This document shows, piece after piece, positions 1 to 52,355 of a DNA stretch of 52,355 nucleotides. Where the stretch lies: the IMG/VR virus record IMGVR_UViG_3300020183_000108, positions 1-52,355 of that record. One strand, written 5' to 3'. Source of the stretch: a virus (lineage: Duplodnaviria; Caudoviricetes). The position numbers were made by a program, and so were the translations under genes. Within the stretch, counting starts at the first letter, position 1. Each line of letters starts with the position of its first letter. Under the pieces are notes generated by a model, which worked only from the letters and a program-made list of their open reading frames with translations, searched no databases and was not told where the DNA came from.

Positions 1-2
1 AG

Positions 3-131
3 CACGCAGGCATTCGCGTGGACATCGCTGGCGTGACCAGCTTCGTGCCGCTTGATCCAGCCAACACGGACTATTCCAACATAATGGCCCTGGTGGCGGC
101 GGGCGAACTCACGATAGCGCCTGCGGAGTAG
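3..131 (+). CDS. C-terminal part of a small tail-fibre-associated protein (5' end not in window, or continuous with 51518..52355 across the junction)
   Basis: Manual translation HAGIRVDIAGVTSFVPLDPANTDYSNIMALVAAGELTIAPAE*. The VPLDPANTDY motif is common in small ORFs after phage tail fibres. Confidence 0.7.
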   Translation, partial: HAGIRVDIAGVTSFVPLDPANTDYSNIMALVAAGELTIAPAE

Positions 132-135
132 GTTG

Positions 136-306
136 ATGATGGTTCAGATCAGCGAGACCGAGGCTCGGCTACAATCCCATGAGGCTGTATGCCAGCTACG
201 CTATGAGGCCATCAACGCCCGTCTAAAGCGACTCGAATCTATCCTGATGGTATCAGCCGGTACCATCATCACAGGCTTGGCGGCGATTGCTTTCAAGCTA
301 CATTAA
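136..306 (+). CDS. Small coiled-coil plus C-terminal TM protein (XhlA-like, lysis-cassette associated)
   Basis: Manual translation MMVQISETEARLQSHEAVCQLRYEAINARLKRLESILMVSAGTIITGLAAIAFKLH*. It lies just upstream of the holin and endolysin. Confidence 0.7.
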   Translation: MMVQISETEARLQSHEAVCQLRYEAINARLKRLESILMVSAGTIITGLAAIAFKLH

Positions 307-318
307 AGGAGAACGACC

Positions 319-486
319 ATGTCTGCTGCTTTATGGATGGCGCTAGCTCGTCATATCCTGACTGCTGTTGGGGGTGTTCTTGTGGCTAAGGGCTACACGG
401 ATGCCGATACAGTAAACACCGCCGTTGGTGCAGCCGTTACCCTGGGCGGTATCGGCTGGTCCTTCGTCGAAAAGAAGCAGCGGTGA
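319..486 (+). CDS. Putative holin (two TM helices, Pam3-gp28-like)
   Basis: AGGAG SD at 307-311. Translation MSAALWMALARHILTAVGGVLVAKGYTDADTVNTAVGAAVTLGGIGWSFVEKKQR*. Directly precedes the endolysin. Confidence 0.75.
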   Translation: MSAALWMALARHILTAVGGVLVAKGYTDADTVNTAVGAAVTLGGIGWSFVEKKQR

Positions 487-495
487 GCATCCGCT

Positions 496-1023
496 GTGGG
501 TGATAACTTCCCCAAAGCTCTGGCTACTGTGTTGCATCATGAAGGGGGGTGGGCTGACCACCCAAAAGACCCCGGCGGTGCGACCATGAAAGGTGTTACG
601 CTGGCGACCTACTCCAAGTTCTTGGGGCGTGATGCCACCAAGGAGGAGCTAAGGAATATCAGCGATGCCGAACTTCAGCAGATTTACCGTGGTCTGTACT
701 GGGACCGTATTTCTGGTGATGGGCTCCCTTCTGGCCTTGATCTGGTTGTGTTTGATATGGCCGTTAATGCAGGTCCCGGGCGTGCTGCTAAGATATTGCA
801 AGAAGTTTTGGGCGTCACGGTTGACAGGGCGATAGGCCCTAAAACGCTGACCATGGCTAAGACACGCCCCGCTTCTGAGCTTATCCGCGAGTTTTCGGAT
901 GCCCGAGAAGAATTTTACAAAAGGCTCCCGATCTATGCTACCTTCGGCAAGGGCTGGCTTCGCCGTGTCGATGAGGTTGAAACCGAAGCCTACAAACTCG
1001 TACACACAGGAGTCCGATCATGA
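496..1023 (+). CDS. Endolysin, glycoside hydrolase family 108 with C-terminal peptidoglycan-binding domain
   Basis: HEGGW-DHPKDPGGATMKGVT motif, FDMAVNAG, IGPKT and FGKGWLRRV. Confidence 0.92.
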   Translation: MGDNFPKALATVLHHEGGWADHPKDPGGATMKGVTLATYSKFLGRDATKEELRNISDAELQQIYRGLYWDRISGDGLPSGLDLVVFDMAVNAGPGRAAKILQEVLGVTVDRAIGPKTLTMAKTRPASELIREFSDAREEFYKRLPIYATFGKGWLRRVDEVETEAYKLVHTGVRS

Positions 1024-1178
1024 TGAAGGGTAAGATGAAGGCCACCAGTAAGGGTAAGATGGGCATGGCCAGCTACAAGAAGGGTGGCATGGTCGGCGGG
1101 TTTAAGCCCTGCCCCGGTTGCCCGACGCCGGGTAAGTGCCGCGCTGCTGGTAAGTGCTTGGCGAAAGCAAAGAAGTAA
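1020..1178 (+). CDS. Small basic Lys/Gly-rich protein with four Cys (possible Zn binding)
   Basis: ATGA overlap with the endolysin stop. Translation MMKGKMKATSKGKMGMASYKKGGMVGGFKPCPGCPTPGKCRAAGKCLAKAKK*. Confidence 0.7.
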   Translation: MMKGKMKATSKGKMGMASYKKGGMVGGFKPCPGCPTPGKCRAAGKCLAKAKK

Positions 1179-1184
1179 CCACTC

Positions 1185-3608
1185 GTGCCAGCAGTTAAGA
1201 TCACCAAGTTCCTCGGGACAACTCCGAAAAACGCTTCGGAGTTGTTACCCGATACTGCTGCGCAGATTGCAGAGAACTGCAAGCTGTACTCCGGTGATCT
1301 TATCCCCTACCCCACGCCGGTTATCGTGGGGGACGCACATCGTACGGGTACCATCCGCACGCTCTATGCTCTGCGGGACCCGGATACCAATGACCCCGTG
1401 TGGCTCACATGGAACGATGTTGTTGATATTGCCACCCCGGCCACAGACGAAGCGGGTGAGCAGCGGTTCTACTATACTGGCGACGGCGCACCGAAGGTCA
1501 GCACCTACGACTTGGCCACACAGGGGTCCGAACCTTACCCCAATGGGTATTACGATCTTGGCCTGCCGTTGCCTACAGTTAAGCCGACCTCGGTAGCCAC
1601 GACGTTTACACCGGTCACCACTTCATCTTTCGCCCGCGCCGCAGGCAACAACGTCACCCTGGTAACAAGCGCGGCCCACAATTTGAAGTCCGGTGCCATC
1701 ATTACGGTTTCGGGGTTTGCGTATCGCACCGGGACATACAGCCGCACAGGCACACTCATCACGGTGACGATCACCGGGCACGGACTTTCCAGCGGTTCTG
1801 ATGTCCTGCTCAAGTTCACATCTGGCACCGCCACGACCAACACCTATACCATCACGGTGACGGGCACAGACACCTTTACCTGCAACGACACTGCTTCGGG
1901 TTCGACCAGTGGTGATGTGAGCTGGGATATTGGCGATCTGAACACCACCGCAGAAGTGACGGTCATCAACTCAACGACCATTAGGTACTTCTCACCCGGT
2001 CCGACTGTTACCACCACGTCAAGTTCGGCAGGTACGGTTGATCTTGGCGGGCAGATTCAGTCGCGCAACTACCTCTACACTTGGTACACAGGTTGGCAGG
2101 AGGAGTCGATTGGTTCCGAACCCTCAGACGCCCTGTTTATCAAGGAGGGGCAAACTGTTACTGTTGGCACGCTACCCACGCTGCCGCCTTCGGGCAATAA
2201 TTTCATCCGTGGTATTCGGCTCTACCGCACCCTTGCAGGGACGACGGATGCAGAGTATTTTCGGTTAGCTACGCTCCGGTTCCCCAACACCATCACGACC
2301 GTGGAGCGTACTAGCAACGTCTCCATGGTAACTTTTGAGTATCCACACCAGTTATTCAAGGATGACCGCTTCAAGATCAGCGGGTGTAGTGTGGCGTCGT
2401 TCGACATCACGGGCGGTATCGTTACCGAAGTCGTTGACCAATACACGATTGAGTACGCTCAGACGGCTTCAAACGTCACTTCAACGACCGCCACTGGCAC
2501 GCTCTACTATGATGTGTCTGAGAACCCGCCAACGACCACGGCACGGTATTGGGGCGACGGCGGTATTTACGACTTCACGGATGACTTCAGTTTCCGGTCA
2601 CTTACCAGCATTCTACAATCCAACGATTACAATGCGCCACCCGAGGGGCTTCAGGGTCTGACGATTATTCAGAGTAGCATCCTTGCGGGGTTTGTTGGGA
2701 ACACACTCTACCTGTCTGAGCCGGGTGTGTTTCATGCGTGGCCACAAGCCTACGTCAAGACCTTTGATAGCAATATCGTGGGACTCGCTCAGATCGGTGG
2801 TAACCTGTTGGTTCTGACCGAGGGCTACCCGTATATCCTGTCAGGCTCAAACCCCGCGGTTATGTCGCAGGCCCGGTTGTCGGCGCGCTACCCATGCCTT
2901 AATCGGCGTAGCATCGTTGAGACCAGTTTCGGCGTTATCTACTCTACCCATGATGGTTTGGCGATCTATGCACCTTCATCGTCAGCGCAGCTTCTGACCC
3001 GTTTGATCCACAGCAGCGACACATGGAATGCGTCGCTTGACCCCGATACATTGGTGGGTGTGACGTTCAAGGATACATACATCGCGTCCTCTGATACCGG
3101 TTCGATTGTGTTGGAGCCCGGCACCGGGCAGAACGTCGGCACCTTTGTTGATAATGCTTTCACCTTCACCGCCGCGTGGTATGATAATATCACAAACAAC
3201 TTATACGTTGTATCTGGCACCAACGGTGATATTTATCAGTGGGATGACGCCACTCAGCCCAACTCAACCATGCGGTGGAAGTCAAAGACCTTCATCACCA
3301 AGGACTTCACGAACGTCGGTGCAGCTCGCATCGTTGCGGATTACACAGGCGTGGCTGGGTCATCCTTCTGGGAAGATGTTGATACCGCATGGAACGTGAC
3401 CGAAGAACTGTGGGATGCGGCTGACCCGATTACCTTCAAACTATACGTGGATAAGAACCTCATCTTCACCACAACACAGTCCAATAGTAGCCTATTCCGG
3501 CTACCATCGGGGTATAGAAGCGATACCTTCGAGGTAGAGATTGAAAGCCTTGTTCGGGTTCGTGCGATCCATTTGGCTGACACACCAACTGGTCTGAGGA
3601 CAGCGTAA
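1185..3608 (+). CDS. Tail nozzle / stabilisation protein (tail tubular protein B-like) with inserted Thr-rich beta-domain repeats
   Basis: 807 aa. LLPDTAAQIAENC N-terminus, LYLSEP-HAWP and MRWKSKTF-FRLPSG C-terminus. Position before ejection genes. Confidence 0.75.
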   Translation: MPAVKITKFLGTTPKNASELLPDTAAQIAENCKLYSGDLIPYPTPVIVGDAHRTGTIRTLYALRDPDTNDPVWLTWNDVVDIATPATDEAGEQRFYYTGDGAPKVSTYDLATQGSEPYPNGYYDLGLPLPTVKPTSVATTFTPVTTSSFARAAGNNVTLVTSAAHNLKSGAIITVSGFAYRTGTYSRTGTLITVTITGHGLSSGSDVLLKFTSGTATTNTYTITVTGTDTFTCNDTASGSTSGDVSWDIGDLNTTAEVTVINSTTIRYFSPGPTVTTTSSSAGTVDLGGQIQSRNYLYTWYTGWQEESIGSEPSDALFIKEGQTVTVGTLPTLPPSGNNFIRGIRLYRTLAGTTDAEYFRLATLRFPNTITTVERTSNVSMVTFEYPHQLFKDDRFKISGCSVASFDITGGIVTEVVDQYTIEYAQTASNVTSTTATGTLYYDVSENPPTTTARYWGDGGIYDFTDDFSFRSLTSILQSNDYNAPPEGLQGLTIIQSSILAGFVGNTLYLSEPGVFHAWPQAYVKTFDSNIVGLAQIGGNLLVLTEGYPYILSGSNPAVMSQARLSARYPCLNRRSIVETSFGVIYSTHDGLAIYAPSSSAQLLTRLIHSSDTWNASLDPDTLVGVTFKDTYIASSDTGSIVLEPGTGQNVGTFVDNAFTFTAAWYDNITNNLYVVSGTNGDIYQWDDATQPNSTMRWKSKTFITKDFTNVGAARIVADYTGVAGSSFWEDVDTAWNVTEELWDAADPITFKLYVDKNLIFTTTQSNSSLFRLPSGYRSDTFEVEIESLVRVRAIHLADTPTGLRTA

Positions 3609-3958
3609 TGTCACGCTTTACAGGCATCCCCGAGATACCGCAGGGCGGTATTGACGAGTGGCAGTATCGCGTTCTTGATGCGATGAAGCAGAATGTTGAG
3701 CTGTTGACCAACACCCGGAACGAAGAAGATCAGGCCAGCGTGGCTATTACGCGGTCGAGTATCTCGACTCGTCCTCCCGGCGCCGCTCAGTTCCAGGGGC
3801 TGTCGGCTCGCGGCACGGGGTTCACCATCAGCGGTGTTCAGGTCCCGTCTCTTGACGATTACAACGCACTCTTGCAGGACTTTATCAGGTTGAGTCAGGA
3901 TGTGGCCAACCTCCGTTCTACCGTCTCAACGCTTATCACCCAGATAAGGGGGCTATGA
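3608..3958 (+). CDS. Virion-associated protein (hypothetical)
   Basis: 116 aa ORF coupled to both neighbours, with a C-terminal coiled coil. Confidence 0.65.
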   Translation: MSRFTGIPEIPQGGIDEWQYRVLDAMKQNVELLTNTRNEEDQASVAITRSSISTRPPGAAQFQGLSARGTGFTISGVQVPSLDDYNALLQDFIRLSQDVANLRSTVSTLITQIRGL

Positions 3959-4722
3959 TGTCATACTCCACCACGTCGCTTGACCTGCCCCCGGCATTGG
4001 CAAGCCTGCTTGCTCCGACTGCTGCACCGGCTATGGGGCCGGGCGGTATCGCCACTTCTGCTATGGGCAACCGCGCCGCTATGATGGGTTCTGCTGCTAT
4101 GCCCACATATCAGATGGGCGGGATGGTCGGCCCCGGCGGTATGCCGATGCGGCCTGATATGGGTATGGGTAGCGCCATGGGTGGTATGCCCGGTCTGGCC
4201 CCTGCTGGCGCAATGCAGCAAACCCTTACTCCGGGTCAGGTTTCCGGCGAAGTTCAACGGTTTGTGCAGCAGAACCCCGACCAAGTGAACCAGATTCGTA
4301 TGCAGATTGAGCGGTTTGTTCAGTCCGGTCAGGTTACGCTCCAAGAACTAAATATGATGGTTCAGATGGCGCAAGCTGCGGCTAGTAACCCAGCACTTTA
4401 CAAACAGCTTCGTATGATCGCCATTCAGCGCGGGTTGGCTACAGCCGATGAGGTCAGTGAGGAGTTCGACCCCGGCCTCATTTTTGTTCTGCTTTTGATC
4501 GGTTCTGCTATGCAGTCTGGTGGTATGCAGCCGGATGCTATGCCTTCTTTGAAGAAAGGCGGGATGCTTCCTAGGAAGGCGGCTGATGACGGCGAAGCCG
4601 TGGTTGCTCAGCTTCATGAAGGTGAGTACGTCATCCCGGCCCACATTGTCCGGGCCAAGGGTACCGAATTTTTCGACAAGATGTTGCAGACGCACAAGCA
4701 ATCCAATGACTCGGACGATTGA
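3955..4722 (+). CDS. Internal virion protein with Met/Gly-rich N-terminus and a C-terminal xxGG...LHEGEYVIP domain
   Basis: 255 aa. The C-terminus LKKGGML...LHEGEYVIPAHIVRAKGTEFFDKM resembles the motif at the end of lambda-type tape measure proteins. Confidence 0.6.
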   Translation: MMSYSTTSLDLPPALASLLAPTAAPAMGPGGIATSAMGNRAAMMGSAAMPTYQMGGMVGPGGMPMRPDMGMGSAMGGMPGLAPAGAMQQTLTPGQVSGEVQRFVQQNPDQVNQIRMQIERFVQSGQVTLQELNMMVQMAQAAASNPALYKQLRMIAIQRGLATADEVSEEFDPGLIFVLLLIGSAMQSGGMQPDAMPSLKKGGMLPRKAADDGEAVVAQLHEGEYVIPAHIVRAKGTEFFDKMLQTHKQSNDSDD

Positions 4723-5134
4723 GCATCTGACCCCTGCCCGGGTTGAGGAGTTATGGCCCTACATAGAGCCGCTCCTCTACCACGTGGATTACGAGGGTAT
4801 CGACGCCCCCAATCCTATAAACCCTGAGTACGTGCGAACTACGGCTCGGTATGGTGTGACCAACATCTTGGGGATATTTGACGGAGAGCATCTGGACCTG
4901 ATCGTGGTCTCCGAATTTGCTATTGTGCGCGGGGTCAAAACTGCTAGTATTTCAGCCATGGCTGGTAAAGGGTTGTTGAAGGCTCGTTCCGAGGTTTGGC
5001 AGGACATTCTGGCGTGGTTCAAAGCCGCAGGTGCTTGCGCTGTGGACGCATATGCGAAACCAAGACTTGCTAGGATATACCAGCAAAAGTTTGGCTTTGA
5101 TCAGGGTTGTTCCTATATACGTATGGAACTTTAG
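4706..5134 (+). CDS. GNAT-fold-like virion assembly protein (position analogous to T7 gp13)
   Basis: In-frame ATG at 4706 (MTRTIEHL). ISAMAGKG and ARIYQQKFGF resemble a degenerate acetyltransferase fold. Lies before the ejection proteins. Confidence 0.55.
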   Translation: MTRTIEHLTPARVEELWPYIEPLLYHVDYEGIDAPNPINPEYVRTTARYGVTNILGIFDGEHLDLIVVSEFAIVRGVKTASISAMAGKGLLKARSEVWQDILAWFKAAGACAVDAYAKPRLARIYQQKFGFDQGCSYIRMEL

Positions 5135-5143
5135 GAGGGTAGC

Positions 5144-6403
5144 ATGGGTGGTGTAGGTAGAGGTGTTAGCCGAGCACTCTCTTTGAATAGGGGCGGTACG
5201 CTCAGCAATGCTCTTGGGGGTCCTCAAGGTGTTGCTGCCGTTATCGGTATTGCCGCTGCAATCGCCATACCCTTTGCTCTACCTGCTGTTGCAAGTACGC
5301 TTGCCACCTCTCTCTCCATTTCGCCCCTTTTGGCTTCCACGCTTGCGGGCGCCGGTATGGGCGCGGCTGCGGGTGCCTTGTCCGGCTCGATGGTCGGTAA
5401 TGTTGGGACTGGCGCATTGATTGGCGGCGCGGGCGGCGCTGCCAGTGGGTTTATACAGGGAGGCGGGATTAGCCAAGTCGGTAATGCGCTGTTTGGTCCT
5501 ACCACCCCTGCTCCTACCACCCCTGCTGTTACCACCCCTGCTGCTGCCTTCGGCGGCGCGCAGGGATATGAAGCCTTAGCTGCCCCTGCCGGTGGGTTTG
5601 AGTCTGCTGCTGCGACTGGCGGCGGTTTTGCTGGTGGTAGCACGCCTCTTACAGCGGCAGAGGTAATGGCGACTCAAGCCATACCAGCATCCGGTATAGG
5701 CAGCGGAGCAACTTCTTCTGGCGGCACGGCAGGTAATCCCATGCAACAGACGACTACTAGTTTTGCTCCCCAAGGTTCTAGGGTCGAGCGTTTCCTCGGT
5801 GGCCTTACGGGTAGCGGCACAAAGATGGACCTCACCACGGCTGAGGGTGTGGGCCGTGCGCTATCTCCGATTGTCAGCCCCGCTGGCATCGCCGGTGTCG
5901 GGCAGCTCGCCATGACAATGTTCAACAAGCCGACTGAAAGCCTGACCGCACAAGAGCGGTCTTTCGTCAATGAGACGGCTGAGCTTGCTGGTACCAACCG
6001 GGCTTTGTTTGAGCAGCGTGTGAACTCCGCGCGCCGCCTGTTGCAGCAGGGCACACCCAATCCCGAAGAAGCCTACGCTCAAGCCAGCATGGGTGTGCAA
6101 CGCCGCTTCCGCGAAGCCGGTCTGCGTGAGACCGGTGACGTTCGGCGTGGTCTGATCGAAGGTGCCCGCCTCGGCGCTGCGGCTATCCCAGGTGAGTATA
6201 CTCGGGCTGCTTCGCTTACCCAGGCCGGTCTGTCGGCTATGCCATCAACCGCGCCGCAGGGTGCCGAAGGCATGGCGCTTCCGGTGTATCGCGATCTTGA
6301 ACGCCGTCAGCGTGAGTATCAAACTGATCTTAGCCGTGGGTTCGGTACGCTCGCGTCGGCGTTCGGTGGCCGTTCTAAGGGTGGGTTGTTCGGTTACTAT
6401 TGA
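5144..6403 (+). CDS. DNA ejection (pilot) protein with glycine-zipper hydrophobic N-terminus
   Basis: AGGAGG SD. 419 aa, Gly/Ala-rich with TM-like segments. Synteny with podophage ejection genes. Confidence 0.65.
   Translation: MGGVGRGVSRALSLNRGGTLSNALGGPQGVAAVIGIAAAIAIPFALPAVASTLATSLSISPLLASTLAGAGMGAAAGALSGSMVGNVGTGALIGGAGGAASGFIQGGGISQVGNALFGPTTPAPTTPAVTTPAAAFGGAQGYEALAAPAGGFESAAATGGGFAGGSTPLTAAEVMATQAIPASGIGSGATSSGGTAGNPMQQTTTSFAPQGSRVERFLGGLTGSGTKMDLTTAEGVGRALSPIVSPAGIAGVGQLAMTMFNKPTESLTAQERSFVNETAELAGTNRALFEQRVNSARRLLQQGTPNPEEAYAQASMGVQRRFREAGLRETGDVRRGLIEGARLGAAAIPGEYTRAASLTQAGLSAMPSTAPQGAEGMALPVYRDLERRQREYQTDLSRGFGTLASAFGGRSKGGLFGYY
5498..5542 (+). repeat. Three copies of a 15-bp coding repeat (PTTPA-PTTPA-VTTPA)
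   Basis: cctaccacccctgct, cctaccacccctgct, gttaccacccctgct. Confidence 0.9.
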
Positions 6404-6418
6404 CCTTCGGAGGTCTGC

Positions 6419-8428
6419 ATGTCTGGTTATCTATATCCCTACGCTCCATACCCTACTGCTGGAAACTTGCAGTCTGCTGGGCAAGCGTTCCTTGGCGGTT
6501 TCGGCGCGGGTCAGGAGATCGAGTCCCGCGCTCAGGACATGGATGTAAAGAACCAGCTTCAGAAACTTCGGCAAGCTGAAGAAGAACGTCAGCGGCAGGC
6601 ATTTCCGTTGCGGATGCAACTGGCTGAGCAGCAGATGAAGTTTGCCGCACAGAACCAGCCTCTGACCCTTGAGCGGATGCGTCTGACCAACCAACAACTG
6701 CAAGCCAGCCTTGCGGCTCTTGCTCAGCAGCGTGCGGCTGCGGCGGAACTTGCAAGGCTGTATGGTCCGTCCGGAAGCGGTGCAGGTGTGATGCCCTCCG
6801 CTGCTGCTCCGCAGCCTGCGGCACCTCCTCCCCTTGCGCCGCCAGTTCAAGGGTATCCCGGCCTTCTGGAACCATACACACCACGTGCGGTTGCGCCCGC
6901 AGCGCCTCGGTTTGCACCTTATGGGGAAGAAGCACCCGGCCCGCGGTCTAACCTTGATTTTGGAGTTCAGCGGTTTGGTGACCGGGATTTCGGTCGCCGC
7001 TTTACCGGTGTTCAGGTCGCCAGTGGCGGCATCAATGTTGACACGGGCCTTCCCGCAGGTGTGACACCTGAAATGCTGGAGCCGGATTACCAGCGGTATC
7101 CGCAGACAGGCTACCCCGTAGGGCCGCAGGAAGGCCCAAGCCCAACTGCACCAGGGGCGTTACCCGCCGCACTGCTACCTCCTGAACAACGTGCTGGCGC
7201 TGTGGCGCCTGTTATAGCACCTCCGGCACTTCCTTCACCCACTGGTCGCCTACCATTGGTCAGACCCGATATAATACCTTCCCCCAGCAGCCCACGCCTT
7301 ATGGATGCTGCAGTTGCTGAACTGTCTGCCAGTCCGTCTTTGCAAACCCCGGATGTGGTTCAGCGGGTTGCGGGTCAGTATGGGGTTGACCCTAATGTCC
7401 TTGCTCAGCGCCTTGGTGTTACATTACCTGCACAAGCTGCCGCGCCCCAAACTACCGCAACTGAACAGGCACCTTACGGAGAAAACGCACCCGGTCTCGC
7501 CGGTGCTATCCCGGCAATAGACTACACACCCGCTCCGACTGAGGGTCCGGCGGGTTTGCGCCAGCAAGGCGCACCTACCCAGCAGCAGGTTGATGCTGAC
7601 GTCGCCAGGCGCCTAAACAACTTGACCACCGAAACGCCTGATCCGCTGTCACCTATGGACTCGTATCGGGTGGGTGTTGAGTCGCGTGCATTGGATATTG
7701 AAGCGCGTAATATCGAAGTTGCTACACGTAGGATTGATGCTATGCGGCGTGAAGCCGCAATCTTGGCCCGAGGCGGGAACACCCAAGGGGCCATTGCGAT
7801 AATGACCAGTGTTCGTAATGCCGAAGCCGAACTTGAAGCCAGGAGTTCTGCTCTGGCGCTTCAGCGTGCCAACCTGAATGGCCGTATCAATACATCTGAG
7901 TTTGCGGCTGGCAACTTTGGTCCTATGGCCAATGACATCTTCCAGGCATCGGGCGGGCGGTTGCGTTTACAACCAGTTGCGGGGACCGATAACTTCAATC
8001 TTATTGGTCCAGATGGTCAGGTGCGTGGCACCCGGACACGGCAACAACTGATCAACGATGGCCGTTATTTGTATGAGACAAACTACCAAAACCAGATAAA
8101 GGCCATTCGCGAACGTCTCGTTAAGCGTTCCGATGAGATATTCAAAGCTACCGCCGCTGCACTTGAGCAGAGCCTCAAGGATACCAGTGCTGCAACACGC
8201 GACATTGCGATTGAGCGTGCCAAACAACAAGCCGAAGCTGCATACCGTGCGTCTGAAATCAAAGTTACAGTCGACACGCAGAATGGTTTGATTATCTTTC
8301 AAGACTCTCGGGGTATCATCCCACGCCGTATTCTGCGGGTGGTTCCGGCGCGTGATGCGCGCGGTAGGCCAATACAGGGGCAGTTTGCCACCGAAGAAGT
8401 TGAAGCGCAGGCTCGGCCAGCTCAGTAA
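6419..8428 (+). CDS. DNA ejection / internal virion protein
   Basis: GGAGG SD. 669 aa with Gln-rich coiled coils flanking a Pro/Ala-rich middle. Confidence 0.6.
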   Translation: MSGYLYPYAPYPTAGNLQSAGQAFLGGFGAGQEIESRAQDMDVKNQLQKLRQAEEERQRQAFPLRMQLAEQQMKFAAQNQPLTLERMRLTNQQLQASLAALAQQRAAAAELARLYGPSGSGAGVMPSAAAPQPAAPPPLAPPVQGYPGLLEPYTPRAVAPAAPRFAPYGEEAPGPRSNLDFGVQRFGDRDFGRRFTGVQVASGGINVDTGLPAGVTPEMLEPDYQRYPQTGYPVGPQEGPSPTAPGALPAALLPPEQRAGAVAPVIAPPALPSPTGRLPLVRPDIIPSPSSPRLMDAAVAELSASPSLQTPDVVQRVAGQYGVDPNVLAQRLGVTLPAQAAAPQTTATEQAPYGENAPGLAGAIPAIDYTPAPTEGPAGLRQQGAPTQQQVDADVARRLNNLTTETPDPLSPMDSYRVGVESRALDIEARNIEVATRRIDAMRREAAILARGGNTQGAIAIMTSVRNAEAELEARSSALALQRANLNGRINTSEFAAGNFGPMANDIFQASGGRLRLQPVAGTDNFNLIGPDGQVRGTRTRQQLINDGRYLYETNYQNQIKAIRERLVKRSDEIFKATAAALEQSLKDTSAATRDIAIERAKQQAEAAYRASEIKVTVDTQNGLIIFQDSRGIIPRRILRVVPARDARGRPIQGQFATEEVEAQARPAQ

Positions 8429-8440
8429 AGCGAGGTTACA

Positions 8441-11400
8441 ATGGCATCAGGTCTTTACTATGCACCGCTTGAGTTGGCAGAGAGCTTGGCTATGCCGGTT
8501 GCGCCGGAGAGCACTACACAAGCCTCTGGTTTGGGTAATCTCGGTGCTGCCGGTGATGTGTATGGCATCACCACTGTCGGCGGGAACGCCGGTGATATTT
8601 ATGGTCTCACACAGCAAGCTATGCAGAGGACCGCTGGGCTTGCACCTCCACTCCCGGCGCCGCCCACGGCAGCACCCGAAGGAACCGGCGCCGCTTTCTA
8701 TAGCCCGTCCACTGGTAAGATGTTCGCCGGTGGTATGGCGTTTGACCAGCGTGATGTTCAGTCGGCGCTTCGCGCAGCGCAGCAGTTTACCGCAGCCGCG
8801 GGTACTCGCCCTCCTCCAGATGTGCCTGACTGGCGACCCATATCGCGGGTGGCATATGAGAACTATCTTACTGGTTTGAGTGCCCCTCGCGGTTTCGGTG
8901 AGAACCTCGTACTTGGTGCACGCGGCGCTGTTGGTGGGTTTATCAGCGGTATTGGTCGCGGTGCTGAGATGCTTGGTGCCACTACGGTGGGTCCGGCTAT
9001 TGCAGGTGTTGGTGAAGCCATCACGGGTCAGGATGAATTTGACAAGCAACGGTCGGCGCTGATTCAACAGTCTAATTCGCTTGTCAGCAATATCCTTGAT
9101 GCTGCTGTGCAGGGCATCCCATCTGTCGCAATGTCAGCCGGTGCCGGTCTTGTGGGCGGTATCGTAGGCGGTGCCGTTGGCGGTCCTGCCGGTGCCGCTG
9201 CTGGTGCTACCACTGCCGCTACTGCGGCCCAAGCAGGTCGAGCCTTGGCTGCTGCGCGTGGTATCGGCGCTGTTGTTGGCCTTGGTGCGGTCAGCTTTCC
9301 TCAGCAACTCAATACGTTCTATGAAGCGGCGCAGAACGCCAGGGATGCGCAGGGTCGTCCGGCCTATGATGTAAACGACCCAAATGTTCAGCTTACCATC
9401 GCCGGTGCTGCTCTTGGTACATCGCTGCTTGACGTAATCGCCCCGGGTCGCGTCGCGTTTGGTCTATCTCGTGCCCTCACTGAAGGCGCTCAGCAGGCTG
9501 GGACTCAGGCCCTCACCGGGTTGGCCCGAGCCAGGGCAGTCGGCGGGAGCGCAGCTCGCAGCGGGTTTGAAGAAGCTGCCACTGAAGCCGCGCAGACCTT
9601 GGCTGAGCGGGCTGTATTTGACCCTGAGTTCCGTCGGCAGCTCAACGCCGAGGACATGAAGGCGCTTGCCCCATACATCGTCAACACGTATGGCCAGGAT
9701 GTTCTCATCGCAGCCGGTGCCGGTGCGCTTCTTGGTGCTGGATTCGGTGGTGCCGGTCGCTTCATCGAGACAAGGGGTGCAGGTTCTCAGCCGCGTGATA
9801 TCCTCGACCCGAAGCAGACCACTGCTGTTGGTGGCACGGATGCAGGCGAGACTGGTACCGAGCCCACAACCATAGGCGGCCCTCCTCCGGGTACTCCTCC
9901 GGGTACTCCTCCGGGTACTCCTCCGGGTACTCCTCCGGGTACGTCCGGCGTTTCTACTCGCGTTGTTTCTACCTCCCCCGGCGCACTCACTATTGCCCCT
10001 GGGGCTATGGATTTAACGCAGACCGGTTATCTCCAGGCATATGCGCGGCGTATGCCTGATCCCCTTGGTGTTGCCGGTTTTGGTGGTGCGGATGATACGT
10101 TTAATCGTATGGTTTCAGGTCCTGCGCCGGGTACCGAAGCCCCGCTGACATCTTATATCTATCCGGGGCCTATTCTTACTGAGCCCGAACTGACCACTCA
10201 ACCTCGCACTCCACTCAACGTAATCCCGGGTGCTCCTGCTGTTGCACCGTACACACCAACACCTACGGCACCTATTCCATCAGGGTCTCAACCGATTACT
10301 TTGGTGGCGCCGGGGGCCGACGCCCTTCGCGCACAGCGCGGGCTGACAGCTACGGCGCAGCAACGGCAGGTCGAGCAAGACATCCAATCTCGGGTGCAAG
10401 CCAACGCGAGTGCGCCACGTCCTGATGTTCTGTACGATCCGGCTGATCCTGGCACCACTCAACGTGCCATGCGGTCTCTCGGGGTTTCCATTGAGGAAGT
10501 GCTTAGGTTGCGCGACCCTATGCGCGCTATGGCTGGTGCGCCGGTTACGCTTAGGGATGTTAACGAAGCTGCGGCTTTGCTTGGCCGCACCCGCGCCTCC
10601 GGTGCTGTAGCGGTTCGCCCTACCCCGGAAGTGTCTTCCATTATGGCACAAGCCATGCGGGATGCCGGGCTGACTGTTGAAGATGTGGTAGCGGCACGCA
10701 ACCGCCTACGCAGTGGCCCGGTTACTTATGAAGATGTGCGCATTGCTGCCCGGCGCAAGGGTACGGAACTACCGGTTCGTATGGCTCGGACTGCGGCCCC
10801 TGAGCCTATGGTTGAGACGGCTCTCCCTCCTGCGCTTGAAGCACTTGCTGCGGCCCCTACGCCTACGCCTACGCCCGCAACCAAGCTCAAGAAAGGAAAA
10901 GCTCGTGCCGCTCAAGTCAGGGAAGACGAACAAGGTGGTGTCGGCCAACGTACAGGAACTGGTGGACCGGTACCAAGCAAAGGGGAAGATCGGCTCAAGT
11001 CGACCAAAAAACAAAGAGGCGGCGGTCAAACAGGCCGTAGCAATCTCACTCGCCAAGGCCGGGCGGCAGCGCAAGAAGTAACACCTGCACCGGCCACGGA
11101 GGTGGCCGCTCAGCGCCCTTTAGAGCAGCCCGCGCCAAGCGCGACAGAAAGAGCGGCTCCATCCGTAACTCCAAGGGCTGAGGCTGCGGCACCAAGTGCG
11201 GTAGATCGTCAGATCACCCGGGCGGCTACCAGTGCCGACCCGACGGCACAGCTTCGTACACTGAAGAATGAACTGATCACGCGGCGCGACGCGACCGCTG
11301 ATGCTGGTCGCAGTACGACTGAACTGACCGGCGCAATTGCGCGTATTGATGCGCTGCTTGCCGAAGGCCCGATCACCACACCGGCTGTCGAAGGTGTGTC

Positions 11401-14400
11401 CGGTCCGGGTTCACCGCAGTCCGTCTGGGCTTCGGCCATGAACGATGATGGTGTTGGTTACACCCAGATGTCTGAAGATGGTCGCCGCGCTTGGGATAAC
11501 GAAGTGGCTACCAGTCCTGTGCCGCCCACTGCGGAACGGGCTCAGTATTACCAAGACACGTTTCTGCCCCAAGATACCCAGCGCGGCATCAGTTACGTGC
11601 GCAGCCTTGCCAGCAAGCTGGCATCTGCCAGCGATGAGCGATACATTCAGATCACTGAGAAGCTGAGTGAGTTGGCCAGCTCTGATAACCAACGTGTTGC
11701 CGCTGAAGCGCAGCGTGCCCTGGATGGTGAACTATCTGGTACGCCCGGTAAGTTCTCTCTTGCCGGATGGAATACCCGTCAGGGGACGGTCAGCGCCGAT
11801 GGTTCACCCACCACACCGATGGCTGTCGGTCGGGTGCGGATGCTTGTCAATAACTTCGTAGCTAAACTGGCAACCAAACCGAAGGTCACGGTGGTGGCCA
11901 ACCAGCAGGAACTACAGCGCACCAACCCGGCGCTGTATCAGCAAGCCATGGCTGCTCGCCCGCAGGGTGACTTCGCCACGGCCAACGCTGCTGGGTACTC
12001 CTTCGGTGACGGCAACGTCATCATCTTCACTGACCGTATTGTCAATGAGCAGCACCTGCGGTTCGTGCTGGCCCATGAGACCTTCGGCCACTTCGGTATG
12101 CGCGGGATCATGCCCGCAGCGCGCTTCGATGCGCTTATGGAAAACATCTATGAGACAGATGGAAGCGCCAAGCTGGCAGTTGATGCCGCTATGGAAGTGC
12201 GCGGGCTGAGCAAGGCCGAGGCCGTTGAGGAGTATCTATCTGACTACGCTGGGCTGCTTGAGACCAGCACGGTTGCCCGGGTGTGGAACACTATCAAGGG
12301 CTTCCTTGAACGCCTCGGTGTGAAGTTCGGTGATACAGCCACTCGGTACTTCCTTGACCAGTCGCGCCGTTATGTGCGGCAGGGTGCCCAGGGTGTGACC
12401 TTTGATGCAGAGGCGGTGGCAAAGCGGCTGCACGCTGTTGAGTACGGCGATACCGGCACTGGCCGGTTCAGCCCGCAGGCAGCGATGAGCGCCAATGCGA
12501 AGGCCAACTTCTTCGCATCACAACTGGCCGAGTTTCCGACAAGCTTGGCTGATGCTTGGAACACAATCACCGACCAGAAAGAGAATATAGCTGATATATA
12601 CACGGACTTTAAGAACAAGTTCCTCAGCCTTGCAAATTACACCGGGTTGAAGAATCCGGGGGCATTCAAGTTTGTCGATTTATTGAGCCAGACCAATTCA
12701 AAATCTATGGCAGTTAAGTCAGCATTAAATGAATACCTGCGCCCTGTGCTCGATGCTCCCAAGGCTGTGCAAGATAAAATCTCACGCGCCATGTATAGTG
12801 CACGTAGTTACAAGATCAGTCAGTTCAAAGCCGGGGAACTCGGCAAAGAACCTCTGTTCAAGGTTGCTGCTGATGGTAGCCTCACCCCAAATACGGCTGA
12901 GCAAGATCGGATTTTCAAAGCCGGTCTGATGACACTCAAGCAGATTCAAGATGGCTACTCGTACAACCGTGAGATCGAAGGTACTGATGGTAAAGTCACC
13001 ACGGTAGAGGAAACCGTGGCCGGTCAAAAGGACTTCACCAAAGAAGATTACGCTTTGTACGAGCGTACTCGGCGCGCTGTATTCAATGTTGAGATGCAGC
13101 TACTCGAAGCCGAGTATGGCGAGCTCATGGCTAATAAGCGCCTGACCAACAAAGAAATCAGTGGGTTCATGGCAGATAACAAACTCACTGCTGAGGATCG
13201 TCGCTTCGTTGATTCTATGGCACGCCGCGCACTGGCTCTCTACACCGAGGGTGCCGGTACTGACCCCACAGGTAACGCTGTGATTGACCCGAAAGCCATG
13301 AAGAAGTCCGATGATTTCTTGGCCGCTGTTAATACTGCGGTGATCGGCACTGATACAGACCGCACTGAAGCGCCCGATGTCAAAACCGGCTTGAGGATAC
13401 GCGACTACTTTGTTTCGCCGCAGGCGGCTGATGCGTTCATCACTGAGCTGACCGCGTTTAAGAATCGTCGTCGGGAGATCACTGATGACAATAGGTTCTT
13501 CCTACAAGGGAAAGTGAAGCAACTCATTCTCAACGAACACAACCTGAACACCAGGGATAAGATCGCACGCCGCGCTGTGATGACCGGATACACCCCGGTG
13601 TTGCGTGAAGGTAGGTTTCAGACCCGCGTTCAGGCATATGTTGGTAATAAGCTCGTTGAGGTAAAAGACGCGCATAAGGCGCTGCTTTCCTACTCTCAGT
13701 TTAACACCGGGCCAGAAGCTAAAGCTATGGCTGTAATGCTCGATAAGGAGTTCGAGGGTAAGACGTTTGAGGTTTTGGTACGCAATGACGCCGGTGAGTT
13801 TGTGCCCACCAGGGTGACGCTTCGTGCTACGACCGGGCGCACAGTGAATGCCGTAGCCGCTGATCCACAGCTTAACCTACAAGATTTCCTGTATGGGCTG
13901 AACCTGTTCAACGTAAATCTCAACCCGGAGAGCATGGCACGTATTGTTACTACGCTGTCGCGTCAGGGTGATAGCGCACGCAGGCGGTTGGAGTACTCTC
14001 AGACCCCCGGTTTCGATCCAACCACCGGTGTCTATGCCATCTCACGGCATATTGAGGGTCGTGCTTCCACCATTGCTAAGGCCAGCACGCGGCAGGCGCT
14101 GCGCGAACTGATGAACCTCGAACTCCCTGAATCACGCACCCTGTGGACGGGTAACAAGCCCCTGGTAGATCAGTTGCAGGCTGAGTTGAACAGACTCAAT
14201 GCCGACCCAAATGCGTCCGAGGATGCCAAGCGGTACACGCTGCAACAACTCACACAGGCGCAGTATCAATACCGCATGACCAACCCAGAGGGGCGTCCTG
14301 AACGCTCTATGATGTTCTATAACCAGTCTGCCTCCACCATGGACTACCTTGAGGGCAGCAAGTATGTAGATGAGACCGACTTCGGCGCAGGTCCTGTTGC

Positions 14401-15982
14401 TTCTCGGGTCCGTGCTTACACCAGCATATGGCAGCTTGGCGGCAGCATGGCTCAGGGTGTCCTGAACCTGATCAGCCCGTACACTAACTGGATGCCATAC
14501 ATGGCTAGCTTCAATGCAAAGAGCGGCTTCGGTGGCGGGTTCAGTATCGGTAAGGTGCAGGCAGCTTACCACTCAGCTTTCCGTCAGGTGGGTGCGCCGG
14601 GTATTCTCCGCATGGAGATGAACCGGGCTGAGTTCTATGACAACGTGGCCAAAGACCCAGCCCTCCAAAAGAAACACGGTCTGACGGTTGATGAAGCTCA
14701 GGCAATCGCCACTGAAATCCGTGAAGGTAAGCTGATTCCGGCGCAGTCAAATGCACTCATTGCCACTGCGCGGGGGCAAACAACCAACAAGTTTCTGCGT
14801 AAGTTTATCGACGGGTACATGCTCCCGTTTAACTTGTCCGAACAGGCGGCCCGTCGTGCGGCTTTCTTGGCTGCGTACCGCTTGAAGCGGGATCAGGCCC
14901 TCGGCGCCGGTAAGTCTCAGAAGGAAGCACAGCAGGAAGCAAGTGACTTCGCGGTGAAGTCCATCGACCTGACTTTAGGGGATTACTCGGTTCTGAACCG
15001 GCCACCCGCGTTCCGGGCTGGCATCACATCCTTCCTCTATATGTACAAGACGTACCCGACCACCACGATCCAGTTACTGGCCAATCTGTCCCGGCCTGCG
15101 CAACTATCCATGCTGGCAGGGCTGTGGTTCCTTTCCGGCGCTGCGGGTCTGCCGTTTGCTGAGGACCTTGAAGACCTTATTGATACCATCTCGCAGAAAC
15201 TAGGGTTCCGGCAAGGTAGCATCCGGGGTGAGATCATCAAGCACATCGAGGCTACGTTCCCTGGCATGTCAGCGCCGTTCCTCAAGGGCTTGGTAAATGA
15301 GTTCCTGCCAATACCCATGGACATCGCTTCTCGTACTTCTGTTGGTAACATCGTCCCTGGTTCTGGGATTGCCTTGGCTGGGGCAGATGTGGGACGTGAA
15401 GTTCTTGATATTCTCGGCCCCGCACCCGGTTTCCTCCTCGGCGCCGCTTCGATGGCGCGTAACTTGGTGGCGTTCCCGTTCTCGTCACGGGTAAGCCTGG
15501 AAGATGTGGCCCGGGAATCGCCGATCACCCTGCTCCGGTTAATGGGTGACTCGTACGCTTACCTACAGTCGGGTGCCGTGGTTGACCGCCGTGGGTATGT
15601 GGTCAGTAAGGATATGGATGCGGGGACCATTCTTACTCGGTTGTTTGGTTTCTACCCCACGCAGGCGGCAAACCAGTACGATGTTATCCGCATCGCCAAC
15701 CGCACCACTGACTACCAGAAGGAAGCCGTGGCTTCGTTCCGTCACGCTTGGATCAAGGCTACCCTGCGCGGTGATACGCAGACAGCCAACGAGATCATGA
15801 ACGACGTGCGCGAATGGAACAACGCCACACGCGGCACCCCACTGGAAATCAGGAACTTCTCAACTGGTAACGCCAGGGCATTGCGTGAGGCTCGGCGGTC
15901 AGCGAGTGAGCGCGCACTGCGCGCGGCACCCCAGGCAGCACAGGGAGACATCCGGGGGTATATCGACGCCCTGATCGATTAG
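8441..15982 (+). CDS. Giant ejected polyvalent protein with zincin metallopeptidase domain
   Basis: 2513 aa. N-terminal glycine-zipper/TM region, LAHETFGH...AVEEYLS zincin motif at 12074-12091, and a C-terminal helical region typical of large podophage ejection proteins. Confidence 0.8.
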   Translation: MASGLYYAPLELAESLAMPVAPESTTQASGLGNLGAAGDVYGITTVGGNAGDIYGLTQQAMQRTAGLAPPLPAPPTAAPEGTGAAFYSPSTGKMFAGGMAFDQRDVQSALRAAQQFTAAAGTRPPPDVPDWRPISRVAYENYLTGLSAPRGFGENLVLGARGAVGGFISGIGRGAEMLGATTVGPAIAGVGEAITGQDEFDKQRSALIQQSNSLVSNILDAAVQGIPSVAMSAGAGLVGGIVGGAVGGPAGAAAGATTAATAAQAGRALAAARGIGAVVGLGAVSFPQQLNTFYEAAQNARDAQGRPAYDVNDPNVQLTIAGAALGTSLLDVIAPGRVAFGLSRALTEGAQQAGTQALTGLARARAVGGSAARSGFEEAATEAAQTLAERAVFDPEFRRQLNAEDMKALAPYIVNTYGQDVLIAAGAGALLGAGFGGAGRFIETRGAGSQPRDILDPKQTTAVGGTDAGETGTEPTTIGGPPPGTPPGTPPGTPPGTPPGTSGVSTRVVSTSPGALTIAPGAMDLTQTGYLQAYARRMPDPLGVAGFGGADDTFNRMVSGPAPGTEAPLTSYIYPGPILTEPELTTQPRTPLNVIPGAPAVAPYTPTPTAPIPSGSQPITLVAPGADALRAQRGLTATAQQRQVEQDIQSRVQANASAPRPDVLYDPADPGTTQRAMRSLGVSIEEVLRLRDPMRAMAGAPVTLRDVNEAAALLGRTRASGAVAVRPTPEVSSIMAQAMRDAGLTVEDVVAARNRLRSGPVTYEDVRIAARRKGTELPVRMARTAAPEPMVETALPPALEALAAAPTPTPTPATKLKKGKARAAQVREDEQGGVGQRTGTGGPVPSKGEDRLKSTKKQRGGGQTGRSNLTRQGRAAAQEVTPAPATEVAAQRPLEQPAPSATERAAPSVTPRAEAAAPSAVDRQITRAATSADPTAQLRTLKNELITRRDATADAGRSTTELTGAIARIDALLAEGPITTPAVEGVSGPGSPQSVWASAMNDDGVGYTQMSEDGRRAWDNEVATSPVPPTAERAQYYQDTFLPQDTQRGISYVRSLASKLASASDERYIQITEKLSELASSDNQRVAAEAQRALDGELSGTPGKFSLAGWNTRQGTVSADGSPTTPMAVGRVRMLVNNFVAKLATKPKVTVVANQQELQRTNPALYQQAMAARPQGDFATANAAGYSFGDGNVIIFTDRIVNEQHLRFVLAHETFGHFGMRGIMPAARFDALMENIYETDGSAKLAVDAAMEVRGLSKAEAVEEYLSDYAGLLETSTVARVWNTIKGFLERLGVKFGDTATRYFLDQSRRYVRQGAQGVTFDAEAVAKRLHAVEYGDTGTGRFSPQAAMSANAKANFFASQLAEFPTSLADAWNTITDQKENIADIYTDFKNKFLSLANYTGLKNPGAFKFVDLLSQTNSKSMAVKSALNEYLRPVLDAPKAVQDKISRAMYSARSYKISQFKAGELGKEPLFKVAADGSLTPNTAEQDRIFKAGLMTLKQIQDGYSYNREIEGTDGKVTTVEETVAGQKDFTKEDYALYERTRRAVFNVEMQLLEAEYGELMANKRLTNKEISGFMADNKLTAEDRRFVDSMARRALALYTEGAGTDPTGNAVIDPKAMKKSDDFLAAVNTAVIGTDTDRTEAPDVKTGLRIRDYFVSPQAADAFITELTAFKNRRREITDDNRFFLQGKVKQLILNEHNLNTRDKIARRAVMTGYTPVLREGRFQTRVQAYVGNKLVEVKDAHKALLSYSQFNTGPEAKAMAVMLDKEFEGKTFEVLVRNDAGEFVPTRVTLRATTGRTVNAVAADPQLNLQDFLYGLNLFNVNLNPESMARIVTTLSRQGDSARRRLEYSQTPGFDPTTGVYAISRHIEGRASTIAKASTRQALRELMNLELPESRTLWTGNKPLVDQLQAELNRLNADPNASEDAKRYTLQQLTQAQYQYRMTNPEGRPERSMMFYNQSASTMDYLEGSKYVDETDFGAGPVASRVRAYTSIWQLGGSMAQGVLNLISPYTNWMPYMASFNAKSGFGGGFSIGKVQAAYHSAFRQVGAPGILRMEMNRAEFYDNVAKDPALQKKHGLTVDEAQAIATEIREGKLIPAQSNALIATARGQTTNKFLRKFIDGYMLPFNLSEQAARRAAFLAAYRLKRDQALGAGKSQKEAQQEASDFAVKSIDLTLGDYSVLNRPPAFRAGITSFLYMYKTYPTTTIQLLANLSRPAQLSMLAGLWFLSGAAGLPFAEDLEDLIDTISQKLGFRQGSIRGEIIKHIEATFPGMSAPFLKGLVNEFLPIPMDIASRTSVGNIVPGSGIALAGADVGREVLDILGPAPGFLLGAASMARNLVAFPFSSRVSLEDVARESPITLLRLMGDSYAYLQSGAVVDRRGYVVSKDMDAGTILTRLFGFYPTQAANQYDVIRIANRTTDYQKEAVASFRHAWIKATLRGDTQTANEIMNDVREWNNATRGTPLEIRNFSTGNARALREARRSASERALRAAPQAAQGDIRGYIDALID
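9884..9943 (+). repeat. Five copies of a 12-bp tandem repeat encoding (PPGT)5
   Basis: cctccgggtact x4 followed by cctccgggtacg. Confidence 0.95.
10905..11081 (+). CDS. Nested (+1 frame) small basic phage protein of the MPLKxG...KQAVAI type
   Basis: AAGGA SD at 10893-10897, then GTG. Translation MPLKSGKTNKVVSANVQELVDRYQAKGKIGSSRPKNKEAAVKQAVAISLAKAGRQRKK*. Resembles a widespread standalone phage gene. Confidence 0.72.
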   Translation: MPLKSGKTNKVVSANVQELVDRYQAKGKIGSSRPKNKEAAVKQAVAISLAKAGRQRKK

Positions 15983-15983
15983 A

Positions 15984-18842
15984 TCAGGGTTTCCCACCTT
16001 GGATGACGTTAAGCTGTGCGCTCAGCGCCTTGTTTTCCTCGTTGGTTAGAATACCAATAAGTCGCGGGTGGTTGACGCTGAGGGTCAACACGTATTGCTG
16101 ACCCAGCTTAATATTGGTACCCCGGCCCAGGTAAGCTTTCTCAGATGGCGGGGTGATGTTGATATTCTGCTGGCTCATCTCAGCAATTAGGCTGCGATAG
16201 TCACCGCCCCGCGCCGCCAACCACTTCTTAAAATGCCTCCGGTCAATGGTGATTGCACCGTCATTGAGGGGTGCGCCTGAGTTGGGTCGGTACAGGTCAT
16301 AACGGATGTGCACTTCGCCACGGGGCATACGGTTGGTATCAATAACTTGCTGAGATGGATTGGCCACGTGGGTTACAGTCAGCGCGGTGTGCGACTGATC
16401 ATTGAGGTATTCGGTCAGTAGGTCAAAGGAGTCTGCATGGTTCTCTGCCACGGTCTTGCGTATTGAGGTAAGCTGAGCCAACACGTGGGCAATGCCGTCA
16501 CGGTAATCGAAGCGGATAAGACCAAGTTCTTTAGCCATTTTGCCCATAAGGTCAGCACACAGGATACATTGCTCCCAATACCGCTCCCTGCCGGAAAATT
16601 TCACGCCGTAGTCCTTGGTAAATACACCTCTGTGGTGGTCAAGTGCGGCCTTGATACCTTCTTCGCCAAGCTCAAGCAGGTGGTTGATGATGACCGGCCC
16701 GGCTGTGCCGTAGTGGTCGGTGAGAAAGCTGTATATCTTCTGCCCTGCGTCTGTGTTGCGTGTGAACAGCGGGTGCGGCTGCACCGTCACCTCAAGAAGC
16801 CGGGCCATCTGTGCATCAGTCTCAATACCCGCAGCCGCCAGCATGGAAGCCAGGGATCGATTTGATGAGGTGGTCACCATGGTTGCCCACGTTCTGGCAT
16901 CCCGCTCCTCAGCCGAGCGTGAGAGTCGCGCCTTATCACGACCTTGTGAAATCCAGTATAGGAAGTCACCCACCTCTTTGGGCGGCAGCATGGTGGCCTC
17001 GTCGATGGTGACCGGCAGGTTGTTGTAGAACCCAATCCGCGCGAACATGGCGTTCTGCGTGAACTTGGCTGTATAATGCAGCCTCGTCGGGTCACCCCAC
17101 ACGGACTGCTGCCAGAGCTGCGCCAGGGTCTTGCCCGCCCCTGTCTGACCGTACAGGCTGAGCGTCATGCCCCTGAGACCGGTAAAGGGGAACAGCGGCG
17201 CTGCCATGCTCACGCAAATTGCGAACTTGTGTATCGGCATGTTGGCTTTCTCCACCACGGAGGTGAAGGCGACCCAGTCCTCAAGGGTACCTGATGGCTC
17301 ATACAGCTTATCTGATATGCGCTGTGTACCGAGAGCGATGGTAACAGGCTCAGTCACCACGGAACCACTCGCGTTGCGTTTGTACAACGTATCACCAAGA
17401 AGGAACTCGGTGTTGTCTTGCTTCCATCCCATGCTGGAATACAGGTTGGTGACGGATTTAAGCTGCCGCAGTTCTTCCATGTAAGACCGCAACATCATTT
17501 GAAACAGCTCCGTTTGCTTCTTGGTGGGTAGCACAATACCTTGGTCTGCAATGGTGATAGCAAAGTCCTTGACCGAGAACTCAGCCAGAAGTGATTGTCT
17601 AAAACTCAGGGTTTGCCAACCAACATGTGGGCGGTTCCACCGATACCGCACGGTCTCGTACCCGAGGGACTCATCCCTGCCGTAGCTGACCGGGTAAATG
17701 TCAAACGTGCATACGTCCACATCGGACTTATCCAGGGTGATCCGAAGCCCGCCCCCTTCACGCCATTTGAACGGCCTTGGCGGTGGCAGGCTGAGCGGTT
17801 CCGGTGTGTCTTGGGGTGGCGATGCAGGTGCGTATTCAAGCGCCAGCTTCGTTGGTGTACCAGCTTTCCCAGCAAGTTTGCAGCCCTTGCACCCGCCCGG
17901 GCGTTCCTGCTCGAACCGAGCACAGGTGGTCGGGCCAGTGGTGCTGTTGCGCCACTGATTTATCTTGCGGAGAGTGGTGCTCTCGTCATAGCCTGGGTGG
18001 TTCTGGCTCCACGCCACGGCTGTCTGTTCAGGGTCTGAGCAGTACGCAGCCACACCCATCAGGGCGTACCACAGGGGTTCAGGCACACTGTCTTGGTTCT
18101 GCACAGCCCAGGCGATCTGAGCGCACTTCTCAACCAGTGTGTCGGGGTTGGCCGGTGGATAGTCCTGTTTAACTGCCAGGGCATCCAGCAGGGACGAACG
18201 TGCGGGCTGTGCAGCTACCGCGACAGGCGCAGCCGTGCCCACCAACAACGCCGCCATGGTCTCAACGTCCACAGGCTCGGCATCGATCAGCAGCTTGACC
18301 CCACCGCCACCCTTGGGGTTGACCGTGCCCACAGGGCGCAGCACCCGGGCGCTGTCGGCAGGCACCGCAGGATCGAACAGGGCGCGGCCATCCTCGATGG
18401 GGATAAGGGCTTTCAGCCCTGTGGCCAGCGGCATCCACTCGTCGTGAGTGAGTTCGCGGTCCAGTACCCAGTACACATGCAGCCCGTTGCCGGACGCCAC
18501 GATCATTGGCTTTGGCAGCTTGTTGGTGGCAACGAACTCACCAACCGCGCGTAGCCCTTGCTTCCAACTAGAGAAGGGTTTGTCCGGGCCACAGTCAATG
18601 TCTAGGTACAACGCTTTGAGGCGGTGAACATTTTCTTGCTTGCGCCCCGCCCGACGGTCAGCAAAGGACGCCACTGCGTAATACACATTGTTGCCCGCAC
18701 TGTTTAGCGCCTGAATATTCTGTGCCAGTGCCTCTACATCATCATGAAACCCCTGCCTTGGTCCTTGCCCTTTGTTAAGCGTTATTGAAACAACATAGCC
18801 CTCTGACGGGAGGACCCGCCGAAGAAACTCAAGCGTATCCAT
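15984..18842 (-). CDS. DNA primase-helicase: AEP (RepB-like) primase, PriCT-like/Cys region and DUF927-type helicase
   Basis: LYLDID, SGNGLHVYW and DSARVLR primase motifs, CKGC, Walker A GQTGAGKT and TIDE. Confidence 0.88.
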   Translation of the reverse strand: MDTLEFLRRVLPSEGYVVSITLNKGQGPRQGFHDDVEALAQNIQALNSAGNNVYYAVASFADRRAGRKQENVHRLKALYLDIDCGPDKPFSSWKQGLRAVGEFVATNKLPKPMIVASGNGLHVYWVLDRELTHDEWMPLATGLKALIPIEDGRALFDPAVPADSARVLRPVGTVNPKGGGGVKLLIDAEPVDVETMAALLVGTAAPVAVAAQPARSSLLDALAVKQDYPPANPDTLVEKCAQIAWAVQNQDSVPEPLWYALMGVAAYCSDPEQTAVAWSQNHPGYDESTTLRKINQWRNSTTGPTTCARFEQERPGGCKGCKLAGKAGTPTKLALEYAPASPPQDTPEPLSLPPPRPFKWREGGGLRITLDKSDVDVCTFDIYPVSYGRDESLGYETVRYRWNRPHVGWQTLSFRQSLLAEFSVKDFAITIADQGIVLPTKKQTELFQMMLRSYMEELRQLKSVTNLYSSMGWKQDNTEFLLGDTLYKRNASGSVVTEPVTIALGTQRISDKLYEPSGTLEDWVAFTSVVEKANMPIHKFAICVSMAAPLFPFTGLRGMTLSLYGQTGAGKTLAQLWQQSVWGDPTRLHYTAKFTQNAMFARIGFYNNLPVTIDEATMLPPKEVGDFLYWISQGRDKARLSRSAEERDARTWATMVTTSSNRSLASMLAAAGIETDAQMARLLEVTVQPHPLFTRNTDAGQKIYSFLTDHYGTAGPVIINHLLELGEEGIKAALDHHRGVFTKDYGVKFSGRERYWEQCILCADLMGKMAKELGLIRFDYRDGIAHVLAQLTSIRKTVAENHADSFDLLTEYLNDQSHTALTVTHVANPSQQVIDTNRMPRGEVHIRYDLYRPNSGAPLNDGAITIDRRHFKKWLAARGGDYRSLIAEMSQQNINITPPSEKAYLGRGTNIKLGQQYVLTLSVNHPRLIGILTNEENKALSAQLNVIQGGKP

Positions 18843-18872
18843 GACCTACCCCTACCGCTGTCCTACTGAAAT

Positions 18873-18894
18873 AGGAGGGGGAAAACCCCCTCCT
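18873..18894 (-). terminator. GC-rich hairpin between the HTH gene and primase (possible terminator or attenuator)
   Basis: aggaggggg-aaaa-ccccctcct, with only a weak U tract. Confidence 0.45.
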
Positions 18895-18898
18895 TACT

Positions 18899-19180
18899 CT
18901 ATTGATACTGGCTTACCAGAGCAAGCAACCTATGCTTGCGCATCGGTGCCGTCAGACCGAGGACTTCACGAGATGGCCATCCGTGATCTCGCATAATCGC
19001 CAGTAAAGTGCGCGTTGTTGACAACACCTTATCAGTATTCTTCGACCGGACAGTCTGCCCTCTGACCCAGCCGTAGTACGTCACCCGGGATACGCCGAAC
19101 AACTCAGCCATATCCCGAGTGCTGATAAGCATGTGCTTACGCAGTGCCTCGATCTTGGAAAAATCGAGAGGGTTAGGCAT
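18899..19180 (-). CDS. Cro/XRE-like HTH protein
   Basis: STRDMAELFGVSRVTYYGWVRG. Start chosen at MPNPLDF, overlapping the upstream gene end. Confidence 0.75.
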   Translation of the reverse strand: MPNPLDFSKIEALRKHMLISTRDMAELFGVSRVTYYGWVRGQTVRSKNTDKVLSTTRTLLAIMRDHGWPSREVLGLTAPMRKHRLLALVSQYQ

Positions 19181-20174
19181 CATCCGCTTCCATGCCGCCA
19201 AGCATATCAGCGATCTCATCTGCCAACCCTGCGCTGCTGGCTACCACGGGCGCTGCCTTGGCGACAGGCTTGGGTGCCGCAGGCTTTGCAGCAGGAGCAG
19301 CAGGTGTAGCTGCGGGTTTAGCCGCGCCGAACCCACGCTTGGGTGCCGCAGCAGCCGGGGCCGGGGCTTCCTCCCCAACTTCCTCGTCCTCTGGGGCTGG
19401 TGCAGGAGCGGCGACCTTGCGGAGAGGGGCAGGGCGAGCGGCAGCGGGCGGAGGCGCCACAGCTTTAGCAGGTTGAGCTTCACCGGTGATCTCCTTCACC
19501 TTGTCGGACCCGAACAGGTCATCCACTGCGGTCATGGTATCTTCATCCAAGTACCCGCCGAACCCGAACAGCAGCTTCGGGAAGGACGCATCCGTGTCGA
19601 ACCACACCCGGGTACGTACGATCTCAGGGTTGATGCCCCGCACCGAGAGTTCCTTCTGATAGGCATTCAGCCCCTTGAGCGCAGCCGGTGTGACTTCCAG
19701 CAGGTACACAGGGCCGGTGGCATCATCAGCGGCCACCACGGCAAGGCGCTTCTTATCGGCGCAAGCCTTCACTTGCTGGCCGTTAGGCGTCACCTTGGAA
19801 CCCCATGCGTTGTGCGGGCAGTTGGCGCATAGGTCGTTCTGCGGGCTGGTTGCCTCCGGATGGGGGCCAACACCATCAAGCGAGTAGCAGTCAGGCGCCT
19901 GCGGCTCACTGTCTTTGTTCCATTCCTTGGCATACCAAGTCTTGGACAGGCGGGGGTTAGCACCGACGATCACCACGTCGAGTTGGGTCTCTTTCAACAC
20001 CGTCTCAGTGCCGTCCTCGACGATACGGAAACGCGACCCCTTGATGGAGATGCGAGAGTAATCACCAGAGGTGGAGATACCACCGGCCAGGGCTTGCGCC
20101 AGGGCAGAGGGCTGACCCAGACGCGCCACAAGGTGCGCCGGGATTTTTACGTTAGCAGGAATAAGATTGCTCAT
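19173..20174 (-). CDS. Putative single-stranded DNA-binding protein with Cys cluster
   Basis: RISIKGSRF, PDCYS...CANCPHN...KAC, Pro/Ala linker and acidic C-terminal tail. Lies in the replication module. Confidence 0.6.
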   Translation of the reverse strand: MSNLIPANVKIPAHLVARLGQPSALAQALAGGISTSGDYSRISIKGSRFRIVEDGTETVLKETQLDVVIVGANPRLSKTWYAKEWNKDSEPQAPDCYSLDGVGPHPEATSPQNDLCANCPHNAWGSKVTPNGQQVKACADKKRLAVVAADDATGPVYLLEVTPAALKGLNAYQKELSVRGINPEIVRTRVWFDTDASFPKLLFGFGGYLDEDTMTAVDDLFGSDKVKEITGEAQPAKAVAPPPAAARPAPLRKVAAPAPAPEDEEVGEEAPAPAAAAPKRGFGAAKPAATPAAPAAKPAAPKPVAKAAPVVASSAGLADEIADMLGGMEADDA

Positions 20175-20186
20175 GGGTTTCTCCTG

Positions 20187-20534
20187 TTATGAGCGTGGAT
20201 ATTGAAGTTGTTGAACGACTTTAGCCGTGCCGCCGCTGAGAGCACCACTGGCGCCAATAGTCACGCTAGGTGGAATACCCATCGCGGCTCGCGCTTGAAG
20301 CGTGACGATCTGATCACCGATCTCACCGACTTCTTTGCAGTACACCATTGTGTTCTGATGAGTATGGTAATCGCTGTGGGAAATGACGAACCCGTTTGAG
20401 ATGCGAAACACCGACACGACCGGCTGGCCATTGTGCAGTGAGTTGCTCAAGTAGTTTGGTCTATCCGGTGCCGGTGGTCCGTGCACCTCCTTTTCTGCGT
20501 TACGCATCATGCGTAACAGCCACTTACCTATCAT
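20187..20534 (-). CDS. Hypothetical protein
   Basis: 115 aa ORF, translationally coupled. Confidence 0.6.
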   Translation of the reverse strand: MIGKWLLRMMRNAEKEVHGPPAPDRPNYLSNSLHNGQPVVSVFRISNGFVISHSDYHTHQNTMVYCKEVGEIGDQIVTLQARAAMGIPPSVTIGASGALSGGTAKVVQQLQYPRS

Positions 20535-20947
20535 CAGTCATCTCCCCTTGCTGTTGGTTTACGCACATTCACTTCCAACTTGGTGCCGTAGTTCACGCCC
20601 GATGGAACTCCGCCACGGGCTTCGATGTAACCACGCACCGCAGTCTTGCTGACACGGCGCTCAAGAAGATCGAACGCCCCGTTCTCCTTGATGTATGCAA
20701 GCACAGCATCCCAGTCAGCCACATTGGCAAAGTCCGTGGTGGTCACGAACGCGGTGCCGTGCTTGGTCTTGAAGGATGTGACCCCCTGCGCATTGGCTTG
20801 TTCGAGAAGCCACGCTTCGATCTTGGCCATCTTGACCTTGACCGCGCTAACCTTCTCATCAGCTTCACGCTCGATGGTCTGCTTCTGCTGTCGCAAGGCA
20901 ATGTAGCCAGCGACAACCTTATCAACTGTAAGCTCTGTCATGTTCAC
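20534..20947 (-). CDS. Conserved coiled-coil replication-module protein (Gam/Gp157-like)
   Basis: Coiled coil, then SFKTKHGT, VADWDA and LLERRVSK. Confidence 0.6.
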   Translation of the reverse strand: MNMTELTVDKVVAGYIALRQQKQTIEREADEKVSAVKVKMAKIEAWLLEQANAQGVTSFKTKHGTAFVTTTDFANVADWDAVLAYIKENGAFDLLERRVSKTAVRGYIEARGGVPSGVNYGTKLEVNVRKPTARGDD

Positions 20948-22494
20948 CTCGTTTGTTGTATCAACTCAAGCAGCAAACCTTGTAGCCGCTGCTTCCCCTT
21001 GAGCCGTTCGTACATCTTATGTTCAAGCTCTGTGGCTTCTATGTGGATGACGTTCGACACATTCCTCTTACCAATACGCTCAATTCGTCCGTTGGCTTGA
21101 ACGTATTGCTCGTTGCTCGTCACTGGTCCGTACCAGATCACAGTACTGGCAGCGGTGAGTGTCAAGCCATGAGCCATTGTCGCAGGATGCGCGATCAACA
21201 CGTGCGGATCACGCGCATCTTGGAAGTTCTTAAAGATAGTTGAACGCTCAGACGAACTGACTGCGCCATTGACCACAGCAACCGACCAATTCTTACTAAG
21301 TTCACGCTCAAGCATGTGCAGTGTGCCGGTCAGTGGGACAAAGATGATAACCTTCTGTCCTGCTTCTTCAATGATCTCATTCACAGCGTTGACACGCGGT
21401 GAGCAGTCAAGCTCTACATTGTTGCCGTCCTCATCATAAGCCACACCGCAGGCGATCTGAACCAGCTTCTGAACCTTAACCGCTTCGTTGACCGCAGTGA
21501 TGGTGCTCCCCTCCGCTTCCACTTCCGTGATGAGGTGGCGCATCATGGTGGTGTAGTGCTTCACCTGATCGGGTGTCAGCTCCACCTGCCTTGTCTGCAC
21601 GATGGTGTCAGGAAGATCGAAACATTCGTCACGAGTGAAGCGCACCGCAGGGTGCAGGATTTGGTACACTGTACCCACGCTGCCGGGCCGTGGTAACCAA
21701 CGATGTTGGCCCTGTTTGTACATCACCTGATCACGGAACGCCGTGAAGGTCTGTGTGCAGAACGGACTGTCAGCCAGTTTGGCCAAGGCCCACGCATCGG
21801 TCGGCTCGTTGGGTGTTGGTGTGCCGGTCATCAGCCACAGGTGTGTGTCCGGGTTCTTCTCCATCCACTTGCGAAACACCTTAAACCGCGTCGTGCCGGG
21901 GGTACGTAGCACCGCAGCCTCATCCACGATGACCAGATCAAACATCCCCACGGACTCCTCAGATATGATTAAGAAGCCGTCGTGGTTGATGATAAAGAAA
22001 TCAGCGTCGGTTTTCAGCAACTTCTTCCTGCGTTCAGCCGTGCCGTGCAACACCACGCCCTTGCGGTCAGGGAAGCCCATGAAGATGGCGTCACCCCACA
22101 CCCGCTCAAGAGTGGATAACGGAGATATGATCAACACCTTACCGATGTTGCCTGTACGCATGAGGTAGTCAGCCGCCCACAGGGCGCTCTGGGTTTTGCC
22201 AGTGCCGATCTCGTTAAGCACCAGGGCCTTCTTGTGGTAGGTCAGGAAGGCAGCAGTCTTGCGCTGGTGCTCGTACGGCTGAAACCGCCCGGGCCACTCA
22301 TAGTAATGCTCAATGGGTGACGGCGCCTCAATACCCAGCTTCCGCAGGATGGCCACCTCTGATACCTTGTGCGGTACGACCACCACATCTTGACCCTGCA
22401 TGTGCACGGTCTGTGCGGTTGGTATGGTTTCCAGTACCCGGGCAGGATGGTTTAGCTTGAGGATGAGCGCCTTGGCTTTCTCAAGCACCAGCAT
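20944..22494 (-). CDS. SNF2-family (SF2) helicase
   Basis: EIGTGKT, IVDEAA, MTGTP, HGLTLT and QANGRIERIG motifs. Confidence 0.92.
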   Translation of the reverse strand: MLVLEKAKALILKLNHPARVLETIPTAQTVHMQGQDVVVVPHKVSEVAILRKLGIEAPSPIEHYYEWPGRFQPYEHQRKTAAFLTYHKKALVLNEIGTGKTQSALWAADYLMRTGNIGKVLIISPLSTLERVWGDAIFMGFPDRKGVVLHGTAERRKKLLKTDADFFIINHDGFLIISEESVGMFDLVIVDEAAVLRTPGTTRFKVFRKWMEKNPDTHLWLMTGTPTPNEPTDAWALAKLADSPFCTQTFTAFRDQVMYKQGQHRWLPRPGSVGTVYQILHPAVRFTRDECFDLPDTIVQTRQVELTPDQVKHYTTMMRHLITEVEAEGSTITAVNEAVKVQKLVQIACGVAYDEDGNNVELDCSPRVNAVNEIIEEAGQKVIIFVPLTGTLHMLERELSKNWSVAVVNGAVSSSERSTIFKNFQDARDPHVLIAHPATMAHGLTLTAASTVIWYGPVTSNEQYVQANGRIERIGKRNVSNVIHIEATELEHKMYERLKGKQRLQGLLLELIQQTR

Positions 22495-22790
22495 CAGTCA
22501 AGCCCTTGAATGTAATCCCTTGCAGCGGCCAGTGTGGCATCATCATAGACGACAAAGCACTTGCCGCCCGCCCGTTCGATCTTAGCCATACAGTCAACCT
22601 GTAGCTTGGTCGGTTTGTTCTTTGCATCTGCCTTTACCTCTATCCCGATGAAGTACCCATTCATGCATACGATCCGATCAGGGATGCCTGCCCTGCCGAA
22701 CGGCCCCGCTTGAGGGCTGAAGAACCAAACACCTAGTTGGCTCAACATCTTGTCAACTTTAGCCTTAACTTTACTCTCAGGTGTGGCCAT
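22494..22790 (-). CDS. VRR-NUC domain nuclease (resolvase-like)
   Basis: PESKVK, GIPDRI, IEVKA and PTKLQ. Confidence 0.9.
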   Translation of the reverse strand: MATPESKVKAKVDKMLSQLGVWFFSPQAGPFGRAGIPDRIVCMNGYFIGIEVKADAKNKPTKLQVDCMAKIERAGGKCFVVYDDATLAAARDYIQGLD

Positions 22791-22802
22791 TTTCTACTCC
22801 TA

Positions 22803-22820
22803 CTTTACACCGGTGTCAAG
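22803..22820. promoter_or_regulatory. Imperfect palindrome containing TTGACA (- strand) and GTGTAAAG; possible operator or internal promoter
   Basis: CTTTACACCGGTGTCAAG, in a short intergenic gap of the replication cluster. Confidence 0.4.
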
Positions 22821-22821
22821 T

Positions 22822-23478
22822 TCACTTCGCGTATTCGCAGAAATCTTTACACGGGCAATACCGGCACAGACCGCTCGGCTTGGCTGGCCAGTTCTCATTC
22901 TCCATGGAGATTTCAATGCGCCGGATACGGTCGAGTAGCCGTTCCCAATACGCCGAAACGTCCCGCTTGCGGTAAACTTCTTTGTCAGTGCTCATATCCT
23001 GAGTCCAGACAAAGGTGCTGGTTACTAGCTCAACCTCCGGGTGGTGTGCGAACACTTGCAACGCGAACAATTCAAGCTGTGTAAAGTCTGGCCTGCGTTT
23101 GCCAGTCTTCCAGTCCATCACCACAGCACTGTGTTTCTTTACAATCAGCACGTCAAGTTTCGATCTGATCCAGGCGTCAGGGTCCCACCAGCCTGTCGGC
23201 TTGAGGTCCGGATTAAGGGTCATCTCTTGCTCAACATGCAGGCTCCCGGTGCCGATCATGGCTTGGATCACACTGACCACCGGTTCAAGACTAACGATCT
23301 CGGCTGGCAGGTCTGCCACCCCCTTCAACCGTTCTTCCAAGAACTTGTGGATACGCTCACCATGCAGGCTCGCCTCGCCCCCCTGGTCTTTGACCGTCTT
23401 TGCGATACGTTGGTGGTAGTACCGAAGGGGGCAGTTCTCATACATTTTGATGGATGAGAACGAATGGCTGAGCTGCAT
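22822..23478 (-). CDS. PD-(D/E)XK exonuclease, RecB/Cas4-like
   Basis: SFSSIKMYENCP, G..IH, KLDVL, DWKTGK, QLELFA and C-terminal CRYCPCKDFC. Start set at MQLSHS. Confidence 0.88.
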   Translation of the reverse strand: MQLSHSFSSIKMYENCPLRYYHQRIAKTVKDQGGEASLHGERIHKFLEERLKGVADLPAEIVSLEPVVSVIQAMIGTGSLHVEQEMTLNPDLKPTGWWDPDAWIRSKLDVLIVKKHSAVVMDWKTGKRRPDFTQLELFALQVFAHHPEVELVTSTFVWTQDMSTDKEVYRKRDVSAYWERLLDRIRRIEISMENENWPAKPSGLCRYCPCKDFCEYAK

Positions 23479-23927
23479 TATGTTTCCTCGGGTTCCGATA
23501 CCATGGGTATAACACACACCCCGGCTTCAAGAAACATCTGCTTGGCAACCTCGAACTCCTCGGCTGGCATGTTGGTCTGCCCTGCCCCTGTGTACACCAC
23601 CTGTATGCCAGCCTGGATGAGGGTGCGCGCACAGCGGGCACAGGGCTGGTGGGTGACGTAGGCATACCCACCACGTAGGGAAGCACCCACCCTGGCAGCT
23701 TGGGCCACAGCGTTCTCCTCAGCATGGGCAGTCCACAGGTACTTAGCCGGTCGCTCCATGCGTTCAGCCAGATCACGCACTCCGATAGGGATACCGTTGT
23801 ACCCACTGGCCACAACCACTTTGTCATAGGATGTGACGATGCAGCCCACCTTAGTGCTCAGGTCCTTTGACCGTGACGCCACCATGTCGGCCATGTCCAT
23901 AAAATACTTCTGCCATGACTTGCTCAT
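23478..23927 (-). CDS. dCMP deaminase
   Basis: RSKD, GYNG, HAEENA and PCARC Zn motifs. Confidence 0.93.
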   Translation of the reverse strand: MSKSWQKYFMDMADMVASRSKDLSTKVGCIVTSYDKVVVASGYNGIPIGVRDLAERMERPAKYLWTAHAEENAVAQAARVGASLRGGYAYVTHQPCARCARTLIQAGIQVVYTGAGQTNMPAEEFEVAKQMFLEAGVCVIPMVSEPEET

Positions 23928-25813
23928 TTGCATTCTCCATAGTTGGGACCGTGGTCTGCTTCACATGCTACGGGTAGGTCCGGTGCCCATGACGGCGGTG
24001 TTGACATGACTTCGATCATGTATGCCTTGGCTTCCTCAACCTCAGCTTCATCGCACAGGATCACCACTTCATCGTGCACTTGCAACACGACTTTGTACCG
24101 CCTCCCGATGATAGCCATCTGCTCAGCCACGACAATGCGAGCCAGTGCCTGCACGATATTCTCAACAACCTTGCCCCCGTATATGCGAGTGAACTTATCG
24201 TACGGCATATCTGACCCGGTGACCCTGGCCTTGACCGCTTCCCGATACACACGTGCATCACCAGCATAGACGTAACCGTTCTGGTACTGGGTCAATAGCG
24301 GGTAGCGAATGAACAGTCCGTTGGGCAGCGCGATGCCCTCCTTGGATGTGACCAGTGTGGGCAGCGCATCGGATAGGGCAAACTCATCACCCTCAATGAT
24401 CTTACTCAGCGCCACGTTACAGCGGTTCCACAACGCACCGATTTTGTGGTTCTTATCCCGATACAACATCACGATACGCGTAGCTTCACCCATATCGAGT
24501 TCAACCTTGATACCACCCATACCAAGGGCAAGCGCGTCACGAAACTTCGTTGCGCCCATGCCATAACCGAGGCCGAGGATGCAGGTCTTACCTACGAAGC
24601 GGTCGAGTTTGTCTGCTTTGGTCACCTTGCGGCCATACACTTCACTGGCAAACTCAGAGTAGATGTCACGACCTTCTGCGAAGGCTTGTACCAGATTGGC
24701 CTGACCCGCCACCCATGCCAGTACACGAGCTTCGATCTGTGCTGAGTCACATGCCACCAGCATCTTACCAGCAGGTGCACATATGGAGCGCCGCAGCGCA
24801 CCGCCACGTGGCAGGTTCTGCAAATTCATCTTATCACCACCGCTGAACCGACCTGTGTGCGCGCCGTAGTAGTTAAGCAGGATGGGCAATGTGCCGCGCT
24901 CAGACACACCGAGCAGCGACCGGGTGCGGCTCTCCTCAATGGTTGACTTCACCCCAAGCCGTGCGGCCACGGCATCAGCGACGAAAGAGTTGTCGTGCTC
25001 AAGCAGGCTGGTGAACGGTTTGTCTGTCTTGCTGAAAGCCCATGCCCTCTTACCCGTTGTGACACTAGTCTTGGTAGGTGGGTCGACGCCAAGTAGTGTT
25101 ATGTATGCCGCGAACTTCTCATTGGACATGAGCGTATCACGCGCTGCCTGTGGGTCGATGAACGCAGCAGCGTTACCCAGTGTGTTGAGTAGGTCTTCCT
25201 TACGCAGCACTTCATTCTCAAGGTGTTCGGTCAACACGTCACGGTTAAGGGTGAGCATCGGCTCCGTGTACATACGCAATGTCTGGTCAATGATCATCAG
25301 CTCACTGACCGGGAACCCTCGTGCCATCTTTCGGAACAGCTTGTAGGTAAGCTCCACATCATTGCAGCAATACGATGCGTACCGTTCCGTCTCATAGGGA
25401 GTGAAGTCAGCGCGGCGCTTACCCAGTGCGTTCAGCACTTCGTCACCCTTCTCACCTAGGCGGTAGTGTGCTGCCAACATCTTGAGAGAACCGCCAACCA
25501 TGATGTTGTGCAGGGGGCGAGCCATCGACAGAGTATCCAACCATAGCTTCGGCTTGATGCCGAAGTGCCATGAGAGAATAGCCCCATCAAACACGGTGTT
25601 GTGCGCAAGGATGGCTTTATCGCGGTAATCAAGTGACTTGAGGAACCTACCCGGATCAGTGCCAGTGTACCAATCCGTAGGATGACCGTTGACCTTAACA
25701 GCCACGCCGATCACCTCGAACCGGGGGTCACGCACATAGGCTTCGGTCGTCATCTTGGATAGGCTGTAGTCCCGGTCGTAGTAAGTTTCAAAATCAATCG
25801 TTACTACATCCAT
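23924..25813 (-). CDS. polA: Family A DNA polymerase with 3'-5' exonuclease, Leu762 type
   Basis: DFETY (Exo I), TGRFSG, NLQN, DSAQIEAR (motif A), RFVGKTCILGLGYG (motif B) and QVHDE (motif C). Confidence 0.95.
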   Translation of the reverse strand: MDVVTIDFETYYDRDYSLSKMTTEAYVRDPRFEVIGVAVKVNGHPTDWYTGTDPGRFLKSLDYRDKAILAHNTVFDGAILSWHFGIKPKLWLDTLSMARPLHNIMVGGSLKMLAAHYRLGEKGDEVLNALGKRRADFTPYETERYASYCCNDVELTYKLFRKMARGFPVSELMIIDQTLRMYTEPMLTLNRDVLTEHLENEVLRKEDLLNTLGNAAAFIDPQAARDTLMSNEKFAAYITLLGVDPPTKTSVTTGKRAWAFSKTDKPFTSLLEHDNSFVADAVAARLGVKSTIEESRTRSLLGVSERGTLPILLNYYGAHTGRFSGGDKMNLQNLPRGGALRRSICAPAGKMLVACDSAQIEARVLAWVAGQANLVQAFAEGRDIYSEFASEVYGRKVTKADKLDRFVGKTCILGLGYGMGATKFRDALALGMGGIKVELDMGEATRIVMLYRDKNHKIGALWNRCNVALSKIIEGDEFALSDALPTLVTSKEGIALPNGLFIRYPLLTQYQNGYVYAGDARVYREAVKARVTGSDMPYDKFTRIYGGKVVENIVQALARIVVAEQMAIIGRRYKVVLQVHDEVVILCDEAEVEEAKAYMIEVMSTPPSWAPDLPVACEADHGPNYGECK

Positions 25814-26027
25814 CTTTCCCTCCTTCCAGCGCGGCGCCTCCTATTACGCACGGTCCTACATACTCAACATTGTAGCCAGCCATTTCTTGAGGTGAAGTTC
25901 TAGGATAGTCACCCCACCCAATGTCCGGCGTCCACCGCAGAATGTACAAACCCTTGGCGCCTTTGAGCCAATGAAAAGCCGAAACATTAGGGTTAAGAGG
26001 ATAACCGTCTTTGTCAGGCCAGTTCAT
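25794..26027 (-). CDS. Hypothetical Trp-rich protein
   Basis: 77 aa with GGAG SD, coupled to the upstream ORF. Confidence 0.55.
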   Translation of the reverse strand: MNWPDKDGYPLNPNVSAFHWLKGAKGLYILRWTPDIGWGDYPRTSPQEMAGYNVEYVGPCVIGGAALEGGKDGCSND

Positions 26028-26299
26028 TGTTCATCTCCGTTTGTTGTGGCAAAAACACTTTCAGTTTTTATGTCTGTTCCATCGCTTATGCGCTGTTTTT
26101 TACTGCGTTTTGCAGTGATGAAGTATTCAATCCCTCCAATCGAAACCCAAAAATCTGCACCCATGCCAAGCGCGGCGCCAGTATCTATCCGATCATCGGC
26201 AATTGTTCTCAGCGCCTGGGCGATGGTCCGATAGGCTTCGGCGTCCACCTTATCAGTACCAGCCAAATCAAAAACCATTCTTGTATTTACGTCTTTCAT
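26024..26299 (-). CDS. Hypothetical protein
   Basis: Start MKDVNTR after a GGAGG SD, with ATGA overlap. Confidence 0.55.
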   Translation of the reverse strand: MKDVNTRMVFDLAGTDKVDAEAYRTIAQALRTIADDRIDTGAALGMGADFWVSIGGIEYFITAKRSKKQRISDGTDIKTESVFATTNGDEQ

Positions 26300-26592
26300 G
26301 ACTTCCCTCCTGCCAGCGCGGCATAGCCTTTTGCTTGAGCTTCTCTGTGCGACGAATTGCAAGTATCAACGTAGGGTAAAACATCACGCAACGCCGCTTC
26401 CAATTCCGCGATGCGGGCTTGCAGGGCCGCAGGCCCCATCGCTGGCTTCGCCAAAACAATCCGGCTGATTGTCGCCTGCGAGCATACATATTGCCGCGCC
26501 AGTGCGCCCTGGGAATAATCCCCGGTGGCGTACTGCTCCCTGATTTTGGCCTCCTGCTCAGACGTAAACTTGTGTTGCGCCGCGAATTTCAT
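26296..26592 (-). CDS. HTH DNA-binding protein with C-terminal coiled coil
   Basis: IREQYATGDYSQGALARQYVCSQATISRIV. Confidence 0.65.
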   Translation of the reverse strand: MKFAAQHKFTSEQEAKIREQYATGDYSQGALARQYVCSQATISRIVLAKPAMGPAALQARIAELEAALRDVLPYVDTCNSSHREAQAKGYAALAGGKS

Positions 26593-26786
26593 GGCTTGTC
26601 CCCTATCTTTCGTATCTTCTGCACAGTGGACACGATCTCGCCGTGCCGTTGCTTGCCGTGGTTGCCAGCGATAATAACTCGTTGGCCTGTTTCAAACTGT
26701 GCGAAGTAATGATCCTTCTTCTTGACGATCTCATACGGCACTGAACTTTCATCCAGTGCCAGTATGATCTTTGGGTCTATCTTCAT
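26589..26786 (-). CDS. Hypothetical protein, possible HicA-like fold
   Basis: 65 aa with an alpha-beta-beta-beta-alpha pattern and His in KKKDHYF. Fold guess is weak. Confidence 0.45.
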   Translation of the reverse strand: MKIDPKIILALDESSVPYEIVKKKDHYFAQFETGQRVIIAGNHGKQRHGEIVSTVQKIRKIGDKP

Positions 26787-27004
26787 TGTCGTCGTGCCGC
26801 CGTTCGCTGTTGTGCCATCCACACTTCATTGGCCTTGTCGAATGTGCGCTCAAGTTCAGCCAACTCACGTTGACATGACCAGTACTCCTCAGTGTCTGGG
26901 TAAGTCTGCTCAATGAACTGCTTCTTGGCAGCAATCCTACCCATCAGTGTGTACAGTGACACAGGATTGTTAATATCAACCTTCTTCGGTTCACGGACGA
27001 TCAT
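26783..27004 (-). CDS. Hypothetical protein
   Basis: 73 aa with GGAGG SD, coupled to neighbours. Confidence 0.55.
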   Translation of the reverse strand: MIVREPKKVDINNPVSLYTLMGRIAAKKQFIEQTYPDTEEYWSCQRELAELERTFDKANEVWMAQQRTAARRQ

Positions 27005-27302
27005 CGTCGCCTCCTCCTCTCACTTCATAGGCCAGCAGAAACAGGATGCAGCAGCCAGCGTGCGCCAAATGCGACAGGCCAGTCTCGGGATCACAACGCT
27101 CACCCCTCCACCATGCCCACATGTGGCGCATCAACGCAGAGAACGGGCGGCTCCATGCCATGCCTTTCTCCCAGTTACGCGGTGCGTACTTGGTTGCGCC
27201 GTAGTCAAGCACCTTCACGATCTGCTCTACAGCATCGGATGGCAACAGGTGGTAGGGCAGCTTGCCTGTGTCATCCTTGCGCCCCTCAGTCATCTCGGTC
27301 AT
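26991..27302 (-). CDS. dATP/dGTP diphosphohydrolase domain protein (DUF5664-type)
   Basis: GRKDDTGKLPYHLLP, GATKYAPRNWEKG, ALMRH and DPETGLSHLAHA. Confidence 0.88.
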   Translation of the reverse strand: MTEMTEGRKDDTGKLPYHLLPSDAVEQIVKVLDYGATKYAPRNWEKGMAWSRPFSALMRHMWAWWRGERCDPETGLSHLAHAGCCILFLLAYEVRGGGDDDRP

Positions 27303-27567
27303 CTTGATTCCCCTTACGTGTAAGATACACAGTCTTCTCTGTGTTGGTTATGATGGTTGATAGCTGCACGTTGTAGAACTCTGCAAGCTTCATCAGTTTG
27401 GGAAGTGACGGCATCTGAATGCCGCGCTCCCAATTTGATATACTGGTTTCAGAAAGTCCTGTTGCACCATAAACGGTAATGGCTTTGCGACCGCGCACTT
27501 TGCGTAGTGTACGCAGCACAACACCAAGGGACTTGGCGAACTCATCGAGTTCTATCTTGTCAACCAT
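27286..27567 (-). CDS. XRE-family HTH regulator
   Basis: LRTLRKVRG...TGLSETSISNWERGIQMPSLPKLMKLAEFYNV. Confidence 0.85.
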   Translation of the reverse strand: MVDKIELDEFAKSLGVVLRTLRKVRGRKAITVYGATGLSETSISNWERGIQMPSLPKLMKLAEFYNVQLSTIITNTEKTVYLTRKGNQDDRDD

Positions 27568-27659
27568 ATCACCAACCCCACTGCACAGGCTGTTCCAAAG
27601 AATGATGCAAGCCATATCAAGCACAAGGCTATAATGGCATCGAGCTTTACGTTCTTCAT
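27552..27659 (-). CDS. Small single-TM peptide (35 aa)
   Basis: GGAGG SD and ATGA overlap. Translation MKNVKLDAIIALCLIWLASFFGTACAVGLVIWLTR*. Confidence 0.55.
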   Translation of the reverse strand: MKNVKLDAIIALCLIWLASFFGTACAVGLVIWLTR

Positions 27660-27883
27660 TGTCTCTCCTCCGTTGCGGATAAATAATACCCAAGGGCGCT
27701 GAGCACCGTATCCATATCAACGATACTCGGCACGGTGTCACCGCTGCGCCACCGCCGTAGGGTGCGTGTACTTATCCCTGATCTTGTGGCCAGGGCTTCG
27801 AGCGTTAGCTGCTGCCCTTCCATCAGTGTGTCTAAGGTGTGCACCAGACGATGCACGTCCTTGTTAATTGGTTTCAGTTTCAT
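27656..27883 (-). CDS. XRE-family HTH regulator
   Basis: LTLEALATRSGISTRTLRRWRSGDTVPSI. Confidence 0.82.
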   Translation of the reverse strand: MKLKPINKDVHRLVHTLDTLMEGQQLTLEALATRSGISTRTLRRWRSGDTVPSIVDMDTVLSALGYYLSATEERQ

Positions 27884-28667
27884 CGAACACTCCATACATT
27901 TTGCGAAGGTTGAGACTTTGGTTGGTCAACACTCTTTTGAAAACATGTTTGGCAACGTCCACAGTTGGTGCGCCATACGCCACACCGAACACATCTCTAA
28001 CGATAAGCAGCAGCAACTCAGTGCTTGGCGCACCGCGCTTGATGTCGTTGAACAAAAGCGCAAGTGCAGATGGCGCACCCCAGTCAGTACGCATGGCCCA
28101 TCTGGGGATGGTATGTTCTTCCCCTACCTCACGAATTACACCGTCAACCACACCTAGCTTGACCCGTAGTTCAAACTGCTTCTTGAACACACGCAGATCA
28201 CGCAGCCATTCCTTACGCCTGTCTGTGTTGGTAGTGGGCGGCGGTGGTTCTGTGCTGACACACTCACCCGTGATCATGTTAAACCGAATACCGGGGTAGT
28301 GTTTATGTTTGAAATAGTACCGTGATGTCATTCCGTGTACTACTACGGTATTGATATGCTCGACAGATGGTTTGTAACGACCGCGCGGTGGTACAGCTCT
28401 AAAGGGGATAGTTGTTGGTAGTATTTTCTTGAACACGTACTCCGGTATTGGCTTCGGCGTGTATATCTCGGCTGTATTATCCGGGCGGATGACAGCCACC
28501 AGTTTGTGCGGTGTGCCCCAGTATAGATGGTAGATATCGCCGTACCCATTCTTCTCCCGCACCAAGCGGAACAAGTGGTTAAGCGGCTTACCCTGCTCAG
28601 GCTTAAGTGCTTTTGCAAACACCGCTGCTGCATCAGCGTAGTTGCTTATCAATGGTTTGTTGCTCAT
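27864..28667 (-). CDS. Hypothetical protein
   Basis: 267 aa, basic, with GAGG SD. Confidence 0.65.
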   Translation of the reverse strand: MSNKPLISNYADAAAVFAKALKPEQGKPLNHLFRLVREKNGYGDIYHLYWGTPHKLVAVIRPDNTAEIYTPKPIPEYVFKKILPTTIPFRAVPPRGRYKPSVEHINTVVVHGMTSRYYFKHKHYPGIRFNMITGECVSTEPPPPTTNTDRRKEWLRDLRVFKKQFELRVKLGVVDGVIREVGEEHTIPRWAMRTDWGAPSALALLFNDIKRGAPSTELLLLIVRDVFGVAYGAPTVDVAKHVFKRVLTNQSLNLRKMYGVFDETETN

Positions 28668-28852
28668 AGTCCCCTCACTTTCACTGTCACTTTATTTCGT
28701 TCGATCTCAACGGTGTGCGTACCCTTGGCTACGCCGACGAGAGTGCTGCACAGAACATCCTTCTCATCAGTCAGAGCGCGAATCCTGCGCTCCAACCAGA
28801 GGCACCACACGGCCAGCACAAGGCCGAGGGTGACCAGCACAGGTTCGCTCAT
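28664..28852 (-). CDS. Small membrane-anchored protein
   Basis: 62 aa with an N-terminal TM helix, coupled to the vWA gene. Confidence 0.6.
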   Translation of the reverse strand: MSEPVLVTLGLVLAVWCLWLERRIRALTDEKDVLCSTLVGVAKGTHTVEIERNKVTVKVRGL

Positions 28853-29952
28853 ATCTTCACCACCTCACCCCATGGTGCCTTGTCGTCGCCGTTGCTAACC
28901 CACAGCACAGGGTGCTCAGGTGCAGGGCCGAAGTCATCGCAGTACAGGTCTGTCAGAAACACAGTGGCAACAGGGTTGATGTTGACTTCCTCCATGAACC
29001 GGAACACAGGACTGAACGCTGTACCGCCACCACCATGAGGCTCGATGTGCAGCACATCATCACGACCAAAGCGGTCGTAGTGGCACACCTTACTGTCGAA
29101 GTAGATAACGTGCAGGGCAGACGGGTTGCTATCCCCCTTGATTGATCGGACCTCGGCAGCGAACTCGTTGAGTTCACGCTGACCAATCGAACCGGAGCAG
29201 TCAACGGCAATGGCGATCTCACCGAGGCCCTCACCCGTCACGCTAGGTAGGTACAGCCCTTGTGAAAGGAACCGCCTGTTGGGCCGTGAGAAGCTACGCG
29301 TGTCGGTCTTGCACTTCTCAACGAAGCGGCGCAGCACATCACGCCAGTCCACCTTGGGATGCAGTGTCTCGTCAATGAAACGCTGCATGTTGGCAGACAG
29401 TTTGCCCATCATCTTCGCAGCCTGCGCTGCCTGAGCTACCTTTACTCGCCACTCAGCCTGCTCCTGTGCCTGCTCAGCAGGGGAACCATCGGCATCCTGT
29501 ACGTCAGCACCGGTGCCGCCGGGTGCACCCTCATCTTCGCTCTGTTCTGGCAAGATGTTATAAATACCGTCACTGGTACCGTTGCCTGTCTGATAGATGT
29601 TACGGTCGAAGCAGCCGCCGTCGATGAACTTGCCGATCTTCTCGTCAATGAGAAGCTGGTTGATCACGTAGTCAGCGGCTTTGTTCCACCGCATAGCCTG
29701 CCGCCCATGCCGCCTGTAGTTGTGATCAAGCATGGGATGAAAGCACTCATGGGCCACAAGGAATGTGACCTGTTCATCAGTCAGGGTGCCAAGGAAGTCA
29801 GGGTTGAACCTGATTTCCTTGCCGTTGGTGCAGGCAGTCGGGATGGCGTCATCCAGATACATAGGCATGTTGAGTGCAACACTGCCGACGAACGGGTGCT
29901 GCAAGATCAGTGCTGTCTTGGCCTTGGCCAAGCGTTTCATATGGTCCATCAC
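28849..29952 (-). CDS. Metallopeptidase-vWA fusion (DUF2201-type)
   Basis: TACTNG, LVAHECFH and WNKAAD zincin motifs. MIDAS DCSGS, GGGGTAF and FLTD. Confidence 0.9.
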   Translation of the reverse strand: MMDHMKRLAKAKTALILQHPFVGSVALNMPMYLDDAIPTACTNGKEIRFNPDFLGTLTDEQVTFLVAHECFHPMLDHNYRRHGRQAMRWNKAADYVINQLLIDEKIGKFIDGGCFDRNIYQTGNGTSDGIYNILPEQSEDEGAPGGTGADVQDADGSPAEQAQEQAEWRVKVAQAAQAAKMMGKLSANMQRFIDETLHPKVDWRDVLRRFVEKCKTDTRSFSRPNRRFLSQGLYLPSVTGEGLGEIAIAVDCSGSIGQRELNEFAAEVRSIKGDSNPSALHVIYFDSKVCHYDRFGRDDVLHIEPHGGGGTAFSPVFRFMEEVNINPVATVFLTDLYCDDFGPAPEHPVLWVSNGDDKAPWGEVVKI

Positions 29953-30326
29953 ACAACCCTCAGAAGGCTGATGCCGTTACGCAGCGGGTCACGACACGTG
30001 AGGTAGTTACCGTTGCCCCACATCTGGCCAGCACGTGACGACACGGACGACTGCACTGACCTCAGATCGAAGTCGCCTACAGGTATGAACACCTCATCGC
30101 CCGGACCCATGGTTGTAATATAGCCAAGGACGTAATCGCGCAGGGTATTGTGCGGGTACTTATGTGGTCCCCGCTTACGCACTTTCTCAGGCACTGGTGC
30201 AGCAACCACAAGGGTGCCGTACTCCGTGCCGTTGGGTGCAATGATCTTGTACTGCACACCAAGGCTATCAATGCGCTTGAGCGCATCGATAAGAACCCGT
30301 TGCTTCAGTTCGGTCCATTCAGTCAT
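29949..30326 (-). CDS. Hypothetical protein (possible DNA-binding)
   Basis: 125 aa with GAGGAG SD. Confidence 0.6.
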   Translation of the reverse strand: MTEWTELKQRVLIDALKRIDSLGVQYKIIAPNGTEYGTLVVAAPVPEKVRKRGPHKYPHNTLRDYVLGYITTMGPGDEVFIPVGDFDLRSVQSSVSSRAGQMWGNGNYLTCRDPLRNGISLLRVV

Positions 30327-30340
30327 CGTTCATTCTCCTC

Positions 30341-31192
30341 TTATATGCCGCTCATGAATGAGCGCATCTTGTCCATGATTTGTTGTGCCTGCTCGGCAGT
30401 GTCTTGCCGCAGGGTCTCGCTTGCCCTCAGTGCATCAGGATGATGCGCTGCCAGTTTGCTCTCCACTTCCTGCCTCATTGCCTCAAGGTTAGGATCATCA
30501 CTGATGTTGAGCCGAGGCAGAAGTTCACACAATTCTTTGGCATGATCAATAAGGCTGTCGTAGATGCGGCCCTTGGGATTACCAAGCTGCCGGGCGATGT
30601 GCTCAACACGCTCAAACAAGCGGTTCCATATGTCACGGGATGCTACCGCATGGGCCTGCTTGAGACGGGATGAAACATCCTCTTGTAACCGTGTCAGTTC
30701 ATCGCTTGACAAGGTCGTACGGAAATCAGTCGAGGGTACAGGAAACACAGCCATGTCGATCTTGAACTTAGCCGCGATCTGGCTGTCATCCGGGTAGTCG
30801 TTATCCAGATACATATTGCCAAGAGAACGCTTGGCTTGCAGCTTGAGTGCTGGGTAATGATGCACGAAGCTGTTGACCAGTGACAGCCACTCACCCTTGG
30901 CAGTACGGAACTTCGTCATGAAGTTAAGATAGTTAGCCGAAGGTAGAAGCTGCGTACCCTCCATGCCCCAGGGCAGCGTGTTGTTGTAGAACTCCGCACG
31001 AATGGCACTGCTCCGAGCATGGACCTGCTCAAGATAGTCGTTAGCAGGCAGAAGCACCTTGTTGAACCGACCAGCATCCTTGCTGGCGTAATTCATGCTG
31101 AGTGCCTGATCGGTTACTCGTTTGTCATGTTTGCGCGCCGTCCACTGTGAGATGGAAAGCTGCACAAGCAAAGCGCGATCACTTAGGTTCAT
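30341..31192 (-). CDS. DUF3150-like helical protein of MoxR/vWA clusters
   Basis: ALLVQLSISQWTARK, TLPW, DYP and LNISDDP, between the MoxR ATPase and vWA genes. Confidence 0.65.
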   Translation of the reverse strand: MNLSDRALLVQLSISQWTARKHDKRVTDQALSMNYASKDAGRFNKVLLPANDYLEQVHARSSAIRAEFYNNTLPWGMEGTQLLPSANYLNFMTKFRTAKGEWLSLVNSFVHHYPALKLQAKRSLGNMYLDNDYPDDSQIAAKFKIDMAVFPVPSTDFRTTLSSDELTRLQEDVSSRLKQAHAVASRDIWNRLFERVEHIARQLGNPKGRIYDSLIDHAKELCELLPRLNISDDPNLEAMRQEVESKLAAHHPDALRASETLRQDTAEQAQQIMDKMRSFMSGI

Positions 31193-31204
31193 CGTTCTGT
31201 CTCC

Positions 31205-32197
31205 TCAGAAAAGTACATCGTTGTGTTTGACTGCCCACTGCGTAAACGCTGCCGTGTTGGCTAGGGCAGGGCTACGCCGTGCCGCTTGGCTGACGGTCAG
31301 TACGCTGAACTCAGGCGGCATACGCTCACAGTACATGCACACTCTTGCAAAGTTACTGTCAGTAGCACGTGTCGCCAGTGCACCAGACAAGGCATAGAGT
31401 GTCGCCGGGTCAGACGGCACATCGGCAGTATCAGGGTGCAGCAGGATGCTGTCAGGGTTAGGCAGCTTGCGGAAGATACGCAGAAACCCCACAAACTCAG
31501 CCGCAGCGCCCTCACCAACAGCACCTTTGAAACATTCGTACTCTGCATCAGGCGGCACTACACCAAGCACAGCGGAGACACCCTCAACCCATGACCTAGG
31601 TGTGGGATTGCAGTCCCGCTGTGGGTCGAAGTCATGCAGCAAGTTAGGCCGGAAGCGTAGGAAGCTGACCACCTCAGCCTTCACACCATGGCTCAGCATC
31701 CATGCAGAGCTGTCATCGAGGTGTGTCTCAAGCTCAAGCACAGTCTCACGGTTACGCAAGTGAGACAGCACACGGTTAGCCCCAGCACGGTCACTCTGCC
31801 TGTTACCAGTGGACACGACAGACCAGCCATCGGCCATAGGTACACCATGCAGGTTCCTTGCCTGACAGATGTTTGCCAGAACCTTCTGCAAGTCGGCACT
31901 GGCTTGGTTACGGTCATCGAAGCAGAGCACACCGCCCCTATCAGTGTCGTGCTGACTGCCCTTGGCAGGGAACCAGTCGGGTATTTTATATGCAAGTGTG
32001 GCACCGTCGATGGTAGGTATGCCGAAGTCCTCAACCAGCATGGTTGGCATGTGCCGCTCGATGTATTGCAGACCTAGATCATGCGATACATCCTGTGTGA
32101 TGGTGGTTTTGCCACCGCCCGGCGGGCCTTCGATACAGACTGTTCGCTGCGCCTTGATAAGCGCCGCAAGTGTAGCCTTCATAAGCTGTGGTCTCAT
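31205..32197 (-). CDS. MoxR-family AAA+ ATPase
   Basis: Walker A GPPGGGKT, Walker B variant LCFDDRN, STGNR, LRNR and PTPRSW. Confidence 0.9.
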   Translation of the reverse strand: MRPQLMKATLAALIKAQRTVCIEGPPGGGKTTITQDVSHDLGLQYIERHMPTMLVEDFGIPTIDGATLAYKIPDWFPAKGSQHDTDRGGVLCFDDRNQASADLQKVLANICQARNLHGVPMADGWSVVSTGNRQSDRAGANRVLSHLRNRETVLELETHLDDSSAWMLSHGVKAEVVSFLRFRPNLLHDFDPQRDCNPTPRSWVEGVSAVLGVVPPDAEYECFKGAVGEGAAAEFVGFLRIFRKLPNPDSILLHPDTADVPSDPATLYALSGALATRATDSNFARVCMYCERMPPEFSVLTVSQAARRSPALANTAAFTQWAVKHNDVLF

Positions 32198-32208
32198 GTT
32201 CTCTCTCC

Positions 32209-33234
32209 TCAGTGTTTACGTGTTGATGGTGCGTAGTAATCGTCAAGGCACTTGTTGAAGTCGTCAACTGTGATGCCAAGCTCCTCAAGCATCAGTGTCG
32301 CAACCTCGGGGTTATCCCACACAAGATCACTCAGTGTGGGAGCAAAGCGATGGTAGCCTGAGCCACGTGCTGCCTTGGTGACGGTCGATGACCAGCCACC
32401 GTAGTCGTAAGCATACTCGTTGTCCTTGGCTGGATCACGCATGACTGGCAGTGCTGCAATATCAAGCTGACACAAACGCTCAAGCAAGTGAGCAGCAAAC
32501 GACACGTCAAGATACTCGTTGCTGGTATGAGCGTTGAAGTACCCAACGCTGAGGTTGGTGCACTCTGGCACAAGGTCAGTGTAGTTAGCCGTATCTGTGA
32601 ACGTACCGCCGGTGTCCAGAGTGAACGGCTTGCCAAGCTGCGCTGCCAGTGCAGAACCAAATGCGTCAGAGGCACAGCGTAACCCTTGGTGTGTGATGAC
32701 ACTGGTGGTGCCACGGCGGTCGAACGCAATGGCATACTGTATGCTGGTCAGTAGCTCTGGCGTGTGTTTGGCGATGTAGGTTGAACCGAGGCCACCCACT
32801 TCCTCGCTGTCATGGAAGATGTATAGACCCGGCACGTTACGCCGGATCATGTTGACCATTAGCCACACACCAACGGTGCAGTCAGCACCAAGGCACGATG
32901 ATTGGGATGTCTCGTGCAGTGACAGCAAGCCACCGCCATAGACCACCTTCTGTGTGCCAGCAGTGCGGTGCGCAGTGTCAGTATGTGATGACCACAGTAC
33001 GGGGTGGTCAGTGAGACTACCCACTTGCAAGATACGATTACCTGCCTTGTCGATGGTCATGCCGGGGATGTCATCTAGGTACTGCTTGCAGAACGCAGTG
33101 ACAGCCTTGGTACCTGCCGGGCGGCAGGTAGTGTGCATGGTAACCAGCTCACGAATGGCTGGTGTGGTGAATGTTGGTGGCTTGGTGAATGGCTTGGTCA
33201 TAGGCTTGGTTGGCTTGGCTGGTGTGAATGTCAT
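32209..33234 (-). CDS. M28/M20-clan Zn peptidase-like protein
   Basis: SHTDT, LGADC, SEEVGGLGS, FDRRG, FTD and NLSVGYFNAHT metal-ligand pattern. Confidence 0.85.
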   Translation of the reverse strand: MTFTPAKPTKPMTKPFTKPPTFTTPAIRELVTMHTTCRPAGTKAVTAFCKQYLDDIPGMTIDKAGNRILQVGSLTDHPVLWSSHTDTAHRTAGTQKVVYGGGLLSLHETSQSSCLGADCTVGVWLMVNMIRRNVPGLYIFHDSEEVGGLGSTYIAKHTPELLTSIQYAIAFDRRGTTSVITHQGLRCASDAFGSALAAQLGKPFTLDTGGTFTDTANYTDLVPECTNLSVGYFNAHTSNEYLDVSFAAHLLERLCQLDIAALPVMRDPAKDNEYAYDYGGWSSTVTKAARGSGYHRFAPTLSDLVWDNPEVATLMLEELGITVDDFNKCLDDYYAPSTRKH

Positions 33235-33252
33235 TGTTGTTGTTCCTTGTTC

Positions 33253-34752
33253 TTATGCTGCCATGGCAGCATTGAAGTCGAGCACATGTTGGTTGTGGTC
33301 ATGAATGGTAGGGCTGGTCGGTGACAGCTTGAATGTGTCGCTGTCGTCATAGTGCTCGGCACAGTCAGTGCACACCATCTCACCATCGTCGTTGTGTGTG
33401 CTGCTCATGAAGTCGTTGGTGTACGCTTCACCACAGTCGGGGCAGACGAAGTAATCATCGCCTGTCTTCTCTGCACACCATGTCTCAGTGGTGGTGCCAC
33501 CACGAGCTGTCCGTACGGTCACCTCGACAGAGATGAAGTGGCGACTGTCATAGTAAGCCCCAGTATGCTCACAGTAGAAAGCATTGTTGTCACAAGCATC
33601 CTGCGACCATGTTTGTGTCGTCTCCCGAAGGCTGGTATCGTTGAAACGGTATCGACATCCCTTGGTGACGACTTGATTGCAACCATGGTCATCTGGGTAG
33701 TTTTCCTCATTGCGTTCACAGAAGAACGTACAGCTCTCGTAACAGTGGTAACAATAGGTATCGCCCTGCACAACTTGGGCCTCGTCTTCATCCACACCAT
33801 CGCCGCAGTGGTCACATGTGTACTGCGACCTGCTTTGGATATACCCGTTGGTATTGGTGGCACTGTACTGACCATCAAAGTCAATCTCAAAGTGGTCACC
33901 GTAATCGACCACACTCTGCACATCACCGTCGATGTAGGGCATGACAAACCTAGAACCGCCGTTCATCTCAATACGGCGCAGCCTTGCACCAGAGAAGTCG
34001 TGGGTACGAGTAAAACCAGCAACCTGTAATTTCTCACGAAGGGTGATCCGCATAGTCTCACTGATGCCATACAGCTTGACGTATGTTTCCTGGGAAGGCC
34101 ACACCAAAGTACGCGCCAGCACCTTGTCGGGGTTGTTGGGGTCACGGATATAGGCAATGGCCAGCGAGTCGCTTCGTGAACCCGTGTAATACACAGCAGC
34201 AGGGTGTACTGGTGTGCCATAATGATCCGTTGGTTTAGCCATGCAGCTTACGTGTGTGCTGCTCTCGCTGCATACTTGTTGGTTCTCATAAGCGAAGATG
34301 AAGGCTTCCTTGGTCTGCTCAATAGTCAGGGTGTAGGTATCTACTGCAAACTTACCAGCGATATCCCTGATCTGGTCACTCGACAGGGTACCAGAGTGAT
34401 AACGAGCAAGATAACGAGTGACGGGCAGCTTGAGCTGTACGTCTTGCTGACCCTTGGTTGGGTTCTCAGTGAACGCCAGCATACCATCAGTGATGGTGGT
34501 ACCTTGGGCCAGATGAACGAAGTGGTCAGGGTTGCAGTAAAGTTCGAACCAGCCTGGCACTGGTGTGTAGGTTCCGTCCTCCAGACGGATGCGTTCTCGT
34601 GCCATCCATGAGTTATCATCAGGATCAGTGATAGCTTGGATACGAGTACGGAAACTATACATACCACGAGCCATCACAGCTTCCTGCGCTGTATCGTAGA
34701 TGATATCCGATACGGGTTCGTCGGTCTCGACATTGATAACTTGATAGGGCAT
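33253..34752 (-). CDS. Uncharacterised protein with SCM...ARTLVW...LYG...PYID core and C-terminal Cys (Zn-ribbon) repeats
   Basis: Start set at ATG 34752 after a GAGG SD. CDHC, CYHC, CPDC and CTDC plus degenerate copies. Confidence 0.75.
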   Translation of the reverse strand: MPYQVINVETDEPVSDIIYDTAQEAVMARGMYSFRTRIQAITDPDDNSWMARERIRLEDGTYTPVPGWFELYCNPDHFVHLAQGTTITDGMLAFTENPTKGQQDVQLKLPVTRYLARYHSGTLSSDQIRDIAGKFAVDTYTLTIEQTKEAFIFAYENQQVCSESSTHVSCMAKPTDHYGTPVHPAAVYYTGSRSDSLAIAYIRDPNNPDKVLARTLVWPSQETYVKLYGISETMRITLREKLQVAGFTRTHDFSGARLRRIEMNGGSRFVMPYIDGDVQSVVDYGDHFEIDFDGQYSATNTNGYIQSRSQYTCDHCGDGVDEDEAQVVQGDTYCYHCYESCTFFCERNEENYPDDHGCNQVVTKGCRYRFNDTSLRETTQTWSQDACDNNAFYCEHTGAYYDSRHFISVEVTVRTARGGTTTETWCAEKTGDDYFVCPDCGEAYTNDFMSSTHNDDGEMVCTDCAEHYDDSDTFKLSPTSPTIHDHNQHVLDFNAAMAA

Positions 34753-34807
34753 TGTAAGGTTACCTCGTATATGCCATCGGCTAGGCCGGGATTGGCCGCC
34801 GGATTTG

Positions 34808-34836
34808 AACATAGCACGCCCCGCCGATTCGGTCAA
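34808..34836 (-). promoter_or_regulatory. Sigma70-type early promoter with extended -10 and a GANTC site next to -35
   Basis: TTGACC-17 bp (GAATCGGCGGGGCGTGC)-TATGTT, with TG before the -10. Confidence 0.75.
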
Positions 34837-34858
34837 GCCTGACCTTATACAGGTGTAC

Positions 34859-34895
34859 ACAATCTATTTTTAGGGGGGACAATCTATTTTTAGGG
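34859..34895 (+). repeat. Direct repeat ACAATCTATTTTTAGGG x2
   Basis: Copies at 34859-34875 and 34879-34895. Confidence 0.92.
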
Positions 34896-35243
34896 ATGGT
34901 GTAGATTGAAAAATAGATTATTTTTATGCTACGATTTCAGTGGGTTACGCCAACAATCTAAATAATCTGTTGGGAATGTGATAGGTTACGGTTTTTATTG
35001 GGGGGTATATAAGTTTACATGTAAAGGTATAGTATTATGCGTTCATCTTTTGTTCTGGGTCGCGCGCGAGGTGTTACTTTTTATATTAGATTAGATTATT
35101 AGATTGTGTAAAGACAATATATAATAGAATCAGTGGTTTACTTCGACAAAACTTATCACAAGTGTAAACTAACCAAGCAAACTTTACCAAAACATCCCCT
35201 GAAATAGATTTTTTAGCGTTAAGTTACAGTCACCTGGATACAC

Positions 35244-35256
35244 TAAGCTCTTGATT
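35244..35256 (-). promoter_or_regulatory. IHF consensus site
   Basis: AATCAAGAGCTTA matches WATCAANNNNTTR. Near matches on + at 35128-35140 and 34935-34947. Confidence 0.6.
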
Positions 35257-35383
35257 TTACTACAATCCAAACAATCTAACTGTATATGAGGCAGCTAGAG
35301 AACGCTATATGTAAGGTTTCACGATGTGCTTGTGAGGCGAGCTATAGGCCCCCGACGTATGGCGAGCGGAGCGAGCACGCTGC

Positions 35384-35421
35384 TGTGGATAACTCGCAAA
35401 GCCGGTGTGCCCTGTGGATAA
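35384..35421 (-). promoter_or_regulatory. Two perfect DnaA boxes
   Basis: TGTGGATAA (reverse complement TTATCCACA) at 35384-35392 and 35413-35421. Confidence 0.75.
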
Positions 35422-35440
35422 CCCAGTGTAAAGCAGGCAA

Positions 35441-35466
35441 TAAAAAACCCCGCCTTTCGGCGGGGT
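35441..35466 (-). terminator. Intrinsic terminator
   Basis: ACCCCGCC-GAAA-GGCGGGGT followed by a U run on the - strand, just after ORF 35472. Confidence 0.88.
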
Positions 35467-35471
35467 CAGTG

Positions 35472-35651
35472 TCAATCCAGTAGCTCCTCAGCTTTGCTGC
35501 CGTCTCGCCAGCCCTTGATGTACTCTTCAAAGTAGGCTGGCCCTTGGTCCTCGGCGGTCTGCATCCGCTCTCGAGCGTAGCGGTTGAAGTCGAAGCGTCC
35601 CAGCGGCGCTAGCCGCCGATCCGCCCATCCGTCTAGGTAAGCCTCACTCAT
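35472..35651 (-). CDS. Small early protein with YxxGW repeats (possible Rmf-like fold)
   Basis: MSEAYLDGWADRR...EEYIKGWRDG, with ATGA overlap to the upstream peptide. Confidence 0.55.
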   Translation of the reverse strand: MSEAYLDGWADRRLAPLGRFDFNRYARERMQTAEDQGPAYFEEYIKGWRDGSKAEELLD

Positions 35652-35746
35652 GGCGTCATCACCAAAGATACCCAAAACAGTCCACATATGCAGATAACCA
35701 TAAGCACCTTGCCGATGATTTCCGCGCATTTAACGATAGTGTCCAT
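35648..35746 (-). CDS. Small single-TM peptide (32 aa)
   Basis: GGAG SD. Translation MDTIVKCAEIIGKVLMVICICGLFWVSLVMTP*. Confidence 0.5.
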   Translation of the reverse strand: MDTIVKCAEIIGKVLMVICICGLFWVSLVMTP

Positions 35747-35772
35747 TGTCCATTCTCCGGTTTGAGGTAGGT

Positions 35773-35792
35773 GGCGGGGCTTGCGCCCCGCC
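35773..35792 (-). other. Stable GNRA-loop hairpin after ORF 35799..36155
   Basis: GGCGGGGC-GCAA-GCCCCGCC, no U tract. Confidence 0.55.
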
Positions 35793-35798
35793 TTGGTG

Positions 35799-36155
35799 TT
35801 AGAGGATTACTCGGGAGGATGTGGCGCGCTTGCCGCCCTTGCCTTCGCCCTTGGTAAGCTTAAGCTTCGGTTGCGGGAAGGGGCGCTTGACCAAAACCAA
35901 TTCGATCTTATCCACCGTTTTGGTATAGGCCAGGAACTGCACCACCTTGATCGGCTTCTTATCCAGATCAGGCATATCCGCCACATCAAGCCAAAAAGAC
36001 CAGTTTGAAATGCGCAGGTCTTTCGGCAGTTTTGCCATCTCCCGCAACAATTCGGTGACGTTGCCGGAATTCCAGCGCCCATCGACCCGGGGCTTGATTT
36101 CGAGCACGCCTTCCTTGTTGGCGACAAGAGACACGTTGCCTTCATATTCAGACAT
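35799..36155 (-). CDS. Hypothetical early protein
   Basis: 118 aa with AAGGA SD. First gene of the - strand arm. Confidence 0.7.
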   Translation of the reverse strand: MSEYEGNVSLVANKEGVLEIKPRVDGRWNSGNVTELLREMAKLPKDLRISNWSFWLDVADMPDLDKKPIKVVQFLAYTKTVDKIELVLVKRPFPQPKLKLTKGEGKGGKRATSSRVIL

Positions 36156-36209
36156 ATCGGATTTCCTTTTGAAAGATCAGTGCCGAAGCGTCATTGCCTC
36201 GACCCCATT

Positions 36210-36238
36210 ATTAAGACATATTTGGCCGGATTTGTCAA
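36210..36238 (-). promoter_or_regulatory. Possible sigma70 promoter for the first early genes
   Basis: Perfect TTGACA, 17 bp, then TG-n-CTTAAT (weak -10). Confidence 0.45.
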
Positions 36239-36412
36239 ATCCTATTTGGTCCGGGGCTTTTCGGGGCGCCTTGCGCGGCGCCCAAGGCCACTCGCTGGCC
36301 GGGGGGGGGGCACCTGGACAGCGTTTTTCTAGGCCCCCCTCTGTGTTGTAAATCGCATAAACCACAACCCAAAAAACCAAAGTGTAAAGTTTCATCACCT
36401 ACCAACTTCCGC

Positions 36413-36442
36413 TTGACACTCACTCAACCGCCCAAATATCTT
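36413..36442 (+). promoter_or_regulatory. Sigma70 promoter for terS, probably leaderless
   Basis: TTGACA-18 bp-TATCTT ends 5 nt before ATG 36448. No SD. Confidence 0.65.
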
Positions 36443-36447
36443 ATCCT

Positions 36448-36909
36448 ATGCACATCGCACCTCACGAACCCACCCGATGGACCGAGAGACTGGCGTTTGA
36501 CATCGCCCTTCGGCTTGAGGGAAGCGGTGAAGATGTCAATGAGATACTAAATCGGCACCAGCTAGATGTTTCTGCCCTGCTGGTGTTCAACAAAGACCCG
36601 GTTTTTCTGCGCCAAGTAAGTAAGTTTCGTGATGAGATCAGGGATAAAGGCGTCACATTCCGTCTGAAAGCCCGCACACAGGCCGAAGAATTGCTGAAAA
36701 CATCCTGGGTGTTGATCCACAGCCCCGATGTGAGCCCTGCGGTGAAGGCTGATCTCATCAAATCGACCGTAAAGTGGGCTGGGTTAGAGCCAAAAGGCGA
36801 TGTTTCCGCAGAATCCGGTGCTGGTGGGGTGCGAATCACCATCAATCTCGGTGGGCAGGAGCTTGGTCCGACCAATCTGGTGGAGTCTGAGGCCGTTGAA
36901 GCCGAGTAA
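36448..36909 (+). CDS. terS: Terminase small subunit (putative)
   Basis: 153 aa helical protein ending GGVRITINLG. First gene of the arm, upstream of terL. Confidence 0.65.
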   Translation: MHIAPHEPTRWTERLAFDIALRLEGSGEDVNEILNRHQLDVSALLVFNKDPVFLRQVSKFRDEIRDKGVTFRLKARTQAEELLKTSWVLIHSPDVSPAVKADLIKSTVKWAGLEPKGDVSAESGAGGVRITINLGGQELGPTNLVESEAVEAE

Positions 36910-37075
36910 ACCCCATATAGAAGACCTTCAGACCACCGATCCGCAGCAGGCCAAGCGATTTGAGCAGGAACTGGCGTCCCGAGGGGTATCGTACATGACG
37001 CAAATTGTGAAGACCAAGCGTGATGGGTTGAGATACGTGATAAAACTACTGGATTCGGCTGATGCAGGACACTGA
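36896..37075 (+). CDS. Hypothetical protein (start uncertain)
   Basis: Fills the gap between terS and 37062. TTG start chosen. Confidence 0.5.
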   Translation: MKPSKPHIEDLQTTDPQQAKRFEQELASRGVSYMTQIVKTKRDGLRYVIKLLDSADAGH

Positions 37076-37250
37076 GGATGAGGGTTATCTGCTTCATTGC
37101 ATCCCGGTCAACGATCTGAGAGAGCATGTCGTTGATGATGATGGTACGTGCTGGTGTGATCCGGATTTTGACGCTGAGTATGAGATGTTCATCCACAATA
37201 GTGCGGATGGGCGGGAGGATTATGAGGAGGGGCGGCGCCTGCCGCACTGA
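37062..37250 (+). CDS. Small acidic His/Cys metal-binding protein
   Basis: HCIPVNDLREH...CWCDP...IHNSADGRE. Confidence 0.65.
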   Translation: MQDTEDEGYLLHCIPVNDLREHVVDDDGTCWCDPDFDAEYEMFIHNSADGREDYEEGRRLPH

Positions 37251-37258
37251 CCAAACCC

Positions 37259-38647
37259 ATGGCACTGGAAATCGACTATACCCCGCCGCCGACTGGGCGA
37301 CGGTTCATGGCTTCGGACGCTCGTATGCGCGTCCTTATGGGGCCGGTTGGTTCTGGCAAGTCCGTGACATCCTCATTCGAGATCGTGCGCCGGGCGACTA
37401 TGCAGCAGCCGGACCAGAACGGGCGCAGGCGGAGCCGAGCAGCCATTGTCCGTGAGACGGCAAGGCAGCTTCAGGACACCACGATCAAGACCTTCCTTGA
37501 CTGGTTCCCGCCGGGTCAGTGTGGTGACTATATGCGTACCACCAAGACCTACTTCTTCAAGGTTGGGGATGTTGAGTGTGAGATCATGTTTCGGGCATTG
37601 GATGATGCCGATGACGTGGCCAACCTCAACTCGCTTGAGCTGACCTTCGCATGGTTCAACGAGTGTCGGGACATCCATCCGGATATTGTTGACGCTATGT
37701 CAAAACGTATTGGCCGGTTCCCAAGCGCCAAGGACGGCGGGCCGACTTGGTTTGGGATGTGGGGCGATACCAACCCGCCGGTGATGGATTCGTGGTGGTA
37801 CTACCAGATGGAAGGGCTTAGCTCGGCAGATGGGGTCTCGCCTAACGACAATGGGTGGGCGGTGTTTAAGCAGCCCAGTGGCCGCAGCCCGCAGGCTGAG
37901 AACGTGGAGAACTTGCCGGATGGGTACTATGACACCCAGGGGCGGTCTGATGAGTATGTGCGGGTCTATATTGATGGGGAGTACGGGCTGTCCTCGGCGG
38001 GGATGCCCATTTATAAATACTTCCGGACGGACTATCACATGGCCAGGGCGCCTCTGCGGCACGTCACCAACGGTGTGCGTCCTATCGTGGTGGGGATGGA
38101 CCTGGGGCTTACACCGGCGGCTGTCATCGGACAGCAGGACCCACGCGGCAGGGCGCTCATACTGGATGAGGCGGTCAGCTTTGATATGGGGATACAGCGG
38201 TTCGTAAGGACGGTGCTCAAGCCCTTGCTGTATGAGCGGTTTCCGGGGGTGCCGGTGCTCGTGGTGACCGACCCGGCGGGCACACAGCGGGCGCAGACCG
38301 ATGAACGGAGCGCGGTGGACATCATCAAGGCTGAGGGGATGCGGGTCATATCTGCCCGGACGAATAGCGTTGCGGCACGCATCAACGCAGTGGATGAGTT
38401 TCTTATGCGGCAGGTGGACGGGGACCCGGCGTTCTTGGTTGACCCCAGGTGTACCCGGCTCAAGGCGGCTATGATGGGGGGCTATAGGTACAAACCCAAA
38501 GGGGACGGGGACATCGACAAGAACAAACACAGCCACGTGGCTGAGGCCCTTCAGTATCTGATGCTCCACATCGCCAACGCCAATGAGGGGTCGGCGGCCC
38601 ACTTCAAGAGACCGATCAAACCTATTGCGTCTGCTGGCTGGACCTGA
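37259..38647 (+). CDS. terL: Terminase large subunit
   Basis: Walker A GPVGSGKS, FAWFNE, GDTNPP, ENVENL, nuclease GMDLG and HSHVAEALQY. Confidence 0.93.
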   Translation: MALEIDYTPPPTGRRFMASDARMRVLMGPVGSGKSVTSSFEIVRRATMQQPDQNGRRRSRAAIVRETARQLQDTTIKTFLDWFPPGQCGDYMRTTKTYFFKVGDVECEIMFRALDDADDVANLNSLELTFAWFNECRDIHPDIVDAMSKRIGRFPSAKDGGPTWFGMWGDTNPPVMDSWWYYQMEGLSSADGVSPNDNGWAVFKQPSGRSPQAENVENLPDGYYDTQGRSDEYVRVYIDGEYGLSSAGMPIYKYFRTDYHMARAPLRHVTNGVRPIVVGMDLGLTPAAVIGQQDPRGRALILDEAVSFDMGIQRFVRTVLKPLLYERFPGVPVLVVTDPAGTQRAQTDERSAVDIIKAEGMRVISARTNSVAARINAVDEFLMRQVDGDPAFLVDPRCTRLKAAMMGGYRYKPKGDGDIDKNKHSHVAEALQYLMLHIANANEGSAAHFKRPIKPIASAGWT

Positions 38648-38653
38648 TACTAT
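38625..38653 (+). promoter_or_regulatory. Sigma70-type promoter overlapping the terL stop
   Basis: TTGCGT-17 bp-TACTAT with extended TG. Confidence 0.55.
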
Positions 38654-38658
38654 ATCTT

Positions 38659-38741
38659 GTGTCCTTAGTCCGAGGACACCTGGCTTTGTTCATTCCTCCC
38701 CGAAACTAGCCCCCTGTAGCTGCCTCTACAGGGGGTTTTTT
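38659..38741 (+). ncRNA. Candidate ~83-nt sRNA with anti-SD seed
   Basis: Own promoter, 5' hairpin GTGTCCT/AGGACAC, unpaired TTGTTCATTCCTCCCC and an intrinsic terminator. Confidence 0.5.
38710..38741 (+). terminator. Intrinsic terminator
   Basis: CCCCCTGTAG-ctgcct-CTACAGGGGG-TTTTTT. Confidence 0.9.
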
Positions 38742-38749
38742 CTTATCCC

Positions 38750-38778
38750 TTGCATCGATGGCGTTTAGCGGCTACCTT
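38750..38778 (+). promoter_or_regulatory. Sigma70-type promoter for the head gene operon
   Basis: TTGCAT-17 bp-TACCTT, immediately after the terminator. Confidence 0.55.
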
Positions 38779-38808
38779 ACCCAAATCGCGCCGTAAAAGG
38801 GATTGATT

Positions 38809-39165
38809 ATGGCCACTGTTTCCCCAGTTCTTAGCCGCACTGCCGAGGGTGTACCCTATCTCCTGTGGGAGAATGTCGCCACGGGTGACACGTTGCAGCC
38901 TTACGCTGTTCACGCACGCCTGGGGCTTGATGCCTCAGTGCAGTTTGCTGGTACGTTTGGTAGCGCCACAGTCAAGTTGCAGCAGTCGAATGACAACGCG
39001 GCGTACTTTGACATGAAGGATACCGCTGGCACCACGGTAAGTGCTACGGCTGCGGCGCTGTTCAACTTCAGCTCGGCTGCTGTGTACCTTCGCCCGGCGA
39101 TCACCGGTGGGACCGGAGATGCAGTTGATATCTACCTTGTTCTTCGCGGCAACGCGCAGGCTTGA
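38809..39165 (+). CDS. Virion structural protein (beta-sandwich)
   Basis: VQFAGTFGSATVKLQQSND...YLRP, upstream of the portal gene. Confidence 0.6.
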   Translation: MATVSPVLSRTAEGVPYLLWENVATGDTLQPYAVHARLGLDASVQFAGTFGSATVKLQQSNDNAAYFDMKDTAGTTVSATAAALFNFSSAAVYLRPAITGGTGDAVDIYLVLRGNAQA

Positions 39166-39172
39166 TCGGTAG

Positions 39173-41242
39173 ATGCCAGGACTTACCATACTCCGCGTCG
39201 TCAGCAACAGTGAGATCGAACGCGCTGAGCGTGAACGTATGGATGCCGAGCTTCAGGCTCGGCAAAACAGCGATCTCATCACGGGTTTTTCAGCGTACCT
39301 CAAGACGTGTTGGGATGCTGCGCGTATTGCCAAGGACCCGATCAACGATGTGATGCTCAGAGCTCTCCGTCAGCGCAACGGGGAGTATGAGGCGGATAAA
39401 CTTCAGGCGATTCGCGTTCAGGGCGGGTCTGAGGTTTACATGATGCTGACGGAAGTCAAGTGCCGTGCAGCAGAGAGTTGGCTTCGTGACATTCTTCTGG
39501 ATACCGGCTCGCCCCCCTGGGACATGCAACCTACGCCGATTCCTGACTTGTCCCCCGAACAGTCAGAGGAGGTTCAGCTCGCCTTTGCTGAGCAGGTGGT
39601 AAATATCATCCAATCCACCGGTCAGGCGCCGGACAAGACCCAGATGCTGGAACTCAGGGAGATGGTTTCCCAGGACTACCGGTTTAAGGTCTTGCAGGCC
39701 GCTCAAGCGCGCGTTGATCGGATGAAGATCAAGATTGATGACCAGTTTGCTCAGGGTGGTTGGGCCGATGCGTTCAACGAGTTCCTGACCGATCTGGTAA
39801 CCTTCCCCTGCGCCTTCCTCAAAGGGCCTATCGTGCGCCGTCAGCGCCACTTGGGTTGGGCCAAGGGTCCCGGAGGTGCGACCACCGTAGAAGCCGCTGA
39901 GCGGCTTGCGCCGGAGTTTGAGCGGGTCAGCCCATTCAATATCTACCCCGAGCCGGGTATCACCCGAATCAACGACGGGTATATTTTCGAGCATCATAAG
40001 CTGAGTCGGTCAGCACTGGCTGATCTTATCGGCGTGCCCGGGTATGATGATCAGGCGATTCGCAAGGTACTTAATGAGGGGCCAAGCCAGACCTGGGTGT
40101 CTGAGCCGACCGAGATGCAGCGTGAGGAGGAGGAGCGCAAATACTATACCGAGTTGCGCCCGACCGATATGTTCGATGCCCTTGAGTTCTGGGGTAAGGT
40201 CAGCGGCAAGATGCTTCGTGAGTGGGGCATGGATGCTTCTGAGGTACCTGATGAGGCCAAGGAGTACGATGCAAACGCTTGGCTTGTGGGCAATTATGTC
40301 ATCAAAGCCATCCTCAACTACGATCCATTGGGTGAGAAGCCCTATGTAAAGACCTCGTTCATCAAGATGCCGGGTGCCTTCTGGGGTCGCGCTATCCCAG
40401 AGATTATTGAGGATTTGCAGAATGTCTGCAACGCCGCCGCCCGGGCCTTGGTGAACAACATGAGCATCGCTTCCGGCCCACAGGTCGAGGTGAATCTTGA
40501 GCGCATCCCGCCCAACGAAGACATCACGCAAGTTCACCCTTGGAAAATTTGGCAGACGCTGAACGATCCCCTGGGTTCTTCTGCCCCGGCGGTCCGGTTC
40601 AACCAGCCGAACGACAATGCCGCCACCCTGATGGGTGTGTACGAGCGGTTCAGCCGACTGGCTGATGACCATTCAGGCATTCCGGCCTACATCTACGGTG
40701 ACACCAACGTGCAGGGGGCTGGGCGCACGGCTTCTGGCTTGTCGATGCTTATGGGGTCGGCGGGTAAGAGCATTCGGCAAGTGGTGATGCACATTGATTC
40801 GGATGTCACCAAGCCCATTGTTCAGCGTCAGTTTGTTTACAATATGCGTTACGATCCTGATGAGTCCATCAAGGGTGACGCGCAAATTATACCCCGCGGT
40901 GCTATCAACCTCGCGGTTCGTGAGACAGTCAACCTCCGGCGTGTTGAGTTCCTCAATGCTACTGCCAATGAGTTTGATATGCAGATTATTGGGGCTGACG
41001 GGCGTGCAGCCATCCTACGCGAAGTGGCTAAGGGGCTTCAGATGCCTGCCGAGGACATCGTACCCTCCCGTGAGCGGTTGGATTATCAGGCCCGAGTGCA
41101 GGCCCTTGGTCAACAGGCGCAGCAAGCCGCTTCAGCTCAACAGGGTGGTGCGGCCCCAAGGACGCTCGATCAGGCCGGTAATCCGGCGGGTGGCGCAGCG
41201 GCTACGGTAGTACGAAACCAGAACACGGGTACCGCAGGTTGA
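39173..41242 (+). CDS. Portal protein
   Basis: 689 aa. ERVSPFNIYPEP, GAFWGRAIPE, NNMSIASGPQ and GRTASGLSMLM. Position between terL and scaffold. Confidence 0.9.
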   Translation: MPGLTILRVVSNSEIERAERERMDAELQARQNSDLITGFSAYLKTCWDAARIAKDPINDVMLRALRQRNGEYEADKLQAIRVQGGSEVYMMLTEVKCRAAESWLRDILLDTGSPPWDMQPTPIPDLSPEQSEEVQLAFAEQVVNIIQSTGQAPDKTQMLELREMVSQDYRFKVLQAAQARVDRMKIKIDDQFAQGGWADAFNEFLTDLVTFPCAFLKGPIVRRQRHLGWAKGPGGATTVEAAERLAPEFERVSPFNIYPEPGITRINDGYIFEHHKLSRSALADLIGVPGYDDQAIRKVLNEGPSQTWVSEPTEMQREEEERKYYTELRPTDMFDALEFWGKVSGKMLREWGMDASEVPDEAKEYDANAWLVGNYVIKAILNYDPLGEKPYVKTSFIKMPGAFWGRAIPEIIEDLQNVCNAAARALVNNMSIASGPQVEVNLERIPPNEDITQVHPWKIWQTLNDPLGSSAPAVRFNQPNDNAATLMGVYERFSRLADDHSGIPAYIYGDTNVQGAGRTASGLSMLMGSAGKSIRQVVMHIDSDVTKPIVQRQFVYNMRYDPDESIKGDAQIIPRGAINLAVRETVNLRRVEFLNATANEFDMQIIGADGRAAILREVAKGLQMPAEDIVPSRERLDYQARVQALGQQAQQAASAQQGGAAPRTLDQAGNPAGGAAATVVRNQNTGTAG

Positions 41243-41460
41243 TCAGACCCAACCCAGAGACCGTCAAGATTATAGCTGCCGTGTCCCGTCAACACCCTTT
41301 GTTTAGGGATTGGTTGCAGGATTGGCGGCAGCGCGAGCTTGAACAATTGCCGAATGTGTCTCAAACCGCCGTGGGTGTTGCCCAAGGACGGTGTCAGGTA
41401 TTGACAGAGCTATTCAAATTGTTGCAAGATTCCCCTGATTTGGCAGCAAAATCCCGCTAG
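41239..41460 (+). CDS. Small head-module protein (Bbp19-like position)
   Basis: 73 aa with VAQGRCQVL, between portal and scaffold. Confidence 0.7.
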   Translation: MIRPNPETVKIIAAVSRQHPLFRDWLQDWRQRELEQLPNVSQTAVGVAQGRCQVLTELFKLLQDSPDLAAKSR

Positions 41461-41505
41461 GGGGTAGCTGTTCATTCAACCACGCACACCGAGAGGAGCG
41501 TTCTT

Positions 41506-42525
41506 GTGACCATTCCTGAGCAGGTTCGTCGTCAGTCTGAGGCTATCGCCAAGATGTATGAAGAAGGCAACACCGATGCTGCTGCGCCCGCCACTGGGGA
41601 AGCTGCGGGTGTGTCTGAAGTACAGGATACGCAAGCCGACAGCGCCGAGAACAATGCGCCTGAATCCGCGTCGAACGAGCAACGACGTTCGGATACCACG
41701 GGAGGCGCTGCTGAGCTAACCTTTGAACAGCGGTATCGCACCCTTCAGGGTATGTATAACGCCGACACGGGCCGTCTTCGGGCGGATAATCAGCAGTTAA
41801 ATACTAGGCTTTCGCAACTTGAGCAGTTGTTGTCTACCCTTTCTAGTCAGCCCATGCCCATGGCTGCTACCTCAGCGGCAGAACGGTTGGTAACTGACAA
41901 GGATGTTGAGGAGTACGGTGATTCCATTGAGGTCATGCGTCGCGTGACCAAAGAGGAAGTTTCGACGGCTAACCGTCGGATTGCCGAGTTGGAGCATATG
42001 ATTCGTCAGATGCAGACCAGCGTTCTACCTCGCGTTGAGCAAGTGGCTCAAAGGCAAGCTGCAACGGCTGAGCAGACTTTCTGGTCGGACCTCACGACTG
42101 CGGTTCCTCAGTGGAGGGACATAAACGCAGATCAGAAGTTCCACAGTTGGTTACTTGAGGTTGATCCTTTGACGGGGCTGACCCGTCAGACCTACCTCGA
42201 GGACGCTCAGCGTAGCCTCGATGTTCAGCGTATCGCCAGTATCTTCTTCGCTTGGCAGGGACTCAGCGGTCACTCTGTTGCTCAGCCACCTCGGGCTGCG
42301 CAGGCAACCGAACTTGGTAGGCAAGTATCTCCGGGTCGTGGTCGTTCCAGTGGCGGCGCTCCCGCTGCCTCTGATAACGGCAAGACCTATTCTTCAAAGG
42401 ATATTGCAAAGTTCTTTGATGATGTGCGGAAGGGTGCCTATAAAGGACGGGAAACCGAACGCGACCGAATCGAGCGCGATATTTTCGCTGCACAGCGGGA
42501 AAATCGCATTGTCGCAAATGGTTGA
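41506..42525 (+). CDS. Capsid scaffolding protein
   Basis: Acidic N-terminus, EQRYRTLQGMY coiled coil and WRDINADQKFHSWL. Precedes the capsid gene. Confidence 0.8.
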   Translation: MTIPEQVRRQSEAIAKMYEEGNTDAAAPATGEAAGVSEVQDTQADSAENNAPESASNEQRRSDTTGGAAELTFEQRYRTLQGMYNADTGRLRADNQQLNTRLSQLEQLLSTLSSQPMPMAATSAAERLVTDKDVEEYGDSIEVMRRVTKEEVSTANRRIAELEHMIRQMQTSVLPRVEQVAQRQAATAEQTFWSDLTTAVPQWRDINADQKFHSWLLEVDPLTGLTRQTYLEDAQRSLDVQRIASIFFAWQGLSGHSVAQPPRAAQATELGRQVSPGRGRSSGGAPAASDNGKTYSSKDIAKFFDDVRKGAYKGRETERDRIERDIFAAQRENRIVANG

Positions 42526-42541
42526 ATGGAGATAATCCACC

Positions 42542-43471
42542 ATGTCTTTCCCCGTCTCACCGGGTCGCCCCAACTACTCCGGGAATTTCATTCCTGAGAT
42601 TTGGAGTGGCAAGCTGATCGAGAACTTCTACGACGCCACGGTTCTCGCGGCTATTTCCAATACCGATTACGAAGGTGAAATTCGTAATCAGGGTGATACC
42701 GTCAACATCCGCACGATCCCGAACATCACGATCCGTGATTACGTGAAGGGTCAGAACCTTGTCGTGGAAAACCCCGACAAGCCGAAGTTGCAGCTCTTGA
42801 TCGACAAGGGTGAATACTTTGCTTGTGTTGAAGATGATATTGATCGCGTGCAGTCTGACGTGAAGCTCATGGATATGTGGTCCAAGGATGCTTCTGAGCA
42901 GATGAAGATCAAGATCGATCAGCGCGTGCTGACCGATATGCTGCCCGATATCGCCTCTGGCAATAAGGGCGGCGCCGCTGGTGCTCAGTCTGCTGCGTTC
43001 AACCTCGGCACGACCGCTTCTCCGCTGTCCGTGACCAAAGACGGCGCTGGCGGCACTGCTTCGGTGGTTGACCTAATCGTTGACCTCGGCACTGTGCTTG
43101 ACGAAGCGAATGCCCCGGAAGCGGGTCGCTTCTTGGTGATTCCGGCCCGTATGGCTGGCTTGATCAAGAAATCCGAGCTGAAGGATGCGTCGCTTGTTGG
43201 TGACACCACCTCGGTGATCCGCAATGGTCGCCTTGGCATGGTTGATCGCTTCACGCTGTATGTCAGCCACAATCTGAAGGTTGATACCGGCGGGAAGTAC
43301 AACCTCATCGCTGGGCACAAGATGGGTTTCACCTTCGCGTCTCAGATGACCGAAATGGAAACGATCCGTTCGGAGTCAACTTTCGGTGACATTATCCGTG
43401 GCCTTCAGGTTTACGGGTATAAGGTCGTGAAGCCGGAAGCCCTGGCTCAGGCCGTCGTGACCTTCGCATAA
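42542..43471 (+). CDS. Major capsid protein (HK97 fold)
   Basis: NFIPEIWSGKL, NTDYEGEI...GDTVNI and FGDIIRGLQVYGYKVVKPEAL. Confidence 0.93.
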   Translation: MSFPVSPGRPNYSGNFIPEIWSGKLIENFYDATVLAAISNTDYEGEIRNQGDTVNIRTIPNITIRDYVKGQNLVVENPDKPKLQLLIDKGEYFACVEDDIDRVQSDVKLMDMWSKDASEQMKIKIDQRVLTDMLPDIASGNKGGAAGAQSAAFNLGTTASPLSVTKDGAGGTASVVDLIVDLGTVLDEANAPEAGRFLVIPARMAGLIKKSELKDASLVGDTTSVIRNGRLGMVDRFTLYVSHNLKVDTGGKYNLIAGHKMGFTFASQMTEMETIRSESTFGDIIRGLQVYGYKVVKPEALAQAVVTFA

Positions 43472-43483
43472 GGAGCGTTTGAA

Positions 43484-43960
43484 ATGACCGCCTATACCGA
43501 CTCGCTCGGCTTCAATAAGGGCTCCGCAGCCTTCCCATCCACCTATACCAACCGTTTCACGGTGGTCGAAATCGATCTTGACTTTGCCAAGATCGCGGCT
43601 GCTCGTTCTGCGGCTGGTGTGGCTGCTCTGGCTTCCACCGATACTCTCGTCCTCTGCACGCTTCCGAAGGGCGCGTTCGTTTTGAACGGCTCTGCGGTGC
43701 TTGTGAAGGCTGAGGGCGCTGCTGCCAATATCGATGTTGGCGTCAGCGGTGGTACTACCGACTTCTGGATCGACGGGTTCGACCTGAATGGTACGGTTGG
43801 TGCCGTCGGTGGTTATGCCGACACTGCGGCGTATCTTGCTACGGCTGCTACCAATGTTCTGCTGACTGTGAACAGCAACAACATTGATACGGCCCGCGTG
43901 AAGATTCAGCTTGCTGTGATCGACATGGGCGCCGATCAGGGTAGCATCCCAAGCGCATAA
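43484..43960 (+). CDS. Capsid decoration/cement protein (putative)
   Basis: AAGGAG SD. 158 aa beta-rich protein directly after the capsid gene. Confidence 0.65.
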   Translation: MTAYTDSLGFNKGSAAFPSTYTNRFTVVEIDLDFAKIAAARSAAGVAALASTDTLVLCTLPKGAFVLNGSAVLVKAEGAAANIDVGVSGGTTDFWIDGFDLNGTVGAVGGYADTAAYLATAATNVLLTVNSNNIDTARVKIQLAVIDMGADQGSIPSA

Positions 43961-43963
43961 CCC

Positions 43964-43985
43964 GGTGGGGGCTCCGGCCCCCACT
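43964..43985 (+). other. GC-rich hairpin after the decoration gene
   Basis: GTGGGGGC-TCCG-GCCCCCAC, no U tract. Confidence 0.6.
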
Positions 43986-44003
43986 CCTTCATAGGAGATT
44001 ATC

Positions 44004-44366
44004 ATGGGTGTTTATAAGGGTGTTGCTCAGGATAACGTCACGATCAGCAGTGGCCGGGCTAAACTCGATTATCTGGCTCGCGGTATTCCTGCAATTAAGA
44101 CTGCTAGCTTTACTGTTGCAGACAGCGAAACGCATATCATTTGCAACGGCGCGGCTTCTATCACGGTAACACTTCCCAGTGCTTCAGTGTGGGTGGGCCG
44201 TGAAATCTTTATTAAGACGATTGCTGCACAGACGGTTGTGTCTGCATCGTCTAATGTGAAGCCTATTGGAACCAACACCGCCGGTACGGCTATCTTGGCC
44301 GGTACTGCCGGTACTTGGTCTTTGTTGGTGTCTGATGGCACTAACTGGGTAGTCATGGCTTCCTAA
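44004..44366 (+). CDS. Virion fibre/decoration protein
   Basis: ITVTLPSA...GREIFIK...LVSDGTNWVV fibre-tip-like motif. Confidence 0.65.
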   Translation: MGVYKGVAQDNVTISSGRAKLDYLARGIPAIKTASFTVADSETHIICNGAASITVTLPSASVWVGREIFIKTIAAQTVVSASSNVKPIGTNTAGTAILAGTAGTWSLLVSDGTNWVVMAS

Positions 44367-44392
44367 TGAGTAGGGGCCTCGGCCCCTACTCA
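44367..44392 (+). other. Perfect 11-bp-stem hairpin
   Basis: TGAGTAGGGGC-CTCG-GCCCCTACTCA. Confidence 0.65.
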
Positions 44393-44414
44393 CCTACCTC
44401 AGCGGGAGTTTGAT

Positions 44415-45260
44415 ATGCCCACCAACCTTACCGGCAATAAGATCAAAGATACATACAGCCAACTGCTGCATGTTGATGGTGGACCTGCTGCGTCTGAAAA
44501 GGTGGTTTATAGCGGCACCGGGGTTGCGACTGCATTGAAGATCGGCACCGGTTCGGTGTCAGTTGAGAATATCAAGATCGACGGTAACACGATTTCATCT
44601 ACCGACACGAATGGCAACATCAACCTGACTCCCAACGGGACAGGGAAGGTAATTATCCCAGAGGCACAATTTACAACCTTAGATGCTACCACATTCAGCA
44701 CGGTCAATGCTGCGGCGCACTTCGACCTTACCGGGACTACATTTACCGCAGACGGTACTGACACTGACATCAGCATCACCCTGGTCCCTAAAGGTGCCGG
44801 TAAAATTGTTGCCGATGGCGTTGGTATCAACGGCGGTATTTTATCCACCATAACCACGAACCAAAACCTGACCTTATCACCCAACGGCACTGGTGAGGTC
44901 GTTATCACGAAGCCATTTGGGTATGGTGGCTCGGGTACGGGTGGTACGGTTACGCAGGCTACAAGCCGCACAACAGGCGTGACACTCAATAAGCTGAGTG
45001 GTCAGATTACGCTGTTTGCCAGCACATCGCTTGCCGGGCATGCGTCGAACGAGTTTACCCTTACCAACAGCTTCATCGACGCCACTGACGTTGTTCATGT
45101 TTGCTTTGGGTCGGGTCTGACTTCGGCACAGTACGGTGTTACCGTAACAGCGATGAGCTCTGGCTCCTGCAAGATCACGGTGTCTAACTTCAGTAACTCA
45201 GCTACCCCGACTGACACGCCGGTCCTCAATTTCGTTGTTATCAAAGGAGTGAATGCGTGA
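44415..45260 (+). CDS. Fibre-like virion protein with three xLxPxGxGxV repeats
   Basis: NINLTPNGTGKV, SITLVPKGAGKI, NLTLSPNGTGEV and GGTVTQATSRTTGVTLNK. Confidence 0.7.
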   Translation: MPTNLTGNKIKDTYSQLLHVDGGPAASEKVVYSGTGVATALKIGTGSVSVENIKIDGNTISSTDTNGNINLTPNGTGKVIIPEAQFTTLDATTFSTVNAAAHFDLTGTTFTADGTDTDISITLVPKGAGKIVADGVGINGGILSTITTNQNLTLSPNGTGEVVITKPFGYGGSGTGGTVTQATSRTTGVTLNKLSGQITLFASTSLAGHASNEFTLTNSFIDATDVVHVCFGSGLTSAQYGVTVTAMSSGSCKITVSNFSNSATPTDTPVLNFVVIKGVNA

Positions 45261-45514
45261 TGGCCAAGACTCCCGCATGGCAGCGCAAGGAAGGTAAGGA
45301 CCCGAAGGGTGGCCTGAACGCCAAGGGTCGTGCTTCTTACAACCGCGCCAACCCCGGCAAGCCGGGCCTCAAAGCCCCGCAGCCGGGTGGTGGACCACGT
45401 CGAGATAGTTTCTGTGCCAGAATGAAAGGGATGAAAGCTAAGCTGACTTCAGAGAAGACAGCCAACGACCCGAACTCCCGCATCAATAAATCTCTGAGAG
45501 CGTGGAACTGCTAA
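45260..45514 (+). CDS. Small basic protein (DUF6321-like)
   Basis: AWQRKEGKDPKGGLNAKGRAS...RRDSFCARM...LRAWNC. Confidence 0.75.
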   Translation: MAKTPAWQRKEGKDPKGGLNAKGRASYNRANPGKPGLKAPQPGGGPRRDSFCARMKGMKAKLTSEKTANDPNSRINKSLRAWNC

Positions 45515-45515
45515 T

Positions 45516-45689
45516 ATGGCCGCATCCATCCCTAAGAACCCCGCCCTTTGGTCTCGCGTGAAGGCTGAGGCCAAGGCCAAGTTCGATGTATACCCAAGTG
45601 CCTACGCTAATGCGTGGGCCGCAAAGGAATACAAGAAGCGCGGCGGTACGTGGGGAGGCTCGGATAATCGGGTCAAGAAACGTGGCTAA
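45516..45689 (+). CDS. Small basic protein (DUF5872-like PSAY motif)
   Basis: Manual translation MAASIPKNPALWSRVKAEAKAKFDVYPSAYANAWAAKEYKKRGGTWGGSDNRVKKRG*. Confidence 0.72.
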   Translation: MAASIPKNPALWSRVKAEAKAKFDVYPSAYANAWAAKEYKKRGGTWGGSDNRVKKRG

Positions 45690-45912
45690 GGGCGGTCTCG
45701 GTAAGTGGTTTGGCGAGAAGTGGGTCGATGTGAAGACCGGGAAGCCCTGTGGTCGTAGCGGGGCTGAAAAAGGTTCTCGCGCATACCCTGCTTGCCGCCC
45801 CAAGGCCGCTGCCGATAAGATGTCCTCAGCAGAGAAAGCTACGATGTCTGGGCGTAAGACCGGGCCTGCGCGGCAATCTTGGCCAGTATCACCATCAGGA
45901 AAAAGACGATGA
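45682..45912 (+). CDS. Small basic protein with LxKWFxEKWVD and YPACRP motifs
   Basis: GTG start overlapping the previous stop region. MAKGGLGKWFGEKWVDVKTGKPCGR. Confidence 0.7.
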   Translation: MAKGGLGKWFGEKWVDVKTGKPCGRSGAEKGSRAYPACRPKAAADKMSSAEKATMSGRKTGPARQSWPVSPSGKRR

Positions 45913-46178
45913 CTATCCGCTACCTCAAGAGCCGCAAGGATGGATGGATTTTTGAGTGGGACCCGATCCTCGCCAACAACCCCAATGTGTACGAGGTAAC
46001 TGAGGAGGAGGCTTACCCGGAGCGGTTCATACCGACCGAATCCATTGCAGCCGTGGCTGCTAAGCGCACCCGCAAAAAGCGTGAGCCGCTCAACCTCTTT
46101 ACGGATGACATTCCTGAAGAACCGGGCTACACTAACGACGTTCTCAATGCTGAAGCTTCAAGGGGTCTGCCGACGTGA
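45909..46178 (+). CDS. Hypothetical protein
   Basis: ATGA overlap and AGGA SD. MTIRYLKSRKDGWIFEWD. Confidence 0.65.
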   Translation: MTIRYLKSRKDGWIFEWDPILANNPNVYEVTEEEAYPERFIPTESIAAVAAKRTRKKREPLNLFTDDIPEEPGYTNDVLNAEASRGLPT

Positions 46179-46828
46179 CACCTGCGGAAGTTATCGTGGA
46201 GGCGCGCAAGCTCCTCCAGGATACCCAATCCCCGTACCGTTATTCTGACACGGACCTGCTCGGGTATGTGAATCAGGTGTTGAAGCGTATCGTGGTATTT
46301 CGACCAGACCTATTTACCAACATCACTAGTATCCCGCTTGCGGCCAACACGGTCATTCAGGACCTCCCAAGCGATGCACACAGGCTGGTTGAGATTTACT
46401 ACATCGACAACTTCAATGCTGTAAGCGAGGTTGAGCGGGAAATCCTTGAGCGGGCTTACCCCCTATGGGTTTCGGACCCATCCGGTATTCCGTTCAATTT
46501 CATCCGCCATCCGCGCAACGCGACCAAGTTCTTTCTGTATCCGCGCCCTATAGCTAACTTGACGGCGACCGCTGAGTACGTGGTTGAGCCAAACAGCTAC
46601 ACCATCAACCAGACCATTCCGTACCTCAAGGAAACCTATCTCGGTGCTGTGATCGACGGTGTTGTGTGGCTGGCCTCCTCCATCGATGATGAGCATGTTC
46701 TGTCCAACCGGGCCAAGCTGTTCTATGATTCGTTTGTGCAGGCGCTTGGGGTTGACCTACAACAGCGGGCCTTGATCGATAATGAGAACGCCCCGGCACC
46801 ACCCATGGCAGCAGGTAGGCCGCAATGA
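46175..46828 (+). CDS. Head-tail adaptor protein (DUF6682-like)
   Basis: LLQD...RYSDTDLLGYVN...RPD and FFLYPRP. Confidence 0.75.
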   Translation: MTPAEVIVEARKLLQDTQSPYRYSDTDLLGYVNQVLKRIVVFRPDLFTNITSIPLAANTVIQDLPSDAHRLVEIYYIDNFNAVSEVEREILERAYPLWVSDPSGIPFNFIRHPRNATKFFLYPRPIANLTATAEYVVEPNSYTINQTIPYLKETYLGAVIDGVVWLASSIDDEHVLSNRAKLFYDSFVQALGVDLQQRALIDNENAPAPPMAAGRPQ

Positions 46829-47496
46829 CAAGCAGAGCTTTCTCTACCCTGTCAGCCAAGATCAGCGCGAGTGTCCCCGGGTGTCCGTATCCTCTGCTGA
46901 TACAATACATCCGAGATGCAGCTATTCGGGTCTGCGAGCGCGCCCTGGTGTGGCGCTACGAGCAGCCTGCGTTCAACCTGACGCCAGGGGTTTACGAGTA
47001 CAGCTTCAACAAGCCGGATGACACGCTTGTGCAGTCCGTGCTTTCGGCTACGCTCAACGACAGCCCTCTGGAAGTGTTGACGCTCGATGCAGCTACGAAG
47101 CTGTACCCCAAGTGGCCAATTCTTTCCACAACCTCCACAGCCATTGCTGAGAATGGTAGCGAGCCTCGCTCTTTGGCTCAGGTGGATGTTCACCGATACG
47201 TGGTGCTTCCGGCCCCGGATGCGAGCAAGACCTATTCAGTACGTATGATCTATGCACTGAAGCCCAGCCGGTCAGCACTTGAGATGGATGAGGCTGTGTT
47301 TGATGAGTATGAGCTACCCATCATACACTACGCTTTGCAGACCCTGTTGGCTCTGCCCCAGGTACAGTGGGCCGATAGAGCCCTGGCTACCTACCATGCC
47401 AAGCAGTTCTTGTTCACACTCACCGAAGCCCGCGCCCAGTCTAATCTAGGCGTGTTCCGGGGATCGCTTGCAATGCGCTTCCCGCCCTTCGCATAG
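46825..47496 (+). CDS. Second adaptor / tail tubular protein A-like
   Basis: VPGCP...AAIRVCERALVWR, LPAPD and LKPSR. Confidence 0.7.
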   Translation: MTSRAFSTLSAKISASVPGCPYPLLIQYIRDAAIRVCERALVWRYEQPAFNLTPGVYEYSFNKPDDTLVQSVLSATLNDSPLEVLTLDAATKLYPKWPILSTTSTAIAENGSEPRSLAQVDVHRYVVLPAPDASKTYSVRMIYALKPSRSALEMDEAVFDEYELPIIHYALQTLLALPQVQWADRALATYHAKQFLFTLTEARAQSNLGVFRGSLAMRFPPFA

Positions 47497-47505
47497 GAGG
47501 CGCCT

Positions 47506-47856
47506 ATGGACCCGCGCGTAACGGATACTCGGATCAGGCTGGTGCGTAACGACACTGGCCCGCAGATTCAGTTGACCCTAACCAATGAGGCCACGGGCGC
47601 TGCCATCGATCTGAGTAGCGCCACTGCTACCATGCACTTCAAGTCAGTGACCACTGGCACTGTGGTGTTTAGCCGAGCCCTGTCTATCCCGGCCCTGACG
47701 GCCACGCAGGGTATTGCAGTTGTGGTTTGGGGTGCGACTGACCTCAATCAGACTGCGGGTGATTATGATGGGGAGGTCGAGATTACGTTCTCCACGGGTA
47801 TGCGGCAGACGGTCTATGATGTCCTGAAGTTTCGGTTGCGCGAACAGTTTGCATGA
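47506..47856 (+). CDS. BppU-N-like Ig-fold tail protein
   Basis: LVRNDTGP, IDLSSAT and GDYDGEVEITFSTG. Confidence 0.7.
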   Translation: MDPRVTDTRIRLVRNDTGPQIQLTLTNEATGAAIDLSSATATMHFKSVTTGTVVFSRALSIPALTATQGIAVVVWGATDLNQTAGDYDGEVEITFSTGMRQTVYDVLKFRLREQFA

Positions 47857-48713
47857 GGATTGATCCGACCCGGATACGGATACGGGCAGTTGTACAGGCT
47901 GCTACTGCCAAGGCCACGGTTTCCGCTGTGGCCTTTCGTGCATCTGTACTCGTGCCATACATTCGGATTCGGACACTTTTGGGTCAGTTTTTCAAGTTCT
48001 TTCAACTCACTGATACAGTTGGGGTGTCTGAGGGTCAGAGTTACTTTGCTGAGGACTACGTTGAGCCCGGGTATGTAGGCGCCGGGTTCTTCATCAACTT
48101 TACCAAAGTCATTACTGACACAGTTGGTGTAACTGAACTGTTTGGCTTTTTTCGAGACAGAGCTGTCCCAGATTCAGCTACGACGACTGATTCTGCGGCA
48201 CTGACTTTTGGCGCGTCGAAGGCCGATTCAGCCACGGTAGCAGATACAGCGCCTACTCTCGCTTTTACCAAGGCCCCGGCTGACTCGACCAGTGCAGCCG
48301 ATGCGATTACGGCGTTTTCTGCATCCAAAGTTTTGGCGGATACGGCTACGGGTGCCGACAGCCCGGCACTCCTCGTAGCCAAGCCAGTTACAAATACAGC
48401 TTCAGCCGCTGATGCCTTTGTTGCCAGCGTCCTCAAACCACTGGCTGATACAGCTTCGGGAGCGGATACCCGCGTATTCGACTTTACCAAGATTGTCAGT
48501 GACTTAGCCGCACTGACAGACGCTGCCGCTTTATCTGCGTCAAAAGCCTTGTCTGATACCTCTACCCTAGCGGATGTTGTTGCAAATTTAGCGGGTAAGG
48601 GTATTATAGACACTGCGACCGCTGCTGATAGCGGTTTTGTGCTGATACAGGATTATTGTGACTTCACCTACTTTGCGGAGGACTACGTAGGCGAGTCCCG
48701 CACGTTCACCTAG
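47853..48713 (+). CDS. Tail fibre shaft-like protein with ~18-aa periodic repeats
   Basis: About 10 units of xxD(S/T)xxxxDxxxxxxxK, bracketed by YFAEDYV twice. Confidence 0.7.
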   Translation: MRIDPTRIRIRAVVQAATAKATVSAVAFRASVLVPYIRIRTLLGQFFKFFQLTDTVGVSEGQSYFAEDYVEPGYVGAGFFINFTKVITDTVGVTELFGFFRDRAVPDSATTTDSAALTFGASKADSATVADTAPTLAFTKAPADSTSAADAITAFSASKVLADTATGADSPALLVAKPVTNTASAADAFVASVLKPLADTASGADTRVFDFTKIVSDLAALTDAAALSASKALSDTSTLADVVANLAGKGIIDTATAADSGFVLIQDYCDFTYFAEDYVGESRTFT

Positions 48714-48723
48714 GGAGTGTATC

Positions 48724-49182
48724 ATGGGTACCATTGAGCAACTCAAGGCGGCGGGTAAACTCTCCATCGTCCTTAAAGATGAAAAGGGTGCGGTGAAAGA
48801 AACGCGCGAGATCAAGAATCTCGTCGTGAACACCGGCCTTGGTCATATCACCTCCCGTTTGCTAGGCACATCATCTAACGTGATGTCTCACATGGCTCTT
48901 GGCTCGGGTACAACCGCCGCTGCTGCCGGTGACACAGCACTCGAGTCGCAGCTTGGTTCGCGTAAGGCGTTGACTTCATCCACACAGAGCGGGTCGAATA
49001 ACGAGAGTGTCGTGTACGTGGCTACGTTCTCTGCCGGTGAGAGCACTGGGGCGGTCACTGAGGCCGGTATCTTCAATGCTTCGACTTCCGGTACCATGCT
49101 TTGCCGCACAGTGTTCTCTGTGGTCAACAAGGCCGCAGGTGACACCCTTCAGGTTACATGGACGCTGACCTTCTCGGCGTAA
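48724..49182 (+). CDS. Tail fibre attachment / tail structural protein
   Basis: NLVVNTG, MALGSGTTAAAAGDTALESQL and TEAGIFNA...MLCRTVFSVVNK. Confidence 0.75.
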   Translation: MGTIEQLKAAGKLSIVLKDEKGAVKETREIKNLVVNTGLGHITSRLLGTSSNVMSHMALGSGTTAAAAGDTALESQLGSRKALTSSTQSGSNNESVVYVATFSAGESTGAVTEAGIFNASTSGTMLCRTVFSVVNKAAGDTLQVTWTLTFSA

Positions 49183-49192
49183 AGAGGCACTG

Positions 49193-49999
49193 ATGACAAC
49201 CATCGTAACTCGCGCGGGTAAGGGTTCGCCACTAACGAACAGTGAAGTTGATACCAACTTCACGAACCTCAATACCGACAAGTTAGAGACCAGCGGTGGT
49301 AGTCTCACCGGTGCAGTGAGCGTTGCTGCCAGCACCACGGGTGCACTTGTTAGGATCACACAGACAGGCACGGGTGATGCCCTGCTTGTTGAAGATTCAG
49401 CCAACCCAGACAGCTCACCCTTCGTGGTTGACGCCACCGGTAACGTGGGCATCGGCACTACAACCCCTGCTAATAAGTTGTCGGTAGCTGCGGCATCTGG
49501 CGCGGTAAACGTCACAGTTACTAATGGTACCGGCACTCAAGCCGTTGGTGTAACATCAGGTAATGCCGGGTTGCTTGGTATGACCAGCAACCATGAGCTT
49601 GGTATCTACACCAACAACACTGTTCGTATGACCATTCAGGCTGCGGGCAATGTAGGTGTCGGTACCGCGTCTCCCGCAGTCAAGTTTGCTATCTCATCCA
49701 CTGATGCGTTGTTGATTCCTGTCGGCACGACCGGTGAACGCCCCGCCGGTGCCACAGGCTATCTGCGCTTCAATAGCACCACAACGAGCTTTGAGGGTCA
49801 TAACGGCACAGCTTGGGGTTCTATCGGTGGCGGCGCTACTGGCGGCGGTACTGACCAGATATTTTTCTTGAACGGCCAGACGGTGAACAGCAGCTATTCA
49901 ATTCCCAGCGGTCAGAATGCTGGTACGTTTGGAACTATTACTGTGGCAAGCGGCGCGACGGTAACGGTTCCGTCAGGTAGCACATGGACGGTGGTTTAA
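49193..49999 (+). CDS. Tail fibre protein
   Basis: KGSPLTNSEVDTNF, GNVGIGTTTP repeats and PVGTTGERP...RFNS. Confidence 0.85.
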   Translation: MTTIVTRAGKGSPLTNSEVDTNFTNLNTDKLETSGGSLTGAVSVAASTTGALVRITQTGTGDALLVEDSANPDSSPFVVDATGNVGIGTTTPANKLSVAAASGAVNVTVTNGTGTQAVGVTSGNAGLLGMTSNHELGIYTNNTVRMTIQAAGNVGVGTASPAVKFAISSTDALLIPVGTTGERPAGATGYLRFNSTTTSFEGHNGTAWGSIGGGATGGGTDQIFFLNGQTVNSSYSIPSGQNAGTFGTITVASGATVTVPSGSTWTVV

Positions 50000-50000
50000 G

Positions 50001-50954
50001 ATGCCCGTAAAGCTGAACTCCGCAGGTGGCGGTTCCGTCACCCTCACCACGCCCAGCACGGCGAGTGATTTTACGCAAACCCTACCCGCCGGGAATGGCA
50101 CTATATTGACCACGGCTGGTGTTACTACGCCTGTTGAGTTTGCTGCTGGCACAGCGGGGTTGCCGTCAATCACCACGACTGGCGACACCAACACGGGTGC
50201 GTTCTTCCCGGCTGCGGATACGGTGGCTATTGGGACAGGCGGTTCAGAGCGCCTCCGCATCGCCTCCGCAGGCCAGATCGGCATTGGCGGCGCAAACTAC
50301 GGCACCTCTGGTCAGGTTCTGACTTCCAATGGTTCTGGCGCTGCGCCGTCTTGGCAGGCCGCTGGTGGCGGCACAGGCGCGTTGAAGAACGTGCAGGTCT
50401 TTACATCGTCCGGCACCTACACGCGCACGTCTGGTGTTACCACGGCGGTTGTGATTGCTGTTGGTGGCGGCGGGGCGGCTGGTGGTGGTGCAAACGGCGG
50501 GACTGGTGGCACCACTTCTTTTGGTTCTCATGTCAACGCTGTCGGGGGGAGTGGTGGCGGGTCTGGAATTAATGGAGGGTTACCTGGAGCGGGCGGGACT
50601 GGGGGGACCGGAGCGACTATTGCAATCAAAGGAGCGCCGGGAAATCCTGGTACTGATGGAGATGGTAGTGCAAATTCTATGCCGGGTAATGGCGGCGGTC
50701 AGGGTGGCGGCACTGGTAAAAGAGCATCCTTTGGAAGCGGCAATCCTGGCGTAAGGGGCGGCGGCGGTGGTGGTATGCAAGATGGTAATTTAAATCCAAG
50801 TGGTGGTGGGGGGCAGGGTGAAACCTGCATAAAATATACCACCACTGTTGGGGCCACGGAAACTGTCACAATCGGAGCTGGCGGCGCAGGTGCAGGAAAT
50901 CCATTGGGTGGTGCAGGCGGCGCGGGCTACATCATCGTGTATGAGTATAGCTGA
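50001..50954 (+). CDS. Tail fibre protein with glycine-rich C-terminal domain
   Basis: GDTNTG-FFPAADT, GTSGQVLTSNG, VFTSSGTY, Gly-rich block and GYIIVYEY. Confidence 0.85.
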   Translation: MPVKLNSAGGGSVTLTTPSTASDFTQTLPAGNGTILTTAGVTTPVEFAAGTAGLPSITTTGDTNTGAFFPAADTVAIGTGGSERLRIASAGQIGIGGANYGTSGQVLTSNGSGAAPSWQAAGGGTGALKNVQVFTSSGTYTRTSGVTTAVVIAVGGGGAAGGGANGGTGGTTSFGSHVNAVGGSGGGSGINGGLPGAGGTGGTGATIAIKGAPGNPGTDGDGSANSMPGNGGGQGGGTGKRASFGSGNPGVRGGGGGGMQDGNLNPSGGGGQGETCIKYTTTVGATETVTIGAGGAGAGNPLGGAGGAGYIIVYEYS

Positions 50955-51247
50955 TGCTGCTTTCCATGATGGCTCCCCCAGGTGCGCCTGACCCAGAAGC
51001 CTTAATGAATTTCTATGCGGAGAAACCTGTCATGAATTACGCAATGGTGCAGGATAGCGTGATCGTGAACGTCATTGATTGGGATGGCGTCACGCCATAC
51101 ACCCCGCCCGAAGGCTGCGAGTTGCATCAGTGGGATGGCCCGATGAATATCGGATGGGCTTGGGTGGATGGTGCGCCGGTTGATCCAAATCCGCCTCCCC
51201 CTCCTGTTGAGCCTGCGGCCCCGTCAGAAGGGCCTACGGTAATCTGA
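50954..51247 (+). CDS. Tail fibre assembly-like small protein (start uncertain)
   Basis: YAMVQDSVIVNVIDWD...IGWAWVDG, after the Gly-rich fibre. Confidence 0.6.
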   Translation: MLLSMMAPPGAPDPEALMNFYAEKPVMNYAMVQDSVIVNVIDWDGVTPYTPPEGCELHQWDGPMNIGWAWVDGAPVDPNPPPPPVEPAAPSEGPTVI

Positions 51248-51516
51248 TGTTGCAGACCAAGCCCATCACTTTCGGCAAGTTAAGCGGGGTAGTCTATGAC
51301 TTCCCTGCTGCCGTTGATGATTTTCCCATGCACTCTCATGGTGAGGCTGATGTCCATATCACAGTGGTAGCGCGTGGTTCGTTCAAGGCCCATGGCAACG
51401 GGTGGGAGCGGGTTTTTAAGGCCGGTGATGTTGTTGATTGGAGGCCGAATGATCCGCATGAGTTTGTTGCGCTTGAACCTAATTCGCGCATAGTGAACAT
51501 TGTGAAAGGCTCTTGA
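51247..51516 (+). CDS. Cupin-fold protein
   Basis: PMHSH...HITVVARGS...PHEFVALE. Confidence 0.8.
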   Translation: MLQTKPITFGKLSGVVYDFPAAVDDFPMHSHGEADVHITVVARGSFKAHGNGWERVFKAGDVVDWRPNDPHEFVALEPNSRIVNIVKGS

Positions 51517-51517
51517 T

Positions 51518-52355
51518 ATGTCAACATTAGCAGCCACCAACCTCAAACACGCATCATCTGCCAGCAACAACATCGTGCTGGATAGCAGCGGCAACGCGAC
51601 CTTCGCTGGCACTGCGGTGCCTGCGAGCAGCTTCCTGCGGAACCGCATCATTAACGGCGACATGCGGATCGACCAAAGGAATGCTGGGGCGAGTGCAGGC
51701 ACGTCATCAGGCACTTTTACTTATTTTCTTGACCGATGGGTGGGGAGTTACACTCAGACTTCAAAATTCACTGTTCAGCAAAACTCAGGCGCTGTAACGC
51801 CGCCTGCTGGTTTTTCAAACTACCTTGGCATTACGTCTTCATCTGCATATTCTGTCGTATCGAGTGATACTTTCAATATGCAGCAACCCATTGAGGGTTT
51901 TAATATTGCTGATTTAGGTTTTGGCGCTGCTAGCGCTCAACCCGTTACTGTTTCATTTTGGGTGCGTTCAAGTTTGACTGGAACCTTTGGTGGCGCTGCT
52001 TGCAATTCAAACCTGACCCGTTCTTATCCGTTCACATTCACGATCAGCGCCGCCAACACTTGGGAATATAAGACCGTAACTATTGCTGGCGACACTTCAG
52101 GAACATGGGTAACAAACAACGGAGTTGGTCTGCGTTTGTATTTCAACCTTGGGGCAGGGACTACATATAGCGGCACTGCTGGCTCTTGGTACGGGACAAA
52201 CTACCAATCAGCCACAGGCGCAACCAGCGTAGTTGGCACCAATGGCGCGACCTTCTACCTGACCGGCGTCCAACTCGAAGTCGGCACTGCGGCCACGCCG
52301 TTTGAGCGGAGGCAGTTCGGGCAGGAACTGTACCTTTGTCAGCGGTATTATGCTG
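51518..52355 (+). CDS. Tail fibre / receptor-binding protein, runs off the window end
   Basis: RNRIINGDMRIDQRNAG, LDRW, QPIEG, VSFWVRSS and QLEVGTAATPFE...LCQRYY. No stop seen before 52355. Confidence 0.85.
   Translation, partial: MSTLAATNLKHASSASNNIVLDSSGNATFAGTAVPASSFLRNRIINGDMRIDQRNAGASAGTSSGTFTYFLDRWVGSYTQTSKFTVQQNSGAVTPPAGFSNYLGITSSSAYSVVSSDTFNMQQPIEGFNIADLGFGAASAQPVTVSFWVRSSLTGTFGGAACNSNLTRSYPFTFTISAANTWEYKTVTIAGDTSGTWVTNNGVGLRLYFNLGAGTTYSGTAGSWYGTNYQSATGATSVVGTNGATFYLTGVQLEVGTAATPFERRQFGQELYLCQRYYA

Follow-up and report, generated by a model that had tools for sequence, protein, structure and literature searches.

Does a short open reading frame that lies wholly within a giant phage gene encode a protein of its own, and if so, which of the two overlapping readings is the older one? 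This question is raised by a viral record of 52,355 nucleotides, analysed here at its full length and referred to as the window. A first-pass annotation of the window had noted an AAGGA motif, a spacing of 7 nt, a GTG codon and a 58-aa ORF in the +1 frame inside the ORF at 8441..15982, and both the coordinates and the translated peptide agreed with ours. It had gone on to propose a true dual-coding region, a proposal supported here by the homology of the small peptide, by the open frames in relatives and by the absence of misassembly. On this basis, the DNA at 10905-11081 very probably encodes two proteins, one small and one giant, in different frames.

Layout of the nested and giant reading frames

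The features referred to below are as follows.

10893..10897, plus strand: Shine-Dalgarno (SD)-like AAGGA, separated from the GTG by 7 nt (10898-10904)
10905..10907, plus strand: GTG start codon of the nested gene, aligned with residue 1 of the phrog_2423 profile and of most standalone homologues
10905..11081, plus strand: nested gene, 58 codons for 58 aa, with TAA at 11079-11081
10911..10913, plus strand: Leu3 codon (CTC) of the nested gene, which with the next AA gives CAA (Gln) in the giant frame
8441..15982, plus strand: giant ORF of 2513 aa, the final gene of the plus-strand structural block
9761..11740, plus strand: part of the giant gene coding for a variable, low-complexity region (residues about 441-1100), within which the overlap forms residues 822-881
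12074..12091, plus strand: HExxH motif (H1212, E1213, H1217) of the giant protein, located in its best conserved part
39173..41242, plus strand: portal gene of the same phage (Pfam SU10_portal, E 2.5e-12; phrog_332 and phrog_1216)

The nested ORF lies entirely within the giant ORF and, as (10905-8441) mod 3 = 1, in its +1 frame, so that the giant ORF crosses the nested gene in a frame one base behind the nested frame. The outer-frame translation over the overlap is rich in Pro, Ala, Gly and Gln and falls within the poorly conserved residues about 441-1100, in keeping with its earlier description as low-complexity sequence. In the window the +1 frame is open around the nested ORF from 10692 to 11081. 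An open run of this kind is not unusual: across the giant gene, 15 stretches of at least 59 codons are free of stops in the +1 frame, and together they make up 51% of its +1 codons. The length of the nested ORF by itself is thus within chance expectation; its homology and conservation exceed chance. A sigma-70 promoter scan gave no site near the nested gene, and the number of sites was not above that of shuffled sequences. The nested copy was the only one of phrog_2423 type in the 52-kb record, and the phage itself has so far come from lake-water metagenomes only.

The small protein belongs to a widespread phage family

The 58-aa product had been taken in the first-pass annotation for that of a common standalone small basic phage gene, and the homologue search proposed there was run with both profiles and phmmer. 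The peptide matched phrog_2423 (E 5.2e-9, 37 bits), its residues 1-58 aligning with positions 1-43 of the 52-position profile, and a phmmer search of 1.84 billion representatives returned 213 clusters at E<=1e-3, including 20 at E<=1e-10 (best E 3.3e-14); standalone homologues were numerous, in line with that description. Among the 150 phmmer clusters listed, nearly all were of 54-271 aa and most aligned from their own residue 1. A protein of 2581 aa (P0005), also returned as a homologue, was rejected as a repeat-protein false positive of the search. Annotated standalone homologues were found in Phage DSL-LC04, where the gene (57% identity) lies immediately 3' of the portal gene, and in Enterobacter phage phiEap-2.

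The window peptide carries both the N-terminal M-P-L-K-x-G at its start and the K-Q-A-x-A-I-A helix. In an alignment of 42 family sequences N15 was invariant and P2, L3, G6, G27, G30, P34, A40 and A46 were nearly so, and the window peptide shares all of these residues with phrog_2423. The net charge of the protein is about +12, and AlphaFold2, using the 42 family members, predicted a two-helix hairpin (helices 9-26 and 37-52) with a pLDDT of 89. A Foldseek search with this model gave no match in the PDB at E<=0.001, and when the family profile was searched against PDB sequences no match fell below E 0.2. In BFVD the best matches of the model were short uncharacterised phage proteins (E about 0.02), which are probably members of the same family.

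Resemblance to DUF6496 (PF20106) was limited to a general likeness, both families consisting of short basic proteins. Weak matches to DUF6496 were found in four of the 42 family members (best E 0.011), none of them significant, and a Pfam scan of the 58-aa peptide gave no match at E<=1, to DUF6496 or to any other entry. The Atlas neighbours of the small protein were unnamed viral clusters, one of which had DUF6496 on 17% of its members, and a literature search found no paper that mentions DUF6496. From its charge and the usual coupling of the family to portal genes, our best guess is that the small protein would be a nucleic-acid-binding or a head- or portal-associated late protein.

The nested arrangement is conserved in related contigs

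An open +1 frame in close relatives had been named as a check on the proposal. Each of the 12 related contigs spanning the region carries the small ORF nested within a giant frame that is itself open, the two frames standing in an unchanged relation, and the arrangement recurs in four further contigs (L023, L028, L030 and L031), giving 16 other contigs in total; the 13 or 16 nested copies are not independent, many being close relatives, and represent perhaps eight distinct lineages. The small ORF is free of internal stops in the seven aligned relatives; where a stop was counted, once in each of five relatives, it was the terminator of the ORF. As a control, 12 further long +1 runs of the giant gene were compared, and every one of them had a stop in at least one of the seven. 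In L012 and L009 the small peptide was 68-79% identical, compared with 43-49% for the best-matching segment of the giant protein. In one BLASTP listing some relatives seemed to match the window from exactly the small gene onwards, which had suggested a recombination breakpoint there; this was discarded, as other settings aligned the relatives at full length.

Selection on the two frames

Synonymous resampling led us to expect 2.9-6.5 giant-frame stops across the overlap, and none was observed in any of the 13 copies, the probability of finding no giant-frame stop being 0.0003-0.031 per sequence. Two standalone homologues translated in the giant-equivalent frame contained several stops. Variable sites at positions 1, 2 and 3 of the small-frame codons numbered 26, 15 and 41 of 52, respectively. 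The comparison of dN/dS in the two frames, another of the checks put forward at the outset, gave values of 0.10-0.39 for the small frame and a naive value of 1.8-15.7 for the giant frame. An overlap-aware estimate gave omega_small of 0.35 (CI 0.24-0.51) and omega_giant of 1.49 (CI 1.03-2.18), the excess of the latter over 1 being one that may partly reflect bias of the simplified estimator. As judged from these estimates, the amino acids under selection are those of the small protein; within the overlap, the giant frame appears to be selected just to stay stop-free.

These results bear directly on the possibility that the small ORF is a relic, left untranslated after its gene was swallowed, and that it seems conserved because the giant protein or the nucleic acid is constrained. 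The modest SD match and GTG start in the window are compatible with a relic, as is the frequency of long open +1 runs in the giant gene. However, those other runs decay in relatives, small-frame third positions vary the most, with omega at 0.35, and the giant frame is without amino-acid constraint in the overlap. In addition, the start, the SD and the position of the stop are kept where the giant protein is merely 43-49% identical, and the nested ORF is the sole copy in the genome of a widely kept gene. A relic is a very improbable explanation.

Initiation signals of the nested gene

The start codon was ATG or GTG in all 13 nested copies, the two interchanging. SD-like sites, scored by how strongly they would pair with a generic anti-SD motif, were present in 12 of 12 lineages, with duplex energies of -5.6 to -11.0 kcal/mol, within the top 0.2-10% of positions in their own giant ORF. 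None of the 12 had a weaker match than the window, at -5.6 kcal/mol and within the top 10% only. The site was kept at 6-10 nt from the start although the surrounding sequence differs between lineages, and in L005, L010, L014, L022, L023 and L028 small-frame stops lie just 12-15 nt 5' of the start. Together, the ATG or GTG codons, the SD-like site and the near upstream stops indicate that the nested gene would have its own initiation.

The same signals can be set against a programmed +1 frameshift, by which ribosomes translating the giant gene would reach the small reading and make a truncated N-terminal protein ending in the small domain. Products of programmed frameshifting are known of the lambda G/GT and T7 10A/10B types, in which the alternative frame is open up to a conserved slippery site. 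In the window and its closest relatives (L003, L004 and L006) the +1 frame is indeed open for 64-71 codons 5' of the GTG. In the six contigs with a near upstream stop, however, that stop is in frame and would close such a route, and a frameshift would account neither for a start that is always ATG or GTG nor for the kept spacing of the SD-like site. Moreover, the N-terminus of the family coincides with the nested start codon, and the upstream +1 translation resembles off-frame sequence, unconserved between lineages. We consider a frameshift very improbable; internal initiation of the nested gene is the preferred reading.

The giant protein and its outer reading

The giant protein matched phrog_11358 and phrog_21376, both of unknown function; a Pfam scan gave only noise, and a PDB sequence search gave no match. 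Its full-length relatives are of 2171-2647 aa. Mean pairwise identity was 0.11-0.48 in the variable stretch, climbing locally to 0.39-0.48 over the bins of residues 801-920, and reached 0.5-0.76 in the flanking domains. Residues H1212, E1213 and H1217 were invariant in the eight aligned giants. For residues 1110-1400, AlphaFold2 gave a poor model (pLDDT 55), with which a fold search found no significant match. The structural block also contains a gene of phrog_511, 'internal virion protein'. The label 'ejection protein' given to the giant gene is a candidate one, suggested by gene position and the HExxH motif.

In proteins of 812-1014 aa from other metagenomes, the N-terminal part is followed by the outer-frame reading of the overlap stretch and then by a short conserved tail. 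Searches for the DNA of these short N-terminal-part forms (P0153-P0162), made with P0158, P0160 and P0162 in viral contigs and with an alignment in metagenome and genome contigs, returned just full-length forms or nothing, and, judging by the outer-frame protein sequence, the small ORF would be intact in the short forms too. In L005 and L024 the giant ORF ends early, at about residue 2240 of the window protein. Taken together, the short forms and the early end mean that split points vary in the giant gene family, and such observations might suggest that the giant ORF is not one gene, its N- and C-terminal parts being separate, with the small gene between them and an outer frame devoid of meaning. 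This is contradicted by the outer-frame stops, none of the expected 2.9-6.5 being present in any copy, and by the short forms themselves, which also cross the overlap and then continue into a conserved tail, so that the outer reading is part of a protein there as well. We regard a split giant gene as highly improbable.

Misassembly of the region had also been named as a possible objection. Two contigs from other runs matched the window without base differences or indels, one (X6) over 10300-11154 and one (X7) over 10300-11024; contigs of independent runs thus gave no sign of misassembly. An assembly or sequencing artefact, in which an indel would have displaced one domain of the giant protein into the wrong frame, has a negligible probability: we found no point in its support, the frame relation is the same in 16 other contigs of separate assemblies, contigs of four other runs have no indel in 10300-11700, and a single indel would break the giant frame as well.

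A model for the locus

We infer from the sequence that both products are translated. Ribosomes starting at 8441 would read through the overlap and make a disordered, freely evolving spacer, which separates the conserved N- and C-terminal parts of a virion-module protein of 2513 aa. A second set of ribosomes would start at the internal SD and GTG and produce a strongly basic two-helix protein of 58 aa. The explanation taken as a whole, namely a 58-aa phrog_2423 gene and a 2513-aa giant reading over the same DNA, with stop loss as the likely origin, is in our judgement highly likely.

Origin of the nesting

The usual setting of the family was surveyed in 120 other homologues of the small gene. 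All but one (119/120) lay outside any long same-strand ORF, and 72 adjoined an upstream ORF whose frame relation to the small gene is that of the giant ORF. In 62 of the 120 the two genes overlap by 11 nt, the T of the upstream TAA being the third base of the Leu3 codon and its two A's the start of the Lys4 codon; Leu3 was CTT in 76 of the 120. Four of six tested upstream ORFs were portal genes. The nested gene is here found without this portal overlap, the portal gene of the phage lying far off at 39173..41242; the portal-adjacent setting is the usual context of phrog_2423 and not its defining feature. The portal-adjacent members differ from the nested copies in having a C-terminal tail, which the latter do not carry. 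At the Leu3-Lys4 site the giant-frame residue of the nested copies is Q, E or K, and for this reason none of them has a T as third base of the Leu3 codon.

The small gene had been proposed to be ancestral, and we likewise take it to be the older reading, because the family is widespread and, in 119 of 120 cases, un-nested, and because the outer reading is confined to the giant genes, with an omega of about 1.5, and is unconserved as a protein. The small gene is a member of an old and widespread phage family whose normal place is behind the portal gene, its start overlapping the portal stop. The nesting would have arisen when an upstream gene lost its stop codon, and the lost stop would correspond to the TAA found within Leu3-Lys4 in most other homologues, in the same relative frame as the giant gene. 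This origin is a model that we take to be likely. Against it, the upstream part in this lineage does not encode a portal protein, and the DNA recovered included no intermediate form.

The annotation had supposed that the giant ORF reads through the small gene, perhaps by fusion of two flanking genes. The first part of this stands, with the small gene as the older of the two; the second part is not needed, since the proteins of 812-1014 aa already include the outer-frame reading of the overlap, and stop loss of the upstream gene is the simpler route.

A second nested copy was found inside a gene for a 2912-aa protein (G001) in a 75.9-kb virus record. Profile comparison of the giant protein of the window with the 2912-aa gene gave no similarity outside the overlap, and a search for relatives of the latter returned none besides itself. 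It is conceivable, although we hold it to be rather unlikely, that giant genes of the virion module have engulfed this old and normally portal-coupled small gene at least twice, each time with the frames in the same relation. If these were independent events, nesting would be a favoured solution rather than an accident of one lineage. The small protein would then be made and inherited together with the giant one, which would suggest that they act jointly, for example in bringing the giant protein and DNA into the head or in letting them out, and the TAA in Leu3-Lys4 would be a weak point that repeatedly lets upstream genes overgrow.

Comparison with known nested and overprinted genes

The arrangement resembles lambda Rz/Rz1 and other embedded spanins, in which a small gene lies in the +1 frame of a larger one on the same strand and is usually missed by gene callers. 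The inner spanin gene initiates internally, and the SD-like site and start codon found here suggest the same. In contrast to the spanins, to which the proteins are unrelated, the inner gene here is old and widespread with a predicted fold, the outer reading is young and disordered, and the outer gene runs 1,600 codons further. Passages of a study that covers spanin genes describe Rz1 in the +1 frame of Rz, a bias of gene callers against such genes, and loss of the upstream stop as one conceivable route to embedding (PMC6139136). In the present case such a route of engulfment would be concrete, the stop that is lost being located in the first four codons of the next gene. The polarity is reversed relative to the usual nesting in phages, where a new small reading arises in an old gene.

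Overprinted virus genes, of which phiX174-type overlaps are examples, offer a second comparison. In these the contained gene is usually the new one, whereas here it is ancestral, and the container adds a spacer and not a new protein. In a review of such overlaps, the ancestral frame is recognised by its wide phylogenetic distribution and disorder is linked to the de novo frame, most strongly when the latter lies two bases 3' of the ancestral one (PMC8227390). The present locus is like these overlaps in its two-base 3' shift, its restricted, disorder-rich frame and its asymmetric selection. Comparison of relatives separates two kinds of selection in it, amino-acid constraint in one frame and avoidance of stops in the other.

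The giant gene itself invites comparison with the polyvalent proteins of phages, which are described in PMC5512222 as injected with DNA and processed by zincin-like peptidases. It is likewise very large, apparently of several parts and placed among virion genes, and its invariant HExxH would fit such a class; it differs in that no domain was assigned to its product by Pfam, by PDB sequence search or by fold search. The word 'overlapping' does not occur in the main text of that paper on polyvalent proteins, and at the level of titles and abstracts the literature gave no report of genes nested in those of internal virion or polyvalent proteins. Real genes may hide in the disordered spacers of giant phage proteins, and the small basic protein, uncharacterised and usually portal-coupled, would merit experiment.

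It had been expected that standard gene callers would miss the nested gene, and for the most part they do, six of nine nested peptides, that of the window included, having no entry among 15 billion called proteins. The result is a gap in annotation, in which a widespread phage gene seems missing from a clade and yet is present.

The small gene and its nesting across relatives

The first-pass annotation had described AAGGA, a 7-nt spacer, GTG and a 58-aa ORF in the +1 frame of the giant gene 8441..15982, and this layout matched both the coordinates and the translation, the frame of the small ORF lying one base ahead of that of the giant ORF.

Features of the nested pair in the window
10893-10897, + strand: AAGGA, Shine-Dalgarno (SD)-like, seven bases ahead of the GTG
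10905-10907, + strand: GTG start of the small gene, from the sequence
10905-11081, + strand: small ORF, 58 codons, TAA at 11079-11081; its translation is the peptide quoted in the first-pass annotation
8441..15982, + strand: giant ORF, 2513 aa, enclosing the small ORF entirely

The stop-free run containing the small ORF opens at 10692 and has its first possible start at 10713, and the translation of the 64 codons from there to the GTG resembles an off-frame read. As the +1 frame of the giant gene holds 15 open runs of at least 59 codons, amounting to 51% of its codons, a 59-codon open run is unremarkable in itself, and the case for the small gene thus rests on homology and conservation.

Viral contigs were scanned with the giant protein, yielding 20 loci, eight of which were fragments beginning downstream of the region and were set aside. 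The small ORF was found in all 12 related loci covering the region (L003-L010, L012, L014, L015 and L022), always in the same relative frame and with the giant frame open throughout it; identity to the small peptide of the window was 61-97%, and 42% in L010, a short variant. Four contigs from later scans (L023, L028, L030 and L031) displayed the same nested layout, the other loci from those scans being contigs already counted and fetched again. In L012 and L009 the small peptide was 68-79% identical, as against only 43-49% for the best-matching segment of the giant protein. Among 13 nested copies the first codon was ATG in L005, L015 and L022 and GTG in all others, an interchange that fits a start codon and not an internal codon. 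An SD-like site was present 6-10 nt upstream in every lineage, amid differing surrounding sequence, with a predicted pairing energy in the top 0.2-10% of positions of its own giant ORF in 12 of 12 lineages, that of the window being the weakest of the 12. Six contigs (L005, L010, L014, L022, L023 and L028) carry an in-frame stop only 12-15 nt ahead of the start, leaving scarcely any space for a frameshift into the small frame. The window stretch is present in many lake-water metagenomes, no RNA run being among the runs listed for it; contigs from other sequencing runs were identical to it over 10300-11154 (X6) and 10300-11024 (X7), and no indel within 10300-11700 was found in any run compared.

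Homology of the small protein

The small peptide matched phrog_2423 (function unknown) over its full length, from profile position 1 (E 5.2e-9), while a Pfam search gave no match. A phmmer search against 1.84 billion cluster representatives returned 213 clusters at E<=1e-3, 20 of them at E<=1e-10; among the 150 of these 213 that were listed, nearly all were 54-271 aa long and aligned mostly from their own residue 1. The sole large match among those listed, protein P0005, was rejected as a repeat-protein false positive. Two standalone homologues are annotated: one in Phage DSL-LC04, 57% identical, whose gene lies right behind the portal gene and overlaps the end of the latter, and one of 44 aa in Enterobacter phage phiEap-2. 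The motif named for this peptide in the first-pass annotation is, on these matches, genuine, and belongs to a widespread small basic phage protein. AlphaFold2, run with an alignment of 42 family members, predicted a two-helix hairpin (mean pLDDT 89). The charge of the protein, together with the link that its gene usually has to the portal gene, suggests a late protein that binds nucleic acid or associates with the head.

Selection on the two frames

Variable sites were counted over 12 nested copies, L010 being omitted as its shorter form could not be aligned without gaps, and numbered 26, 15 and 41 of 52 at small-frame codon positions 1, 2 and 3. In 10 pairs dN/dS was 0.10-0.39 in the small frame versus a naive 1.8-15.7 in the giant frame, and the same bases gave amino-acid identities of 60-90% and 31-69%, respectively. 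A count that allows for the overlap, modelled on OLGenie and using 10 sequences without the near-duplicates L003 and L007 and without L010, returned an omega of 0.35 for the small frame (bootstrap CI 0.24-0.51) and of 1.49 for the giant frame within the overlap (bootstrap CI 1.03-2.18). This pattern indicates purifying selection on the small protein, the giant frame being selected here only for openness. It fits the place of the overlap in low-complexity, poorly conserved residues about 441-1100 of the giant protein, between a conserved N-terminal domain and a C-terminal part that is likewise conserved; conservation rises locally in the bins for residues 801-920, which span the overlap.

Openness itself was assessed by resampling the synonymous codons of the small gene with the codon usage of each giant gene. 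The small gene has many codons for Lys, Asn, Glu and Ser, at which a giant-frame stop arises if the preceding codon ends in T, and 2.9-6.5 such stops were expected across it; none was observed in 13 of 13 copies, the chance of which was 0.0003-0.031 per sequence. Both annotated standalone homologues have several stops in the equivalent frame. The small ORF was without internal stop in 7 of 7 aligned relatives; of 12 other long +1 runs in the window's giant gene, taken as controls, not one was stop-free in all seven. The comparative evidence supports dual coding, in which both frames would be translated.

Usual home of the small gene and proposed origin of the nesting

Viral DNA was scanned with a degenerate pattern built on the two conserved motifs and allowing ATG starts only, which located at least 120 loci (L034-L153); in 119 of the 120 listed the small gene was not enclosed by a long same-strand ORF. 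In 72 of these 120 the small gene's first 60 nt contained the end of an upstream ORF, long or reaching the locus edge, whose frame is two bases ahead and is the relative frame of the giant gene over the nested copies. The overlap was 11 nt in 62 of the 72, the upstream stop being a TAA whose T is the third position of Leu3 and whose AA opens the Lys4 codon; Leu3 is CTT in 76 of the 120 loci listed. Four of the six upstream ORFs tested were portal proteins (phrog_1216). The recurrence of this overlap and its TAA in 62 of the 120 listed loci suggests that translation of the two genes is coupled, the partner being mostly the portal gene. Portal-adjacent homologues (for example at L041 8348-8617) also have a conserved C-terminal tail, K-M-x-x-G-G then V-K-K-K-D-G-N-R-P-V-K-I-Y, which is absent from the nested copies.

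At the Leu3/Lys4 spot the giant-frame residue of the nested copies is Gln, Glu or Lys, and the third base of Leu3 is never T, so that one change at this base, silent for the small protein, does away with the upstream gene's stop. As a model, loss of this TAA would be a plausible first step to engulfment, which would also need the removal of further stops in that frame. PMC6139136 suggests upstream stop-codon loss as a route to embedded spanin genes.

Under the phylogenetic-distribution rule for overlapping genes, as outlined in PMC8227390, the small frame is ancestral and the giant-frame reading of the stretch derived. The same source expects disorder in the derived reading and a shift of two bases 3' relative to the ancestral one, as is the case here. 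Embedded gene pairs are already known, and lambda Rz/Rz1, as described in PMC6139136, shares the same-strand embedded layout; in contrast to these cases, however, the polarity here is reversed, the contained gene being the old one. A search of titles and abstracts for embedded or nested genes in internal virion or polyvalent protein genes showed, among the papers listed, no description of such a layout.

Searching with the N-terminal 817 residues of the giant protein returned ten proteins, 713-1014 aa in length. In eight (P0153-P0158, P0160 and P0162) the N-terminal part is followed by the outer-frame reading of the overlap stretch and by a conserved tail of about 40-100 residues, at which the protein ends; P0159 stops before the stretch and P0161 continues into C-terminal-part sequence. 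Shorter genes thus also cross the small gene, their outer reading passing on into conserved protein, and while the earlier proposal that the giant ORF reads through it holds, the fusion of two flanking genes put forward alongside is not required. We infer the state of the small ORF in the short forms from their outer-frame sequence. The tail of the eight forms (812-1014 aa) has a Cys-Leu-(Arg/Ser/Lys) motif near the C-terminus, and full-length giants are without this tail. In L005 (775-7290) and L024 (6995-13510) the giant ORF ends at about residue 2240 of the window's protein and tblastn similarity carries on past this end to residue 2513, placing the C-terminal 270 residues in a separate ORF or frame; split points therefore vary in the gene family.

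A second host gene

L059 was the sole nested locus among the 120 pattern loci listed, and the host ORF lies in the 75.9-kb virus record G001.

Features of the second nested pair
L160 6956-15694, - strand: 2912-aa ORF enclosing a small-gene homologue
L160 13891-14058, - strand: 55-aa small-gene homologue, nested at residue 546 of the 2912-aa ORF in the +1 frame of the latter; it has an SD and an ATG of its own

BLASTP similarity between the 2912-aa protein and the window's giant protein was limited to the overlap (E 0.011), as it was in a profile comparison with eight giants of the window's clade (40 columns, probability 33%), and is explained as a by-product of the shared small gene. A PHROG search with the 2912-aa protein gave no match, and a search for its relatives found none. 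The stop-avoidance test for this gene gave P 0.09, weak on its own. The nesting is either very old or happened twice. The L059 fragment also has an HExxH-like HEYVHG motif farther along the same 2912-aa ORF.

Genome context and annotation

The window record has 52,355 bases and an estimated completeness of 95%.

Structural block of the window
37259 onwards, + strand: large terminase, start of the block
39173 onwards, + strand: SU10-type portal
42542 onwards, + strand: major head protein
49193 onwards, + strand: tail-fibre-like genes
1185-3608, + strand: phrog_511 'internal virion protein' gene, at the window start
5144-6403, + strand: 419-aa protein with a glycine-zipper match (PF13436, E 5.5e-6, slightly short of the curated cut-off), encoded between the genes for the internal virion protein and the giant protein

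The giant gene is the last of this block and is followed by replication genes on the other strand. The block seems to leave the window's end (49193-52354) and to resume at its start (1-8428), which fits a permuted, nearly complete genome. An HExxH in the giant protein was invariant in 8 of 8 relatives, and searches against Pfam, the PDB and by fold gave no assignment. By comparison with the proteins treated in PMC5512222, the giant protein may reasonably be called a putative ejected polyvalent protein.

Six of nine nested peptides looked up, that of the window among them, were absent from 15 billion called proteins; the other three were present, and their calls come mostly from short contigs, on which the giant ORF has probably been cut. 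P0172, a 59-aa member of the nested-type cluster, had been predicted as a gene on contigs of up to 56.6 kb, similar in size to those bearing the short N-terminal-part forms.

Follow-up and report, generated by a model that had tools for sequence, protein, structure and literature searches.

Gene Layout and Upstream Region

Analysis of the 52,355-nt stretch of viral DNA considered here (hereafter the window; positions 1 to 52,355 of IMG/VR record IMGVR_UViG_3300020183_000108, Duplodnaviria; Caudoviricetes) located a series of tightly packed genes on the minus strand (Table 1). A Cys-rich protein and an M28-like peptidase (module A) are followed by a MoxR-class ATPase, a DUF3150-like protein and a zincin-vWA fusion (module B), and the distances between consecutive genes, from the Cys-rich gene through the 62-aa peptide gene, are 18, 11, 12, 14, -4 and -4 nt. 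The gene content and coordinates of this cluster were borne out as given in the original prediction, and the domain names assigned there were correct by Pfam and PHROG profile matches. The end that had been set for the operon, at 28664, did not hold, since orf267 and the peptide gene share 4 nt and further genes on the minus strand follow downstream. The cluster is best explained as the promoter-proximal portion of a leftward (non-structural) transcription unit of the phage.

Table 1. Positions of the genes and control features in the window.
Feature	Position	Strand	Basis
Cys-rich protein, 499 aa (module A, gene 1)	33253..34752	-	ORF and homologue start sites
M28-like peptidase, 341 aa (module A, gene 2)	32209..33234	-	ORF, phrog_4191
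MoxR-class AAA+ ATPase (AAA_5), 330 aa (module B, gene 1)	31205..32197	-	Pfam, phrog_1297
DUF3150-like helical protein, 283 aa (module B, gene 2)	30341..31192	-	Sub-cut-off Pfam match, gene neighbourhood
orf125, accessory, between DUF3150-like and vWA genes	29949..30326	-	ORF
Zincin-vWA fusion, 367 aa (module B, gene 3)	28849..29952	-	Pfam, phrog_1314
62-aa peptide, one N-terminal hydrophobic helix	28664..28852	-	ORF, hydropathy
orf267, 267 aa, possible further member outside the predicted operon	27864..28667	-	ORF, 4-nt overlap
Promoter-like site, TTGACC-17 nt-TATGTT, TG before -10	34808..34836	-	Consensus scan
Control region, operator-like, 7 copies of TAGATTRT, both orientations	34859..35278	.	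Motif count
Terminator-like hairpin, further upstream of promoter-like site	35467-35446	.	Sequence scan
Small ORF, further upstream of promoter-like site	35472-35729	-	ORF list
Small ORF, further upstream of promoter-like site	35799-36155	-	ORF list

The 4-nt overlaps suggest that the peptide gene is translationally coupled to the vWA gene and that orf267 is coupled to the peptide gene. The best 17-residue hydropathy window of the peptide, starting at residue 4, scored 2.3; searches of Pfam and PHROG returned no family match, and relatives (60% identity) were found only in the related loci L004 and L005. Searches with orf267 against Pfam, PHROG and the PADLOC models likewise gave no family match, and in 15 of the 39 DUF3150 loci a relative of 27–32% identity follows the vWA gene at a distance of 1–2 kb.

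The promoter-like site, a candidate promoter by its match to the consensus, lies directly upstream of the Cys-rich gene, and both of its hexamers are kept in the relatives L005 and L043, as are several copies of the TAGATTRT motif. All seven matches to this motif in the window fall inside the control region, compared with an expectation of 1.28 for the whole window, and a count of seven was reached in none of 100 shuffles. The operon, which had been called first-expressed, may be transcribed early; however, two small minus-strand ORFs and the hairpin sit further upstream of the promoter-like site.

The Cys-Rich Protein and Its Peptidase Partner

The N-terminal domain of the Cys-rich protein, of approximately 300 aa, lies outside every described family. 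None of the 34 family members searched had a Pfam match on this core, and neither a PDB sequence-profile search nor a fold search produced a significant match. The family is nonetheless large (5,256 cluster representatives at E ≤ 1e-3 and 2,662 at E ≤ 1e-30), and residues R52, S169, C170, Y188, R214, Y228 and D275 were invariant in 64 of 64 sequences, with identity down to 27%. The C-terminal third carries two Cys4 ribbons (C313/316/334/337 and C437/440/461/464) and further Cys. A longer, 535-aa GTG-start form of the protein is unlikely, as the homologues begin at the same Met as the 499-aa ATG form.

The AF2 model of the core (pLDDT 95.1, pTM 0.77) matched no PDB fold at E ≤ 1e-3. As the best PDB match reached only E 0.1, which is not significant, it is the conservation pattern that suggests the core may be an enzyme. 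Its fold has a non-significant, GNAT-like resemblance, and for the original proposal that the Cys-rich (SCM) protein adds a modification which the M28 enzyme removes, the model offers a faint and non-significant hint.

The peptidase matched phrog_4191, annotated "peptidase", at 7e-75, and scored 17 bits against Pfam Peptidase_M28, under the cut-off of 21.3. Its PDB profile matches included peptidase T (1.9e-8) and a tripeptidase (7.8e-8), and we predict a dinuclear zinc exopeptidase of the MH clan (M20/M28-like). Among proteins of solved structure, its best relatives by sequence are peptidase T (M20B), tripeptidases and the TET aminopeptidase (M42), which share with it the His-x-Asp, Asp, Glu-Glu, Asp, His ligand pattern, although the match covers only the ligand-motif parts of the catalytic domain and the window's protein adds a C-terminal extension of about 80 aa. 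The predicted metal ligands and Glu-Glu pair (H84, D86, D118, E144, E145, D172 and H236) were kept in 42 of 42 distinct sequences.

The two genes travel together. Among the 44 viral loci with at least 1.1 kb of room beside the Cys-rich gene, 40 had the peptidase gene directly downstream on the same strand, one had it at another place in the locus and three lacked it. Hundreds of cultured phages carry the pair in their early regions, and it also occurs on conjugative plasmids. It follows an ArdA-like gene approximately 2 kb from the left end of Rhizobium phage Pasto, and on the conjugative plasmid pMC4 it follows DUF2958 and ParB genes, lying between ParB and a toprim-domain gene. In the Autographiviridae phages KpV71 and CB5 the pair stands just before the primase gene, with helicase and polymerase genes beyond.

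In the KP34-like (Drulisvirus) phages it corresponds to the gp10/gp11-type pair, in the same order; in the KP34-like Klebsiella phage KpV71 these are gp11, a "hypothetical protein" that matched the Cys-rich family with 99.5% probability (E 2.5e-23), and gp12, a "peptidase". PhiM1/CB5-like phages and Pasto have the same pair, with the genes abutting or overlapping. Identity between the window's proteins and those of the KP34-like and related phages is 36–43% for the peptidase and about 23–30% for the Cys-rich protein, and in CB5 the family match spans only a 285-aa ORF, the gene appearing split. These phages differ from the window: their genomes follow an RNA polymerase-type layout of their own, and the stretches examined contain no MoxR module. 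The peptidase is also present in VP93-like vibriophages.

In the relevant passages of the KP34-like (PMC4411677) and CB5 genome papers, both genes appear as conserved ORFs that are not linked to each other; a table in the former places both among the core genes of KP34-like phages, and the latter lists the peptidase among conserved "early region" ORFs. We conclude that the pair is a previously undescribed, widespread two-gene module. The original prediction of an undescribed multi-gene system thus stands for this pair but not for the MoxR-vWA part, which the sections of PMC7824862 on jumbo phages already describe.

The MoxR, DUF3150-Like and Zincin-vWA Genes

MoxR scored 24.3 bits against Pfam AAA_5 (cut-off 22) and matched phrog_1297 at 1e-61. 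Its Walker A (G24/G27/G29/K30) and Walker B (D94) residues are conserved among 31 distinct sequences, those of Walker A at 95% or more. The residue after D94 is Asp in the window and, in the homologues, Asp in 17 and Glu in 14; because the Walker B catalytic Glu is Asp in this clade, the ATPase activity may be weak. The zincin-vWA protein matched DUF2201_N (1.1e-50) and DUF2201 (9.7e-26), both above the Pfam cut-off, and phrog_1314 (8e-99). Its HExxH motif (H68-E69-x-x-H72), H77 and MIDAS residues (D251-x-S253-x-S255, T311 and D335) were conserved at 95% or more in 36 distinct sequences. The catalytic residues of the predicted enzymes (peptidase, zincin-vWA and the MoxR Walker A) all proved to be conserved.

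The DUF3150 assignment comes from a Pfam match of 18 bits (E 0.0019), under the cut-off of 24.9. Relatives of this protein occur in 39 viral loci, invariably next to MoxR and vWA where the contig extends far enough, and in 60 plasmid records. The order MoxR, DUF3150, vWA was kept in 31 of the 39 viral loci, the other eight being interrupted by contig ends. No match to orf125 was found in Pfam, PHROG and further family searches; its seven distinct sequences come only from close relatives (L004–L006) and, at 28–35% identity beside module B, from L051–L054 and L075.

Module B is also carried by Burkholderiales conjugative plasmids. Their MoxR/DUF3150/VWA-like triad has the same order at 33–38% identity; unlike in the window, module A, orf125 and the membrane peptide are all missing from the two loci examined. 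On pBMC401 it lies between the PRTRC cassette and T4SS genes, and on a Simplicispira plasmid it adjoins an orphan cytosine methyltransferase.

By tblastn, 539 phage records contain the ATPase and 584 the vWA protein; most are N4-like (Schitoviridae; 70–78 kb) and jumbo phages. Their MoxR (AAA_5) and COG3864/DUF2201 zincin-vWA pairs belong to the same families (phrog_1297 and phrog_1314), with identity to the window below 40%. In the two N4-like loci compared, XC38 and FSL SP-058, the ATPase and vWA genes are adjacent, and there is no DUF3150-like gene between or beside them. In N4-like phages the pair is surrounded by middle and replication genes rather than placed right at the start. The cellular systems RavA-ViaA, NorQ-NorD and CbbQ-CbbO similarly place an AAA+ ATPase beside a MIDAS-bearing vWA protein; module B differs from them in the N-terminal HExxH peptidase of its vWA protein, its short ATPase (330 aa), its fixed DUF3150-like third gene and its mobile-element carriers.

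Two Separable Modules

The genes had been predicted to co-occur elsewhere as one system. They do co-occur, as two separable modules. Module B was beside module A in 7 of 36 module-A loci with at least 4.5 kb downstream, and module A was beside module B in 2 of 27 module-B loci with at least 3 kb upstream. The best explanation is that these are two independent, horizontally mobile modules, neither of which would need the other. The earlier interpretation is supported in its co-occurring genes and conserved catalytic residues, and not in its single fixed system.

MoxR-vWA pairs often mature metalloenzymes, and we considered the possibility of one integrated machine of six to eight genes, modelled on NorQ/NorD, CbbQ/CbbO or CobS/CobT-type chelatases, in which MoxR-vWA loads metal into, activates or delivers the zinc enzymes of module A. 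The order Cys-rich, peptidase, MoxR is found in the window, L005 and L006, and the same adjacency recurs in at least three distant groups (L051/L075, L052–L054 and L090) with Cys-rich identity of only 22–35%. As the internal module-B order in these groups is different (MoxR, vWA, orf125, DUF3150), the adjacency has survived rearrangement. Against this, 29 of the 36 module-A loci are without module B and 25 of the 27 module-B loci are without module A. The pairs of Pasto, KpV71, CB5 and pMC4 have no annotated MoxR or vWA gene in stretches of approximately 9–17 kb each, and, in the stretches examined, N4-like phages and a Burkholderia plasmid have MoxR-vWA but lack the pair. We regard an integrated machine as rather unlikely.

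Possible Function

The reading that we favor, with confidence evenly balanced, is that the two mobile modules sit among genes acting soon after DNA entry and that both disarm or re-purpose host proteins. Module B (MoxR, the DUF3150-like protein, orf125, zincin-vWA and the membrane peptide) would use ATP to remodel and cut proteins: the MIDAS site of the vWA domain would grip a target protein, the MoxR ring would pull on it and the fused HExxH peptidase would cleave it, the DUF3150-like protein perhaps being an adaptor or a fixed third subunit. Module A would be a two-enzyme pair, comprising a new alpha/beta domain with a putative pocket of invariant Ser-Cys, Arg, Tyr and Asp, a Zn-ribbon array that may recognise a macromolecule, and, working on the same substrate, a dinuclear zinc exopeptidase. 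The host proteins would most likely be disarmed or re-purposed in counter-defence or host takeover.

The predicted action on host targets right after entry agrees with the neighborhoods of the modules and, by analogy, with two published MoxR-class precedents. An entry-stage role fits because of ArdA in Pasto, ParB/DUF2958 and PRTRC/T4SS on the plasmids, and the pre-primase position in Autographiviridae. Because the pair sits in phage early regions and on conjugative plasmids, the operon is probably host-takeover or counter-defence equipment, one that combines a common, unexplained ATPase/protease-adaptor trio with a widespread undescribed pair.

The precedents are MoxR-class AAA_5 ATPases of mobile elements that were shown genetically to help against host defences. 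As described in the relevant part of PMC7498323 (Roy et al. 2020), the IncC/SXT hde gene vcrx089 (an AAA_5/CbbQ_C ATPase) promotes, with vcrx090, evasion of type I restriction, and according to the corresponding part of the HIDEN-SEQ preprint (10.1101/2025.11.20.689424) overcoming the predicted defence DS-28 requires the MoxR ATPase gene of Bas54. In those parts of the two reports no vWA-peptidase partner is described for either, unlike module B. Both precedents concern MoxR-class proteins other than that of the window; vcrx089 is not a close homologue, and no IncC record was among the 78 plasmid records matched by the window's MoxR.

Module A may instead serve DNA replication or nucleotide/cofactor metabolism, for example by processing a peptide or amino-acid conjugate for replication. 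The pair's place before the primase, helicase and polymerase genes of KpV71 and CB5 and beside the toprim-domain gene of pMC4 favors such a role, as does its listing in the KP34-like core (table in PMC4411677), strict conservation being more typical of housekeeping than of counter-defence. However, the Cys-rich core showed no match to a nucleotide-binding or DNA-enzyme family, the Pasto pair adjoins ArdA, and among phages whose replication type is otherwise similar only some have the pair. We consider a replication role improbable. The position abutting primase/helicase genes in Autographiviridae is nonetheless as compatible with a replication or nucleotide role as with the favored reading.

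For the same MoxR and metallopeptidase-vWA pair in jumbo phages, the relevant section of PMC7824862 (Iyer et al. 2021) proposes virion assembly with proteolytic processing. On this reading, module B would be a virion-assembly chaperone and maturation protease, of the kind proposed for jumbo phages and known from tail development in Acidianus two-tailed virus. The same three genes occur in the same order on conjugative plasmids, which make no virions, and in the window the terminase, portal and capsid genes are on the other strand and the other side from module B; we therefore give this possibility little credence.

It is equally hard to credit that either module, or both, is cargo for defence or exclusion that shields the infected cell from other phages or plasmids: vWA-MoxR systems with peptidase effectors are treated as bacterial conflict systems in part of PMC7159879 (Kaur et al. 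2020), and HEPN and Abi genes follow the pair on pMC4, but the PADLOC defence-system models gave nothing beyond weak P-loop-level matches to the eight proteins, and in lytic-type podophages the modules sit at core, promoter-proximal positions, the KP34-like core genome among them, rather than in variable cargo islands. The HEPN and Abi genes of pMC4 lie 3–5 kb downstream of the pair, and because of them a defence-island context is possible for the pair.

Genomic Context and Extent of the Operon

The window, a 52,355-bp IMG/VR virus record with an estimated completeness of 95%, carries a podophage-like gene set, and the stretch under study is the promoter-proximal part of its minus-strand block. 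The features discussed here are collected in the table below. All the ORFs that the original prediction listed were present where it had placed them. Successive genes along the operon are separated by 18, 11, 12 and 14 nt, after which come three 4-nt overlaps. The 499-aa form of the Cys-rich protein, read from the ATG at 34752, is the real one, because its close homologues all start at the same Met-Pro-Tyr and a GAGG sits 9 nt upstream of this ATG. The operon continues beyond 28664, where the gene of the membrane peptide shares 4 nt with a 267-aa ORF; two Xre-type HTH genes come next. These two genes overlap one another, encode 79 and 151 aa, and are kept in the related viral loci L004–L006. 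On the plus strand, the 2,513-aa ORF had no Pfam match, and its last ~500 residues alone matched phrog_11358 and phrog_21376 (function unknown); the product is most likely a very large protein of the virion or of ejection.

Features of the leftward operon, its control region and the surrounding genome
Feature	Position	Strand
Internal virion protein and 2,513-aa ORF	1–16 kb	+
2,513-aa ORF	8441–15982	+
DNA polymerase, exonuclease, helicase, primase-helicase	25.8 to 16 kb	-
Two overlapping Xre-type HTH genes	27286–27895	-
267-aa ORF	27864–28667	
Membrane peptide	28664–28852	-
Zincin-vWA	28849–29952	-
125-aa ORF (orf125)	29949–30326	-
DUF3150-like	30341–31192	-
MoxR	31205–32197	-
Peptidase	32209–33234	-
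Cys-rich protein	33253–34752	-
Promoter-like site TTGACC-17-TATGTT	34836–34808	
TAGATTRT copies	34859–35278	both orientations
DnaA-box nonamers	35384–35392, 35413–35421	-
Terminator-like hairpin	35467–35446	
Terminase, portal/adaptor, major head genes	from 37.2 kb	+

Two Separable Modules

All the window proteins were scored against 39 viral loci found via the DUF3150-like protein and 50 found via the Cys-rich protein. The loci are partly non-independent, some being on the same contig or near-identical, and the distinct sequences numbered 42 for the peptidase, 31 for the ATPase, 36 for the vWA protein and 37 for the DUF3150-like protein. The order MoxR, DUF3150, vWA was found in 31 of the 39 loci, the remaining eight ending at a contig edge. 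In 40 of the 44 loci with room for it, the next gene downstream of the Cys-rich gene, in the same orientation, was that of the peptidase; one further locus had it at another place and three lacked it. MoxR or vWA was present in 7 of the 36 Cys-rich loci with at least 4.5 kb downstream, and the Cys-rich/peptidase pair in 2 of the 27 triad loci with at least 3 kb upstream. This minority of adjacent loci includes distant phages (Cys-rich protein 22–35% identical) in which the order is MoxR, vWA, orf125, DUF3150 and not the MoxR, DUF3150, orf125, vWA of the window, and the association of the two modules is therefore recurrent but not obligatory. The multi-gene system originally envisaged is partly supported: its genes do co-occur elsewhere, as two modules. 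One integrated machine, in which both modules act together, would accord with their adjacency in distant phages; with so few loci holding both, we consider it rather unlikely.

The recurrent neighbour clusters of the pair (in 13–22 viral loci) were without a Pfam family, with the exception of a divergent terminase (seven loci). At the DNA level, the 6.3-kb stretch had no match in either phage records or E. coli genomes. Two of the triad loci (L013 and L014) lie on one 62,412-bp viral contig, with the same MoxR/DUF3150/vWA stretch at both ends, so that the assembly may be circular or have terminal redundancy.

The Cys-Rich Protein

When 1.84 billion cluster representatives were searched by profile, 5,256 matched the Cys-rich protein at E<=1e-3, and the stricter limit of E<=1e-30 left a family of 2,662. 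The lower figure is the safer one, because the weakest matches may owe something to the Zn-ribbon part; the best 150 matches all span the core. Pfam matched the core in none of 34 diverse family members, a PDB sequence profile search with the family alignment A2 returned no relative of the core and two matches at the Zn-ribbon level only (E 0.5–0.8), and the names given by cluster look-ups were "hypothetical protein" only. Eleven residues (R52, S169, C170, Y188, R214, Y228, L242, G246, P272, D275 and G303) were invariant in 64 sequences down to 27% identity, and W49, E53, R56, H77, H80, Q106, H183 and P184 were nearly so, the kind of conservation that is usual in an active site, unlike that of a scaffold. 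The C-terminal third holds two Cys4 ribbons and seven further Cys.

The AlphaFold2 model of the core had a pLDDT of 95.1 and a pTM of 0.77. Foldseek searches of the PDB with the full-length and core models gave nothing at E<=1e-3; the domain model is of high confidence and resembles no solved structure significantly. Most of the best listed PDB fold matches were what we take, from entry descriptions and known fold assignments, to be GNAT-superfamily entries (acetyltransferases, FemX, L-PGS and ATE1); none was significant (E 0.1–0.9, TM <=0.24), and the resemblance of the modeled core to a GNAT fold is for us no more than a lead. In BFVD, 25 phage proteins matched the core model at E<=1e-3, most of them uncharacterized, five nameless and one a "putative hydrolase". 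A PcfJ-like (PF14284) identity for the core was rejected, as the window had no match at E<=10; the only pointers to PcfJ were an Atlas feature score of 0.82 and two BFVD fold matches (E 0.03–0.07).

No long fused form of 1,160–3,310 aa turned up in a search, a negative of little weight, and two longer relatives (787 and 839 aa) had no Pfam domain. An alignment-based scan of viral contigs recovered relatives of the Cys-rich protein; a pattern scan of the same kind of contigs with the single protein confirmed none, and in a pattern scan of genome contigs with the alignment A1, none of the 282 pattern matches could be confirmed.

The Peptidase Partner

The peptidase matched phrog_4191 at 7e-75. 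We provisionally assign it to the MH clan (M20/M28/M42) only, because its Peptidase_M28 (PF04389) score of 17 bits is below the cut-off of 21.3 and the solved proteins closest to its family profile were peptidase T, a tripeptidase and a TET aminopeptidase, with M20 and M42 enzymes best. The five metal ligands of the clan (His, bridging Asp, Glu, Asp/Glu and His) and its catalytic Glu are present. H84, D86, D118, E144, E145, D172 and H236 were invariant in the 42 distinct peptidases, as well as in the alignment A4, and presumably fill these roles, which we assigned from known M28/M20 motifs and the alignment with peptidase T. When the Cys-rich core and the peptidase were each supplied as an alignment, the predicted complex scored 0.00 in two runs, which speaks neither for nor against binding.

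Occurrence and Possible Function of the Pair

The peptidase was found in 386 phage records, including 230 of KP34-type Klebsiella phages, 51 of Pectobacterium phages and 42 of Vibrio phages. In Rhizobium phage Pasto the pair stands close to the left end, behind an ArdA-like gene, and on the Sphingopyxis conjugative plasmid pMC4 it stands behind DUF2958 and ParB genes. It corresponds to gp11/gp12 of Klebsiella phage KpV71 (gp11 matched the Cys-rich family profile with 99.5% probability, E 2.5e-23) and to gp13-14/gp15 of Pectobacterium phage CB5, and both phages have it just ahead of the primase gene. The Cys-rich gene appears to be split in CB5 (locus L098, 4107–5852), because the 285-aa gp14 matches the distal half only, from the Ser-Cys motif on; a separate 291-aa gp13 precedes it. 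In the available text of the KP34-like and PhiM1-like genome papers (KP34: PMC4411677), both genes are conserved ORFs of the "early region" and only the peptidase is named. We found no paper on a KP34 transcriptome and nothing relevant in the literature on M28 peptidases as early or anti-defense genes, nor did we come across any account that treats the Cys-rich protein and the peptidase as one unit.

The reading to which we commit is that the pair would be a two-enzyme unit working on one substrate early after entry, by either transfer or hydrolysis. We also tentatively entertain, as possible and short of probable, a bolder reading in which the two proteins constitute a new two-enzyme system of mobile DNA. 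In this reading the Cys-rich protein would be the first member of an enzyme superfamily that has escaped description, spans thousands of clusters and has neither a Pfam model nor a solved relative. Its invariant Ser-Cys/Arg/Tyr/Asp pocket, perhaps built on a highly diverged GNAT-like scaffold, would transfer an acyl or aminoacyl group to a host macromolecule or take one off, the Zn-ribbon array selecting the macromolecule; trimming of that substrate would fall to the dinuclear zinc exopeptidase. Between them, the two proteins would rewrite a host protein terminus or destroy an immune signal of peptide-like nature within the first minutes of DNA entry. A role of the pair in replication or metabolism, with which its position before the primase gene in KpV71 and CB5 would fit, seems to us improbable.

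The original prediction of an undescribed multi-gene system is best placed on this pair, since the MoxR-vWA pair is already in the literature. Hundreds of sequenced phages, among them KP34-type Klebsiella phages studied for therapy, carry the Cys-rich/peptidase pair in their early region, and it also occurs on conjugative plasmids; its Cys-rich member has so far had no family name, structure or proposed function. Treating the two genes as one conserved unit that can occur apart from the MoxR-vWA trio turns the labels "hypothetical protein" and "peptidase" into a testable candidate for host takeover or counter-defense.

The MoxR, DUF3150-Like and Zincin-vWA Triad

AAA_5 (PF07728) matched residues 20–150 of the MoxR protein at 24.3 bits, which passes the cut-off of 22, and phrog_1297 ("ATPase") matched it at 1.2e-61. 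The Walker A motif (GPPGGGKT) is intact and conserved, as is the first Asp of Walker B. The latter reads VLCFD-D, with D-D instead of D-E, and the column of residue 95 holds 17 D and 14 E in the 31 distinct homologues; judged from this alignment, a whole sub-clade may have altered ATPase kinetics.

The vWA partner of this ATPase is encoded in the same operon and has an intact MIDAS. Its gene is, at the level of domain matches, an unambiguous fusion of DUF2201_N (173.2 bits, cut-off 23.2, residues 4–238, 1e-50) and DUF2201 (90.7 bits, cut-off 26.4, residues 246–367, 1e-25), corresponding to COG3864, in which a zincin-like peptidase is predicted to be joined to a vWA domain. H68, E69 and H72 of the HExxH motif, H77, and the MIDAS residues D251-x-S253-x-S255, T311 and D335 were each at least 95% conserved in the 36 distinct sequences. 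The protein falls into phrog_1314, and PHROGs as well as many RefSeq phage records label it "HNH endonuclease". This label looks like a propagated misannotation, because Pfam detected no HNH domain in the protein. The third member is called DUF3150-like, from the same position in the triad, because its PF11348 score (18.0 bits, positions 3–208 of the 257 in the profile) is below the cut-off of 24.9 and membership is not established. We found no functional paper on DUF3150 or DUF2201, and NCBIfam added nothing to the domain picture.

From its anatomy of an AAA+ ring, a MIDAS adaptor and a fused zincin, the triad would be an ATP-driven machine that grips and cuts a protein target. It is of an uncharacterized kind that is already known, the MoxR-vWA pair being described in the available text of a jumbo-phage paper (PMC7824862), and the window adds one more example of a trio that docks recurrently beside the Cys-rich/peptidase pair. 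In phage records, MoxR (539) and vWA (584) are a regular feature of N4-like and jumbo phages, where, in the two loci examined, they occur without DUF3150. A role in virion assembly, as proposed for jumbo phages in the same part of that paper, is very unlikely for the triad, as it also occurs on plasmids: 60 plasmid records, mostly of Burkholderiales, carry it, 29 of them typed as conjugative, and one copy sits between a PRTRC cassette and T4SS genes.

MoxR-class ATPases have been linked genetically to defense evasion, as far as the available text of the two reports goes, in IncC vcrx089/090 against type I restriction (PMC7498323) and in phage Bas54 against DS-28 (10.1101/2025.11.20.689424). 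A tblastn search with the window MoxR matched 78 of 72,556 plasmid records. Close homology to the IncC/SXT hde ATPase Vcrx089 was not found, there being no Vibrio or enterobacterial record among the organisms named or the 40 rows listed of these 78, and the likeness of the two ATPases is at class level only. The available main text of a paper on leading-region anti-defense genes (PMC11541004) mentions no peptidase, VWA, AAA, M28 or DUF. That one or both modules are defense cargo is highly improbable: among eight proteins searched against PADLOC-DB 2.0, MoxR had P-loop-level matches only (E 0.004–0.008) and the other seven had none.

Control Region

The promoter-like site upstream of the Cys-rich gene is kept in two relatives. 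Seven copies of TAGATTRT lie upstream of it and none elsewhere in the window; two of the seven belong to a tandem AAAATAGATTGT repeat that immediately precedes the site. These copies are probably operators for one of the HTH regulators of the phage, and the two Xre-type HTH genes directly downstream of the operon are candidates for binding them. Two small conserved ORFs and a terminator-like hairpin lie further upstream of the repeats. As far as its motifs indicate, the region is consistent with the regulated start of a leftward unit read by the host polymerase. Just downstream of the hairpin are two exact DnaA-box nonamers, 21 bp apart. The number expected in the window is 0.22, and two were reached in 1 of 100 shuffles; the boxes may mark an origin or host-DnaA-dependent regulation.

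Follow-up and report, generated by a model that had tools for sequence, protein, structure and literature searches.

A candidate family of small phage RNAs with an exposed anti-Shine-Dalgarno motif between the packaging and head genes

Does the interval between the last gene of a phage packaging operon and the genes for the head contain only the untranslated end of the terL transcript, a cis-acting boundary element, or a small RNA (sRNA) gene in its own right? The question is raised by a 52,355 nt stretch of viral DNA, the whole of which is hereafter termed the window. The sequence-only reading had proposed an sRNA with a seed directed against both Shine-Dalgarno (SD) sequences and AUG start codons, and every element that it had claimed for positions 38625–38741 was found where it had been placed. 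The relevant features are as follows:

37259–38647, + strand: terL, encoding the terminase large subunit and closing the packaging operon (ORF list; PHROG phrog_2, E 1.6e-26)
38625–38630, + strand: -35-like hexamer TTGCGT, within terL codons (sequence)
38645–38653, + strand: extended -10 TGaTACTAT, with the TG supplied by the terL stop codon TGA (38645–38647) and the hexamer TACTAT at 38648–38653
38659–38660, + strand: predicted transcription start, 6–7 nt past the -10, placed by spacing
38659–38679, + strand: 5' hairpin GUGUCCUU / GAGGACAC, 8 pairs (MFE structure)
38680–38709, + strand: weak stem (CUGG..CUAG, UUUG..CGAA) with the seed in a 12-nt loop (MFE structure of the unit)
38686–38701, + strand: C/U-rich anti-SD seed UUGUUCAUUCCUCCCC, unpaired (MFE structure)
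38708–38741, + strand: intrinsic terminator common to the terL mRNA and the small RNA (terminator scan: 12 pairs, 7 of them G-C, and six T)
38750–38778, + strand: head-operon promoter-like site TTGCAT-17-TACCTT (TTGCAT 38750–38755; TACCTT 38773–38778; sequence)
38809–39165, + strand: first gene 3' of the unit, 118 aa, with its ATG at 38809 (ORF list)
39173–41242, + strand: portal/adaptor gene (ORF list; portal/adaptor match in PHROG/Pfam)

The hexamers TTGCGT and TACTAT are separated by a spacer of 17 nt, and the terL mRNA and the unit end at one single intrinsic terminator. Folding of the 85-nt RNA gave a value of -34.8 kcal/mol (z = -4.33), a stability equalled by none of 200 shuffled sequences. 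The new promoter for the head genes that had been proposed beyond the terminator was present as the promoter-like site ahead of the ATG at 38809, which matches only 6/12 consensus positions; an arrangement of the form TTGCAn-17/18-TAnnnT likewise lies behind the terminator in four relatives (L002, L005, L007 and L015). The 118-aa protein encoded by the gene that follows gave no family match in PHROG or Pfam.

Relatives of the unit and the promoter signature at the terL stop codon

At least 599 relatives of terL are held in IMG/VR, of which the best 80 by terL (84–95% amino acid identity) were examined, yielding 79 regions of sufficient length and from these 52 unique intergenic regions; a wider set of 70 unique terL-downstream regions was assembled from IMG/VR and MAG contigs. 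The region itself gave no blastn match among 50,697 phage records, and the top identity recorded for terL by tblastn against named phages was 45%, to Pseudomonas phage Rollin. Six MAG contigs bearing terL were labelled Micrococcales, Burkholderiaceae, Armatimonadia, actinobacterium, Paraglaciecola and Gammaproteobacteria, and because so mixed a set of labels looks like binning noise no host was assigned. A full-text literature search listed no description of such a phage sRNA.

A separate observation on these genomes is that the packaging operon appears to open with a leaderless gene, both in the window, where the predicted mRNA start is the A of the ATG at 36448, and in 39 of 50 unique relatives (from the best 80 of at least 599); in the L062/L079 clade the first late gene likewise has a leaderless appearance.

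Considered alone, the window promoter is no better than chance, because it matches the sigma-70 consensus at just 7/12 positions (counted by hand), below the cut-off of 9/12 used in a consensus promoter scan that did not report TTGCGT-17-TACTAT. Its significance derives only from its conservation in relatives. TGA followed by TAnnnT was recorded in 50 of the 52 unique intergenic regions (best 80 of at least 599 relatives), and in the wider set TGnTAnnnT lay exactly at the terL stop in 66/70 unique relatives, represented by 20 different hexamers. Information was concentrated in the initial T (1.89 bits), the A (1.71 bits) and the final T (1.89 bits) of the -10, with values of 0.66, 0.26 and 0.21 bits inside the hexamer and no more than 0.19 bits at each of the next five bases. 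This profile, in which T/A/T are fixed and the inner bases free, has the pattern of conservation that marks a genuine promoter, and as such it supports the promoter proposed by the earlier reading. Where the terL stop is TAA (L113/L157), the -10 was displaced rather than lost, a separate TGATAGAGT being located just 5' of the seed, and in relatives the onset of the 5' hairpin fell 6–8 nt past the -10. TTG occupied the -35 position in 31/52 unique relatives (best 80 of at least 599), a count confounded by Val/Ile-Ala codons. Among the 4/70 relatives without TGnTAnnnT at the stop, one (L172) has no -10 whatsoever and retains the CU-rich stretch, hairpin and terminator; the element can therefore exist as a plain terL 3' UTR.

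RNA structure, the anti-SD motif and the search for targets

Comparison with related phages confirmed that the stems covary. RNAalifold applied to MAFFT alignments recovered hairpin 1 and the terminator, and missed hairpin 2 because of misalignment; a covariance model built on a hand-set structure was used in place of that result. Every one of the 48 matches that the main-clade model gave at E <= 1e-5 lay at the terL end, and within the whole window the model scored highest at 38671–38744 (14.9 bits, E 0.0044). On the model alignment 87.3% of cells were paired, as against 73.9% in shuffled alignments and no more than 60.5% in slid controls; double changes were present in 17/19 pairs, and the observed values were attained by 0/500 shuffles, counts that are not to be taken as probabilities, given an alignment fitted to the model and a set of related sequences. 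Helix 1 of the main clade was 95.4% paired, and hairpin 1 together with the next 12 nt is almost invariant in sequence within that clade, while other clades have different hairpins substituted at the same position. The 55 second hairpins recorded comprised 28 distinct stems, and the terminator was present, with compensatory changes, in all relatives examined. This repetition of the architecture supports the proposal that terL and the head genes are separated by a discrete small non-coding transcription unit in which an anti-SD motif is exposed.

Searches with the covariance model located the unit a single time each in the window and in two relatives, G001 and G002; additional matches on the opposite strand were considered as second copies and rejected, the 12 inspected being plain terminators of other genes. 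A small ORF was rejected in the same way: the loop of hairpin 1 differs by 3, 4, 5 or 6 nt among close relatives with identical flanking bases, and therefore does not belong to a coding gene, and the window has no ATG there.

Across the family the motif exhibited a mean unpaired probability of 0.81, compared with 0.49 for the whole RNA, and weak stems comparable to that of the window surround the seed in L005 and L007; an exposed seed complementary to ribosome-binding sites, as looked for in a trans-acting anti-SD RNA, is thus present in the MFE structure of the window and family-wide. The motif is extremely strand-biased (CTCC 109 vs GGAG 1; CCTCC 65 vs GGAGG 0), and 32/55 second-hairpin loops carry an additional CU motif. 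Since the RNA displays the complement of ribosome-binding sites, it probably regulates translation. The 'anti-AUG' (CAU) part of the seed was not conserved, the main clade having GUUGUCACCUCC.

Three matches to initiation regions of the phage's own minus-strand genes had been put forward as targets (30328–30340, 26025–26038 and 20941–20950); they exist, but not above chance. Exact 8-mer matches to the seed complement in the window numbered 14, as against 10.8 +/- 5.7 for shuffled seeds, and a search for the 16-mer complement, allowing up to 3 mismatches, returned one non-self match where 0.31 was expected, a result reckoned to be at chance level. Start sites were not enriched in a genome-wide duplex scan, and 93.5% of 200 flank-shuffled seeds formed start-region duplexes in the window as good as or better than those of the real seed; the equivalent values for G001 and G002 were 75% and 16%, and in none of the three genomes was the result significant. 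Co-variation of the seed with the ribosome-binding site of the first late gene was not detected (own pairs -17.3, others -17.8 kcal/mol; median rank 0.57, with 3/67 below 0.1). A 12-mer search of five relatives returned counts near those of a reversed-pattern control, the nearest matches in two complete relatives falling within a coding sequence. In the phage genomes tested, no phage target with pairing beyond the SD core rose above controls. The earlier interpretation thus survives in part, the unit and its exposed anti-SD motif being retained, and the in-phage targets, like the anti-AUG element, finding no support.

Competing explanations of the unit

The explanation that we favour, with moderate confidence, is that the unit is a ~80-nt small non-coding RNA gene contained in the 3' end of the packaging operon, with action in trans as its most likely mode. 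With its counterparts in relatives, we read it as a new family of ~80-nt phage sRNAs that would have their own promoter and, like DapZ, a terminator in common with the upstream gene. Host RNA polymerase would initiate at the extended -10 whose TG is that of the terL stop, with a start near 38659–38660; the resultant RNA would have a protective hairpin at its 5' end, expose UUGUUCAUUCCUCCCC immediately thereafter, and finish at the same intrinsic terminator as the terL mRNA. Because that terminator is common to both, the same RNA could also be released from the terL 3' UTR. We infer its transcription, action in trans and targets: most likely, a few mRNAs with GGAG-type ribosome-binding sites would be bound there and their translation blocked.

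In the pR'-6S RNA-tR' cassette of phage lambda, the late morphogenesis genes are immediately preceded by a promoter with its short terminated RNA and a terminator, and it is possible, although we consider it rather doubtful, that the unit is a cis-acting boundary module of this kind, with a terminator read through under phage control and the short RNA as a by-product. The unit always lies directly 5' of the head genes, and in the main clade the near-invariant hairpin 1 plus 12 nt resembles a protein- or polymerase-binding site. In the sister clade L014–L020 a second, similar unit is located between a late promoter (TTGCAC-18-TAGGGT) and a late gene whose ribosome-binding site begins ~20 nt past the T-run of the second terminator; late transcription there must cross a strong terminator, and this second copy, occupying the late-operon leader and hence a cis-regulatory position, counts against the sRNA reading. 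Yet in the window and most relatives a separate promoter-like site lies behind the terminator, so the late genes there need no read-through, and a scan of 27 window proteins (25 against PHROGs and 7 against Pfam, 5 in both) gave no Q-, N- or sigma-like match; antiterminators of the Q and N kind are diverse. A cis-acting module also leaves unexplained why the motif should be specifically anti-SD and why CTCC should outnumber GGAG by 109:1. The example of L172, the weakness of the window promoter by consensus, and the fact that the sequence is necessarily part of every terL transcript would all suit a plain terL 3' UTR and operon terminator, in which the -10-like sequence is unused and the role of the hairpin and C-rich stretch is to stabilize the mRNA or to yield a processed 3'-UTR fragment. 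We hold this to be unlikely, as it gives no reason for the -10 pattern with its 20 hexamers, for the movement of the -10 along with the RNA where the stop is TAA, or for the fixed 6–8 nt between -10 and hairpin. Least probable of all, in our judgement, is a site acting at the DNA level, for packaging or for the binding of a protein, or else a gene for a small protein. Such a reading would draw on the adjoining terminase genes and on the ATG within the -10 of TATGCT/TATGAT variants; the compensatory changes favour RNA pairing, the signals are strand-specific, the frame-breaking loop lengths among near-identical relatives and the lack of an ATG in the window speak against a gene, and the complete relative G001 ends in direct terminal repeats, with the unit ~4 kb inside rather than at the ends.

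Two further readings start from translation, and both appear improbable. In one, an abundant RNA would act as a general decoy, mimicking the 3' tail of 16S rRNA (UCACCUCC, main clade), soaking up SD sequences or a tail-binding factor, and so favouring leaderless phage mRNAs. The main-clade GUUGUCACCUCC shares 8 nt with the 16S tail, the first packaging gene and the L062/L079 late gene look leaderless, and no specific target emerged from the phage searches; but the window seed has just CCUCC in common with the tail, good SD sequences precede most early and late genes of the phage itself, which would be hit too, and a stoichiometric sponge demands very high expression from what is a weak promoter. 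The other reading, which deserves equally little credence at present, is an RNA-based switch of translation mode in this widespread group of uncultured phages, in which a leaderless packaging operon (and in some clades the first late gene) would be combined with an RNA whose displayed anti-SD tail UCACCUCC masks SD-led host or early-phage mRNAs. The RegB shut-off of phage T4 cleaves at GGAG, and such a switch, if true, would be its RNA counterpart.

To our knowledge, few phage-encoded base-pairing sRNAs have been described, almost all of them from cultured coliphages and prophages. Comparison alone brought the candidate family reported here to light. Its position is fixed, its promoter seems to incorporate the stop codon of terL, and its members are spread over a large lineage of environmental phages, one with at least 599 relatives by terL in IMG/VR. 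Were the RNA expressed, it would show anti-SD riboregulators to be in use in virulent-type phages with uncultured hosts, at the point where packaging genes give way to head genes, and in conjunction with an apparently leaderless packaging operon it would offer a testable handle on how a phage sorts SD-dependent from SD-independent translation. The alignment is ready to serve as the seed of a new RNA family.

Relation to known systems

The unit resembles the lambda cassette in the order of its elements ahead of late genes, and differs from it in the further promoter-like site behind the terminator and in the conserved anti-SD motif of the RNA. Late genes dependent on read-through are indicated only for the second unit of the L014–L020 clade; in the window the clade-conserved TTGCAT-17-TACCTT follows the terminator.

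No match in the whole window reached the gathering score in Rfam 15, the best sub-threshold scores being those of NsiR1 (RF02399; 22.8 bits vs 39), suhB/mmgR (RF00519; 20.9 vs 41) and anti-hemB (RF02837; 17.3 vs 49.5), the last of which scored 22.4 bits in the relative G001. What the unit has in common with these families is its small size and an unpaired C-rich run ahead of a CCCC...GGGG terminator, a resemblance that rests mainly on the terminator. The Alpha-r14/cuckoo family was absent from the 12 Rfam matches at E <= 10. As described in PMC10746234, its members (NfeR1 of Sinorhizobium, CcsR1–4 of Rhodobacter) likewise carry C/U-rich anti-SD motifs in unpaired regions, with stems that differ in sequence, and repress by occluding ribosome-binding sites. 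The hallmark given there is three hairpins each showing an identical CCUCCUCCC, by which measure the window, with one CCUCCCC stretch and no CCUCCUCCC, differs, as it does in lying on a different replicon and in a different genomic context; many relatives of the terL unit nevertheless approach the cuckoo pattern through a second CU motif in the loop of hairpin 2.

Further parallels are DapZ of Salmonella and MicL of E. coli, in each of which a promoter at or in the last upstream codons and a terminator common to the parental mRNA delimit a short RNA. Both features of such 3'-end sRNAs recur here: in silico only, a promoter where the upstream coding sequence ends (66/70 relatives with a -10-type profile), and the common terminator at 38708–38741. 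Unlike DapZ and MicL, the terL unit is phage-borne, its -10 overlaps the stop codon itself, and its seed is a generic anti-SD motif.

Elements of the unit downstream of terL

In the window record (52,355 bases; estimated completeness 95%), the minus strand encodes a DNA polymerase, a primase/helicase and a helicase, and the plus strand the packaging, head and tail genes. Of the window proteins scanned, none was recognisable as a phage RNA polymerase, sigma factor or antiterminator, so that host-type promoters are to be expected. A prior sequence-only reading had placed a putative sRNA in the gap following terL, and each of the elements which it listed between terL and the head genes was found where it had been positioned.

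Features of the terL to head-gene interval (coordinates, strand, feature)
37259-38647, +, terL (PHROG terminase large subunit, E 1.6e-26)
38625-38630, +, -35-like TTGCGT, with a 17-nt spacer to the -10
38645-38646, +, TG of the extended -10, within the terL stop codon
38648-38653, +, -10-like TACTAT
38659-38679, +, 5' hairpin, 8 pairs
38686-38701, +, seed UUGUUCAUUCCUCCCC
38708-38741, +, terminator, 12 pairs and six T
38750-38778, +, promoter-like site TTGCAT-17-TACCTT
38809, +, start of the first gene (118 aa, unassigned) past the gap of 161 nt after terL
39173, +, portal/adaptor gene

The 85-nt RNA folded at -34.8 kcal/mol (z = -4.33), a value equalled by none of 200 shuffles, and its seed was unpaired in that fold. 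The unit's promoter in the window matches seven of 12 consensus positions and was absent from the list returned by a consensus scan; considered in isolation, it proves nothing.

Directly ahead of the -35 of the late promoter, AUCCCUU (38745-38751) is complementary to the Shine-Dalgarno (SD) region AAGGGAU (38797-38803) of the first late gene, and the two pair in the minimum free energy fold of the read-through transcript; as both occur together only in read-through RNAs, this pairing could keep such RNAs untranslated. Elsewhere in the window, an AT-rich divergent region (34860-35300) separates the minus-strand early module from the plus-strand packaging module; it contains a direct repeat (caatctatttttaggg x2, at ~34860-34895) and, on both strands, several promoter-like sites. 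A 2513-aa ORF (8441-15982), for which PHROG matches were confined to unknown-function families over the last 500 residues and Pfam matches were nil, closes the structural module.

Recurrence and promoter signals among relatives

No close named phage emerged: a blastn search against phage records gave no match, and terL identity to cultured phages reached 45% at most. IMG/VR yielded at least 599 terL relatives, of which the best 80 (84-95% amino acid identity) were examined; 79 had downstream regions of sufficient length, representing 52 unique sequences. Almost all of those examined share the same order of parts: the terL stop TGA followed directly by TAnnnT, a short hairpin 6-8 nt further on, an unpaired C/U-rich stretch (GUUGUCACCUCC in the main clade), often a second hairpin, a CCCCC...GGGGG terminator, a promoter-like site, and then the first head-module gene. 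The 15-mer GCAGTTGTCACCTCC occurred 85 times in IMG/VR, 51 of them in a terL-end context. The window-type seed occurred in 21 stretches, 16 at a terL end, these 16 together with the window amounting to only four sequence variants. Among relatives with terL identities of 77-81%, the unit was missing from L168 and L171 and present as a variant in L169. The window-type seed string was also noted in unrelated phages outside the family (L180, L189, L190, L192 and L198), where in at least two cases, L189 and L198, it lies antisense to an ordinary ribosome-binding site and the ATG, indicating that the complement of the seed is generic.

In the terL-anchored set, TGA followed by TAnnnT was present in 50 of 52 sequences. 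This is the unbiased figure, because the pooled set of 70 unique family sequences (72 regex-anchored sequences from all loci, less one chance match and L171, from which the unit is absent) demanded a downstream T-run and includes loci located via the seed motif. In 66 of the 70 pooled sequences TGnTAnnnT coincided exactly with the stop; 20 different hexamers occurred, in which T, A and T carried 1.89, 1.71 and 1.89 bits, the remaining three positions 0.66, 0.26 and 0.21 bits, and the five bases past the hexamer 0.19 bits or less. The information profile of this putative promoter is that of a sigma-70 -10 element, not that of drifting common ancestry. The four exceptions comprised L113 (= L157), with the terL stop TAA and a separate TGATAGAGT just 5' of the seed; L041, with a displaced TATACT; L079, with the stop TAG followed by TATGGT; and L172, with no -10 and the CU-rich stretch, hairpin and terminator retained. 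Taken together they indicate that the promoter signal is selected in its own right, and L172 that the element can nonetheless occur simply as a 3' UTR. A -35 TTG was present in 31 of the 52 unique relatives, where it falls in Val/Ile-Ala codons, so that its conservation is confounded by coding.

Other starts in the packaging and late modules were also noted. Judged from sequence, the packaging operon appears to be leaderless both in the window and in relatives L002-L081: in the window (36413-36450), TTGACA (36413-36418) is followed after 18 nt by TATCTT (36437-36442) and, 5 nt later, by an ATG at 36448. The operon's first protein was matched by 77 loci with 50 unique upstream regions, 39 of which fit TTGACA-N16-19-TAnnnT-N4-7-ATG, with a gap of 6 nt between -10 and ATG in 35 and TGn before the -10 in 18. 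The window-clade terL lacks an SD, its ATG lying 9 nt past the stop of a 62-aa ORF (window 37230-37261), and the terL SD is weak in relatives (median duplex -5.4 kcal/mol; 39 unique upstream regions). In the clade of L062 and L079 the first late gene may be leaderless too: it lacks an SD, and its start is 8 nt past a TACAAC box. The main-clade late promoter region (TTGAC-N17-TGnTAGAAC) contains an almost invariant TGTATACT box, with the palindrome GTATAC inside, just past the terminator of the unit (L175:11895-11940, minus strand, for example). This box, possibly an operator or the actual -10, is retained in L052-type relatives without TTGAC or TAGAAC.

RNA structure, covariation and candidate targets

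The median length of the predicted RNAs is 77.5 nt, and unpaired probability averages 0.81 over their CU motif versus 0.49 for the whole RNA. RNA bodies contained CTCC 109 times versus GGAG once, against a ratio of ~13:1 expected from base composition alone (arithmetic from the counts), and CCTCC 65 times versus GGAGG not at all. The 55 second hairpins comprised 28 distinct stems, with a further CU motif in 32 loops. A covariance model built from 12 main-clade sequences, its structure set by hand, gave 48 matches at E <= 1e-5 across 66 sources, all at terL ends, with one copy per genome in the two complete relatives (G001 and G002). Its top match within the whole window was 38671-38744 (14.9 bits, E 0.0044), a ranking which supports the homology of the divergent window clade. 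In an alignment of the 48 sequences, 87.3% of cells were paired versus 73.9% when shuffled, sliding the partners by 1-3 columns left 60.5% paired at most, and 17 of 19 pairs had changes on both sides, the observed measures being matched by none of 500 shuffles; this alignment was produced by fitting to the model, from sequences related to one another. The covariation that the sequence-only reading had proposed seeking in related phages appears to be present. Among members of the window clade, L005 maintains the 5' hairpin via A-to-G changes giving G-U pairs, L002 has one mismatch in it, and L007 carries a different hairpin in its place. A small ORF was excluded, the loop of hairpin 1 changing in length by 3, 4, 5 or 6 nt between neighbours that are otherwise identical; the window unit, moreover, contains no ATG.

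The three in-phage target sites proposed for the seed are present in the window. They have the form usual for gene junctions in this phage (GAGG..UGAAC..AUG), the UGA of one site being the upstream gene's stop codon, and they do not exceed what chance would provide. The seed complement had 14 exact 8-mer matches in the window versus 10.8 +/- 5.7 with shuffled seeds, 28% of shuffles reaching 14, and the 16-mer complement with up to three mismatches gave one non-self match. When paired with an approximate set of 80 start regions, the five best duplexes averaged -18.4 kcal/mol for the real seed versus -20.6 +/- 1.4 kcal/mol for control seeds with CCUCC kept and flanks shuffled, 93.5% of 200 such controls pairing as well or better; the equivalent test was also not significant in the two complete relatives, where the best 12-mer matches lay inside coding sequence. 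No co-variation was detected between the RNA and the ribosome-binding site of the first late gene, and the suggested 'anti-AUG' part of the seed does not hold across the family, CAU being missing from the main clade.

A cis-acting alternative and known systems

Judged on these comparisons, the unit is real: a conserved, predicted-structured, single-copy element with a conserved promoter signature, and more than a one-off look-alike. The preferred reading, given about even odds, is that it represents a new phage sRNA family, presumptively expressed and acting on presumptive targets via an exposed anti-SD seed. The main alternative, rated as unlikely, is that the unit acts in cis as a leader or boundary module, as in attenuation or antitermination systems. 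Relevant here are L014-L020, the sister of the window clade, whose first late protein is an evident homologue of the window's: they carry two tandem units (L014:2695-2930; L015:4387-4620), the second of which is flanked by the late promoter (TTGCAC-18-TAGGGT) on its 5' side and by the late gene on its 3' side. The ribosome-binding site of that gene starts ~20 nt past the second terminator. Late transcription in these relatives must therefore pass a strong terminator, and a copy in leader position in at least one clade keeps a cis role alive. Against extending this reading to the family at large, the terminator is followed by a promoter-like site of its own in most relatives and in the window, the proteins scanned included no recognisable antiterminator, and a cis module leaves the strand-biased anti-SD motif unexplained. 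A cis role and an sRNA are compatible, since terminated leaders can double as sRNAs.

No Rfam family reached threshold in the window, the best sub-threshold scores (NsiR1, mmgR/suhB and anti-hemB) being about half the gathering values and largely terminator-based, and a full-text literature search, judged at listing level, found no such phage sRNA described. In its seed logic the putative sRNA resembles the alpha-r14/NfeR1/cuckoo sRNAs, which expose anti-SD motifs in unpaired hairpin regions with variable stems (PMC10746234); it falls outside that family, since it lacks CCUCCUCCC repeated in three hairpins. In architecture it resembles MicL or DapZ, the latter having a promoter just 5' of the parental stop codon and a terminator in common with the mRNA (PMC9438474).
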